18,437 bases of DNA from Promethearchaeota archaeon. GTDB lineage: Archaea; Asgardarchaeota; Lokiarchaeia; Sigyniarchaeales; SOKP01. Numbering within the stretch: the stretch's first letter is position 1; each line of letters starts with the position of its first letter. The position numbers were made by a program, and so were the translations under genes. The stretch is from contig JAHLWH010000080.1 in assembly GCA_019058015.1 (NCBI GenBank), positions 1 through 18,437 of the forward strand. The letters are read 5' to 3'. The notes under the pieces were generated by a model. It made no database searches. It had not been told where the DNA came from and saw only the letters and a list, made by a program, of their open reading frames with translations. This document shows positions 1 to 18,437 of this stretch, piece after piece.

Positions 1-979
1 CTGCAACTTTCTCACCTTCTTCAACATCTGATCCACCAACAAAATAAACGGTTGGAGCATTTGGTTTTCGTGAAAACATAGCATCTTGGACCAATCTAGC
101 GACTCTATCAGCCGTAATGTTGCAAAAAGGAATAACAACATTAAACCCTGCATCATAGGCCATATTAATATCAAAAGGTGATGCATATTCATCAGTATCA
201 AAAAAATACAAAATACTTTCCGCCTTCACTTTTTTCTTTATCTTTATCGGGATTATTTCGAGAACAGATGTATTTACTAATTCTTTTACCGAAGAAATAT
301 CATCATGAAAATCTTTAGCAACTTTTTTGATATTTATTTGTTCAATGTCAATTCCAAGATCTTCTGCTAAAGTCGAAATGCCATCAAAATGCCTTTTGTC
401 ACAAATAAATAATGCCTTCAAGTGTTTTTTCTCCATTTTTTTTCCTAATTCAAGAATTCCCATCATCATCCAAGATTCGCGGATTTTATATCTTATCTCA
501 TCTTCCTGCTTATTATATTCTTCGCGTAAATGTTCTCTCCACATCATTAATTGTTGATAATGTGGATCATTTGGATGAACTCCGCCTTTTTCTTTTAATT
601 CCCTAATCTCCGAAGTAAATTTCTCTATAAGTTCTTTACTACCATTCAATCCCGAGGAGATATAATTTAGAGCATTCTCAGGGATGCCTATCATTTTGTA
701 GGGTATCTCATTTTTTCTGAATAAATCTACAAATTCATCCTCATAAAGCAGCTTATCATTTGACCTCATCCCTTTATCCTCTACTACAAAATCAGGATTG
801 TATTTCTTCACCAAATTTTCAGTAAATTCCATATATTCCTTAGAAACAAAAAATATATTTGCAGCAATGGCTTCTTCCCCTGTCGGCTCTTCCAACGACC
901 AATCTATTGGAAATTCACTCTCAACTAATACTAACTTAAGAGTCTTATTTTTTAAAGGTTTTAATTCTAAAGATTGCAT
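1..979 (-). CDS. mtdB: Fusion protein, copy 2 (3' end truncated by the window edge): uncharacterised N-terminal domain plus MtdB-like NAD(P)-dependent methylene-H4MPT dehydrogenase
   Basis: Absent from the ORF track because it runs off the edge. Manual translation from ATG at 979 is open to position 1: MQSLELKPLKNKTLKLVLVESEFPIDW...GGVHPND...RESWMMMGI...FICDKRHFDGI...ILYFFDTDEYASPFDINMAYDAGFNVVIP...VQDAMFSRKP. Colinear paralog of 2664..4346. SD-like AGAGGTAA at 990-997. Confidence 0.88.
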   Translation of the reverse strand, partial: MQSLELKPLKNKTLKLVLVESEFPIDWSLEEPTGEEAIAANIFFVSKEYMEFTENLVKKYNPDFVVEDKGMRSNDKLLYEDEFVDLFRKNEIPYKMIGIPENALNYISSGLNGSKELIEKFTSEIRELKEKGGVHPNDPHYQQLMMWREHLREEYNKQEDEIRYKIRESWMMMGILELGKKMEKKHLKALFICDKRHFDGISTLAEDLGIDIEQINIKKVAKDFHDDISSVKELVNTSVLEIIPIKIKKKVKAESILYFFDTDEYASPFDINMAYDAGFNVVIPFCNITADRVARLVQDAMFSRKPNAPTVYFVGGSDVEEGEKVA

Positions 980-1003
980 TTTTTAAAAATTACCTCTTAT
1001 TTT

Positions 1004-1702
1004 TTAATTAATTTGTGTCGAATGCTGTTCTATTTTTTTTAAAATTTTATTTACATTTATTACTTCAATATTTATTCCTAAATCATCTGCTAGAGATTTT
1101 ATTCCATCAAAATGTTTTTTATCACAGATAAATATTGCTTTTAAATGCTTTTTCTCAATCTTCCTTGCTAAATCAAGAATCCCCATCATCATCCAAGATT
1201 CACGGACTTCATATCTTATCTCATCTTCTTGATTAGAATATTCGCCCTGTAAATAATCCCTCCACACAACCAATTGCTGAAGATTAAAATCGTTAGGATG
1301 AAAACCACCCTTCTCTTTCAAATTCTCAATTTCTGCTCTAATCTCTTTTAGAAGTCCTACATTTCTATCAATCGTTGAAGCAAGATAACCTAAAGCATTC
1401 TCGGAAATATCAACCATTTTATATCGAATGTTATATTCTCTGAATAAATCTACTAAAGCATCATCATATTGTAAATCATCACTTGAGCGCATTCCTTTCT
1501 CTTCCACTATAAAATCTGGTTTGTGATTTTTTACTATATCTTCAATAAACTGCAAATATTTCTTAGACATAATAAATAATTTTGCAGCAATAGATTCTTC
1601 CTTTGAAGATGCTTCCAATGACCAATCTATTGGAAATTCACTCTCTACTAATAACAATTTAAGAGTCTTATTTTTTAATCTTTCTAATTCTAATACTTGC
1701 AT
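1004..1702 (-). CDS. Stand-alone A-domain protein (paralog of the N-terminal domain of the Mtd fusions; possible TraB/TIKI/ChaN-like fold)
   Basis: 232 aa aligning end to end with the first ~220 aa of 2664..4346 (ESEFPI, KPDFIVEE, GGFHPND, RESWMMMGI, FICDKKHFDGI). SD GGAGGT at 1712-1717. Confidence 0.85.
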   Translation of the reverse strand: MQVLELERLKNKTLKLLLVESEFPIDWSLEASSKEESIAAKLFIMSKKYLQFIEDIVKNHKPDFIVEEKGMRSSDDLQYDDALVDLFREYNIRYKMVDISENALGYLASTIDRNVGLLKEIRAEIENLKEKGGFHPNDFNLQQLVVWRDYLQGEYSNQEDEIRYEVRESWMMMGILDLARKIEKKHLKAIFICDKKHFDGIKSLADDLGINIEVINVNKILKKIEQHSTQIN

Positions 1703-1720
1703 TTTTTACTTACCTCCTGT

Positions 1721-2350
1721 TTAAGTTAAAATTAAAATTGAATTTTTTTTCATAATTTTGTTTGTCTCAAGATTAATAACCTTGATATTTTGAGATTCAA
1801 ATAACTTTTTCAATTCAGAAAACAATTCTTTACGGGTAAAATGAATAATACTAATCTCATCGTCATTAATCATCTTAATTATATCTAATACCTTTTTTAT
1901 GATCCATAAAGGTGTTAGCTTTAAATCTAAATGATTTTCTTTGTCTTTTACTTCACTTTTTAAGAGATGAATCCATGAGTTCAGATTTTGAGTCTTTAAT
2001 GACTCTTTCTCGGCGGGATCTGAACAGAGTTTCTCATATTCTCCTTGTAATTCCTCAATTTGTTCTTTTTTTTCTGAGATTTCATTTAATAAATAAATTT
2101 TAGCGTAGTCAGGGATATTAACATAATAATATGGTATCCCAAAATTATCAAAAAATTGTGCTAAAGGAGTCAGGTAAATCTTTTTTAAATCATCATCACT
2201 TAAATCAATCGTAGCAAAATTGAATTTTTGTTTTCTTAAGAGAACCAATAAATTTTCATGTTCTGCGTCAGATAATTCTTTATTATCCTTTTCTATTAGA
2301 TATAAAGAAATTTTTTTATCTTTTATCGGTTTTAATTCCAATACTTCCAT
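1721..2350 (-). CDS. B-type hypothetical protein, copy 2 (divergent paralog of the A domain, with a coiled-coil insert)
   Basis: Start moved to ATG at 2350 (MEVLELKP) to match paralog 4360..5019 (MEVLEIEP); GGGTA lies just upstream. Shared motifs: FATIDL, IPDYAK, KESLKTQNLNSWI. Confidence 0.8.
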   Translation of the reverse strand: MEVLELKPIKDKKISLYLIEKDNKELSDAEHENLLVLLRKQKFNFATIDLSDDDLKKIYLTPLAQFFDNFGIPYYYVNIPDYAKIYLLNEISEKKEQIEELQGEYEKLCSDPAEKESLKTQNLNSWIHLLKSEVKDKENHLDLKLTPLWIIKKVLDIIKMINDDEISIIHFTRKELFSELKKLFESQNIKVINLETNKIMKKNSILILT

Positions 2351-2457
2351 TTTTTTTACCCATTCCAAATTTTTATATATTCTGAAATTTTTTTTTACTA
2401 TTTAATTGATTTAAATGCAATAATTTAATTTATTTGATAAGAGGAATTTTAGACAAC

Positions 2458-2604
2458 TTGACTAATTAATTTATCAACTTAACCATTTTTTTTATCAAAA
2501 ATTAAAAAATCTTCTTTTTAAAACTAATTATAAAATAAATATGACAAAAAAAGTTTGATAAAATTGACAATTTAAATAATCAAGCAAACAATTTTTTTTA
2601 TCAT
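2458..2604. promoter_or_regulatory. Four copies of a putative operator palindrome TTGAYAA-N6-TTRTCAA, arranged as two tandem pairs
   Basis: 2458-2477 TTGACTA-attaat-TTATCAA; 2479-2498 TTAACCA-tttttt-TTATCAA; 2564-2583 TTGACAA-tttaaa-TAATCAA; 2585-2604 CAAACAA-tttttt-TTATCAT (weak). Starts are 21 bp apart within each pair. Confidence 0.65.
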
Positions 2605-2630
2605 TAATTAAAATATGCTTTCTATTAATT

Positions 2631-2651
2631 AAAAATAAAATAAAAAAAAAA
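2631..2651 (-). terminator. Oligo-T archaeal-type terminator candidate downstream of mtd copy 1
   Basis: A-rich run on the plus strand (A10 at 2642-2651), i.e. a T-tract on the minus strand starting 12 nt after the stop at 2664. Confidence 0.5.
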
Positions 2652-2663
2652 GTGAGTTTGAAT

Positions 2664-4346
2664 TTAGTGAGATATTACAATTTTTTTGCCAAATAATATT
2701 TCTTTTGCAATTTCAAAAGCAATGTTATAATCGAATATTTTCTTTCCTTTGGTTTTAGTAGCTTCTCTAAGAATAGAACCTTCAGTTGTCGATTTTAAAT
2801 GGCCTATTCCTAATGCCCCAATTCCAAAAATTCCGGGGTAAATTTCTTCATTATCATGTTTTGGTTTTATACCTTCAATTCCGTACGGCGGAACTAAATT
2901 AATGTCTATTACGATTTTATTTTTTGGTAATTTGCTCATCAATTCTTCTGATAAGATTTGAACTCCTGCAGCTGCTAAAGACCAGATTATATCAGCATCT
3001 TTTACTATTTCAAATTTTTTCTCATCCGTTATTGCGAATTCTCCAATGATTTCAGAAGCGTTTTTTCCTGCCTCTTTAGTTAATTCTTTTGCAAGCTGCT
3101 TTACAGCTTTTTCACTTCCCTTATCCCATGTCTCAACTAAAACTGTTTCACAATTTTGTTTTGCCGCAATTATTGCTGCAATTCGCCCGACAGGGCCAGT
3201 TCCTAATACGACCGCTTTTTTTCCTGAGATATTACTTATCCCGCTTTTCATTGCCGCTTCCAGAGTTTTCGCGACTATTGCCGAAGCCGTAGTGTGAGAT
3301 CCTCGTGGATCTATGATCACAGGGACTTCGAAAGGTGGTACTAAGGAACCCACGACTTTTTTCGCAATTTTTTCACCTTCCGCTACATTCGCCCCACCAA
3401 TGAAAAAACTGGTCGGAGCTTTTGGCTTTCGCGAGAATATCGCATCTTGCACAAGTCTTGGCACTTGTTCAACCTTTACATTACTAACGGGAATAACTAC
3501 ATCAAACCCCGCATCGTATGCCATATTAATATCAAAGGGAGACGCATGCTCATCTGTATCTAAAAAATACACAATTTTTTCTAGACTATCTTTTTTCTTT
3601 ATTTTAACGGGAGCAACTTCCATAATTGATACCTTTACAAATTCTTTTATCGTATTTGGCTTCTCTAAATCTCCAATATTTAAAATATTTTTCTTAACTT
3701 CAAATTTTTGAATTTCTACTCCTAGGTCATCTGTAAGGGTTGTAATACCATCAAAATGCCTTTTATCACAAATAAATAGACATTTTAATTTTTTCTCTTT
3801 TTGTTCTTTTGCCATATCAAGAATCCCCATCATCATCCAAGCTTCACGGATCTTATATCTTATTTCTTCCTCTTGATTTTCGTATTCCACCTGTAAATAT
3901 TCTCTCCACGTTATTAATTGCTGAAAATAATAATCATTGGGATGAAACCCTCCCTTTTCTTTAATCTTTATAATTTCTGCTTTAATTCCCTTTAAAAGTT
4001 CCACGTTTTTGTCTATTGTCGAAGCAAGATATCCAAGTGCGTTCTCATTGATATCAACCATCTTATAAGGTATTTTAAAATCTCTAAATAAATCAACAAA
4101 AGCATCATCATAATGTAATTTATCACTAGAACGCAATCCTTGTTCTTCAACTACAAAATTTGGTTTATGTTTCCGTAATATATTTTCAATAAGTTTTAGA
4201 TAATCTTTTGACATAAAACTGAAATTTAAAGATTGTTCAAGCTGCTCTTTTGTTGGCTCCAACCACCAACCAATTGGAAACTCACTTTCTATTAATATTA
4301 TTTCTAATTTTTTATTTTTTAAAGGGTTTATTTCTAACACTTGCAA
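2664..4346 (-). CDS. mtdB: Fusion protein, copy 1: uncharacterised ~220-aa A domain plus MtdB-like NAD(P)-dependent methylene-tetrahydromethanopterin dehydrogenase
   Basis: The C-terminal ~300 aa carry Mtd motifs SPFDINMAYDAGF, QDAIFSR, FFIGG, LVPPF, DPRGSHTTASA, Rossmann GTGPVG, AAAGVQ and DINLVPPYGIEG. TTG start, with SD GGAGGT (4355-4360) overlapping the upstream TAG stop. Confidence 0.9.
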   Translation of the reverse strand: MQVLEINPLKNKKLEIILIESEFPIGWWLEPTKEQLEQSLNFSFMSKDYLKLIENILRKHKPNFVVEEQGLRSSDKLHYDDAFVDLFRDFKIPYKMVDINENALGYLASTIDKNVELLKGIKAEIIKIKEKGGFHPNDYYFQQLITWREYLQVEYENQEEEIRYKIREAWMMMGILDMAKEQKEKKLKCLFICDKRHFDGITTLTDDLGVEIQKFEVKKNILNIGDLEKPNTIKEFVKVSIMEVAPVKIKKKDSLEKIVYFLDTDEHASPFDINMAYDAGFDVVIPVSNVKVEQVPRLVQDAIFSRKPKAPTSFFIGGANVAEGEKIAKKVVGSLVPPFEVPVIIDPRGSHTTASAIVAKTLEAAMKSGISNISGKKAVVLGTGPVGRIAAIIAAKQNCETVLVETWDKGSEKAVKQLAKELTKEAGKNASEIIGEFAITDEKKFEIVKDADIIWSLAAAGVQILSEELMSKLPKNKIVIDINLVPPYGIEGIKPKHDNEEIYPGIFGIGALGIGHLKSTTEGSILREATKTKGKKIFDYNIAFEIAKEILFGKKIVISH

Positions 4347-4359
4347 TTTTTTTTACCTC

Positions 4360-5019
4360 CTATTTTATGATTTGATTTGAAATTATTACTTTATTCTTAG
4401 CATCAAAAGTTCGATCTGAAACTCCAGTGCTAAAATTATTTATAATAACATTTATTTTGAGTTCTTGAAACAATTTTTGTAATTCAGGAACTAATTCTTC
4501 TGGACTAAAATGTAAAATAATTAAGGAATTTTTCTTATAAGTTCTTGCCCTGTCCAATATTTTTTTAACGATCCATTGAGGCTTAACTTTTAATTTTATA
4601 TATTGTTCTTTATCATTAACTTCCTCTTTTAATAAATCAATCCAAGATTTTAAATTTTGCCCCTTAAATGATTCTTTTCCAGAGGGATCATTGGATAAAC
4701 TTTCATATTCTGATTCTAATTCCTTAATTTGTTCTTTTTTATCGGATATTTCTCCCAATAAATAACCTTTTGCGTATTCGGGAATGTCAATACCGATAAA
4801 TTCGATTGAAAAATCTTCTAAAAATTTCGCTATGGGTGAATTATTTAATTGTTTTAAATTTTTACCCAATAAGTCAATAGTAGCAAAATCAAATGTATAA
4901 TTTTTTAAAAAGTTCTCGAAAATTTTTGCTTTTACGTGCGATATTTTATAATCTTCTTTCTCTATTATATAAAGAAAAATTTTTTTATTTTTTACCGGCT
5001 CGATTTCTAAAACTTCCAT
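4360..5019 (-). CDS. B-type hypothetical protein, copy 1
   Basis: 219 aa, colinear paralog of 1721..2350. Its stop codon overlaps the SD of the downstream mtd fusion (TAGGAGGT), suggesting translational coupling. Confidence 0.82.
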   Translation of the reverse strand: MEVLEIEPVKNKKIFLYIIEKEDYKISHVKAKIFENFLKNYTFDFATIDLLGKNLKQLNNSPIAKFLEDFSIEFIGIDIPEYAKGYLLGEISDKKEQIKELESEYESLSNDPSGKESFKGQNLKSWIDLLKEEVNDKEQYIKLKVKPQWIVKKILDRARTYKKNSLIILHFSPEELVPELQKLFQELKINVIINNFSTGVSDRTFDAKNKVIISNQIIK

Positions 5020-5107
5020 TTAGTCAAGGACCGTTTGTTTAATTATTTAATTATTTTTTATTTTTTATTTTACCCAGTAATTCACCTTAATAATAAATAA
5101 AAATAAT

Positions 5108-5180
5108 TTGATAAAAAGAGTTATCTCTATTTTAACAACTAATATTGTCAAAATATAGAATTGACAATTTCCATTATCAT
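5108..5180. promoter_or_regulatory. Three copies of the putative operator palindrome TTGAYAA-N6-TTRTCAA
   Basis: 5108-5127 TTGATAA-aaagag-TTATCTC; 5132-5151 TTAACAA-ctaata-TTGTCAA; 5161-5180 TTGACAA-tttcca-TTATCAT. Confidence 0.65.
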
Positions 5181-5394
5181 AAGTGATTTATCAACTTATC
5201 TTTATTTTAGCAAGTTATATCTAAAAAGAATTGAAATACATCTTTTTTTCTTTCATTTTTATGTGGTTTTAAAGAAAAAAATTGTCTTTTTAATAACTTG
5301 AATTTTCTTTTTTTTTTTTTAACTAATTTTATTTTCAGTTTTAAAATGAGAATAATTACATTTTGAAGATTTTTGATCAGTAAGATTTTTATTT

Positions 5395-5414
5395 TTGATA
5401 ACTTTATTTGTCAT
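5395..5414. promoter_or_regulatory. Putative operator palindrome upstream of the wHTH-hdrA gene
   Basis: TTGATAA-ctttat-TTGTCAT, ending 110 bp before the ATG at 5525. Confidence 0.6.
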
Positions 5415-5524
5415 AGTGAAAATCATAATTATTTTTTTTAATAATATTTATTTTCGGTTTTCGACAAAGAATTATAATTTTCCAGATAATGATTTGTAAA
5501 AATAATTAAAGGGAGATTAGAAAT

Positions 5525-8056
5525 ATGGATATATATTCAATTTTATCTCATCCATTTAGGAGGAAGATTTTATTACTTCTTGATAAAGAAGGTTATATCT
5601 CTTACACAGAATTGATGGATAGGTTAGGTTTAGAGACTACTGGGCAATTAAATTTTCACCTTAAAAAACTTGGGACTTTAATAAATAAAGATAAAAAATC
5701 CTATTTTCTCACGGAGGACGGAAAACGAGTTATAAATTTAATGAATATTGATAAAAAAATTTTGGCAGGTGAGGATATTGAATATTTGGATAAGGTTGGT
5801 AGTGAGATTAATCGAGTGGGGGTTATTATTTGTAAATGCAATACTGAAATTTCTAATCTTATAAGTATTAATGCACTTGAAAATTATATTAAAAGAATTC
5901 CCAATGTAGTTGCTGTGAAGATTTTTGATAATCTTTGCCAAGAGAAAAATTTAGAAAAGATTACTAAATGGTCTAAAGATAATTATTTGAATAAGATTGT
6001 TATTGCTGCGTGTTCTCCAAAAACTCATTTGCATATATTTGAAAGAATTTTTGATGGAGTTATTGATAAAGTTAATATTGAAATTGCTAATATTAGGGAG
6101 CAATGTTGCTGGGTGCATCTAAAAGAACCTACTTTAGCGTTAAAAAAAGCGCAAATTTTGATTGAGGCAGCGGTTGAACGAGTTGCGCTTCAAAAAGATG
6201 TTCAAGTAAAAACTGTTAAAATTGAAAAAAGTTGTGCCATTTTAGGTGGTGGAATTGCTGGAATGACACTTGCATTGAATTTATCAAGAGCAGGAATTAA
6301 AGTCTATTTAATTGAAAAAACTCCAACATTAGGTGGTAAAATTGCCAGGTGGAGTAAAATTTATGGAATGGGTGATTGTTCAATTTGTCTTATGTCAGAA
6401 ATGATAGGTGAGGTTGTTAAAGAAAAAAATATCGAAATTTTAACTAATACTGAAATAGAAAAAGTATCAGGTGAAGTAGGAAATTTTTCAATTGATTTGG
6501 TTAAAAAACCCCGATATGTTGATGAAAAGAAATGTACTGGATGTAAAAGATGTATTGAAATTTGCAGTATAGAAAAAAGTAATCAATATGAATTTGGATT
6601 AACAGCAAGGAAGTTAATTTATATTCCTTATGTTCAATCTTATCCATATGCTCCAGTGATTGACCAAGAAGATATTGAAACTTGCCGACAATGTAGAATT
6701 TGCGAGCGAGCTTGCAATAATAATGCGATTGATTTGGATCAGAAATTTGAAAAAATAAGGATTAGAGTTGGAACAAAAGTAATTGCAATTGGTGCGGATT
6801 TTTATTCTGAATTAAAACCTTATAACCATAATCCACAAAATGACGTAATTATATCTCCGGAATTTGAACGTATCTTATCAGCGGATGGTCCAACGGAAGG
6901 TAAAATTTTGAAATTATCTGATGGAAAACCACCGAAATCAATCTCAATAATTCAAGGTTTAGGTCCATTTGATTATTTAGCGGAATATTGTGGTACTCTC
7001 GCCATAAAGTATTTAGAATCTATTTATTCACAACTTCCTGATTGTAAAATTAACATATTTTTTGATTTAAATAAAATTAAGAAATCTACTGGATTTATGT
7101 TAGATCCATCTGATGAAAGATTTCATTATTATGAAAATATTGAAATCATAGAGAAAGGAAATAAGAAAATAATAATTTCTGATTCAGAGCAGTATCCCTC
7201 CGATATGATCGTGTTAAATGTCAATTTTGTTCCAAATAAAGATTTAAAAGAACTTCGAAAGACTTTAGATTTTACATTAGACGATCATGGTTTTATGAGT
7301 GAGGAAACGCTGGCATCCGGTATTTTTGGTGTTGGTTCAATTAAAGGTCCATTAGATTATAATTCAGTGATCTCATCTTCCAATGATGTAGCTATTAAAA
7401 TTATTTCATTGTTATCAAATGATTATTTAATTACAGAATTTAGCGGTATCGAAATCAAAGAAGAGAATTGCGGATTGTGTGGTTTATGCATATTATCTTG
7501 TCCTTACAATGCAATCACAATTGAGGCAGATAAAATTGCGATTGATAAATTCAAATGTAAAGGATGCGGAACGTGTGTAAGTGTTTGTCCCACAAATGCA
7601 CTTGACTTAAACATTGATACTACTGAGAAGATACTAAAATCAATTGAGGTATTTTCTAAATTCAATTTACGACCAAAAATAATTGCATTCTGCTGTCGTT
7701 CTTGTGGATATGGTGCAGCCGATGAAGCTGGCTTAAAGAAACTTTCCTATAATCCCAACATCTTTATTATTAAAGTTCCATGCACAGGGCGGGTAGATAC
7801 GAGTTTAATTTTTAAATCTTTCGAATTAGGATTTGATGGAGTAATGATTATTGGTTGCAGAAAAGATTCCTGCCGATATATAAATAGTGTAGATCAAGTA
7901 AGACAAAAAGTTAAACTTTTAAAAGAAGTTTTAGGTCCTATTGCTGAAAATCGAATAATTCGTAAATCATTAAGCGCAGTTGAGGGCAATAAATTTGCAG
8001 AGATTGTAAATTCTTTTTATGAAAGATTATCAGAGGAGATTAAAAATGAAACCTAA
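5525..8056 (+). CDS. hdrA: Winged-HTH / HdrA / MvhD triple fusion protein
   Basis: aa 1-75 form an ArsR-like archaeal wHTH (LSHPFRRKILLLL...SYTELM...TGQLNFHLKKL...YFLTEDG). HdrA motifs: RVGVIICKC, AACSP, NIREQCCWVH, GGGIAG, EKTPTLGG, DCSIC, KKPRYVD, four ferredoxin-type CxxCxxCxxxC motifs, EFER. C-terminal MvhD motifs: FCCRSCGYGAAD, VPCTGRVD, GCRKDSCRY. SD GGGAG at 5511. Confidence 0.92.
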   Translation: MDIYSILSHPFRRKILLLLDKEGYISYTELMDRLGLETTGQLNFHLKKLGTLINKDKKSYFLTEDGKRVINLMNIDKKILAGEDIEYLDKVGSEINRVGVIICKCNTEISNLISINALENYIKRIPNVVAVKIFDNLCQEKNLEKITKWSKDNYLNKIVIAACSPKTHLHIFERIFDGVIDKVNIEIANIREQCCWVHLKEPTLALKKAQILIEAAVERVALQKDVQVKTVKIEKSCAILGGGIAGMTLALNLSRAGIKVYLIEKTPTLGGKIARWSKIYGMGDCSICLMSEMIGEVVKEKNIEILTNTEIEKVSGEVGNFSIDLVKKPRYVDEKKCTGCKRCIEICSIEKSNQYEFGLTARKLIYIPYVQSYPYAPVIDQEDIETCRQCRICERACNNNAIDLDQKFEKIRIRVGTKVIAIGADFYSELKPYNHNPQNDVIISPEFERILSADGPTEGKILKLSDGKPPKSISIIQGLGPFDYLAEYCGTLAIKYLESIYSQLPDCKINIFFDLNKIKKSTGFMLDPSDERFHYYENIEIIEKGNKKIIISDSEQYPSDMIVLNVNFVPNKDLKELRKTLDFTLDDHGFMSEETLASGIFGVGSIKGPLDYNSVISSSNDVAIKIISLLSNDYLITEFSGIEIKEENCGLCGLCILSCPYNAITIEADKIAIDKFKCKGCGTCVSVCPTNALDLNIDTTEKILKSIEVFSKFNLRPKIIAFCCRSCGYGAADEAGLKKLSYNPNIFIIKVPCTGRVDTSLIFKSFELGFDGVMIIGCRKDSCRYINSVDQVRQKVKLLKEVLGPIAENRIIRKSLSAVEGNKFAEIVNSFYERLSEEIKNET

Positions 8057-8807
8057 TTTCTTAATCGAATCATTGACTTCTTGTAGTGGTTGTATCTCAA
8101 CAATGATTTCATTAGATATTTTTCCTCAATTTCTTGATAAGGTAAATCTCGTTCGTTGTTCATTTATGAGAGATGAAAATAATATCTCTGAAAATGATAT
8201 CGCTTTAATTGAGGGATGTGTTTCAGAGGAAAAACAAATCGATATTCTTAAAAATATTCGGAGTAAATCCAAGAGAGTAATTGCTTTAGGAACTTGTGCT
8301 GCTTTTGGTGGAATGCTTGCACTTTCCACTGTAAAAGAAGCAGAACCCATATCCAATTATATAGAAGTAGATGGAATAATTCCTGGATGTCCACCACCTT
8401 CTAAATTATTAGGCAATTGTATTATTAGACTGCTAGAAAATAAAGAGATTATTTTGCCTGAAAAAAATGTTTGTGCAGATTGCGAATTTAGAACTGATAA
8501 TATTGAAAGCAAATTTATGAAACGAATTAATAAACTAATGCCTAGAGAGTATAACTTAGATATCGAAAATAAAGATAAACGTTGCTTTTTAGAAAGAGGA
8601 ATTTTATGTTTGGGACCAATAACTAGAGATGGTTGTGAATCTAAGTGCATTAAATTGAACCTTCCTTGTGATGGGTGCATGGGACCAATTAAAAACGATT
8701 TTACCTCTAATGCCATTAATTTTTTGAGCACTGTAAATCTTGCCAAAGGTCTAAGGAAATATAAAGGAATTTTCTATCGTTATTCAAAACCAAAAACCAA
8801 GAGGTAA
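8046..8807 (+). CDS. mvhG: Group 3 [NiFe]-hydrogenase small subunit (MvhG-like)
   Basis: Motifs SCSGC, IEGCV, ALGTCAAFGG, IPGCPP, VCADC, CFL..GILCLGPITRDGC..KC....PCDGCMGP. Start moved to ATG 8046 (SD GAGGAG at 8033-8038), overlapping the hdrA stop. Confidence 0.9.
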   Translation: MKPNFLIESLTSCSGCISTMISLDIFPQFLDKVNLVRCSFMRDENNISENDIALIEGCVSEEKQIDILKNIRSKSKRVIALGTCAAFGGMLALSTVKEAEPISNYIEVDGIIPGCPPPSKLLGNCIIRLLENKEIILPEKNVCADCEFRTDNIESKFMKRINKLMPREYNLDIENKDKRCFLERGILCLGPITRDGCESKCIKLNLPCDGCMGPIKNDFTSNAINFLSTVNLAKGLRKYKGIFYRYSKPKTKR

Positions 8808-8813
8808 AAAATT

Positions 8814-10118
8814 ATGAAGAAAGTAGTTGATGTATGCACCCGGGTTGAAGGACATGGAAATATAAAAATTTTACTTCAGAAAGATGAAATTACAAGTGTG
8901 AATTTTGATCTTGAGATATTTCGAGCGTTTGAAAATTTATTACTTGATAAGAGGTTGATTGATGTTCCTAGAATTGCATCAAGAATATGTGGATTGTGTC
9001 ACGCATCACAGACAATAACTAGTTGTAAAGCAATAGAGAGTATGTATGAAGTCGAACCCTCCAATCAATCAGTTCTTTTGAGACGACTATTAATGATTGG
9101 TGAGTTGATAAAATCTCATTCTATGCATTTCTTTTTTCAAGCATTTCCCGACCTTTTTGTAATTTTGGATAAACAACCAAAACCACTCTCACTGAATGAA
9201 TTAATCCATTTTGATCCTAAATTAACTTCAAATATGTATGAATTAATAAAAATCGGCAATGAAATTGTGAATTTATTTGGTGGAAGATCTGTTCATTTAA
9301 TAACACCCATTATCGGTGGTGTTTTTTTTTCTCTATCCAAAAAAGAAATAAATATTGCACGGAAATATCTGCAAAATTCTATAAATAATTTAAAATGGAT
9401 TATTGAGCGATTCCAAGAGATATTTTCTCAATTTGATCCTCCTGATGTTTATTCCTTACCAAATCCTGCTTATATGGGAATGCATAATGATGAGAAATAT
9501 GACCGGTATAATGGACTCTTACGATTAGCACAAAATAATAAAATTATCGCAGATTTTCCCGTATATAAACATTCGCAATATTTTGATAAGCAGGAGGATA
9601 TACGTGGAATTGATTTCTATTTAAAAAACGACCAAAACATTCTTGTTGGCCCACTCGCACGATATAAAATAATTAATGATTATGGAATAGATGAACTGCA
9701 ATCCTATATTGGACTTTTTAATAAAGAATGGCAAAATAGTATTTTATTCTCAAACGTTATCAGGCTAATAGAAATGATGTTTGTTTCTTACGAAGGGTTA
9801 TCAATTCTAGACGATACTGAATTGACACAAAAAAATGAAATTAATCCTATTAATTTTTTAAGAAATAATGAAGGACTCGGCATGGTTGAAGCACCTCGAG
9901 GAACTCTCATACACTATTATCATGTAAATAAAAAGAGATTAATTGATAAAGTGAAGCTTTTTATTGCAACTGAAATTAATTTGCCAATTATTGATGAAAT
10001 CCTAACAACACAAAGCCAAAAATTGTATGAAAGAACTGGTGATTTTAATCAGATAAAAAAACAAGCGCAAATGATTATAAGATCGTTTGACCCCTGTATC
10101 TCTTGCGCAACTCATTAA
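8814..10118 (+). CDS. mvhA: Group 3 [NiFe]-hydrogenase large subunit (MvhA-like) with sensory-type features
   Basis: Motifs TRVEGHG, L1 RICGLCHASQ, SHSMHFFF, GGRSVH, VGPLAR, EAPRGTLIH, and L2 RSFDPCISCATH followed directly by the stop. SD GAGGT overlaps the mvhG stop. Confidence 0.92.
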   Translation: MKKVVDVCTRVEGHGNIKILLQKDEITSVNFDLEIFRAFENLLLDKRLIDVPRIASRICGLCHASQTITSCKAIESMYEVEPSNQSVLLRRLLMIGELIKSHSMHFFFQAFPDLFVILDKQPKPLSLNELIHFDPKLTSNMYELIKIGNEIVNLFGGRSVHLITPIIGGVFFSLSKKEINIARKYLQNSINNLKWIIERFQEIFSQFDPPDVYSLPNPAYMGMHNDEKYDRYNGLLRLAQNNKIIADFPVYKHSQYFDKQEDIRGIDFYLKNDQNILVGPLARYKIINDYGIDELQSYIGLFNKEWQNSILFSNVIRLIEMMFVSYEGLSILDDTELTQKNEINPINFLRNNEGLGMVEAPRGTLIHYYHVNKKRLIDKVKLFIATEINLPIIDEILTTQSQKLYERTGDFNQIKKQAQMIIRSFDPCISCATH

Positions 10119-10289
10119 ATTTATTTTTAAGTATAGAATATACTATTCTCTTATAATTAAGAAATGACAAATTATTTTTTGTTTATTTTTAAGCAATTTG
10201 GAAAAGAAGAATATCGTGCTAAAAAGCATATTAAATCAATTAGGATTAGAGAATTTTATCATAGGAATTATGCTGATTGAGGTAAGCTT

Positions 10290-10997
10290 ATGGTTGGATT
10301 AAAAACTAAAATTTCTAAAGAAAAATTAAGACTTCTTATCATATTTATTCTGTTATCTGCTTCACTTTTTTTACAATATTATTTTCAATTTATTCTAAAA
10401 ATAAGCATTATTTTTTCCCATTTCTTTTATATCCCTATTATTTTTGCATGTCTTTGGTGGAAAAACAAAGGCTTGGTTGTACCAATCTTTCTCTCTGGAT
10501 TACTCATTTTCTTTCCCATTTTAAGTGGATTGGATATGTTTTTTAATAATCTTATTGAAAATATTTTTCGAGCTGTCTTAATTTTATTTATTGGTATTGT
10601 AGTTGTCATTTTAAGCAAGCAAATCTTAAAGGCAGAAAATAAATTAAAAGAACGAGTTAAGGAACTTAATTGTTTATATAATATTATTGAATTGATTAAA
10701 AATCCAAACATATCAATTGAAGAAATTCTATTAGAAACTCAAAAGCAAATTCAAAATGCCTGGAAATTTCCGGATATGATATGTTCAAAAATAGTTTTTG
10801 ATAAAAAAGAATATTTAACAGACAACTATAAAAAAACCCCTTGGAAATTAACAGTTAAAAATTTAATAAAGGATAAGGAATTAAGTATTTCTGTACATTA
10901 TCTCAAGGAAAAACCCTTCCTTGAAGAAGAAAAGAATTTATTAGAGAAAATTGCTGAACAGTTAAAAGCTATTTTTGAATTTAAGTTATTAATGTAA
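10290..10997 (+). CDS. Membrane sensor-like protein: ~4 TM helices, a coiled coil and a GAF-like domain, with no output domain
   Basis: Hydrophobic N-terminal half with SHFFYIPII..C.WW. KERVKELNCLY...AWKFPDMICSKI...PFLEEEKNLL resembles a module recalled from PAS/histidine-kinase proteins. SD GAGGT at 10279-10283. Confidence 0.65.
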   Translation: MVGLKTKISKEKLRLLIIFILLSASLFLQYYFQFILKISIIFSHFFYIPIIFACLWWKNKGLVVPIFLSGLLIFFPILSGLDMFFNNLIENIFRAVLILFIGIVVVILSKQILKAENKLKERVKELNCLYNIIELIKNPNISIEEILLETQKQIQNAWKFPDMICSKIVFDKKEYLTDNYKKTPWKLTVKNLIKDKELSISVHYLKEKPFLEEEKNLLEKIAEQLKAIFEFKLLM

Positions 10998-11069
10998 TTT
11001 TCTTTGAGATTAAATTTATTAATCTTTAAAATAAAACCAAAAAAAATAGCTAATAATAAAGTTTGGTAA

Positions 11070-13319
11070 TTATTCCTCCTCTTCCTTAAATATTTCCTCT
11101 ACTTTATCGTTAGAATCTCTGAAAGGATGTAGAGCTCCTGACCAATCTAAAAGATGAGGTCTATGCTTTTCCTCAAACCATTCAACAAATTCTTTTAAAA
11201 GACTACGGTCTTCTAATGATTGTTTTCCTTTTACAAATAATGCTGAGAAAATATACTGCCCATATTCAATCAAAATTTTAATATCTCCATGGTCAATCGT
11301 CTTAAGCAATTCTGAACTCTTTGTTGTCTCTTTAATAAAAGCGGTAATGGCCGTAAACATTCCAGCAATTAAACCAGAATCCGCATAATCTACACCTTTG
11401 AAGTTGTAACTGAATATATCGCGTCCATCAGAGTAAATTACATATAATCCTTGCAGCTCGACTTTTTCATATTCATATGTGAATTCTGGAATCCAAAAAG
11501 AGATTTTTCCATTATAAAATAGATATTTTAAAGTAAAATAAAATCTCCGCATTTCTTCCTTCTCTATTGGTCTAATTTCTTTCAAAAATTTATTGTTCTT
11601 GATCTTTTCTAACAATTCTTTAACTTCTTCTCTTTCTTCAATTTTTTCTTCCTTAACTTCTGATTCAGGAGTTTTAACCACTAAATATCGATAGAGATCC
11701 GTGCGGTATGCCTCATATTTTGGAAATTCGGAAGTTCTTGAAAAAGATATCTTTTCAACTATTTTTTCTCCCTTAAGAACATTTTTAACAATAAAGATTT
11801 TATTTAAATAATATAAAATTAATCCCCAGATTAAGAGATTAAAAACATAGCGTGTATAAGTGAATGGAATCGCTATAATTTCTAATAATGGAAATTCACC
11901 TAGGTTGACTTTAAACAATACAGTCCTTATTGTGTAAATATCTTTATCAAATAATGAAAAATAAGCTGATGCACCAGTAATCCAATAATCTTCCGGAGCA
12001 AAATTGATTGGGGGGTAAAAACCTACAAACCTAATTAATATTGAGATTAAAATGACAATCCCTAGAAAGATAAAAGATGTTATGGCTATCTTTTTTATAA
12101 ATTGCATACTTCTCGCGAAAAGATATGCAAAAAGGATAACAGAAAAAATTAAAATAAATGTATTTATGATATTAAATAGATCCAATCTTAACGCATCTTC
12201 TAAAAATATAATATTTCCATAAGTAATATCAGCTTTTAATAGTAGTTCGTCAAAATATTCTTGACTTATAATTATTCCTATCTGTATTGGATTAATTAAA
12301 AATTGGTAAATAATAAGAAAAATAAGACAGCCTCCTACTCCAATAACTAAAGGAATATACCAATTTGTCCAATCTATCTTTCTTTTCTTTGTTTTTGCTT
12401 TTTTCCATAAATCAACTAACTTTATAAAAATTAAAATAGCAATAGGTTGAAAAATTTTATGGAATAAAATAAATATTCCAGCACCCATCATAAAATATGC
12501 GAAGAAATAAAGTATGAAAACGTAATTTGTAGTAGGATCCGCTAAAAATAATAAAATACTTAAAAGGGATATTGGAGTTCCTACTTGAAACAAACTTCTA
12601 AATGTATCTTCTCTCAATTTTTCTCCAATATATGCTCCTTTAAAGGAAATTTTACTACTATACACCAAGTGAATCCCAACTAATAGTGTAGCAATATATA
12701 CAAATAAAATTTCCACAAACCATCCCATAGTTGTTTCCCCAGTGGTTAAATCAATACTCTCTAAACCTAAAAGTTCGATTATGACGGATAATAAGTATAG
12801 AGATATTGGCAAAAGAACAATTAATAATTTTAAGAGTTGTTTTTCTTCCGACCAATCACCTTTTATTAGTCCCTCTTTTATCATATCAGAAGGACTTTTT
12901 TTAAATTCAAAAGTTAGATCGGCAAGTTTATCCCTCATAGCTCCCGGTTCTTTTCGTAATTTTCTCCATAATATAAGAAACGATAAAAATGGTCCCACCA
13001 GAAAGATAAATGTCAAAGTTGCAAAAGGATATTGCAAAAAATAACCAATTAGAGATATCATGTGAGAAAATATAAAAAAAAACGCTAAAAATATATTTCC
13101 TTGCTCTTCAGGATGTAATTGAAGCTCCTTAGGATCAATGTCTGTTTGAAACATAATTGGTAAAATCCAATATACTAGAAAGAAGATAACAATTCCTAAG
13201 AAGACTCTTAAATATAATTTTCCAATTAATCTTTTATAAATAAAAGGAATTGGAATTGCCAAAAAAATGATTGGTAGCCCATTTAATAACAATAAATAAA
13301 ATATTTCTATCGTTTCCAT
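11070..13319 (-). CDS. Polytopic membrane protein with a C-terminal Asgard longin-like domain
   Basis: More than 10 hydrophobic segments in the first ~510 aa. The C-terminal ~130 aa (GLYVIYSDGRDIF...DSGLIAGMFTAITAFIKE...IDHGDIKILIEYG...FVEWFEEKH...WSG) match the longin/profilin-like fold pattern common in Asgard proteins. Confidence 0.75.
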   Translation of the reverse strand: METIEIFYLLLLNGLPIIFLAIPIPFIYKRLIGKLYLRVFLGIVIFFLVYWILPIMFQTDIDPKELQLHPEEQGNIFLAFFFIFSHMISLIGYFLQYPFATLTFIFLVGPFLSFLILWRKLRKEPGAMRDKLADLTFEFKKSPSDMIKEGLIKGDWSEEKQLLKLLIVLLPISLYLLSVIIELLGLESIDLTTGETTMGWFVEILFVYIATLLVGIHLVYSSKISFKGAYIGEKLREDTFRSLFQVGTPISLLSILLFLADPTTNYVFILYFFAYFMMGAGIFILFHKIFQPIAILIFIKLVDLWKKAKTKKRKIDWTNWYIPLVIGVGGCLIFLIIYQFLINPIQIGIIISQEYFDELLLKADITYGNIIFLEDALRLDLFNIINTFILIFSVILFAYLFARSMQFIKKIAITSFIFLGIVILISILIRFVGFYPPINFAPEDYWITGASAYFSLFDKDIYTIRTVLFKVNLGEFPLLEIIAIPFTYTRYVFNLLIWGLILYYLNKIFIVKNVLKGEKIVEKISFSRTSEFPKYEAYRTDLYRYLVVKTPESEVKEEKIEEREEVKELLEKIKNNKFLKEIRPIEKEEMRRFYFTLKYLFYNGKISFWIPEFTYEYEKVELQGLYVIYSDGRDIFSYNFKGVDYADSGLIAGMFTAITAFIKETTKSSELLKTIDHGDIKILIEYGQYIFSALFVKGKQSLEDRSLLKEFVEWFEEKHRPHLLDWSGALHPFRDSNDKVEEIFKEEEE

Positions 13320-13378
13320 TTATAATACCTTATTTTTTATATTAAATTAATTATAATATACGTTAATTATTTACGTGA

Positions 13379-13389
13379 TTATATAAATA
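13379..13389 (+). promoter_or_regulatory. TATA-box candidate in the 85-bp divergent intergenic region
   Basis: TTATATAAATA about 20-25 nt upstream of ATG 13405, with no SD motif; compatible with a leaderless transcript. The AT-rich background weakens this call. Confidence 0.35.
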
Positions 13390-13404
13390 TTTGCTGATAA
13401 TTGG

Positions 13405-14502
13405 ATGAATAACATAGGAATAATCTCAGATAAAGACTTTGAAATGTTAAATGAACCACCTTTTCCCCGACCTTATTTTGAAGCTTTTGAAACACCTTTA
13501 AGAATTAAATGCATTAAGGATTACTTTGAAAAAGAGAAATTATTTGAAGATAATAGGATAAAAAAGATTCCAATAAGAAATCTCGAAAAGATTGAGACAA
13601 TTCTTGAATTAGTTCATACTAAATACCATGTTGATTCAATAAAATATTTTTCAAATTTAGCTTCTGGAAGTGTTGGTGAAACTGTATTCATTACTGAAGA
13701 GACATTTAAATTAGCAAAAAAGGCAATTGAAGGAACAATTACTGCTTTTAATTCCGTCATATCTGGAGAAGTTAATCAATCATTTGCTTTCATAAGACCC
13801 CCGGGTCATCATGCACTAAGAGATGTAGCTTCAGGTCTGTGTATTTTTAATAATATCGCAGTAGGTATTCAATATTTAAGAAAAATAAAAAAAAATGCGA
13901 AAAAATTCGCCATTATTGATATAGATAATCATTATGGAGATGGAATCGCCAAATTTTTTTATGAAGACCCAGAGGTCCTTTATTTTTCAATTCATGAGTA
14001 TGATTTTGATCAAGGGGAACTGGGTTTTATTCATGAGCTTGGAAATAATGAAGGTTTAGGCTATAACATTAATTTTCCAATACCTCCCAAAACTACTGAT
14101 AAGTATTATTTAGAGTTTTTTGATATTTTAGAGGCAGTGTTTTCAGAATTTAAACCTGAAATAATAATTGTTGCCTGCGGATTTGATTGTCACTACACCG
14201 ATCCCATCGGAAATTGTTTGCTTACAGCGAATTCCTACATCAAATTTACTCAAAAATTATTAATACTCGCAAATAATGTATGTAATGGGAAGATCTCATT
14301 TATCCTCGAAGGAGGATATAGCTTAAGTGCATTACCAATATGTTCTTACTCTATAGTTAAAACACTACTAGGTGATATGGTTAATCTACCTTCTCAAGAA
14401 AAAATAGAATTTCCCGAGGATTTAGATATCTCAAAAGTAATTGCTAAAGTAAAAGGGGAATTAAATAATCTATTAAGAGATTATTGGTCAAATATTTCCT
14501 AG
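13405..14502 (+). CDS. Zn-dependent histone deacetylase family protein (HDAC/AcuC/AphA)
   Basis: Motifs RPPGHHA, GLCIFNN, IIDIDNHYGDG, SIH, GFDCHYTDP and LEGGY. The catalytic His pair, Zn ligands and Tyr are all present. Confidence 0.93.
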   Translation: MNNIGIISDKDFEMLNEPPFPRPYFEAFETPLRIKCIKDYFEKEKLFEDNRIKKIPIRNLEKIETILELVHTKYHVDSIKYFSNLASGSVGETVFITEETFKLAKKAIEGTITAFNSVISGEVNQSFAFIRPPGHHALRDVASGLCIFNNIAVGIQYLRKIKKNAKKFAIIDIDNHYGDGIAKFFYEDPEVLYFSIHEYDFDQGELGFIHELGNNEGLGYNINFPIPPKTTDKYYLEFFDILEAVFSEFKPEIIIVACGFDCHYTDPIGNCLLTANSYIKFTQKLLILANNVCNGKISFILEGGYSLSALPICSYSIVKTLLGDMVNLPSQEKIEFPEDLDISKVIAKVKGELNNLLRDYWSNIS

Positions 14503-14584
14503 CACCTATTGATAAAAATAAGAAATTGTAATGCATTGCATCAACTTAATAAAATGAAAAAAATAAAAATAAAATTTTTATTCT

Positions 14585-14971
14585 TTACAATTTCCTTTTT
14601 AATTTTTTTGTATATTCTTGCACGTTAAATAACGCATCACGAGGACCGGCTTGAGGACTAATATAACACATTAATGCAGCGTTGTTATCACCTGTTGGGC
14701 AAATTATAATATGCCCCTTTCCTTTAATATTAGTTGCGATTTTTCGTTCAGGAGTATTCTCAACAACCATAAAATTAATCCCCTGTAATGAAATTCTTCC
14801 AACTCCACTTGTGGCTTGAATTAAGTTCAATATACCCGATAAATCTTGTGATAAATCCCAGTTCTCCGTTTGAAAACTTATTTGATTATTACTACCAATT
14901 AAAGCTACCCCTATTACATTTGGTTCTTCATTTAATAAGTCACTTATAATAGTACTAATCTCACTAGGCAA
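14585..14971 (-). CDS. Asgard (Loki-type) profilin
   Basis: 128 aa with QTENWD, ISLQGINFMVVENTPERKIATNIKGKGH and P.AGPRDALFNVQEY, closely matching Lokiarchaeota profilins as recalled. TTG start. Confidence 0.85.
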   Translation of the reverse strand: MPSEISTIISDLLNEEPNVIGVALIGSNNQISFQTENWDLSQDLSGILNLIQATSGVGRISLQGINFMVVENTPERKIATNIKGKGHIIICPTGDNNAALMCYISPQAGPRDALFNVQEYTKKLKRKL

Positions 14972-15154
14972 TACATCTCAACCCTTTTGAATTTTTCTAT
15001 TAATGAATATTGATAACTAAAAATTATTTTAAAACTCTTTTATTACCTATTGCTTAAATATATAAAATACATCATTCTTTAATTTAATATATTCAAAAAT
15101 ATATAGGAACCAACACTAAAGAAAAATAATTCATAAAATTTTTAAGTGACTATT

Positions 15155-15700
15155 ATGGCTTTACGATTGTGGAAAAAGGCAGTTGTCCTTACTCTTCGAA
15201 GTAAAAGAAGGTTTACTGTCTTTACGTTAATGTATACGGGACTAATTATTTGGTCTTCATTTTCATTAGATTTAACTCCGTCCTTGGGAGACATTGGACT
15301 TACCTCATTTTTTATTGCAATGGGCATCTCAATATTCCTATCGCTTTTATATGCCTGGATAATTACGAATTATAGAAGACGTGAAATAGCTACACTCAAA
15401 TGCATTGGTTGGACCAATAAAAATTGTCAAGCGATCATTATAGGCGAAATTCTATTTACTACATTAAGTGGATTTATTATCGTGATTGAAATTTTATTTC
15501 ACATAGTAGCATTTTTAGGATATTTCCATTCTGCATATAATCCCACTTTTGCTGCATCAGGATTACCTTTAATCTCTCTCAGTTCTGTGTTTGTTACATT
15601 TATCTTATTCATTTTAGTTCAATTAATTGGTATCTTTTTAGGCACAAGGAGAGTTTTAAAGGTCAGACCTATAATAGCTTTAAGGAAGGTAGGAACTTAA
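15155..15700 (+). CDS. Small FtsX/MacB-family ABC permease
   Basis: RRREIATLKCIGW...IIIGE motif, C-terminal P(I)IALR and about four TM helices. ATG 15155 is preferred over GTG 15146. Confidence 0.8.
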   Translation: MALRLWKKAVVLTLRSKRRFTVFTLMYTGLIIWSSFSLDLTPSLGDIGLTSFFIAMGISIFLSLLYAWIITNYRRREIATLKCIGWTNKNCQAIIIGEILFTTLSGFIIVIEILFHIVAFLGYFHSAYNPTFAASGLPLISLSSVFVTFILFILVQLIGIFLGTRRVLKVRPIIALRKVGT

Positions 15701-15710
15701 AGAGGTGAAT

Positions 15711-16400
15711 ATGATGGTAGATATGGATGTTATGATTAAGACTGAAGAAGTAAATAAAGAATATAGAAGAGAAGGTGCAATTATTAGAGCACTTATCGAT
15801 ATCAATTTGGAAATTAAAGAAGGAAAATTCGTAATCATACAAGGACCCACTGCTTGCGGAAAAAGCACACTTTTAAACGTATTATCAGGTCTAGATTTAC
15901 CCGATAGTGGGAAGGTTGTATTAGATGGTGAAAATATTTCCCGCTCAACAGAAGATCGTCTTTCCCGAATTCGTAGAAGAAAAATTGGCTTTGTCTTTCA
16001 AGATTTTAATTTAATCAATAATTTAACCGCTATTGAAAATGTAGAATCCACTTTATGGCCAACAGTATTACGCAATAAAGAAATTGAAAATAGAGCTATT
16101 TCTGCTTTACGTGATGTAGATCTATTGGAGAGAAAAGACCACTTTCCTGTCCAAATGTCTGGTGGTGAGAAACAAAGAGCTGCAATCGCCCGAGCAATAG
16201 TACATCGGCCTCGAGTGATTCTAGCTGATGAACCGACCGGGAATTTAGATCCAGATTCTGAAACAATGATAATGAATCTTCTCAAAAAAATAAATAAAGA
16301 CTATGATACTACGATGATTATTGTAAGCCACCGAGACCTATCTAAATATTGTGACATATTGATCAAAATGGATAAAGGAAGAATCGTTTCCGTAAAATAA
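15711..16400 (+). CDS. ABC ATP-binding protein, LolD/MacB/FtsE type
   Basis: Walker A GPTACGKS, IGFVFQ, signature MSGGEKQR, Walker B ILADEPTGNLD and H-loop VSH. SD GAGGTG at 15702-15707 favours ATG 15711 or 15714. Confidence 0.92.
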   Translation: MMVDMDVMIKTEEVNKEYRREGAIIRALIDINLEIKEGKFVIIQGPTACGKSTLLNVLSGLDLPDSGKVVLDGENISRSTEDRLSRIRRRKIGFVFQDFNLINNLTAIENVESTLWPTVLRNKEIENRAISALRDVDLLERKDHFPVQMSGGEKQRAAIARAIVHRPRVILADEPTGNLDPDSETMIMNLLKKINKDYDTTMIIVSHRDLSKYCDILIKMDKGRIVSVK

Positions 16401-16497
16401 AATCTATTTTCCTTATTTTTTCATTGATATATAAAAGATAAGTGAAATTAAATACTATGATTTTTTTAATATAGATAATAAAAAGAACTAATTTTTG

Positions 16498-17316
16498 ATG
16501 GGAGAAAAAATGGGATTAAAAAGAGTAATCTGTTCGGGCTGTTTGGGGATGTTATGCCTCATCCCGATGGCTTTTATTAGTTTTATATTTTTAGACCTTG
16601 GATCGGCTATTACCGGCGGAGTACTTACGAATATGGGTGATGCATTAGTGTCTCTTGGTTCTCTTCCTCTGTTAGGTCCTATAGGGCCCTTAATACCAAT
16701 ATTAGGGGGTGCTGCTTTTGGAATCATTTTGCTAATGCTCTTTCCGCTAGATTGGGTTCTTATTTATAGACCTGACGAACCTATGATGATGCTGGCAATA
16801 ATTCTACCTTGGATATTATGCTGCACACTCACAGCAGCTATTTTCGCACATAGCCCAAAAGGAGGTCTTACAACCTCTGTAGCTATAGGTTTGGGCTATA
16901 TGATACCAACTGTAGTAATTTATCTTTTAATACCTGTAATTGTTAATATGCTCATCAGTGGAATGCTTGGTGGAGCACTGCCCATTGATTTAAGTTTTAT
17001 AACTGAATTAATTGATTCTGTATTTGTAGGTCTTACTGACCGACCGTTTGTATTAGCCGTTATAACAGCAATTTTAGAAGGATGTTTAATAGGAGGAGTT
17101 TTCGGAGCGTTCATTGGAAGTCTTAAATATAAACCAGAGGGTGCGGAAGGAAAAGTTAAGAGTTATGCAGAACCGGAATTTGGCACTGCTGAAAAAGGTG
17201 AAGTGAAGAAGAAAGTAGCAATCGAATCCACTGAAGCCACAAACTTTTGTATGCAATGTGGAGCTAAACTGGAACCAGGAGATACATTTTGCACTAATTG
17301 TGGGGCTAAAGTTTAA
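16498..17316 (+). CDS. Membrane protein with a C-terminal zinc ribbon
   Basis: Several Gly-rich hydrophobic segments, a charged linker, then FCMQCG...FCTNCG at the C-terminus. Confidence 0.8.
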   Translation: MGEKMGLKRVICSGCLGMLCLIPMAFISFIFLDLGSAITGGVLTNMGDALVSLGSLPLLGPIGPLIPILGGAAFGIILLMLFPLDWVLIYRPDEPMMMLAIILPWILCCTLTAAIFAHSPKGGLTTSVAIGLGYMIPTVVIYLLIPVIVNMLISGMLGGALPIDLSFITELIDSVFVGLTDRPFVLAVITAILEGCLIGGVFGAFIGSLKYKPEGAEGKVKSYAEPEFGTAEKGEVKKKVAIESTEATNFCMQCGAKLEPGDTFCTNCGAKV

Positions 17317-17524
17317 AGAATAAGTCAATAAACCAATAATTATTTATAAAAATATTAAGATTCAATATTTTTTCTTTCTTTTTTATTTTTTCAAACAAAA
17401 ATTTCCTTTAATTAATCGAGTTCGAATGTTAAAATATCTTTTTAATTTTTAAATTTATATAGAATTAAATAATATCTATTCATAAAATAAATCAAGTAGA
17501 TAATATATTTAATGTGATGATTAA

Positions 17525-18437
17525 ATGTCTAGGAGAATAAAAGGTATTATTGTAAGTAGGTTAATAGTCCTTGTGTCCATTTTTTTAGTTCCAATTATAA
17601 TTTTCTTAATCTTTTCTCTTGCACCATTCCAATTAACATGGGCTGACGAACAAACTCAATTTATTTTATTGCAAATATTGATCCCCTTAGTTTTTAGCAT
17701 TTCTTGGGTATATTTTTTATTAATTTTTGCAAATCGAACTGCTACTTCAATAGATATGATGGATAAAACAATTGGAGTAGTTCCCTTAAGATTGAAATTC
17801 TTCTATGGTCTTAATGCATTATTCATTTTACTAATTTTTATTTACCCATTAGTTACCCCCATTATTTCAGTTTTAGCATTCGCATCGTTTGCATGGCGTT
17901 TAACTACTTTTCGACGAGAAGAATGGGATTCACAATCTAAAACTTCTTTATTAACTAAAATCGCGATTATAATTGCTATTATTCTCCCAGTTGTTTGCGG
18001 GATTATTATCATTCCTGAAATTATCACATTATCAATATATTTATGGAGTAATATTTGGGATCCATTATTAGATTATATATATATAATTTCAAGAGCATTA
18101 TGTACTGCACTTGCTTTTGGTTCTTTAATCATTTTATTTAAGAAGTCGGGTATAAGTGAATACGAACAATTCTATATGAGACCAGATGAAGCTAGCTTTT
18201 TCATGGGTGTAAAAGTTTTTGACGCTTTTTGTTTTCTATTCTTTATATTTTTAGAATTTTTCCAAATTCCGATTATTGATTTCTTTTATTATGCAGGATT
18301 TGTTATTGTGTGTTTTGTTGCATTAGCTAATTTAATTAAAGGAAAGATGGAAGATAGATCATTCAAATCATACATTTTAGGATACCTAATCGCAATAGTA
18401 TTTATGGGTTCAAGCCTATTTACCTATGATATTGGAC
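17525..18437 (+). CDS. Polytopic membrane protein, hypothetical (3' end truncated by the window edge)
   Basis: Absent from the ORF track. Frame open from ATG 17525 to the window end: MSRRIKGIIVSRLIVLVSIFLVP...VPLRLKFFYGLN...AWRLTT...ALAFGSL...SEYEQ, with many hydrophobic segments. Confidence 0.8.
   Translation, partial: MSRRIKGIIVSRLIVLVSIFLVPIIIFLIFSLAPFQLTWADEQTQFILLQILIPLVFSISWVYFLLIFANRTATSIDMMDKTIGVVPLRLKFFYGLNALFILLIFIYPLVTPIISVLAFASFAWRLTTFRREEWDSQSKTSLLTKIAIIIAIILPVVCGIIIIPEIITLSIYLWSNIWDPLLDYIYIISRALCTALAFGSLIILFKKSGISEYEQFYMRPDEASFFMGVKVFDAFCFLFFIFLEFFQIPIIDFFYYAGFVIVCFVALANLIKGKMEDRSFKSYILGYLIAIVFMGSSLFTYDIG

What the first reader, a model, noticed from the sequence alone, without database searches (positions are those of the whole stretch)
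1..10118. Candidate one-component H2/redox-sensing regulatory system built from Hdr-Mvh parts
Seen in the sequence: (1) a DNA-binding wHTH fused to HdrA-MvhD; (2) a translationally coupled MvhG/MvhA whose large subunit has two sensory-hydrogenase signatures; (3) a degenerate Fe-S motif in HdrA, with no hdrBC in the operon; (4) about eight copies of one palindrome upstream of this operon and of both divergent mtd operons. Established: MvhADG-HdrABC is a metabolic electron-bifurcating complex in which HdrA dimerises, and characterised H2 sensors (HoxBC/HupUV) are group 2b enzymes that signal through a histidine kinase. Inference: here H2 oxidation would reduce the HdrA clusters/FAD and switch DNA binding of the fused wHTH dimer, tying expression of the C1 (Mtd) genes directly to H2 availability. 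I know of no description of this architecture but could not run a search.
Basis: partly seen in the sequence, partly recalled or inferred. Interest (0 to 1): 0.93.

Follow-up and report, generated by a model that had tools for sequence, protein, structure and literature searches.

The report
DNA-binding domain fused to Asgard hydrogenase
Many Asgard archaea carry a hydrogenase-linked flavoprotein whose front end is a classic DNA-binding domain, and a matching conserved DNA palindrome sits in the promoters of its own operon and of neighbouring C1-metabolism genes, so this enzyme complex probably also acts as its own gene switch.

Summary
All four observations hold. The 843-aa protein (5525-8056) is an ArsR-like wHTH fused to HdrA and MvhD, followed by overlapping mvhG and mvhA. 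It is not a chimera: the HTH-HdrA junction occurs in 121 of 400 Asgard genomes. MvhA has Gln for the canonical L2 His (70 of 72 related loci) and ends at DPCxxCxxH (66 of 70). HdrA lacks the thioredoxin-reductase-domain [4Fe-4S] site, the exit to HdrBC. The palindrome is TTGAYAA-N6-TTRTCAA: 7 copies in the two intergenic regions, almost unique to this locus in the 3.84-Mb genome, and conserved at the promoters of the HTH-hdrA and mtd-like operons across 80 loci, moving with those promoters when gene order changes. DNA binding by the wHTH is therefore well supported by inference, but untested. The "pure H2 sensor" reading is not: the two hydrogenase signatures are not diagnostic, catalytic residues are intact, and in one complete chromosome this is the only hydrogenase found. 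The fusion also predates those signatures, and one genome fuses the same wHTH to the Mtd-like protein instead. Best reading: a PutA-like trigger enzyme, an active hydrogenase/flavoprotein that autoregulates itself and its C1 partner genes. I found no description of it in the searched literature.

The parts
5525..8056 (+). wHTH-HdrA-MvhD fusion protein (843 aa, P0001)
   Evidence: Pfam; PDB HdrA 8rvu_a E 5.9e-118 and MvhD 5odc_D E 2e-25; orthologues of about 849 aa in 158 protein clusters and in 80 of 80 fetched loci
5528..5737 (+). ArsR-like winged helix-turn-helix (DUF7347, residues 2-71); recognition helix TGQLNFHLKKL at 5639-5671
   Evidence: Pfam E 1.2e-11; profile against PDB finds ArsR 1y0u E 2.4e-4 and MntR; T39 G40 L42 N43 F44 H45 L46 K48 invariant in 25 sequences
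5738..5809 (+). Conserved helix/linker (residues 72-95), part of the predicted dimer interface
   Evidence: Homodimer model of residues 1-95: ipSAE 0.61 against best control 0.01; interface residues 2-8, 13 and 68-85
6944..7015 (+). Degenerate site of the thioredoxin-reductase-domain [4Fe-4S] cluster (residues 474-497), only 1 Cys left
   Evidence: Alignment to 8rvu_a; CSxxCC absent in all 25 rows of A1 and in the 79 loci read; retained in L115 and L116
7679..8032 (+). MvhD/FlpD [2Fe-2S] domain (residues 719-836)
   Evidence: Pfam FlpD E 6e-35
8046..8807 (+). MvhG-like small subunit. Listed ORF starts at 8019; likely start is ATG 8046 behind GAGGAG, overlapping the hdrA stop
   Evidence: Pfam Oxidored_q6 E 1.1e-20; NCBIfam VhuG E 2.6e-38, below cut-off; sequence; present in 76 of 80 loci
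8814..10118 (+). MvhA-like [NiFe] large subunit, 434 aa; L2 RICGLCHASQ (8982-9011); ends at DPCISCATH (10089-10115)
   Evidence: PDB 5odc_F E 5.4e-50; Gln in 70 of 72 loci and no extension in 66 of 70
5108..5180 (.). Three adjacent palindromes (5108-5127, 5132-5151, 5161-5180), just upstream of the TATA-like stretch of the divergent o219 promoter
   Evidence: sequence; the only half-site cluster with at least 2 TTGACAA in the genome
5395..5414 (.). Palindrome TTGATAACTTTATTTGTCAT, abutting a TATA-like TTTTATTTT, 111-130 nt before the HTH-hdrA start
   Evidence: equivalent sites downstream of the TATA box in related loci
2458..2583 (.). Three palindromes (2458-2477, 2479-2498, 2564-2583) upstream of the second mtd-like operon
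   Evidence: one of only 3 half-site clusters in the genome
4360..5019 (-). o219: Asgard-specific protein of unknown fold, first gene of the divergent operon; distant paralogue of the N-domain of the Mtd-like protein
   Evidence: No Pfam or NCBIfam hit; Atlas finds only unnamed Asgard clusters; homologue in 52 of 80 loci
2664..4346 (-). N-domain + MtdA-like NADP-type methylene-H4MPT dehydrogenase (560 aa)
   Evidence: Mpt_N E 6.2e-26; PDB MtdA 6tlk E 1.8e-34 over residues 256-554; 47 of 80 loci
2..2368 (-). Second, paralogous operon: o215 (1721-2368), free N-domain o232 (1004-1702), N-domain+MtdA-like (2-979, cut by the window end)
   Evidence: N-domain model pLDDT 77.5 with no PDB fold match at E <= 0.001

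Best explanation
This is a trigger enzyme: a flavoprotein-hydrogenase complex that is also its own transcription factor.

Shown by sequence: HdrA(FAD, Fe-S)-MvhD, MvhG and MvhA have what is needed for an active H2/ferredoxin-type oxidoreductase, but the Fe-S exit towards HdrBC has been lost.

Inferred: HdrA dimerises, and the two N-terminal ArsR-like wHTH domains pair and bind the 2-fold symmetric operator TTGAYAA-N6-TTRTCAA.

The operators lie between the TATA box and the transcription start of the HTH-hdrA-mvhGA operon, a repressor-like position. They also abut the TATA/BRE of the divergent o219 / N-domain-MtdA operon(s). The complex would therefore set its own level and that of the NADP-type methylene-H4MPT dehydrogenase genes.

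Most speculative step: in solved Hdr complexes the N-terminal domain of HdrA belongs to a mobile arm that swings during turnover. Reduction by H2 or ferredoxin could thus change the spacing of the two wHTHs and release or strengthen DNA binding, much as FAD reduction switches PutA.
For: - Architecture.
- Spread: 158 protein clusters match residues 1-110 within proteins of 463-1476 aa. 128 genome records matched, and the 80 kept all cover the protein end to end or are cut by a contig end. 121 of 400 phylum genomes match residues 1-129 in about 850-aa frames.
- The wHTH is of a DNA-binding kind: ArsR 1y0u E 2.4e-4, then MntR. Its recognition helix is invariant.
- Homodimer model: 0.61 against best control 0.01. 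That mark was reached by 20 of 30 solved homodimers and 1 of 23 single chains. Runs agree in at least 84% of contacts and pLDDT is 86. The pass may reflect likeness to solved ArsR dimers.
- Operator in the window: 9 matches against 1.63 expected, 7 of them intergenic.
- Operator in the genome: 19 matches at up to 1 mismatch in 3.84 Mb, 5 of them in about 0.8 kb of this locus. Only 3 half-site clusters exist, 2 here and the third inside an ORF.
- Operator across loci: TTGACAA occurs in 41 of 43 divergent promoter regions against 4.9 expected, and TTTGACAA in 40 of 43 against 2.7. Positions relative to the two TATA boxes are fixed.
- Operator distribution: of 123 palindromes in 1.18 Mb of 80 loci, 61 lie within 500 nt before HTH-hdrA. 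Another 25 lie before the FrhB-like gene that heads the operon in the other gene order. Only 5 lie downstream.
- Separated mtd operons keep their palindromes (L021, L023, L027, L066, L093).
- No other DNA-binding gene is conserved nearby.
- Half-sites also precede the wHTH-Mtd fusion gene of L114, and a palindrome at 1 mismatch sits at -58 in 2 of 3 loci of a distant, GC-richer family.
- Enzyme side: Ni-binding Cys, L1 Glu, APRG Arg, FAD GxGxxG and the CxxC pair next to FAD are all present.
- Sole hydrogenase found in one complete chromosome.
- The Mtd-like gene is divergent in one set of families and co-directional directly after mvhA in 9 genomes of two others.
Against: - No binding, activity or expression data exist.
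- A wHTH in a related system (BamF of class II benzoyl-CoA reductase) is a protein-protein interface (bioRxiv 10.64898/2026.04.10.717634, passage).
- Another, unlinked factor could bind the palindrome.
- Related loci are kin, so the counts overstate independence.
- At up to 2 mismatches the palindrome was not found before HTH-hdrA in 8 of 14 distant loci (0 of 5 in f31, 0 of 3 in f4), and 2 of 43 close regions lack TTGACAA.
- The wHTH-Mtd fusion shows that the wHTH does not need HdrA, so redox control through HdrA is not required.
- His->Gln, loss of the extension and loss of the Fe-S site could mean that catalysis was given up.
- 44 of 134 genomes of the same family lack the fusion, some 96-99% complete, so it is dispensable.
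Confidence: 0.5

Rival explanations
1. Dedicated one-component H2 sensor. MvhGA works only as a slow H2-sensing module. It reduces MvhD, the HdrA clusters and FAD, which have no metabolic outlet, and this redox state switches the wHTH on or off the operators.
For: - Gln for the L2 His in 70 of 72 loci and no C-terminal extension in 66 of 70.
- The HdrBC-facing cluster is lost in every close orthologue, and no hdrBC lies in the operon.
- These three traits are derived within an already HTH-fused clade, as expected for specialisation.
- The window's own genome has a second, canonical-His Vhu-type hydrogenase next to HdrBC-like genes that could do the metabolic work.
- H2 sensors lack the extension (PMC7294309 and PMC8159394, passages).
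Against: - Lack of the extension is shared with energy-converting groups 4c, 4e and 4g.
- The Gln of known sensors is recalled and was checked by no call.
- The nearest solved relatives are MvhA and other group 3 enzymes.
- The ferredoxin-side clusters and all catalytic residues are kept.
- This is the only hydrogenase detected in one complete chromosome.
- The cultured Asgard MK-D1 makes H2 with a single 'MvhADG-HdrABC' hydrogenase (PMC7015854, passages). I could not check that it is this type.
- The wHTH is fused to the Mtd-like protein in L114.
Confidence: 0.2
2. The wHTH is a structural adaptor, not a DNA binder. It docks HdrA to the o219 / N-domain-MtdA proteins or to Mvh, forming an H2- or ferredoxin-linked C1 (methenyl/methylene-H4MPT, NADP) redox complex. 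A separate, unidentified factor binds the palindromes.
For: - The BamF wHTH serves as an interface in an HdrA-like complex.
- Rosetta-stone pattern: the same wHTH is fused to HdrA in most genomes and to N-domain-MtdA in L114.
- The Mtd-like gene lies in the same operon in two families.
- The family-level distributions of HTH-HdrA and the N-domain are almost identical.
- MetFV-HdrABC-MvhD is a known precedent for Hdr modules coupled to C1 enzymes (PMC9012536, passage).
Against: - The recognition helix is the most conserved part of the whole protein.
- The closest solved relatives of the domain are DNA-binding repressors.
- The predicted dimer uses the ArsR-type interface and leaves the recognition helices free.
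- A 2-fold symmetric operator follows the wHTH gene through three gene orders.
- No other regulator gene is conserved at the locus.
Confidence: 0.17
3. Plain autoregulator. The wHTH binds the operators, but without redox or H2 control. Fusion to an enzyme subunit only ties repressor dose to enzyme dose (product feedback on synthesis).
For: The operator evidence is the same as for the best explanation. In addition, the wHTH works in two different fusion contexts (HdrA, Mtd-like), and no ligand-binding motif of ArsR-type metal sensors was seen in residues 1-95.
Against: One-domain repressors fused to enzymes that have been studied (PutA, BirA, NadR; recalled) do respond to the enzyme's state. 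The N-terminal domain of HdrA to which the wHTH is tethered moves during catalysis in solved complexes (PMC12350162 and PMC13580544, passages).
Confidence: 0.13

Closest known systems
PutA (proline utilisation A; trigger enzyme) - recalled, no call
   Same: A flavoenzyme with an N-terminal DNA-binding domain in the same polypeptide that represses its own divergent promoter region. FAD redox state is the switch.
   Different: PutA has a ribbon-helix-helix, is bacterial and moves to the membrane when reduced. Here an ArsR-like wHTH sits on an HdrA-MvhD flavo-iron-sulfur protein with a [NiFe] hydrogenase attached, in archaea with TATA/BRE promoters. No switch has been shown.
MvhADG-HdrABC electron-bifurcating complex of methanogens (5odc, 8rvu, 9sw2)
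   Same: HdrA (E 5.9e-118), MvhD, MvhG and MvhA homologues. The N-terminal cluster Cys, the CxxC pair next to FAD, and both ferredoxin domains are kept.
   Different: There is no HdrBC, and the thioredoxin-reductase-domain cluster that leads to HdrBC is lost. MvhD is fused to HdrA, and a wHTH is added. The MvhA L2 His is Gln and there is no C-terminal extension.
HdrA2 of Methanosarcina (HdrA-MvhD fusion; NCBIfam NF040770)
   Same: It is the best NCBIfam model for residues 97-837 (E 2.9e-177) and has the same HdrA-MvhD fusion order.
   Different: The score of 591 bits is below the 1100-bit cut-off. HdrA2 has no wHTH, works with HdrB2C2 (recalled), and has no adjacent hydrogenase.
HoxBC/HupUV H2-sensing regulatory hydrogenases (group 2b) with HoxJ/HoxA
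   Same: A hydrogenase coupled to transcription. The large subunit has no C-terminal extension and carries Gln at the L2 His position (recalled).
   Different: Those enzymes signal through a histidine kinase and a response regulator, whereas here the DNA-binding domain is part of the complex. The sequence relatives here are group 3, not group 2. A sensor role is not shown.
BamF of class II benzoyl-CoA reductase (MvhD-like adaptor with a wHTH)
   Same: A wHTH inside an HdrA/MvhD-type electron-bifurcating machine.
   Different: There the wHTH contacts BamI. No operator is known, and the wHTH sits on the MvhD-like subunit rather than at the HdrA N-terminus.

Membership tests
ArsR/SmtB-like winged HTH (Pfam DUF7347, clan HTH) | Profile match above the curated cut-off | tested here: met
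   PF24038 E 1.2e-11, 45.2 bits against cut-off 27.6, residues 2-71; PDB ArsR 1y0u E 2.4e-4 with a 25-sequence profile
ArsR/SmtB-like winged HTH (Pfam DUF7347, clan HTH) | Symmetric dimer through the first and last helices | tested here: met
   Model only: ipSAE 0.61 against best control 0.01; interface residues 2-8, 13 and 68-85. May reflect memory of solved ArsR dimers.
ArsR/SmtB-like winged HTH (Pfam DUF7347, clan HTH) | Sequence-specific DNA binding to a palindromic operator | not testable with these tools
   Indirect only: a conserved locus-specific palindrome
HdrA (heterodisulfide reductase subunit A) | FAD-binding fold, N-terminal cluster Cys, CxxC next to FAD, two 2x[4Fe-4S] ferredoxin domains | tested here: met
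   Alignment to 8rvu_a; invariant columns in A1
HdrA (heterodisulfide reductase subunit A) | Thioredoxin-reductase-domain [4Fe-4S] site (CxGxRD...CSxxCC) that passes electrons to HdrBC | tested here: not met
   3 of 4 Cys lost; lost in all close orthologues. Role of the cluster from PMC9012536, PMC12350162 and PMC13580544 (passages). Assignment of the motif to that cluster is by elimination plus recall.
HdrA (heterodisulfide reductase subunit A) | hdrB/hdrC partner genes; curated NCBIfam cut-off | tested here: not met
   No CCG domain on the contig. HdrA2 model 591 bits against cut-off 1100; HdrA models 388-436 bits against 1300-1400.
Group 3c [NiFe] hydrogenase large subunit (MvhA/VhuA) | L1 RxEGH, two CxxC Ni/Fe ligand pairs, closest relatives are MvhA | tested here: met
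   RVEGHG, RICGLC and DPCISC present; best PDB match MvhA 5odc_F E 5.4e-50
Group 3c [NiFe] hydrogenase large subunit (MvhA/VhuA) | L2 His and a cleavable C-terminal extension; curated NCBIfam cut-off | tested here: not met
   Gln66; ends at H434; VhuA model 174 bits against cut-off 800
Group 2b H2-sensing hydrogenase (HoxBC/HupUV) | No C-terminal extension | tested here: met
   the feature is not specific to sensors
Group 2b H2-sensing hydrogenase (HoxBC/HupUV) | Sequence kinship with group 2; signalling through a PAS-histidine kinase partner | tested here: not met
   The best-scoring solved relatives are group 3 enzymes (MvhA, NAD-reducing, sulfhydrogenase, F420-reducing), followed by periplasmic and membrane-bound [NiFe(Se)] enzymes; the 60 rows shown list no sensor. 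No kinase gene among the window ORFs scanned. No solved group 2b structure was available for comparison.
Trigger enzymes (enzyme plus DNA-binding domain, PutA-like) | Enzyme and DNA-binding domain in one chain, with operators in its own promoter | tested here: met
   (operators inferred by comparative genomics)
Trigger enzymes (enzyme plus DNA-binding domain, PutA-like) | DNA binding that depends on the catalytic or redox state | not testable with these tools
   Needs EMSA with and without H2 or reductant
MtdA (NADP-dependent methylene-H4MPT/H4F dehydrogenase) | Full-length similarity to solved MtdA | tested here: met
   6tlk E 1.8e-34, 1lu9 E 6.3e-34 over residues 256-554. The extra 255-aa N-domain is not part of MtdA.

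The most novel reading that the evidence does not exclude
A hydrogenase complex that is itself the transcription factor. H2 oxidised at the Gln-type [NiFe] site reduces MvhG, MvhD and the HdrA flavin. That flavin has lost its metabolic exit to HdrBC. The redox-driven swing of the HdrA mobile arm then moves the two fused wHTH domains on or off TTGAYAA-N6-TTRTCAA operators. H2 partial pressure is thereby read directly into transcription of Wood-Ljungdahl C1 genes in Asgard archaea, without a kinase, second messenger or separate regulator.
Probability: 0.2. Interest if true: 0.92.

Novelty: new variant of a known kind. Interest (0 to 1): 0.8.

Why it matters
H2 metabolism and syntrophy are central to current models of how Asgard archaea gave rise to eukaryotes. 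The 'MvhADG-HdrABC' genes of these organisms are routinely read as a standard bifurcating hydrogenase (PMC7015854, PMC11291895 and bioRxiv 10.1101/2025.02.26.640444; passages).

This analysis shows that the widespread Asgard version differs in several ways:
- It carries a DNA-binding domain.
- It has lost the route to HdrBC.
- It has an altered active-site surround.
- It is genetically tied to an NADP-type methylene-H4MPT dehydrogenase with two domains of unknown fold.

It offers a concrete, testable regulator-operator pair in a phylum where almost no transcription regulation is known: protein residues 1-95 and a 20-bp palindrome. It may also be the first case of a hydrogenase/flavin-bifurcation-type module wired directly to DNA. 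Finally, it warns that metabolic reconstructions which equate this cluster with methanogen Mvh-Hdr are probably wrong about its electron acceptor.

Tried and rejected
- Assembly chimera or singleton: rejected.
- Palindrome as chance in AT-rich DNA: rejected by window shuffles, a genome-wide scan and shuffles of 43 orthologous regions. The single half-site TTGACAA is not enriched in the window as a whole (4 against 4.43 expected); only the degenerate half-site and the spaced palindrome are.
- Third genomic half-site cluster (C121): lies inside a 321-aa ORF and is taken as chance.
- Wider regulon: single palindromes at up to 1 mismatch elsewhere in the genome (14 sites) are scattered, half of them inside ORFs. 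They were not followed further.
- Fold of the N-domain/o219 family: the AlphaFold model has pLDDT 77.5. Foldseek against PDB gave no match at E <= 0.001; the best was 9.5e-3 with TM 0.23. The Atlas gave only unnamed Asgard clusters, and the nearest named one, TraB/GumN at 0.83, is a lead only. Function is left unknown.
- L114:3649-4263 as an o219 homologue: no similarity (E 30).
- Expression: no RNA holder was listed for window:2300-10118.
- Literature, six full-text searches of PMC and bioRxiv:
  - 'HdrA'+'helix-turn-helix'+'Asgard': 2 irrelevant papers.
  - 'DUF7347': 0 papers.
  - 'HdrA'+'winged helix': 4 papers, none on this fusion.
  - 'HdrA'+'DNA-binding domain'+'Lokiarchaeota': 0 papers.
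  - 'heterodisulfide reductase'+'ArsR'+'fused'+'hydrogenase': 2 irrelevant papers.
  - A search for the Gln of H2 sensors found nothing usable, so that point stays recalled.
- Supplements of papers were closed. Supplementary tables of PMC7015854 and 10.1101/2025.02.26.640444 (locus tags, expression of the hydrogenase clusters of cultured strains) could bear directly on the sensor-or-enzyme question.

Full report
WHAT IS THERE

The window is contig C72 of a 3.84-Mb, 94%-complete Asgard MAG with 29% G+C.

On the plus strand lie three tightly packed genes.
- The first is 5525-8056, an 843-aa protein. Its residues 2-71 match the winged-helix family DUF7347 (E 1.2e-11, above cut-off). Residues 94-709 align to solved HdrA (8rvu_a, E 5.9e-118). 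Residues 719-836 match MvhD/FlpD (E 6e-35).
- The second is mvhG. Its likely start, ATG 8046 behind GAGGAG, overlaps the hdrA stop.
- The third is mvhA, starting at 8814, six bases after the mvhG stop and behind AAGAGGT.

Divergently, on the minus strand, lie two paralogous operons.
- One is o219 (4360-5019) followed by a 560-aa protein (2664-4346). The C-terminal 300 residues of that protein are a full-length MtdA homologue (6tlk, E 1.8e-34), behind a 255-aa N-domain of unknown fold.
- The other is o215, a free N-domain (o232) and a second N-domain-MtdA that is cut by the window end.

THE FUSION IS REAL AND WIDESPREAD

- Scoring residues 1-110 alone against proteins of 463-1476 aa gave 158 clusters. 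The 120 listed are almost all 839-862 aa, carry DUF7347 plus HdrA plus FlpD, and are 66-96% identical in the N-terminus. Their source labels span Loki-, Hel-, Hod-, Thor-, Odin- and Hermodarchaeota.
- In GTDB species genomes, 128 records matched and 80 were fetched.
- A 130-aa query spanning the HTH-HdrA junction matched 121 of 400 genomes of the phylum, and 30 of 90 high-quality ones. That is 90 of 134 in the window's own family and also seven other families, down to 39% identity.
- It is not universal. 44 genomes of the own family lack it, and some of those are 96-99% complete.

THE HYDROGENASE SIGNATURES

- Solved MvhA (5odc_F) reads RICGICQVAH at L2 and has 25 residues after DPCLSCATH. The window protein reads RICGLCHASQ and ends at DPCISCATH.
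- Among the fetched loci, 70 of 72 L2 motifs end in Gln. The two exceptions are Jordarchaeia and keep His.
- 66 of 70 complete C-termini end exactly at the His. The exceptions run 5, 7, 7 and 11 residues further.
- So the features are family traits, not accidents.
- They are not proof of a sensor. Extension-less large subunits also occur in energy-converting groups 4c, 4e and 4g (PMC7294309, passages). The Gln of HoxC/HupV is my recollection only.
- The Ni-binding Cys, the L1 Glu and the APRG Arg are intact.

THE HdrA DEFECT

- All Cys motifs of canonical HdrA are present except one: the 4-Cys site in the thioredoxin-reductase domain. Canonical HCVGSRD...YCSRVCCMY becomes IQGLGPFDYLAEYCGTLAIKYL.
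- The CSxxCC element is missing in all 25 aligned orthologues and in all 79 loci read.
- Papers on solved complexes state that this domain's cluster (HA4) carries the high-potential electron from FAD to HdrC/HdrB (PMC9012536, PMC12350162 and PMC13580544, passages). The equivalent E4 links FAD to BamD.
- Its loss fits the absence of hdrBC from the operon. The protein cannot be a heterodisulfide reductase of the known kind.
- The CxxC pair next to FAD, which includes the Cys that ligates the partner's N-terminal cluster and makes HdrA an obligate dimer, is invariant.

THE PALINDROME

- The repeated unit is TTGAYAA-N6-TTRTCAA.
- At up to 2 mismatches the window has 9 matches against 1.63 expected (0 of 200 shuffles reach 9). 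Seven of them lie in the two intergenic regions.
- In the whole genome there are 19 matches at up to 1 mismatch, and 5 of them fall within these 0.8 kb.
- Only three clusters of at least 4 half-sites exist. Two are here and one is inside an ORF.
- In 43 orthologous divergent promoter regions, TTGACAA is present in 41 (4.9 expected) and TTTGACAA in 40 (2.7 expected).
- An alignment of 18 of these regions shows that little is conserved besides two TATA boxes and the half-sites:
  - On the o219 side, a half-site lies 2-5 nt from the TATA/BRE, followed by a full palindrome.
  - On the hdrA side, two half-sites about 21 nt apart lie downstream of the TATA box, around the expected transcription start.
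- Across all 80 loci (1.18 Mb) there are 123 palindromes at up to 1 mismatch:
  - 61 lie within 500 nt upstream of HTH-hdrA.
  - 25 lie at -1250 to -1750.
  - 11 lie near -5100.
  - Only 5 lie downstream.
- The -1500 group belongs to loci where an FrhB-like gene precedes HTH-hdrA on the same strand. There the palindromes sit in front of that gene, so they follow the operon's promoter.
- Where the mtd-like operon is separated from HTH-hdrA by other genes, it keeps its own palindromes.
- The -5100 group lies in front of a small 86-aa ORF next to a CDC48 gene.

DOES THE wHTH BIND IT?

- A 25-sequence profile of residues 1-95 finds an archaeal ArsR repressor (1y0u, E 2.4e-4) and then MntR.
- The recognition helix TGQLNFHLKKL is the most conserved stretch of the protein.
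- Two copies of residues 1-95 are predicted to pair (score 0.61, best control 0.01). The pairing runs through residues 2-13 and 68-85, the ArsR-type interface. The mark was reached by 20 of 30 solved homodimers and 1 of 23 monomers. The pass may come from likeness to solved ArsR dimers.
- No other DNA-binding gene is conserved at the locus.
- In a distant, GC-richer family, 2 of 3 loci have a palindrome at 1 mismatch at -58. In another family the motif was not found at up to 2 mismatches (0 of 5), although a GACAA-N6-TTGTC core is visible in one locus.
- This is strong comparative evidence, but it remains inference.

FINDINGS THAT CHANGE THE PICTURE

(a) The HTH-HdrA-linked enzyme is the only [NiFe] large subunit in one complete chromosome, which has no [FeFe] hydrogenase either. 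Four other genomes, and the window's own, have one further enzyme. In the window's genome it is a Vhu-type enzyme with a split large subunit next to HdrBC-like genes.

(b) In families f19 and f31 the N-domain-MtdA gene lies 4.72-4.78 kb after the HTH-hdrA start on the same strand, in 9 genomes. That is directly behind mvhA (ORFs and Pfam checked in L116). The link between the Mtd-like gene and HdrA-Mvh thus survives a change of gene order.

(c) In those families MvhA keeps the L2 His, L115 has a 10-residue extension, and HdrA keeps the 4-Cys site. Jordarchaeia have lost the site but keep the His and a 7-residue extension. The wHTH fusion is therefore older than the three 'sensor-like' traits.

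(d) One genome (L114) encodes the wHTH fused to N-domain-MtdA in a single 658-aa protein (Pfam), with three TTGTCA half-sites about 20 nt apart upstream.

(e) The distributions of HTH-HdrA and the N-domain agree family by family. In the own family the counts are 90 and 96 of 134. Both are absent from 20 of the 30 families shown. Three families are discordant. Kin are not independent.

READING

The most economical account is a trigger enzyme. An active HdrA-MvhDGA oxidoreductase couples H2 with ferredoxin, and has an unknown or no second partner in place of HdrBC. It works with the Mtd-like proteins, and its N-terminal wHTH dimer regulates both operons.

Coupling of DNA binding to redox state is plausible, because the wHTH hangs on the HdrA N-terminal domain. 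In solved complexes that domain is part of an arm that rotates between catalytic states. Nothing here tests that coupling.

The pure-sensor reading stays alive, because the derived traits are what one would expect of specialisation. It is weakened by (a) and (d).

The adaptor reading is kept alive by BamF and by the Rosetta-stone pattern in (d).

NOVELTY

Six full-text searches found no description of this fusion or its operator (53 for context). Papers on Asgard metabolism treat the cluster as MvhADG-HdrABC (passages).

In kind it is a trigger enzyme or one-component regulator. In composition it is unprecedented as far as I could search: an ArsR-like wHTH on a bifurcation-type flavoprotein with a [NiFe] hydrogenase.

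LIMITS

- There are no experiments and no expression data.
- The identity of the lost cluster as HA4 rests on alignment, elimination and recall.
- The sensor Gln is recalled.
- Counts over related genomes overstate independence.

Noticed in passing
L114:4501-6477 (+), genome G362: A 658-aa protein joins the same DUF7347 wHTH (residues 3-71) to the N-domain and an MtdA-like dehydrogenase (Mpt_N at 364-443). EtfB and a ferredoxin-domain EtfA lie upstream. Three TTGTCA half-sites about 20 nt apart precede the gene.
   Followed up: partly
L116:991-7526 and 8 other genomes of families f19/f31: Here the operon reads HTH-hdrA-mvhD, mvhG, mvhA, N-domain-mtdA on one strand. MvhA keeps the L2 His and HdrA keeps the 4-Cys site. 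A histidine-kinase-type ATPase ORF lies just upstream in L116.
   Followed up: partly
own genome: C143:5006-6895, C237:11000-12916, C125:22426-24318, C134:2321-4186: Four HdrA paralogues carry 2-4 in-frame TGA codons, probably selenocysteine. Each has an MvhD-like ORF beside it. The genome holds at least ten HdrA-like genes and 37 CCG-domain matches.
   Followed up: no
own genome C28 (L018:970-3597, minus strand): This is a second [NiFe] hydrogenase. The VhuA-like large subunit (435 aa, L2 His) ends before the DPCxxCxxH motif, as if the C-terminal piece were a separate VhuU. It has a 435-aa extended small subunit, with HdrC-like and HdrB-like genes next to it.
   Followed up: partly
L021:6735-7898 (+) and other loci with the second gene order: An FrhB/FdhB-like protein with a 2x[4Fe-4S] domain directly precedes HTH-hdrA on the same strand. 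The palindromes lie in front of it. A selenocysteine-type HdrA paralogue is divergent.
   Followed up: partly
L078:2507-2912: A cluster of half-sites and palindromes like that of the o219 promoter lies in front of an 86-aa ORF beside a CDC48-type AAA ATPase. An Ftr (formylmethanofuran:H4MPT formyltransferase) gene lies 1.1 kb further on. A palindrome occurs at the same distance (about -5100) in 11 loci.
   Followed up: partly
window 2664-4346 versus L078:5238-7036: The N-domain and the MtdA-like part are one 560-aa protein in the window and in Jordarchaeia, but two genes (243 aa and 337 aa) in many other loci. The window itself holds both forms.
   Followed up: no
window 11070-13319 (-) and 10290-10997 (+): A 749-aa ORF has no Pfam match, and a 235-aa ORF has several hydrophobic stretches and no Pfam or NCBIfam match. 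Neither is conserved next to the operon (2 and 10 of 80 loci).
   Followed up: no
L071 (record titled as a Nanopelagicaceae bacterium MAG): A contig filed under an actinobacterial MAG carries this Asgard locus with the full gene order. It is probably a binning error in that record.
   Followed up: no

Follow-up and report, generated by a model that had tools for sequence, protein, structure and literature searches.

Two AT-rich intergenic regions of a Promethearchaeota archaeon contig carry repeated copies of the palindrome TTGAYAA-N6-TTRTCAA, raising the question of whether these are regulatory sites and, if so, which protein reads them. In the window, i.e., the whole stretch of 18,437 nt that was analysed (GCA_019058015.1, JAHLWH010000080.1:1-18437), nine matches with at most two mismatches were detected, two of which (7542 and 16266) fall within coding sequence. 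None of 200 whole-window dinucleotide shuffles reached nine (mean 1.63, sd 1.30, maximum 7). The original prediction had listed eight copies with a 6-bp spacer. Seven were recovered at their positions, with one mismatch each (2458, 2564, 5132, 5161, and 5395) or two (2479 and 5108), while the copy at 2585 has four mismatches and lies outside the match set, and that at 5108–5127 is not a true dyad. The predicted enrichment over an AT-rich background was confirmed by dinucleotide-shuffling the two intergenic regions alone (GC 13.9% and 17.8%) 2000 times: the seven observed matches compare with a mean of 0.144 (maximum 2, no shuffle reaching seven), and the five observed at one mismatch or fewer with a mean of 0.013 (no shuffle reaching five). 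A spacing scan inside the two regions gave seven matches for N6 and 0–2 for each other spacing from N0 to N15. The two exact words described as shared by both regions are present, ATTTATCAACTTA at 2469 and 5186 and AATTGACAATTT at 2562 and 5159, and the half-sites near 14509 and 15010 are indeed lone.

Across the 3.84-Mb genome, 19 copies with at most one mismatch were found, five in this window and the others at chance level. A weight matrix built from 13 loci of other genera only placed the window sites at ranks 1, 3, 5, 6, and 15. Intergenic matches outside this contig stay at chance level, which leaves no wider regulon to delimit in this genome, as the original prediction had suggested doing, and the palindrome set is local. 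A chance cluster of an AT-rich word in very AT-rich DNA (14–18% GC, with 31 copies of TTGATAA in the window against 16.4 expected) is vanishingly improbable and was ruled out by the region shuffles, the weight matrix from other genera, and the N6 specificity, which is conserved across genera and was counted at 64 loci (see below).

The putative operators lie in three promoters, two on the minus strand, each preceding an operon of a short gene and an MtdA-like gene (the two operons being paralogous), and one on the plus strand, preceding the wHTH-hdrA-mvhD, mvhG, and mvhA hydrogenase operon. Operon 1 (2664–5019, minus strand) comprises a short gene (4360–5019, 219 aa) and a long gene (2664–4346, 560 aa) that joins a paralogous N-domain to an MtdA-like dehydrogenase (Pfam Mpt_N PF09176, E 6.2e-26); the order of short gene and long gene is found again in relatives. 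Operon 2 (2–2350, minus strand) comprises a short gene (1721–2350, its start set from homologues beginning MEVLEL), an N-domain-only ORF (1004–1702), and a long gene (2–979) clipped by the contig end. These two short-gene operons, which appear to be the main targets, went unmentioned in the original prediction. On the plus strand, the wHTH-HdrA-MvhD fusion (5525–8056, 843 aa) is followed by co-directional genes of the [NiFe] hydrogenase small (8019–8807) and large (8814–10118) subunits (Pfam Oxidored_q6 and NiFeSe_Hases).

In the promoter of short gene 1, the principal dyad (5132–5151, TTGACAAtattagTTGTTAA on the gene strand) starts 132 nt before the ATG and corresponds by homology to the dyad found between -111 and -130 in an alignment of 16 promoters from other loci. 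The conserved part of the copy at 5108–5127 is a single half-site, TTATCAA on the gene strand (5108–5114, minus), which lies 17 nt after the dyad and 4 nt before a TATA-position octamer, TTTTTATT (5096–5103, minus), placed by homology with the 16-promoter alignment; transcription would start near 5072–5078. A further dyad (5161–5180) lies 29 bp from the principal one and is kept in three of the four displayed loci of this genus (L001–L003, absent from L004), and a lone half-site (5188–5194) falls within the shared word ATTTATCAACTTA. The dyad of the wHTH-hdrA promoter (5395–5414, TTGATAActttatTTGTCAT) starts 130 nt before the ATG at 5525, and dyads homologous to it lie upstream of wHTH-hdrA in further genera and families.

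The promoter of short gene 2 (row L023 of the alignment) repeats this layout, with a dyad (2458–2477) whose start lies 127 nt upstream of the ATG at 2350, a TTATCAA half-site on the gene strand (2434–2440, minus) 17 nt after it, and a putative TATA-position octamer, ATTAAATT (2422–2429, minus), at alignment columns 53–60. The half-site at 2434–2440 was missing from the original list. Farther upstream are a two-mismatch dyad (2479–2498), 21 bp from the first, and a distal module (2555–2604) consisting of a half-site (2555–2561), a dyad (2564–2583), and the weak copy (2585–2604), all kept within the genus (L023–L026). The distal module is a diverged duplicate of 2455–2510, as part of a 56-nt direct repeat (2455–2510 and 2561–2616, 79% identical, 106 bp apart) in which the copy at 2585 is the counterpart of that at 2479. 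The 21-bp phasing that had been taken as a sign of cooperative binding holds for the pairs 2458/2479 and 2564/2585, but the second region is spaced by 24 and 29 bp. Paired dyads 21 bp apart are confined to this genus, and the layout that is conserved is a dyad plus one further half-site.

This layout recurs in short-gene promoters of about a dozen genera as a dyad, N17, a third half-site, a TATA box, and an initiator-like block. The 16 promoters align without gaps over the dyad, N17, TTCTTaTCAAATT, TTTatATT (columns 53–60), and cTTAGa (columns 79–85), the last about 26 nt past the TATA centre, and so contain the fixed AT-rich octamer and initiator-like block that characterise archaeal BRE/TATA promoters. 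On the short-gene side, the third half-site stands at a gap of exactly 17 in 11 matches (23 loci), and between gaps of 5 and 30 only a gap of 29 has any other matches (n=2); on the hdrA side, it stands at exactly 14 in seven matches (31 loci). Measured to the start of the proximal half of the dyad, these distances are 24 and 21 bp, respectively. In the 450 bp upstream of 30 homologous short-gene loci, N6 yielded 61 matches and each other spacing between N0 and N15 yielded 2–17. Relative to the predicted transcription start of the short-gene promoters, the full dyad would occupy about -77 to -58 and the further half-site about -40 to -34, abutting BRE/TATA. Such positions, upstream of and abutting the BRE, are compatible with archaeal activators and repressors alike.

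It is very improbable that the repeats are relics of promoter or gene duplication, or a BRE-like part of the basal promoter, and not regulator sites. The two regions do align with one another and lie upstream of paralogous genes, region 1 carries the internal duplication described above, and the half-site with the strongest conservation adjoins the TATA box, at the place bound by TFB. Against this, the spacer letters vary freely while the half-sites, their symmetry, and the 6-bp spacing are kept across families with 14–49% GC upstream. The same dyad also stands before unrelated first genes (hdrA, an FrhB-like gene, and a Sec-type hdrA paralogue), and the motif is no general promoter feature, as the chance-level intergenic matches elsewhere indicate. 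Comparative genomics supports the palindromes as conserved protein-binding-type sites, and we regard them with high confidence as operators of a dedicated regulator.

The conservation upstream of orthologs anticipated by the original prediction is extensive. In 94.6 kb of DNA preceding 64 wHTH-hdrA loci from nine families, the exact core GAYAA-N6-TTRTC was counted 70 times; each other spacing was counted 0–3 times, and 74.9 kb of hdrA coding sequence contains the core once. Because the genomes are related, such counts across genomes overstate independence. At least one exact core dyad was present in 34/40 loci of family f1, 3/3 of f4, 3/3 of f23, 3/4 of f11, 5/6 of f16, and 1/1 of f5, and was absent upstream of the fusion in f20 (0/5), f6 (0/1), and f3 (0/1), the f3 locus having a two-mismatch copy at -108. 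Among 20 distant loci, 15 matches were found within 300 bp in 12 loci, and all other spacings together gave one. The upstream DNA of f16 and f11 is about 40% GC; there, no short-gene match was found in about 2 kb upstream of hdrA, and the linked long gene shares an operon with the hdrA fusion. At loci with an FrhB-like gene ahead of hdrA on the same strand, the dyad was predicted beforehand to stand in front of the FrhB-like gene, and it did so in five of seven. The fusion is the divergent neighbour in 18 of the 30 short-gene loci, and 41 related genomes comprise 22 with both fusion and short gene, 17 with neither, two with the fusion only, and none with the short gene only. Conversely, no dyad was detected within 300 bp upstream of the six best HdrA matches without a wHTH, and ten N-domain-family loci in genomes without the fusion have one core dyad in total, 1.7 kb from the gene.

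The autoregulation proposed from the site at 5395 is plausible, since a dyad lies in the promoter of wHTH-hdrA itself, both here and in relatives. The statement that the HdrA fusion is the only HTH protein in the window was also upheld, as it gave the sole HTH match among 17 scanned ORFs of at least 120 aa. Residues 1–80 of the fusion (5525–5764, plus strand) form the ArsR-like winged helix-turn-helix domain that is the candidate reader of the dyad. By sequence, Pfam DUF7347 is the fitting family (residues 2–71, E 1.2e-11, 45.2 bits against a cut-off of 27.6), whereas the curated ArsR-type family HTH_20 reaches only 19.3 of the 27 bits required and HTH_24 scores 22.4 against 21.9. In the PDB, 1y0u is the nearest by sequence (E 0.0012). 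The AF2 model (pLDDT 87.5) predicts an ArsR-like fold, with helices at residues 3–8, 10–22, 27–34, and 39–52, strands at 53–56 and 59–62, and a helix at 64–80, following the ArsR/SmtB order alpha1-alpha2-alpha3-alphaR-wing-alpha5. All top Foldseek matches are DNA-binding ArsR/SmtB-type regulators (probability 1.00, TM 0.59–0.73), the leading ones being CadC (1u2w, E 1.1e-3, probability 1.00, TM 0.66), an ArsR-family protein, NolR, QsrR, YodB, HlyU, and SmtB, and they include the NolR-DNA complex 4omy and YodB 5hs9 (TM 0.73). Families that share only about 40% identity still retain the predicted recognition helix, TGxLN(F/Y)HLKKL. Modelled as a homodimer, residues 1–95 scored 0.62 against 0.00 for the best of three controls, passing a mark that 20 of 30 solved homodimers and one of 23 proteins solved as single chains also attained, although such a pass may show likeness only, because ArsR-type dimers have already been solved. 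At least 90% of the contacts are shared between runs (pLDDT 86), and the modelled interface (residues 1–13 and 68–87) corresponds to an alpha1/alpha5 dimer.

The operators may instead be read by an unlinked factor of the Lrp/AsnC, TrmB, or another ArsR type, with the HdrA winged helix serving as a structural or protein–protein contact module, which we consider unlikely. Winged helices can act in this way in HdrA-type complexes, an example being BamF, whose wHTH has been reported to form a protein interface (bioRxiv 10.64898/2026.04.10.717634). In the HdrA fusions, however, the recognition helix and wing are conserved as strongly as the enzyme core. The genome holds other DUF7347/ArsR-like proteins, and an Lrp/AsnC-type gene adjoins hdrA in genome G009, but the latter was seen in that locus only and no other candidate lies in conserved synteny. 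Family f20, with five fusion loci lacking the exact core dyad, speaks against binding by the fusion; the tracking of the wHTH-hdrA promoter by the dyad across nine families with differing neighbours and GC contents speaks against an unlinked reader, as does its absence at the HdrA matches without wHTH and at the N-domain genes of fusion-less genomes. A point in favour of an unlinked reader comes from genome G129 (marker completeness 99%, 320 contigs), where a one-mismatch dyad, N17, half-site, and TATA are well preserved ahead of an operon that contains a Sec-type hdrA paralogue, the short gene, and the long gene. Searches of G129 recovered no fusion (the best HdrA match, at 38% identity, begins at residue 97), no orthologue of its MvhA (25% at best), and no close wHTH (at most 38% over 66 residues). 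Either the fusion region is unassembled in G129, or another protein reads the operator. Weighing these points, we consider the HdrA fusion the probable binder, and the combined reading, namely operators of a dedicated local regulator read by this fusion, is favoured to a similar degree.

The fusion is conserved as such: matches above 38% identity that are uncut by a contig end cover residues 1–2 onward, and the open frames mostly span about 840–900 aa (families f1, f3, f4, f5, f6, f11, f16, f20, and f23). An enzyme and a DNA-binding-type domain are thus kept in one polypeptide, and predicted operators lie in its own promoter and in those of functionally linked genes, as in bifunctional enzyme/regulators. 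Like HdrA2 and the MvhAGD-HdrABC complex of methanogens, the protein matches HdrA2 (NCBIfam NF040770) over residues 97–837 (E 2.9e-177) and MvhD at its C-terminus (Pfam FlpD, residues 719–836, besides Fer4 and FAD-binding families), and Mvh-type small and large subunit genes follow it. Unlike HdrA2 of the CoB-CoM heterodisulfide reductase, it scores 591 bits, far under the family cut-off of 1100, and HdrB and HdrC families are absent among the window ORFs. The literature search found no N-terminal DNA-binding domain in the described HdrA2/MvhAGD-HdrABC enzymes and no publication on this operator/HdrA-fusion system.

From these comparisons, we infer binding by the fusion, the transcription start, the sign of the regulation, and the signal. 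The most likely binder would be a dimer of the ArsR-like domain found at the N-terminus of HdrA-MvhD, so that a hydrogenase flavoprotein subunit may regulate its own operon and the genes of a likely metabolic partner. If the fusion is the binder, repression that a redox, H2, or assembly signal would lift is slightly favoured over activation. More tentatively, and with considerable doubt, the HdrA-Mvh hydrogenase module of many Asgard archaea may itself be a transcription factor. In that case, the flavoprotein dimer would contact the operators with both of its winged helices, and its release or binding would depend on the redox state of the flavin and iron-sulfur centres, on the presence of H2, or on assembly with the MtdA-like partner. 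If true, this would link an enzyme directly to promoters, and hydrogen metabolism to C1 metabolism, without a separate sensor.

Such a mechanism would most likely resemble that of PutA, a trigger enzyme of Escherichia coli and Salmonella, in that the flavin redox state would choose between DNA binding and enzyme work. PutA is a bacterial flavoenzyme whose N-terminal DNA-binding domain represses its own divergent operon, its flavin redox state deciding between the two roles. Its domain is a ribbon-helix-helix, in contrast to the wHTH of the HdrA fusion, for which the redox switch is a proposal. Archaeal redox-responsive wHTH regulators are represented by MsvR of methanogens and SurR of Pyrococcus furiosus, which autoregulate and control redox or hydrogenase genes through palindromic boxes (TTCG-N7-9-CGAA and GTT-N3-AAC) in divergent promoters, at or next to BRE/TATA. 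These are separate regulators with other motifs, whereas the candidate regulator here is part of the enzyme. A hydrogenase that serves gene control, as proposed here, is also known in HoxBC, an H2-sensing regulatory [NiFe] hydrogenase that acts with the separate kinase HoxJ and response regulator HoxA; in the present system, the DNA-binding domain would sit on the hydrogenase module itself. The ArsR/SmtB repressors (CadC 1u2w, NolR 4omy/4omz, SmtB 8qkf, YodB 5hs9, and the putative ArsR 1y0u) share with the modelled wHTH the fold order and the alpha1/alpha5 dimer, and have imperfect inverted-repeat operators in their own promoters, as predicted here. They are stand-alone proteins, about 100 residues long, that carry sensing sites for metals or thiols, whereas the wHTH here is tethered to about 750 residues of HdrA-MvhD and falls in DUF7347, below the HTH_20 cut-off.

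A further parallel is RbkR, described as an archaeal riboflavin kinase fused to a winged helix-turn-helix, for which DNA binding, control by the ligands CTP and FMN, and the structure of a DNA complex are reported (Rodionova et al., 2017; PMC5397151). In contrast to that bench-proven binding by a small kinase, the HdrA system is known from sequence and models and involves a large flavin/iron-sulfur subunit of a hydrogenase module. The two are alike in combining an enzyme and a wHTH in one archaeal polypeptide, in operators predicted by comparative genomics at the own gene and functionally linked genes, and in operator letters that differ between lineages (PMC5397151).

The dyads of the form TTGAYAA-N6-TTRTCAA occupy two intergenic regions of contig C72, which the window covers in full (18,437 bp) and which is part of a 3.84-Mb assembly of 283 contigs with a GC content of 29%. 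Region 1 is the 295-bp gap before short gene 2 (1721–2350), and region 2 spans the 505 bp that separate short gene 1 (4360–5019) from the divergently oriented wHTH-HdrA-MvhD fusion gene. The two short ORFs are 49% identical and belong to an array of five tandem paralogous ORFs on the minus strand (2–5019), in which each is followed by longer paralogues, some of them with a part that resembles the methylene-tetrahydromethanopterin dehydrogenase MtdA (Pfam Mpt_N, E 6e-26). Besides the two short forms, the array consists of one N-domain-only ORF and two MtdA-like dehydrogenase fusions, and all five share an N-terminal domain of ~200 residues that starts with M(E/Q)VLE.KP.KNK. This N-domain family is present in 85 of the 301 genomes of the phylum sample. 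The fusion (5525–8056, plus strand; 843 aa) combines a DUF7347 winged helix-turn-helix (wHTH) at residues 2–71, a flavo-iron-sulfur body resembling HdrA, and a C-terminal MvhD (FlpD) part, and is followed by the genes for the small and then the large subunit of a [NiFe] hydrogenase; no HdrBC was found in the window. As listed, the small-subunit ORF overlaps the end of the fusion ORF by 38 nt (8019–8056), which points either to translational coupling or to a true start further downstream. The large subunit (8814–10118) is short, with 434 aa, and its ORF stops directly after ...DPCISCATH, without a C-terminal extension of the type cleaved by a maturation protease; the lack of this extension is typical of sensory hydrogenases.

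The dyads themselves are firmly established. With up to two mismatches, the window has nine matches, where shuffles average 1.63, and seven of the nine fall on the copies that the original prediction had listed. Since the two regions have a GC content of only 14–18%, they were also shuffled on their own, and the AT-rich background then yielded 0.144 matches against seven observed, a number reached by none of 2000 shuffles. N6 was the sole enriched spacing in these regions, with seven matches against 0–2 across N0–N15. The words shared by the two regions and the two pairs spaced 21 bp apart are as originally described, while the copy at 2585, already called weak, is present with four mismatches and is the counterpart of the copy at 2479 within a 56-nt internal duplication. 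No Rfam match was obtained at E values up to 1 between positions 2300 and 5600.

The dyads are also conserved upstream of orthologs. Of 41 related genomes, 22 encode homologues of the 219-aa short protein, and the 450 bp upstream of 30 short-gene loci contain the N6 dyad 61 times, compared with 2–17 for other spacings; in most of these loci, one copy starts 105–130 nt before the ATG. When 16 promoters from about a dozen genera were aligned without gaps, a fixed layout emerged, in which TTGAyAA-N6-TTgTCAA is followed after 17 nt by TTCTTaTCAAATT, one base, the octamer TTTatATT, and, ~26 nt further on, cTTAGa, with a ribosome site of the GAGGTG type and then the ATG downstream of it. In archaeal promoters, the TATA box is centred ~26 nt before the transcription start and the BRE lies immediately upstream of it. 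Because of this known geometry, we infer that the octamer serves as TATA box and cTTAGa as initiator; relative to the predicted transcription start, the full dyad would then lie at about −77 to −58, and a third half-site at about −40 to −34 would fall on the BRE. The two short-gene transcripts are thereby predicted to begin near 5072–5078 and about 2400 on the minus strand, and the plus-strand transcript ~25 nt past an AT-rich box downstream of 5414. The conserved core corresponds to the dyad at 5132–5151 with the third half-site at 5108–5114 for short gene 1, and to the dyad at 2458–2477 with the third half-site at 2434–2440 for short gene 2. The extra copies at 5161, 2479, and 2564 are kept in most or all of the shown loci of the window's genus. 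A dyad, N17, a half-site, TATA, and an initiator make this one of the few concrete promoter layouts for Asgard archaea.

The short gene and the fusion gene are closely linked. The divergent neighbour of the short gene is the fusion in 18 of 30 short-gene loci, and among 41 genomes, 22 encode both, 17 neither, two the fusion alone (assemblies 63% and 66% complete), and none the short gene alone. A separate dyad, TTGAYAA-N6-TTRTCAT, is conserved on the hdrA side, with a direct half-site exactly 14 nt after it in seven matches among 31 loci; the sole other gap was 22 nt (two matches). In five loci of family f4 with GC-richer promoters (L014, L020, and L055–L057), the outer half-site bases are altered (AAGACAA, GAGACAA), two direct half-sites stand 21 bp apart before hdrA, and the recognition helix reads TG(I/K)LNFHL instead of TGQLNFHL; judged from these sequences, co-variation of the outer half-site bases with the recognition helix is possible. 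Across families, the third residue of the helix motif TGxLN is Q, L, K, or I, and the two outer operator bases are TT in f1, f23, and f16 and AA or AG in f4 and f11.

Across the phylum sample, the first 130 residues of the fusion have matches in 79 of 301 genomes, and matches spanning the wHTH and the start of HdrA occur in families f1, f5, f6, f11, f16, f20, and f23. Within 300 bp of the ATG, 20 distant loci contain the exact core GAYAA-N6-TTRTC 15 times, in 12 of the 20, compared with a single match for all other spacings from N0 to N15 combined. For 64 fusion loci, the core was found 70 times in 94.6 kb of upstream DNA, where each other spacing occurred 0–3 times, and once in 74.9 kb of hdrA coding DNA. 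The core is carried by 34 of 40 loci in f1, 3 of 3 in f4, 3 of 3 in f23, 3 of 4 in f11, 5 of 6 in f16, and the single locus in f5, and was absent from the upstream DNA of the fusion loci in f3 (0/1), f6 (0/1), and f20 (0/5). In f16 and f11, where the upstream DNA has a GC content of ~40%, the dyad stands 57–63 or 144 nt before the ATG; no short-gene match was found in ~2 kb upstream of hdrA, and a long gene with the MtdA-like part lies downstream of mvhA on the same strand, ~5 kb away. This gene order implies that the functional link between the hydrogenase and MtdA-like gene sets is old. Where hdrA has no dyad directly upstream, an FrhB-like gene precedes it on the same strand, and the dyad predicted before that gene was found in five of seven loci, ~85–93 nt before the FrhB-like start in the four with a placeable start. 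As controls, the six best HdrA matches without a wHTH carry no dyad in 300 bp upstream, and ten N-domain loci from fusion-free genomes (f12, f17, and four f1 genomes) have one core dyad in total, 1.7 kb from the gene.

A genome-wide regulon, which the original prediction proposed to define, was not found. The whole genome contains 19 copies with up to one mismatch, five of them inside the two regions, and shows no excess of N6 over other spacings. In a weight-matrix scan of 612,812 bp of intergenic DNA, matches outside this contig stayed at chance level (7 vs. 12.9 expected at ≥12 bits), so the site is nearly private to this locus; at ≥17 bits, two matches against 0.40 expected were not significant. 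The window's two regions were the only intergenic segments with more than one match, and a matrix built solely from 13 loci of other genera places the window's sites at genome-wide ranks 1, 3, 5, 6, and 15. Total dyad counts in five near-complete relatives are close to those of a reversed-pattern control, with the perfect or near-perfect locus copies standing out. The lone high-scoring sites at C210:4045, C266:337, C6:4697, C181:8382, and C209:21024 were rejected as targets, as their neighbours are unrelated genes, and the identity of the C209 site in a genus relative is uninformative because the entire intergenic region is ~95% identical there. Two of these, C210:4045–4064 and C266:337–356, are the only perfect 14-of-14 dyads in the genome; the former lies ~86–105 nt before a 295-aa ORF of unknown function and the latter downstream of a TFB-like gene.

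Taken as a whole, the dyads are very likely operators of a dedicated regulator. That this regulator is the HdrA fusion, as originally proposed, is likely, though unproven. An AF2 model of residues 1–95 (pLDDT 87.5) has the order alpha1-alpha2-alpha3-alphaR-wing-alpha5, the top Foldseek rows all belong to DNA-binding regulators of the ArsR/SmtB type, two of them in complex with DNA, and the nearest PDB sequence is the putative ArsR 1y0u (E 0.0012). The domain is ArsR/SmtB-like but scores below the cut-off of the Pfam ArsR-type model. Families with ~40% identity retain both the wing and the predicted recognition helix, TGxLN(F/Y)HLKKL. A two-copy model scored 0.62 against 0.00 for the best of three controls (pLDDT 86), with runs agreeing in at least 90% of contacts and an interface formed by alpha1 and alpha5; among solved structures, 20 of 30 homodimers and 1 of 23 monomers also reach the mark that it passes. 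Because ArsR dimers have already been solved, this pass is counted as showing likeness to ArsR only, with binding predicted. The modelled dimer, with its two recognition helices, would fit the 7-6-7 dyad, whose GACAA cores are 13 bp apart from centre to centre. A second protein with an N-terminal DUF7347 wHTH is encoded in the same genome (C204:15422–17551; 710 aa, with a large uncharacterised body), and on this account fusions of a wHTH to an enzyme-like body may be recurrent in this lineage.

One argument against the fusion as binder comes from a comparison genome, G129. An operon there that consists of an hdrA paralogue of the selenocysteine type, a short gene, and a long gene is preceded by a well-preserved module (ATGACAAaaaattTTGTCAA, 17 nt, CTTATCA, TTTTAAATTT), yet the fusion, an orthologous MvhA, and a close wHTH were all not found in the assembly. 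As it stands, this is a counterexample; however, the assembly consists of 320 contigs, and the fusion operon may be unassembled. Conversely, the f20 genomes have the fusion but only weak dyad-like sites in place of the core dyad. In genome G009, an Lrp/AsnC-type regulator gene adjoins hdrA, lying between wHTH-hdrA and a truncated short gene (L049, contig C151, ORF 629–1054), at this one locus only. A winged helix could also serve a role other than DNA binding: that of BamF is described as a protein interface in a related enzyme (bioRxiv 10.64898/2026.04.10.717634). The short protein was rejected as regulator, no DNA-binding fold being recognised by family, profile, or structure searches. Its N-domain matched no Pfam or NCBIfam family, and a profile search against PDB sequences gave nothing below E 0.07. 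The AF2 model (pLDDT 84) is of alpha/beta type, includes a long helical hairpin, and clearly matches no known fold: Foldseek returned nothing at E up to 0.001, and the best VIA-align rows (Z 8.6; a CbiL-type half domain, coiled coils) score as common arrangements do.

HdrA paralogues with 2–4 in-frame TGA codons, one of which reads ...YICR-TGA-GVN..., are probably selenocysteine forms; an example is locus L116 (G129:C120, 1700–3740). Such a paralogue adjoins a dyad in G129, G020, and several genomes of genus g11, and because of this adjacency may be a further dyad target.

If the fusion is the reader, it would bind the dyads as a dimer formed via its wHTH. Methanogen HdrA is dimeric, and the fusion would probably dimerise through HdrA too. 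At short-gene promoters, the half-site on the BRE would let the bound protein compete with TFB, and in family f16, the dyad close to the ATG should cover the core promoter. Since ArsR-type proteins are mostly repressors, repression is favoured by analogy, which would be lifted by a signal sensed via the enzyme part, with redox state, H2 via MvhAG, or assembly with a partner as candidates. Activation instead is possible, because in archaea a site located upstream of the BRE often has an activating role.

In this proposed mechanism, the fusion is closest to the flavoenzyme PutA. Its enzyme part resembles HdrA2, with a score far below the HdrA2 family cut-off. The closest precedent is RbkR, an archaeal kinase-wHTH fusion whose operators were reportedly predicted by comparative genomics first and then shown to be bound (PMC5397151). 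Searches of the full text of openly available articles returned no account of an HdrA that binds DNA or of this operator, and a term search of PMC9012536 gave no occurrence of "helix-turn-helix", "DNA-binding", or "winged". What this window adds is the promoter layout with its third half-site and exact spacings, the locus-private site, the FrhB-like-first operons, the negative controls, and the counterexample in G129. Should the fusion bind the sites, a hydrogenase-complex flavoprotein of the electron-bifurcating type would control both its own operon and a conserved partner operon, whose MtdA-like C1 dehydrogenase carries an additional, uncharacterised domain; this would be a new example of an enzyme that doubles as a transcription factor. 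The linkage hints at a working partner of an HdrA/Mvh module without HdrBC in the window, and hydrogen metabolism is central to ideas on a syntrophic origin of eukaryotes. With its short, clearly delimited, and nearly locus-private sequence, the operator lends itself to a first binding test with the 95-residue domain and a 20-bp probe.

Elsewhere in the window, a 128-aa ORF on the minus strand (14585–14971) without a Pfam match adjoins a gene of the histone-deacetylase family (13405–14502); by eye, we take it to resemble Asgard profilins.

Follow-up and report, generated by a model that had tools for sequence, protein, structure and literature searches.

A rare, conserved palindrome upstream of a winged-helix HdrA-MvhD fusion gene in Asgard archaea suggests that the enzyme may act as an on-off switch for its own operon

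Can an electron-bifurcating enzyme also be the repressor of its own operon? Flavin-based electron bifurcation has HdrA at its core, and models of syntrophy and eukaryogenesis give a central place to H2 metabolism in Asgard archaea, the lineage closest to eukaryotes. The question is raised by an 18,437-nt stretch of DNA from a Promethearchaeota archaeon (GCA_019058015.1, contig JAHLWH010000080.1), referred to here in its full length as the window. One of its genes begins with a winged helix-turn-helix (wHTH) domain and continues without interruption into HdrA-MvhD. The original prediction, which held that a transcription factor domain on HdrA was not previously known, agrees with our literature search, which found no description of a wHTH fused to HdrA in the texts it covered.

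RESULTS

The winged helix and HdrA-MvhD are encoded by a single authentic gene

The fusion gene (5525..8056, plus strand) encodes 843 amino acids in one uninterrupted frame. Its parts are an ArsR/SmtB-type wHTH domain (DUF7347; aa 1-80, 5525..5764), a linker (aa 81-96, 5765..5812), an HdrA core (aa 97-710, 5813..7654), and an MvhD (FlpD) domain (aa 716-836, 7670..8032). The in-frame join predicted from the sequence is thus present as described, and the RVGVIICKC segment expected near aa 97 occupies aa 97-105. An in-frame stop lies 15 nt 5' of the ATG, the sequence GGGAG is found ahead of the ATG at 5511-5515, and near orthologs mostly have an in-frame stop 0 to 54 nt 5' of the wHTH start. An internal start yielding HdrA alone was ruled out, as M73 is not kept among orthologs. 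With upstream in-frame stops and no conserved internal start, translation must begin at the wHTH.

Support across the junction, on which the prediction turned, comes from contigs in runs of three other studies, which span it with substitutions only and no gaps, indels, or joints. Record 15 of X8 covers 5096-7164 with 0 gaps, record 3 of X10 covers 5622-6050, and records 10-12 of X6 tile 5449-8100. A further run, X20, guessed to be RNA, yielded a single contig of 179 nt and probably consists of DNA reads.

A domain architecture search, one of the checks proposed for the fusion, recovered the wHTH-HdrA-MvhD arrangement in 120 of the 400 Asgard genomes searched (118 full-span and 2 partial), distributed over 9 of 33 families with identity down to 41%. 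PF24038 is present in 117 of the best 120 database homologs, and the remaining three are ~25 aa shorter. One split form (G155:C223) consists of an 81-aa ORF and an 802-aa frame with a TAA, and the short proteins P0122, P0124, and P0130 are fragmentary forms. No stand-alone ortholog of the wHTH was found in five fusion-free genomes, where the best candidates share 25 to 38% identity. The hydrogenase cassette is likewise absent from the fusion-free genomes examined (best MvhA, 25 to 29% identity), so nature offers no comparison with an enzyme that lacks the wHTH. Two paralogous DUF7347 proteins in the genome were rejected as orthologs, both being at most 40% identical to the query. One (C224) has 289 aa and a hydrophobic C-terminal part that looks membrane-spanning by eye, and the other (C259) has 102 aa.

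Mean identity to the window is 69% for the wHTH, 61 to 64% for the catalytic domains, and 54% for the linker; the corresponding values in the 13 most distant rows are 51%, 47 to 49%, and 26%. Judged by these alignments, the wHTH equals or exceeds the catalytic domains in conservation and is under selection. All of 44 sequences keep R12, G40, H45, K55, Y60, L62, and G66, which are residues of the recognition helix and wing. The predicted recognition helix itself (aa 39-48, T39-G40-x-L42-N43-x-H45-L46-K47-K48; 5639..5668), assigned from the model and ortholog conservation, has T39, N43, and L46 at 90% or more alongside invariant G40 and H45.

The N-terminal domain has an ArsR/SmtB-type fold and a predicted dimer

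PF24038 matches residues 2-72 with 50.7 bits alone (cut-off, 27.6), and HTH_24 matches the wHTH with 26.8 bits (cut-off, 21.9); HTH_20 reaches 23.8 bits, under its cut-off of 27. The structure model (pLDDT 85.5 for the domain) places helices at 3-7, 10-22, 27-34, and 39-48, strands at 53-56 and 59-62, and a helix at 64-80. This order of an N-terminal helix, a helix-turn-helix with its recognition helix, a beta-hairpin wing, and a C-terminal helix is of the ArsR/SmtB type. The original prediction of an ArsR-like wHTH in the first ~75 aa is therefore borne out over aa 1-80, and positions 5525-5760, singled out as this domain, equal aa 1-79 and fold as a winged helix in the model. The nearest solved sequence is the putative ArsR 1y0u (E 0.001); the ArsR 6j0e aligns over the HLKKL segment. 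ArsR/SmtB-family repressors head the Foldseek search of the PDB with the domain model (TM 0.6 to 0.7): CadC 1u2w comes first (E 7.4e-4, TM 0.66), followed by SrnR, Rv0081, BigR, PagR, NolR, HlyU, and SmtB. Among the PDB matches listed, all are wHTH transcriptional regulators except the MotA activation domain at rank 20.

Predicted as a homodimer, aa 1-96 gave ipSAE values of 0.61, 0.61, and 0.60 versus 0.01 for the best control, with a partner pLDDT of 85 and at least 79% of contacts shared between runs, although ArsR dimers have already been solved and this pass may reflect likeness only. Among proteins of solved structure, 20 of 30 same-chain pairs and 1 of 23 single chains attained this ipSAE mark. 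The interface comprises residues 1-8, 13, and 68-85, in the N- and C-terminal helices, and leaves helix 39-48 and the wing free. The wHTH alone is thus predicted to form an ArsR/SmtB-type homodimer, with the basic residues K47, K48, and K55 in its recognition helix and wing. The usual metal or thiol sensor sites of ArsR/SmtB proteins are Cys- or His-rich. Residues 1-80 lack Cys altogether and have just two His, H9 and H45, so the usual sensor sites are absent and any signal must come from elsewhere. The linker is the least conserved segment of the protein and is modeled with low confidence (pLDDT below 50 at residues 84-93), consistent with a wHTH that is flexibly tethered to HdrA.

The catalytic part is a probably competent, distinct HdrA-like enzyme

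The fusion partner was correctly called as HdrA-MvhD. Pfam matches, solved chains, and invariant residues define the HdrA core, with its N-terminal Fe-S domain, FAD/thioredoxin-reductase-like domain, and inserted and C-terminal ferredoxin domains, and Pfam and solved chains define MvhD. HdrA aligns with 8rvu_a over aa 94-709 (E 5.9e-118), and solved MvhD chains align to aa 716-835. Alignments of the solved HdrA chains 8rvu_a, 5odc_A, 7bkb_A, and 9sfi_A begin only at aa 94-97, which makes aa 1-93 an extension over known HdrAs. The Cys ligands and the GGGxAG motif (G241-G246) of HdrA are invariant in 44 sequences, and the HdrA-MvhD part is complete and probably catalytically competent. The best NCBIfam match is HdrA2 NF040770, in which aa 97-837 cover profile positions 1-770 of 777, but its score of 591 bits is below the cut-off of 1100, and further HdrA-type profiles also score under their cut-offs (436 versus 1300 and 388 versus 1400). 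By its profile scores, the HdrA of the fusion is a distinct HdrA-like clade, and CoM-S-S-CoB reductase function is not implied because the curated HdrA and HdrA2 cut-offs are not reached. No Pfam match to the HdrB or HdrC families was found among the window ORFs scanned. The current annotations, "hydrogenase iron-sulfur subunit" and "FAD-dependent oxidoreductase," hide the DNA-binding domain.

Genes for an MvhG/VhuG-like [NiFe]-hydrogenase small subunit (8019..8807) and an MvhA/VhuA-like large subunit (8814..10118), both identified by Pfam and NCBIfam, lie downstream on the plus strand. Two genes on the minus strand lie on the other side. A 219-aa protein of unassigned family (4360..5019) is the first gene of a divergent unit on the intergenic region, and a 560-aa Mpt_N-domain protein of the NAD(P)-dependent methylene-H4MPT dehydrogenase family (2664..4346) is a conserved neighbor and putative regulon member. 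The recurring cassette consists of wHTH-HdrA-MvhD, divergent MvhGA, the methylene-H4MPT-dehydrogenase-family protein, and sometimes an FrhB-like subunit. Searches of Pfam, NCBIfam, and PDB sequences recognized no other DNA-binding protein among the conserved neighbors and gave no match for 4360..5019, 1721..2368, or 1004..1702.

A rare dyad marks the upstream region of the fusion gene

The dyad TGAYAA-N6-TTRTCA sits 5' of the fusion gene. Its proximal exact copy, TGATAA-N6-TTGTCA (5396..5413), is a candidate operator 129 nt upstream of the ATG and is directly preceded by a TATA-like T/A run at 5386-5395. A second exact copy, TGACAA-N6-TTATCA (5162..5179), precedes the divergent gene 4360..5019 by 142 nt. 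The pattern scan also gave two one-mismatch copies in the same intergenic region (5109-5126 and 5133-5150) and two in the intergenic DNA upstream of the minus-strand gene 1721..2368 (2459-2476 and 2565-2582). A sigma-70 promoter scan of 5000-5600 was discarded as not meaningful for an archaeon.

The window holds nine dyad sites at one mismatch or fewer versus 0.63 expected, and none of 200 shuffles reaches nine. The 3.84-Mb genome has seven exact copies, two of them within the 505-nt intergenic region (5020-5524), and 6 of its 28 noncoding one-mismatch copies are on this contig. Across four genomes of the genus, the proximal dyad and the preceding TATA-like run fall within the longest invariant intergenic block; two changes occur inside the dyad within the genus, one at a spacer base and one at an R position.

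Among 50 related loci, 31 have a site (one mismatch or fewer) 50 to 500 nt upstream, and 9 have it at -1320 to -1350, with an FrhB-like gene standing between it and hdrA. The site occurs only just past mvhA in two loci and is lacking in the other eight. Three of the nine fusion-bearing families (f4, f28, and f2; loci L036-L041 and L051) have no upstream site at this stringency. Families f31 and f19 have the Mpt_N gene just 3' of mvhA, with the dyad directly ahead of the Mpt_N gene. The dyad was initially spotted by eye in these same upstream regions, and only the genome-wide counts and a dyad enumeration are independent of that choice. In all five genomes counted, from four families, the locus holds one of only one to six exact copies genome-wide. 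Exact copies sum to 16 in these five fusion genomes versus 6 for a reversed-pattern control, and to 8 versus 16 in five fusion-free genomes. When all 4352 palindromic 4-mer dyads were scanned without bias, ACAA-N6-TTGT came out on top (p 3.6e-6), followed by TTGA-N12-TCAA (p 3.3e-5); both are part of TGAYAA-N6-TTRTCA in one register. The original proposal of a palindromic operator thus gains a rare conserved dyad in the right place, but the symmetry need not stem from HdrA dimerization as proposed, the wHTH alone being a predicted dimer.

No wider dyad regulon emerged from the off-locus sites of five genomes (G000, G184, G260, G094, and G377). Nine of their 13 exact dyads outside the locus are within ORFs, and the intergenic ones adjoin unrelated genes (AbiEii, MFS, TFIIB, and unknowns). 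In G260, a metV-metF pair has one exact dyad 119 nt ahead of it. At one mismatch or fewer, 7 of 30 genomes of the family carry a site within the 400 nt before metV: 4 of the 16 that have the fusion and 3 of the 14 that lack it. We rejected metVF as a conserved target because the sites are equally frequent with and without the fusion, and we keep it as a caveat: such sites can arise through another factor or through base composition, since they occur without the fusion or a stand-alone wHTH ortholog. In G000, the nearest metF is at a contig end and its upstream region is missing.

DISCUSSION

The reading we favor, by somewhat better than even chances, is that the fusion is a bifunctional enzyme and autorepressor in the manner of PutA and BirA, acting on the hdrA-mvhGA operon and the neighboring methylene-H4MPT-dehydrogenase-family gene. 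HdrA-MvhD would serve as the flavin and iron-sulfur core working with the MvhG/MvhA [NiFe]-hydrogenase, whose genes come next. Two tethered ArsR-like domains would pair through their first and last helices and present two recognition helices to TGAYAA-N6-TTRTCA near the TATA-like element. We infer that the wHTH of the fusion binds this dyad; such binding would repress transcription of the operon and of the conserved dehydrogenase-family gene. Like PutA and BirA, the enzyme would thereby govern its own synthesis, along with that of its likely metabolic partner, and its binding may respond to its redox or assembly state.

An alternative, unlikely but deserving serious weight, is that the wHTH is a structural or docking module without a DNA role and that the dyad is the operator of a separate regulator. 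Candidate docking partners include HdrBC, the FrhB-like subunit, and the dehydrogenase of the Mpt_N family. Partner genes are indeed conserved, a flexible linker is what a recruiting arm would have, dyad-like sites lie 5' of metV in fusion-free genomes, and in an HdrA-type complex the wHTH of the MvhD-like adaptor BamF is reported to contact BamI (preprint 10.64898/2026.04.10.717634). However, the structural neighbors listed are, with one exception, wHTH regulators led by dimeric ArsR/SmtB repressors, and the self-dimer, as predicted, pairs through the ArsR interface with its recognition helix exposed. The most conserved residues fall in the recognition helix and wing, the dyad is nearly restricted to the cassette, and no separate regulator was recognized in the conserved neighborhood by Pfam, NCBIfam, or PDB sequence searches.

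Autorepression has a bolder extension, which we regard as doubtful: the MvhAG-HdrA-MvhD assembly would be a one-piece hydrogen- or redox-sensing transcription factor, with H2 availability gating the hydrogenase operon and the C1-carrier dehydrogenase gene. The hydrogenase would set the redox state of the flavin and Fe-S centers, which would alter the pairing or the dyad reach of the ArsR-like domains.

It is quite improbable that the wHTH binds nucleic acid without being a specific autorepressor, for example, as a nucleoid tether, at other targets or RNA, or as an activator. General DNA affinity would fit an ArsR-like fold with basic K47, K48, and K55, as would the three fusion-bearing families without a dyad, but a specific dyad is strictly conserved at the locus across four families and adjoins a TATA-like run wherever such a run is visible. 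Archaeal repressors usually sit beside the TATA element. Finally, the idea that the fusion is an artifact, with a small regulator gene linked to hdrA by misassembly, loss of a stop codon, or a faulty gene call, could draw on the few split or fragmentary forms but is effectively refuted by the 120 fusions, the near-universal PF24038 in the best homologs, the junction contigs of three other studies, and the lack of a stand-alone ortholog in five fusion-free genomes.

What is new here is the predicted ArsR-like homodimer together with a rare conserved dyad upstream of the fusion gene. If autorepression is true, this would be the first case of an electron-bifurcation module that also acts as a transcription factor. 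The sensing extension, if true, would give archaea a one-complex equivalent of PutA and of the bacterial regulatory hydrogenase pathway. The 96-aa domain and the 18-bp candidate site make it directly testable how Asgard archaea sense H2 or redox state, and a distinct cassette is flagged for biochemical study.

PutA, the proline utilization flavoenzyme and autorepressor of enteric bacteria, serves as our model of a switch gated by redox state. Both proteins carry an N-terminal DNA-binding domain on a flavin-dependent redox enzyme in one polypeptide, and both have an operator (here, a candidate) in their own, divergently organized control region. However, PutA uses a ribbon-helix-helix domain and an unrelated enzyme, and its DNA binding and flavin-redox switch have been shown experimentally, whereas we infer them for the wHTH fusion. 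BirA (biotin ligase and repressor) and NadR likewise place an N-terminal HTH or wHTH on an enzyme and regulate their own pathway operons. Their switch is the formation of a small-molecule co-repressor, and no such ligand is evident for the fusion. The ArsR/SmtB repressors (CadC 1u2w, SmtB 8qkf, NolR 4omz, HlyU 4k2e, and 1y0u) share the fold, the helix order, and the predicted terminal-helix dimer, but they are stand-alone proteins of ~100 aa with sensor sites, in contrast to a Cys-free domain on a 750-aa enzyme.

HdrA2 of Methanosarcina (NF040770; PMC5296606) has HdrA followed by MvhD in one chain, as here, but the NF040770 profile lacks an N-terminal wHTH, and in the window mvhG and mvhA follow the gene. 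BamF, the adaptor of class II benzoyl-CoA reductase, also ties a wHTH to an HdrA-like electron-bifurcating complex with an MvhD-type component, as a protein-protein interface with BamI (preprint 10.64898/2026.04.10.717634); its wHTH lies inside the MvhD-like subunit, whereas that of the fusion is N-terminal on HdrA, of the ArsR type, and accompanied by an upstream dyad. HdrR of Methanosarcina barkeri is described as a dedicated regulator of the heterodisulfide reductase operon (PMC11218639) and is a separate protein, whereas here the putative DNA-binding domain lies within HdrA itself.

Reading frame and domains of the fusion gene

The original prediction of a winged helix-turn-helix (wHTH) joined in frame to HdrA-MvhD was borne out by a single open frame of 843 aa (5525..8056, forward strand), with GGGAG 10 to 14 nt ahead of its ATG and an in-frame stop 15 nt 5' of it. 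When aa 1-90 are scanned alone, the Pfam family DUF7347 (PF24038) matches aa 2-72 at 50.7 bits (cut-off 27.6), and HTH_24 matches the N-terminus at 26.8 bits (cut-off 21.9). Pfam then places FAD and ferredoxin domains, followed by FlpD/MvhD at aa 719-836. Alignments to solved HdrA chains begin at residue 94-97, so the first ~93 residues are an extension absent from structurally known HdrAs; solved MvhD chains align to residues 716-835. HdrA2 is the best NCBIfam model (aa 97-837, 591 bits, under the cut-off of 1100). Since every cluster cysteine and the FAD motif are kept, the HdrA part seems to be a functional enzyme and not a degenerate sensor. An mvhG-like gene (8019..8807) and an mvhA-like gene (8814..10118) follow on the same strand. 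As listed, the mvhG frame begins 38 nt before hdrA-mvhD ends (8019..8056); initiation at a later ATG, M10 in its listed translation, would make this overlap smaller.

Distribution of the fusion in Asgard archaea

PF24038 is present in 117 of the best 120 database homologs (65-93% identity, 816-862 aa) and absent from three of 818-819 aa, which lack about 25 residues at one end. The closest proteins are named Promethearchaeota, Lokiarchaeota, Helarchaeota, Hodarchaeota, Thorarchaeota, Hermodarchaeota, and Odinarchaeota, and the best homologs are annotated as "hydrogenase iron-sulfur subunit," "FAD-dependent oxidoreductase," or "heterodisulfide reductase subunit A." We searched 400 Asgard genomes with aa 1-230 as the query, counting rows by hand. 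A single frame of ~850 aa matching wHTH and HdrA N-domain alike was present in 118 genomes, and two more have it truncated at a contig end or broken by a frameshift, for a total of 120. The fusion occurs in 9 of 33 families, at identities as low as 41%, and in 91 of the 135 genomes of the window's own family; it is absent from some complete genomes (e.g., G233 and G117). A search of the full-text literature, covering main texts, found no description of a wHTH on HdrA, in line with the novelty originally proposed.

In many orthologs, initiation is confined to the wHTH by an in-frame stop 0 to 54 nt ahead of the aligned start. M73 is not conserved, which leaves no conserved internal start. Contigs from the runs of three other studies also span the wHTH-HdrA junction: X8 record 15 (5096-7164, zero gaps), X10 record 3 (5622-6050), and X6 records 10-12 (tiling 5449-8100). 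No indels or joints were reported in these contigs, which differ by substitutions only. Misassembly is excluded, the fusion is real and old, and it is scarcely conceivable that it is an artifact.

Some orthologs depart from the usual form. One 2,967-nt contig (G155:C223, locus L052) carries an 81-aa wHTH frame and an 802-aa frame with TAA, and three short database proteins (P0122, P0124, and P0130) have out-of-frame tails. These are probably sequencing errors, with a true split form possible behind G155:C223, P0122, P0124, or P0130. At other loci, the aligned first residue is ATA (L008, L012, and L024) or ACG (L014 and L036), and L015 has no ATG, GTG, or TTG there; a GGAGG-like motif stands in front, with an in-frame stop 0 to 54 nt upstream. 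This pattern points to the use of ATA, ACG, and ATT as rare initiators in these Asgard genomes.

Predicted fold and dimerization of the wHTH

A full-length AlphaFold2 model built on a 44-sequence alignment (pLDDT 85.9) places wHTH helices at residues 3-7, 10-22, 27-34, 39-48, and 64-80 (a long helix), with a beta hairpin at 53-62. The linker falls below a pLDDT of 50 at residues 84-93, and the first HdrA strand begins at residue 98. The wHTH modeled alone adopts the same fold (pLDDT 85.5). The listed Foldseek PDB matches are all wHTH transcriptional regulators except the MotA activation domain (rank 20), headed by ArsR/SmtB-family repressors at TM 0.6-0.7 (CadC, ArsR from RHA1, SrnR, Rv0081, BigR, PagR, NolR, HlyU, and SmtB). 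By sequence, the nearest solved chain is 1y0u, a putative archaeal ArsR (E 0.001).

Two copies of aa 1-96 are predicted to form a homodimer (ipSAE 0.61, 0.61, and 0.60 versus 0.01 for the best control); 20 of 30 proteins solved as same-chain pairs attain this mark, as does 1 of 23 solved as single chains. The runs share at least 79% of their contacts, with a pLDDT of 85 for the partner. The predicted interface (residues 1-8, 13, and 68-85) comprises the first and last helices, through which ArsR/SmtB dimers also pair, and leaves helix 39-48 and the wing free. Because dimers of this type have already been solved, the prediction may show only likeness to them.

Judged by identity to the window, the wHTH is conserved to the same degree as the enzyme: means are 69% for the wHTH, 61-64% for the catalytic parts, and 54% for the linker, falling to 51%, 47-49%, and 26%, respectively, in the 13 most distant rows. 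Invariant or nearly invariant residues are T39, G40, L42, N43, H45, L46, K47, and K48 in the recognition helix and K55, Y60, L62, T63, and G66 in the wing. The domain has no cysteine, so the usual ArsR/SmtB sensor sites are missing. The same genome encodes a 289-aa paralog (C224, 1459..2328) with an N-terminal DUF7347-like wHTH, 40% identical over aa 3-73, and a C-terminal part that by eye appears hydrophobic and membrane spanning. The best 150 wHTH relatives are mostly 120 to 350 aa long, with the domain at the N-terminus.

A candidate operator upstream of the fusion gene

Comparison of 50 related loci over the 160 to 250 nt ahead of the gene revealed a recurrent dyad, first spotted by eye and refined to TGAYAA-N6-TTRTCA. 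There are only seven exact copies in the window's 3.84-Mb genome (29.4% G+C). The 505-nt intergenic stretch ahead of the fusion gene holds two of these: a proximal copy at 5396-5413, 129 nt before the ATG, and a distal copy at 5162-5179. Of 28 noncoding one-mismatch copies genome-wide, 6 lie on this contig; of the one-mismatch sites in the window, two share that intergenic region (at 5109 and 5133), two precede gene 1721..2368 (at 2459 and 2565), and one is at 741. With up to one mismatch, the window holds 9 dyads versus 0.63 expected, a count reached in none of 200 shuffles. The proximal dyad and a T/A-rich, TATA-like run (5386-5395) fall inside the longest invariant intergenic block of the within-genus alignment; the two substitutions within the dyad affect one spacer base and the degenerate R position. 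The distal sites are missing in the genus's most divergent genome. In several loci of genus g11, the dyad lies directly behind TTTATATA. Such a placement, past the TATA box and ahead of the expected transcription start, is typical of archaeal repressors.

Across the 50 loci, a site with up to one mismatch lies 50 to 500 nt upstream in 31, only at -1320 to -1350 in 9, and only just past mvhA in 2; 8 have none. Translation of five of these -1320/-1350 loci shows the space between site and hdrA taken up by an FrhB-like gene of ~383 aa, which again puts the site in front of the operon's first gene. This FrhB/FdhB-like gene (L018, L021, L022, L029, and L032, part of genus g11; -1266 to -87 relative to hdrA; 294 aa in L022) carries CxxCxxC motifs, "GTDGG," and "ADISFGG," and the operon there would read frhB-like, wHTH-hdrA-mvhD, mvhG, mvhA.

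We counted all 4,352 possible palindromic 4-mer dyads in a dereplicated set of 25 upstream regions, with noncoding DNA of the genome as background. ACAA-N6-TTGT ranks first (4 sequences versus 0.1 expected, p 3.6e-6) and TTGA-N12-TCAA second (5 versus 0.38, p 3.3e-5); both are parts of the refined dyad in the same register, and the former alone stays below 0.05 after correction for 4,352 tests. As an independent check, exact dyads were counted genome-wide. Five carrier genomes from four families contain 6, 5, 1, 2, and 2 (reversed-pattern control 3, 1, 1, 0, and 1), with one copy at the fusion locus in all five; five fusion-free genomes contain 0, 1, 1, 4, and 2 (control 1, 5, 1, 6, and 3). 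Carrier families f4, f28, and f2 have no site at up to one mismatch. In f28 (L039-L041), the inverted dyad is replaced, at about -120 to -90, by an apparent direct repeat, GAYAA-N12-(G/A)AYAA, which was noted by eye and may be a rearranged operator. Dyad-like sites (up to one mismatch) also occur within 400 nt upstream of metV(-metF) in 7 of 30 family genomes (loci compared: L067/L073 on G260:C2 plus 29 other metV loci), well above the noncoding background of the window's genome. They show no dependence on the fusion (4 of 16 genomes with it, 3 of 14 without), so another factor or composition can generate such sites.

Neighboring genes

In five families the cassette has a conserved neighbor, a 560-aa Mpt_N-domain protein of the NAD(P)-dependent methylene-H4MPT dehydrogenase family (2664..4346, reverse strand; atlas match 0.98). 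This protein may serve HdrA as terminal partner. Its gene is upstream and divergent in the window, f21, and f4; in the window, it belongs to a divergent unit starting at 4360..5019 that borders the dyad-rich region. In f31 and f19, it directly follows mvhA, with a dyad right ahead of it. A second paralog of this family occupies 2..979 (reverse strand). Fusion-free genomes lack the entire cassette (best MvhA match, 25-29% identity), and no stand-alone wHTH ortholog was found in the five searched, indicating that the wHTH, the divergent hydrogenase, and the dyad travel together. Farther downstream lie a 749-aa frame without a Pfam or NCBIfam match (11070..13319, reverse strand) and a histone-deacetylase-family gene (13405..14502, forward strand; PF00850, 245 bits).

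Possible function and comparison with known systems

We put the chance that the fusion protein is both an enzyme and an autorepressor, with DNA binding inferred, at somewhat better than even. Two tethered ArsR-like domains would pair, helped by HdrA, which is dimeric in solved complexes; the pair would bind the dyad and limit transcription of the hdrA-mvhGA operon and the Mpt_N gene. The missing sensor site points, by analogy with PutA, to the enzyme body, through its redox or assembly state, as what might relieve binding. Counting against this reading are the three carrier families with no site, the dyad-like sites ahead of metV in genomes with and without the fusion, and the discovery of the dyad by eye. 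A wHTH that serves purely for structural docking is an unlikely but credible alternative; its precedent is the docking wHTH of BamF in class II benzoyl-CoA reductase (10.64898/2026.04.10.717634). Nucleic acid binding without specific autorepression seems rather improbable.

In having a DNA-binding domain built into an enzyme, the proposed enzyme-autorepressor would resemble PutA, BirA, and NadR. Its wHTH falls within the ArsR/SmtB-like clan on both fold and Pfam match but is without the sensor sites of that family, and its enzyme part is like HdrA2 but scores under the NCBIfam cut-offs.

Follow-up and report, generated by a model that had tools for sequence, protein, structure and literature searches.

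A Clade-Defining Glutamine in the L1 Motif of an MvhA-Like [NiFe] Hydrogenase Encoded with a Winged-Helix-HdrA-MvhD Fusion in Asgard Archaea

Gene content of the locus

The window considered in this report is the whole of an 18,437-nucleotide stretch of DNA, contig JAHLWH010000080.1 of a Promethearchaeota archaeon of the Lokiarchaeia, and its features are collected in Table 1. Three genes on the forward strand make up an operon that encodes a winged-helix-HdrA-MvhD fusion protein and the small (MvhG-like) and large (MvhA-like) subunits of a [NiFe] hydrogenase; the same three genes were present in 20 of the 20 loci fetched. The best NCBIfam models for the operon proteins are VhuA, VhuG, VhuD, and HdrA2, with all scores far under the equivalog cut-offs.

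Table 1. Features of the window, with coordinates on its forward strand
Feature	Coordinates	Strand	Evidence and remarks
Operon B, paralogous copy of operon A	2..2368	-	215-aa protein (1721-2368), 232-aa protein (1004-1702), Mpt_N protein (2-979, cut by window end); Mpt_N 68.3 bits
Palindrome-like site TTGACTAATTAATTTATCAA	2458..2477	.	Begins 90 nt upstream of operon B start (2368, minus strand); promoter similarity I1, I2, I8
Divergent operon A	2664..5019	-	219-aa protein, no assigned family (4360-5019); 560-aa Mpt_N/Rossmann-fold protein (2664-4346); Mpt_N 90.8 bits
Palindrome-like site TTAACAACTAATATTGTCAA	5132..5151	.	Begins 113 nt upstream of operon A start (5019, minus strand)
20-bp palindrome-like site TTGATAACTTTATTTGTCAT	5395..5414	.	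Pattern TTGACAA-N6-TTGTCAA; end 111 nt upstream of fusion gene start
Winged-helix-HdrA-MvhD fusion, 843 aa	5525..8056	+	DUF7347 45.2 bits, HTH_24, FlpD 120.4 bits, HdrA2 591 bits
MvhG/VhuG-like small subunit	8019..8807	+	PF01058 74.2 bits; VhuG 131.9 bits (cut-off 450, not reached)
MvhA-like [NiFe]-hydrogenase large subunit, 434 aa	8814..10118	+	PF00374 92 bits (cut-off 25.8); C-terminal extension absent
L1 motif RICGLCHASQ, residues 57-66 of large subunit	8982..9011	+	Bases and in-frame translation
Clade-specific residues of large subunit	Cys8, 8835-8837; Gln109 (gas-gate position 2), 9138-9140; Gln419, 10068-10070	+	Column analysis
L2 motif DPCISCATH, final nine residues of large subunit	10089..10115	+	Stop codon immediately after
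235-aa membrane protein	10290..10997	+	Downstream of large subunit; N-terminal membrane part like DUF4118-type histidine kinases; kinase domain absent

The fusion protein consists of a winged helix (aa 1-75), an HdrA-like flavoprotein (aa 97-716), and an MvhD domain (aa 717-843), the last recognized by the FlpD match over aa 719-836. The HdrA2 model (NF040770) aligns aa 97-837 with positions 1-770 of its 777, with a score under its cut-off of 1100 bits. By reading of the sequence, the HdrA part has every Fe-S cysteine motif and the GGGIAG FAD motif. The winged helix is the best-conserved segment of the fusion, with 74% identity to the window's protein versus 64% for HdrA and MvhD, and its TTGQLNFHLKK stretch is nearly invariant across orthologs. 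Orthologs of the small subunit align from residue 10, and its start is therefore probably the ATG at 8046.

Of the solved structures, MvhA is closest to the large subunit (5odc_F; E 5.4e-50, residues 4-434), and the best full-length matches are group-3 proteins, among both structures (MvhA, NiFe-HydABCSL, Frh, and SHI) and curated models (VhuA, ShyA, and FrhA). Its score with the NCBIfam VhuA model, 174 bits, is under the cut-off of 800. Kinship with group 2 was not supported, as group-1/2-type models cover just the first ~110-180 residues. Across the operon loci, identity to the window's proteins is 45-60% for the large subunit, 53-62% for MvhG, and 65-70% for the fusion, making the large subunit the least conserved gene of its own operon. 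HdrB and HdrC were not found among the window proteins scanned, nor in the operon at the loci checked against the window's proteins.

The glutamine of the L1 motif

The ten L1 codons (AGA ATA TGT GGA TTG TGT CAC GCA TCA CAG) are in frame with the large-subunit gene and translate as R57-I-C59-G-L61-C62-H63-A-S-Q66. Cys59 and Cys62 are metal ligands, Leu61 occupies gas-gate position 1, and codon 66 is the CAG at 9009-9011. Bases and translation bear out the first-pass annotation of this DNA, which had read a Gln here with a His (H63) three residues before it. PMC5665086 describes the L1 His as universal among [NiFe] hydrogenases apart from the bacterial H2 sensors, and the Gln-for-His exchange as characteristic of the latter; it also states that the sensor's Gln "seems not to be involved in H2 sensing."

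Three other metagenome-assembled contigs with 92-97% identity (L001-L003) have the same ten L1 residues, and Gln also fills this column in 119 of the 120 best database relatives, P0010 alone having His; these matches establish the CAG as a genuine codon. Codon 66 was also compared across 46 orthologous loci from different genomes, where 36 CAA, 5 CAG, and 5 His codons were counted (41/46 Gln). Both Gln codons are in use, and the third position has thus turned over without loss of Gln, His being one third-position change away. Among 121 more distant group-3 representatives, the column holds His in 113, Tyr in 8, and Gln in none, and alignments place His there in MvhA (5ODC) and two further solved group-3 enzymes. 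In this sample, Gln is therefore as unusual in group 3 as the first-pass annotation had implied; it is real but not specific to this gene, having been inherited throughout a clade. Neither result that the first-pass annotation took as counting against it, a Gln common in ordinary group 3b/3c enzymes or an erroneous codon, was observed. The suggestion that the neighboring His might compensate did not hold up as a general explanation, because most relatives have Tyr at position 63 (Tyr 72, His 46, Phe 2, and Cys 1 in 121 sequences, the window's protein included).

Phylogeny and co-varying residues

Trees of group-3 sequences, in which no named group 2b sequence was included, recovered the Gln lineage as a clade of 28 rows with FastTree (support 99) and of 20 rows with IQ-TREE (SH-aLRT 100). 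The latter comprises 18 Gln sequences and 2 His revertants, with His in the sister groups. The trees give one change from His to Gln and one reversal, in a single subclade (P0010 and P0125). The Gln lineage of the window branches separately from the VhuA of the same genome, which groups with the canonical clade.

Several columns change together with the Gln: both gas-gate positions (Leu61 and Gln109), the His or Tyr at position 63, Cys8, Gln419, and the loss of the C-terminal tail. Leu61 is found in 32/32 clade members and Gln109 in 30/32, and the two are 48 residues apart, a spacing like that of the group 2b gate. Every one of the 32 keeps the four Cys, Glu in RVEGH, Arg in EAPRG, Asp in DPC, and the His at the C terminus. 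Loss of the tail is not sensor-specific, since the protein also stops at the His in 21 of the 117 other group-3 representatives that have an L2 motif.

Five basal loci of the His type (L054-L058) have the same operon with the same winged-helix-HdrA-MvhD fusion; the Gln therefore did not create the operon context and is not required for the function of the complex, whatever that is. Judged from alignments and trees, these comparisons show that Gln66 has been kept by selection and marks a clade within a paralogous lineage of MvhA-like large subunits that is specific to Asgard archaea and is defined by the three-gene operon. They likewise show a single His-to-Gln change within that lineage, with the operon and the DNA-binding fusion already in place, and a later loss of the short C-terminal tail. 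The first-pass annotation had proposed convergence on a sensory active site. Convergence is real at the level of the residue, the Gln having arisen independently on a group-3c-like scaffold, but the basal His orthologs, with the same operon and fusion, speak against the Gln as the mark of a switch in role.

The canonical Vhu paralog and genome distribution

The same genome encodes a VhuA paralog on contig C28 that scores 439 bits with the VhuA model, compared to 174 for the window's large subunit. Next to it lie a VhuU-like peptide with an in-frame TGA (Sec), VhuG, HdrC, and HdrB; the HdrC- and HdrB-like open reading frames were recognized by reading their translations. Both genes were paired by hand in 56 genomes from outside the genus; identity to the window genome's copies is 76-88% for the VhuA type and 43-58% for the Gln type. 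The Gln lineage was not found in ~40 of the 121 genomes of the family by hand count, and it is therefore dispensable. Where present, its open frames are intact in nearly all genomes; one ortholog (G303) has four in-frame TAA stops.

We considered whether the Gln type is the only hydrogenase of some genomes, and hence metabolic, and whether it persists without the Hyp maturation genes. Both ideas were rejected, as the vhu/hyp locus often falls on contig breaks. The hypF, hypE, and hypD genes are clustered, and many genomes have vhu and hypD on one contig, a few kb apart. Among 11 selected genomes, no further PF00374, PF00346, or PF02906 match was found in nine (G049, G077, G231, G125, G302, G305, G316, G346, and G337); G270 has further PF00374 fragments at contig ends, and the scan of G246 covered the Hyp families only. 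A HypF fragment occupies the last 820 bases of a contig in G049, and HypE fragments lie at contig ends in G077. In G302 and G305, the hyp contig opens with a VhuG-like gene, which places vhuA off that contig. HypD is missing in five of the seven apparently Gln-only genomes. The exception to the contig-break account is G325 (a single 2.27-Mb contig, estimated to be 81% complete), which has the operon with no HypD, HypE, or HypF match.

Promoter palindromes and flanking operons

Three palindrome-like sites lie ~90-130 nt upstream of three start codons, those of the fusion gene and of operons A and B. The whole 3.84-Mb genome has 19 such sites, which is no genome-wide enrichment when set against 18-25 for control arrangements. 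None of 5,000 dinucleotide shuffles gave at least two sites in the two intergenic regions, a figure to be read with the facts that the pattern was picked after inspection of related promoters, that the surrounding DNA has 14-18% G+C, and that promoter duplication accounts for two of the three sites. Sites at most ~280 nt upstream of the fusion gene were found in seven more genomes (L046, L050, L051, L052, L054, L055, and L059), with perfect TTGACAA-N6-TTGTCAA sites in L054 and L055, and also in L061, a close relative of the window; of the 19 other loci whose upstream sequence was scanned, 8 have one at the same stringency and distance.

The 560-aa protein of operon A resembles methylene-H4MPT dehydrogenase, and homologs of this operon are divergent from the fusion gene in L052-L055, L059-L061, L066, and L068. 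Operons A and B share direct repeats D1-D6.

Comparison with known systems

Among solved and curated systems, the complex comes closest to the group 3c MvhAGD-HdrABC and VhuAGDU-HdrABC systems of methanogens (PDB 5ODC), whose MvhA matches the large subunit over its full length, and hydrogenase large and small subunits, MvhD, and HdrA are all encoded here. It differs from them in that Gln replaces the L1 His and the tail is absent, whereas MvhA in 5ODC has the His and 25 further residues, and in that the gate residues are Leu/Gln rather than the Ile/Leu of Mvh. In addition, HdrA and MvhD form one protein, which has a winged helix at its N terminus and is encoded directly upstream, and HdrB and HdrC lie outside the operon.

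The group 2b regulatory hydrogenases HoxBC and HupUV of Cupriavidus necator and Rhodobacter share with the window's protein the Gln for the L1 His (PMC5665086) and a large subunit that lacks the C-terminal extension (PMC10073562 and PMC8229454). Further likenesses are that both gas-gate positions depart from those of standard enzymes, that energy-converting hydrogenases coexist with the complex, and that there is a tie to gene control, here through the predicted fused DNA-binding domain. The gas-channel gate of group 2b enzymes is formed by a bulky Ile/Phe pair, in contrast to Leu61/Gln109 in the window's protein, and the group 3 scaffold is unrelated to theirs. Group 2b enzymes are further marked by very low H2 turnover, restricted redox states, and O2-insensitive sensing. 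Moreover, no kinase or regulator of the HoxJ/HoxA or HupT/HupR type was found among the window proteins scanned, any output here would come from a winged helix on an HdrA flavoprotein, as a one-component system, and, unlike group 2b, the window's lineage includes His-type orthologs with the same operon.

HdrA2 of Methanosarcina acetivorans (NF040770) has the same HdrA-MvhD fusion architecture. It is encoded with HdrB2C2, whereas the window's fusion has an extra N-terminal winged helix and is encoded with a hydrogenase. A functional analogy, with no homology, can be drawn to the trigger enzyme PutA, a flavoenzyme with its own DNA-binding domain: in both, a redox flavoprotein carries a DNA-binding domain, a predicted one in the window's fusion, and here candidate operators lie in its own promoter.

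Possible roles of the complex

A regulatory role is suggested not by the Gln but by the winged helix on an enzyme, with candidate operators in the promoter of its own gene, and by a catalytic subunit that evolves fast while the canonical paralog stays conserved. The best overall explanation in our view, to which we give about an even chance, is a selected Gln lineage whose hydrogenase is regulatory, acting as a trigger enzyme or as a sensor of H2 or redox state, while the Vhu paralog handles the bulk flux. A sensor role for the Gln-lineage hydrogenase is a plausible hypothesis.

According to this explanation, the large subunit would still hold the NiFe(CN)2CO site and turn over H2. The Gln amide would stand in place of the imidazole N-H...S bond to the bridging Cys, and a titratable group would thereby be lost, as it is in the sensor hydrogenases of bacteria. 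Electrons would flow from MvhG to the FAD of HdrA by way of the MvhD domain, and the redox state of the flavoprotein would govern binding of the N-terminal winged helix to the TTGACAA-N6-TTGTCAA sites. Candidate targets are the complex's own operon and the two methylene-H4MPT-dehydrogenase-like operons, with bulk H2 flux presumably carried by the conserved VhuAGU-HdrCB paralog. The Gln would then be a later refinement of the module and not the source of its regulatory character.

Several points count against a regulatory reading. They include the basal His orthologs, the statement in PMC5665086 on the bacterial sensor's Gln, the tail loss seen in other group-3 enzymes as well, and the limits on the palindrome statistics given above. 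The HdrA part also retains every cluster motif of a bifurcating enzyme, which looks more like metabolism than signaling, and the large subunit may be evolving fast for other reasons.

The main alternative is purely metabolic. MvhAG and HdrA-MvhD would together form a further hydrogenase of the electron-bifurcating or -confurcating kind, one that passes electrons to or from ferredoxin and a second carrier and is perhaps tied to the neighboring H4MPT-dependent C1 dehydrogenases; the Gln and the gate changes would tune catalytic bias or H2 affinity, and the winged helix would be autoregulatory or structural. We consider this rather unlikely, although the catalytic core is invariant, HdrA with its FAD and Fe-S motifs and the MvhD domain are complete, and about half of the loci have Mpt_N dehydrogenase genes next to the operon. 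PMC11216029 also describes a highly abundant [NiFe] hydrogenase in cultured Asgard archaea, which could be either paralog. Against a metabolic role stand the lack of HdrB and HdrC from the operon in the loci checked, their counterparts sitting with the Vhu paralog; a catalytic subunit far less conserved than VhuA; the winged helix as the best-conserved part of the fusion; and the dispensability of the lineage within the family.

Relaxed selection, with a paralog drifting to loss and a neutral Gln that hitchhiked to fixation, would account for the fast evolution of the large subunit, the interrupted ortholog of G303, and the subclade that reverted to His, a reversal which suggests that His and Gln may be interchangeable. 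This is nevertheless very improbable given the near-uniform Gln encoded by both codons, the invariance of metal ligands and catalytic residues across the clade, the intact frames, and the several other active-site-adjacent columns fixed along with the Gln. A sequencing or assembly error in the CAG codon can be dismissed, as the motif is identical in the three further contigs and Gln prevails among the database relatives.

Returning to the regulatory hydrogenase, a more specific form of it, which we put forward only tentatively, is that Lokiarchaeia-type Asgard archaea have a hydrogenase-based one-component transcription factor. A tail-less, Gln-retuned [NiFe] hydrogenase would reduce the FAD of the fused HdrA-MvhD, the winged helix would bind or release its operators, and H2 would thereby set the expression of the complex's own genes and those of the H4MPT C1 dehydrogenases. 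Such an H2 sensor would be independent of group 2b and yet have the same residue.

An entire archaeal lineage fixed on the sensor-type Gln in a different scaffold offers a natural replicate for probing the role of this residue, and the natural His- and Gln-type orthologs, which share their operon context, are ready-made swap partners. H2 handling by Asgard archaea is central to syntrophy models for the origin of eukaryotes, and a hydrogenase in direct contact with DNA, if confirmed, would be a new way for these archaea to sense H2 consumption by a partner. A literature search, with subscription journals and supplements outside its range, found no paper on the Asgard L1 Gln or the winged-helix-HdrA fusion.

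No kinase or receiver domain was found in the window proteins scanned, including the membrane protein encoded downstream of the large subunit. In G276 and G204, a domain search identified DUF4118-type histidine kinases encoded right after the large subunit. Homologs of these kinases, whole or cut by contig ends, occupy the same place in G186 and G216.

The L1 motif of the large subunit

P0001, the large subunit encoded in the window, is a [NiFe]-hydrogenase large subunit by its match to PF00374 (92 bits); its residues 57-66 are R57-I-C-G-L-C-H-A-S-Q66, and it ends exactly at the L2 His (...DPCISCATH, then the stop codon). The first-pass annotation had read this L1 motif as RICGLCHASQ, with Gln encoded by CAG, and both the bases and the in-frame translation agree. 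A sequencing error, which it had named as a possible source of the Gln, is ruled out, since column 66 is Gln in 119 of the 120 best database relatives (51-97% identity; best 120 of 6175 significant hits), P0010 alone having His, and the identical motif stands on three other MAG contigs, 92-97% identical to the window. The L2 His is likewise the last residue in 119 of these best 120 of 6175. The suggestion that the nearby His63 compensates does not provide a general solution, because position 63 is mostly Tyr (72 of 121 sequences including the window's own, with His in 46, Phe in 2, and Cys in 1).

The supposition that Gln is foreign to ordinary group 3 enzymes held: when 121 full-length group 3 representatives at greater distance were aligned, 113 had His at the L1 position, 8 had Tyr, and none had Gln. 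A homolog search of about 15 billion proteins, clustered at 50% identity with one representative taken from each cluster, gave 2431 hits, and among the best 150, Gln is found in the nearest ones only (P0127, P0130, P0131, P0135, P0136, P0137, P0152, P0175, P0188, and P0128, the last with KICGLCHASQ). The three solved relatives with printed alignments all have His: MvhA (5odc_F, RICGICQVAH, E of 5.4e-50 to P0001), the NiFe-HydABCSL subunit (7t2r_D, RICGICPVSH), and 9sfi_g (RICGICQTPH). The eight Tyr representatives (P0180, P0183, P0192, P0208, P0238, P0252, P0266, and P0272), with RICGICPVAY and similar motifs, form one clade with a single His sequence (support 100); judged from these alignments, the L1 His is non-universal outside sensors in a second way.

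Phylogeny and order of changes

The FastTree (157 rows) and IQ-TREE (LG+C20+F+G4, short search, 54 rows) phylogenies are both unrooted, come from fast searches, and hold no named group 2b or 3a-3d references; in the former, every Gln sequence falls within one clade of 28 rows (support 99), and in the latter, the clade has 18 Gln and 2 His rows (SH-aLRT 100). The FastTree clade also includes the His sequences P0010 and P0125, mutual sisters nested beside a Gln sequence, and the fewest changes, at minimum two, would be a single gain of Gln and a single reversal. Successive sisters of the clade in the IQ-TREE phylogeny are His-type, namely, L054, L055, and P0129 (support 88), then L056-L058 and P0132; they belong to f21 and f18, two other families of the phylum, and have tails, i.e., C-terminal extensions past the L2 His, of 7-10 residues. 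Gln is combined with a tail of 5-11 residues in the deepest branches of the clade (P0127/L051, P0131, P0135, and P0136), and the crown is tail-less (27 of 32 sampled clade members); Gln therefore came first, and the tail was lost later. The His-to-Gln change is real and selected and arose once; it marks out a hydrogenase lineage specific to Asgard archaea and matches, by convergence, the residue of the group 2b sensors (HoxC/HupV). The usual L2 terminal His, a ligand of the nearby Mg site, is replaced by Val (DPCISCSSV...) in the basal His-type orthologs L056-L058 of f18 and by Leu in P0132.

Residues changed and residues kept

Columns were taken as clade-specific when shared by at least 90% of 32 Gln-clade rows and at most 10% of 121 others and different in the basal His-type orthologs. 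Gln66 is clade-fixed by this measure, as are Cys8 (Ile, Val, or Leu in other sequences), Leu61 (mostly Ile or Val), Gln109 (Leu in 91 others; Phe, Met, or Leu in basal orthologs), and Gln419 (Glu in 86 others; Lys in basal orthologs), and position 63 is His or Tyr in the clade and Pro or Ser elsewhere. A distance of 48 residues, gapless against MvhA, separates positions 61 and 109, and we take this spacing to be that of the gas-channel gate pair (Val74/Leu122 in Desulfovibrio fructosovorans, Ile62/Phe110 in the Cupriavidus sensor). Cys59, Cys62, Cys428, Cys431, Arg10, Glu12, Arg37, Glu40, His102, Asp113, Glu359, Arg362, Asp426, and His434 are invariant in all 32 clade members, and the metal-site binding and proton-transfer machinery looks intact.

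Operon and candidate operators

The large-subunit gene closes a tight operon, following a winged-helix-HdrA-MvhD fusion and a small subunit. The HdrA-like flavoprotein part of the fusion matches the HdrA2 model with 591 bits over aa 97-837, and GGGIAG and all Cys-cluster motifs are visible. This triad is found in all 20 loci examined with long flanks, among them the five of His type, where the fusion protein is alignable from residue 1 onward; the Gln arose within an operon already encoding the DNA-binding HdrA-MvhD partner. Conservation within the fusion is highest in the winged helix (aa 1-75), whose mean identity to the window is 74% versus 64% for the HdrA and MvhD parts and whose TTGQLNFHLKK stretch is almost invariant across 17 orthologs.

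Features of the window and of related loci (window positions unless a contig or locus is named)
Feature	Position	Strand	Details
Two divergent paralogous operons	2-5019	-	
Candidate operator sites	2458-2477; 5132-5151; 5395-5414		
Winged-helix-HdrA-MvhD fusion	5525-8056	+	843 aa; DUF7347 45.2 bits, HTH_24, FlpD 120.4 bits
MvhG/VhuG-like small subunit	8019/8046-8807		
Large subunit P0001	8814-10118	+	434 aa
L1 motif, in frame	8982-9011	+	AGA ATA TGT GGA TTG TGT CAC GCA TCA CAG
Downstream gene	10290-10997		
Vhu-type locus (L005 / L009)	G000:C28:1039-5353	-	
VhuG-like subunit	C28		435 aa, 254 bits
VhuA-like large subunit	C28		RICGICPIPH, without L2 motif; 439 bits to VhuA model, full profile length
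Separate VhuU-like peptide	C28:2514-2663		In-frame TGA (2598-2600) at first L2 Cys position; 21-residue tail
hypF, hypE, and hypD clusters	G000:C129:40531-47049; G324:C1:1801197-1808225; G276:C16:87760-94037		
DUF4118-type kinases (G276, G204)	L047:6837-7898; L049:9385-10440		
Gln-type operon on G325:C1 (L064)	1500000-1518000		Intact
Gln-type ortholog with stops	G303:C51:14844-16037		Four TAA stops

A perfect 20-bp palindrome, TTGACAA-N6-TTGTCAA, lies in the fusion-gene promoter of two distant loci, L054 and L055. With one mismatch per half allowed, the whole 3.84-Mb genome has 19 candidate sites, a count no higher than that of control half-site arrangements (18-25); three of the 19 fall in the window's two intergenic regions, each about 90-130 nt upstream of one of three start codons. 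When these regions were dinucleotide-shuffled 5000 times, 65 shuffles contained one site and none contained two or more, to be read with the caution that the DNA is 14-18% G+C, that the pattern was picked after inspection of related promoters, and that two of the three sites belong to duplicated promoters. The stretch of about 280 nt preceding the fusion gene also contains a candidate site at 8 of 19 other loci scanned with upstream sequence (L046, L050, L051, L052, L054, L055, L059, and L061, the last being the window's close relative).

Each divergent operon encodes a small protein of no known family and an Mpt_N/Rossmann protein resembling methylene-H4MPT dehydrogenase, and homologs in L052-L055, L059-L061, L066, and L068 have the same divergent orientation to the fusion gene. 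The partner proteins (215-232 aa) have no match in Pfam or NCBIfam, and one Mpt_N/Rossmann copy (560 aa) has a partner-like N-terminal part fused to the dehydrogenase. Loci of genus g2 (L043-L050, L063, and L064) have a divergent second HdrA-like gene, adjoined by small MvhD-like and ferredoxin-like genes and present as two ORFs (about 130 and 472 aa) split where HdrA selenoproteins have Sec. In G276 and G204, the gene immediately after that of the Gln-type large subunit encodes a DUF4118-type membrane histidine kinase, with complete or contig-end-cut homologs at the same place in G186 and G216; the window's downstream gene has only the membrane domain in common with these, and in the window's genus this domain is joined to a different C-terminal part, which lacks a kinase domain.

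The canonical paralog and its distribution

The same genome has a canonical Vhu-type locus on contig C28, with VhuG-like, VhuA-like, VhuU-like, HdrC-like, and HdrB-like genes in that order, and a group 4-type subunit on contig C74. The in-frame TGA of the VhuU-like peptide probably encodes selenocysteine. In a family sample of 121 genomes, HypD was found in 103, the VhuA type in 97, and the Gln type in about 81; the last figure, counted by hand, takes in a fragment and a copy interrupted by four TAA stops. The stop-containing ortholog of G303 is probably a pseudogene. For 56 genomes from outside the genus with both types, paired by hand, identity to the window genome's copy is 76-88% for the VhuA type and 43-58% for the Gln type. 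Orthologs at E <= 1e-90 occur in 61 of 301 phylum-sample genomes, which are related and non-independent MAGs; the window's class accounts for 53 of the 61, and f21 and f18 for 4 each.

The Gln type appeared to be the sole hydrogenase in nine genomes, but these absences are best explained by assembly breaks and are not drawn on as evidence here. HypD is absent too in five of seven apparently Gln-only genomes; hypF, hypE, and hypD are clustered, in many genomes the vhu genes share the contig of hypD and lie a few kilobases from it, and fragments of hyp/vhu genes lie at contig ends in G049, G077, G270, G302, and G305. Since this locus is so often at contig breaks in the family's MAGs, calls of "no hydrogenase" or "no Hyp" there are unreliable. 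On G325:C1, a single 2.27-Mb contig estimated to be 81% complete, no HypD or VhuA-type match was found, the HypE-like match is weak and below cut-off, and HypF matches are weak and partial.

Relation to sensor hydrogenases

In standard enzymes, the imidazole of the L1 His forms a hydrogen bond to a bridging Cys, which the Gln amide might take over here; the enzyme would retain H2 turnover. PMC5665086 describes Gln in place of the otherwise conserved His as characteristic of sensor hydrogenases and says that the Gln of the Cupriavidus regulatory hydrogenase "seems not to be involved in H2 sensing"; PMC10073562 and PMC8229454 describe HoxC as lacking the C-terminal extension and yet using Hyp proteins. 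The Asgard lineage has in common with the Cupriavidus enzyme the Gln and the missing tail, the latter non-specific (21 of 117 other group 3 representatives are also tail-less), but differs in scaffold, partners, and gate residues, and the HoxJ/HoxA-type pair of that sensor is absent from the window. Of the proposed convergence on a sensory site, the convergence stands, with the same Gln as group 2b on an independent scaffold, but as evidence for sensing the Gln alone is weak.

What speaks for regulation is instead the winged helix, together with the candidate operators and the difference in evolutionary rate, and we give roughly even chances to a regulatory hydrogenase, trigger enzyme or sensor, that would turn over H2 alongside the conserved Vhu-Hdr enzyme. 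That the complex, with its seemingly intact active site, is a purely metabolic second hydrogenase is less likely. Drift is very improbable: codon 66 in 46 orthologous loci of different genomes is CAA in 36, CAG in 5, and a His codon in 5, so that the third position turned over repeatedly and Gln was kept, although His is one third-position change away.
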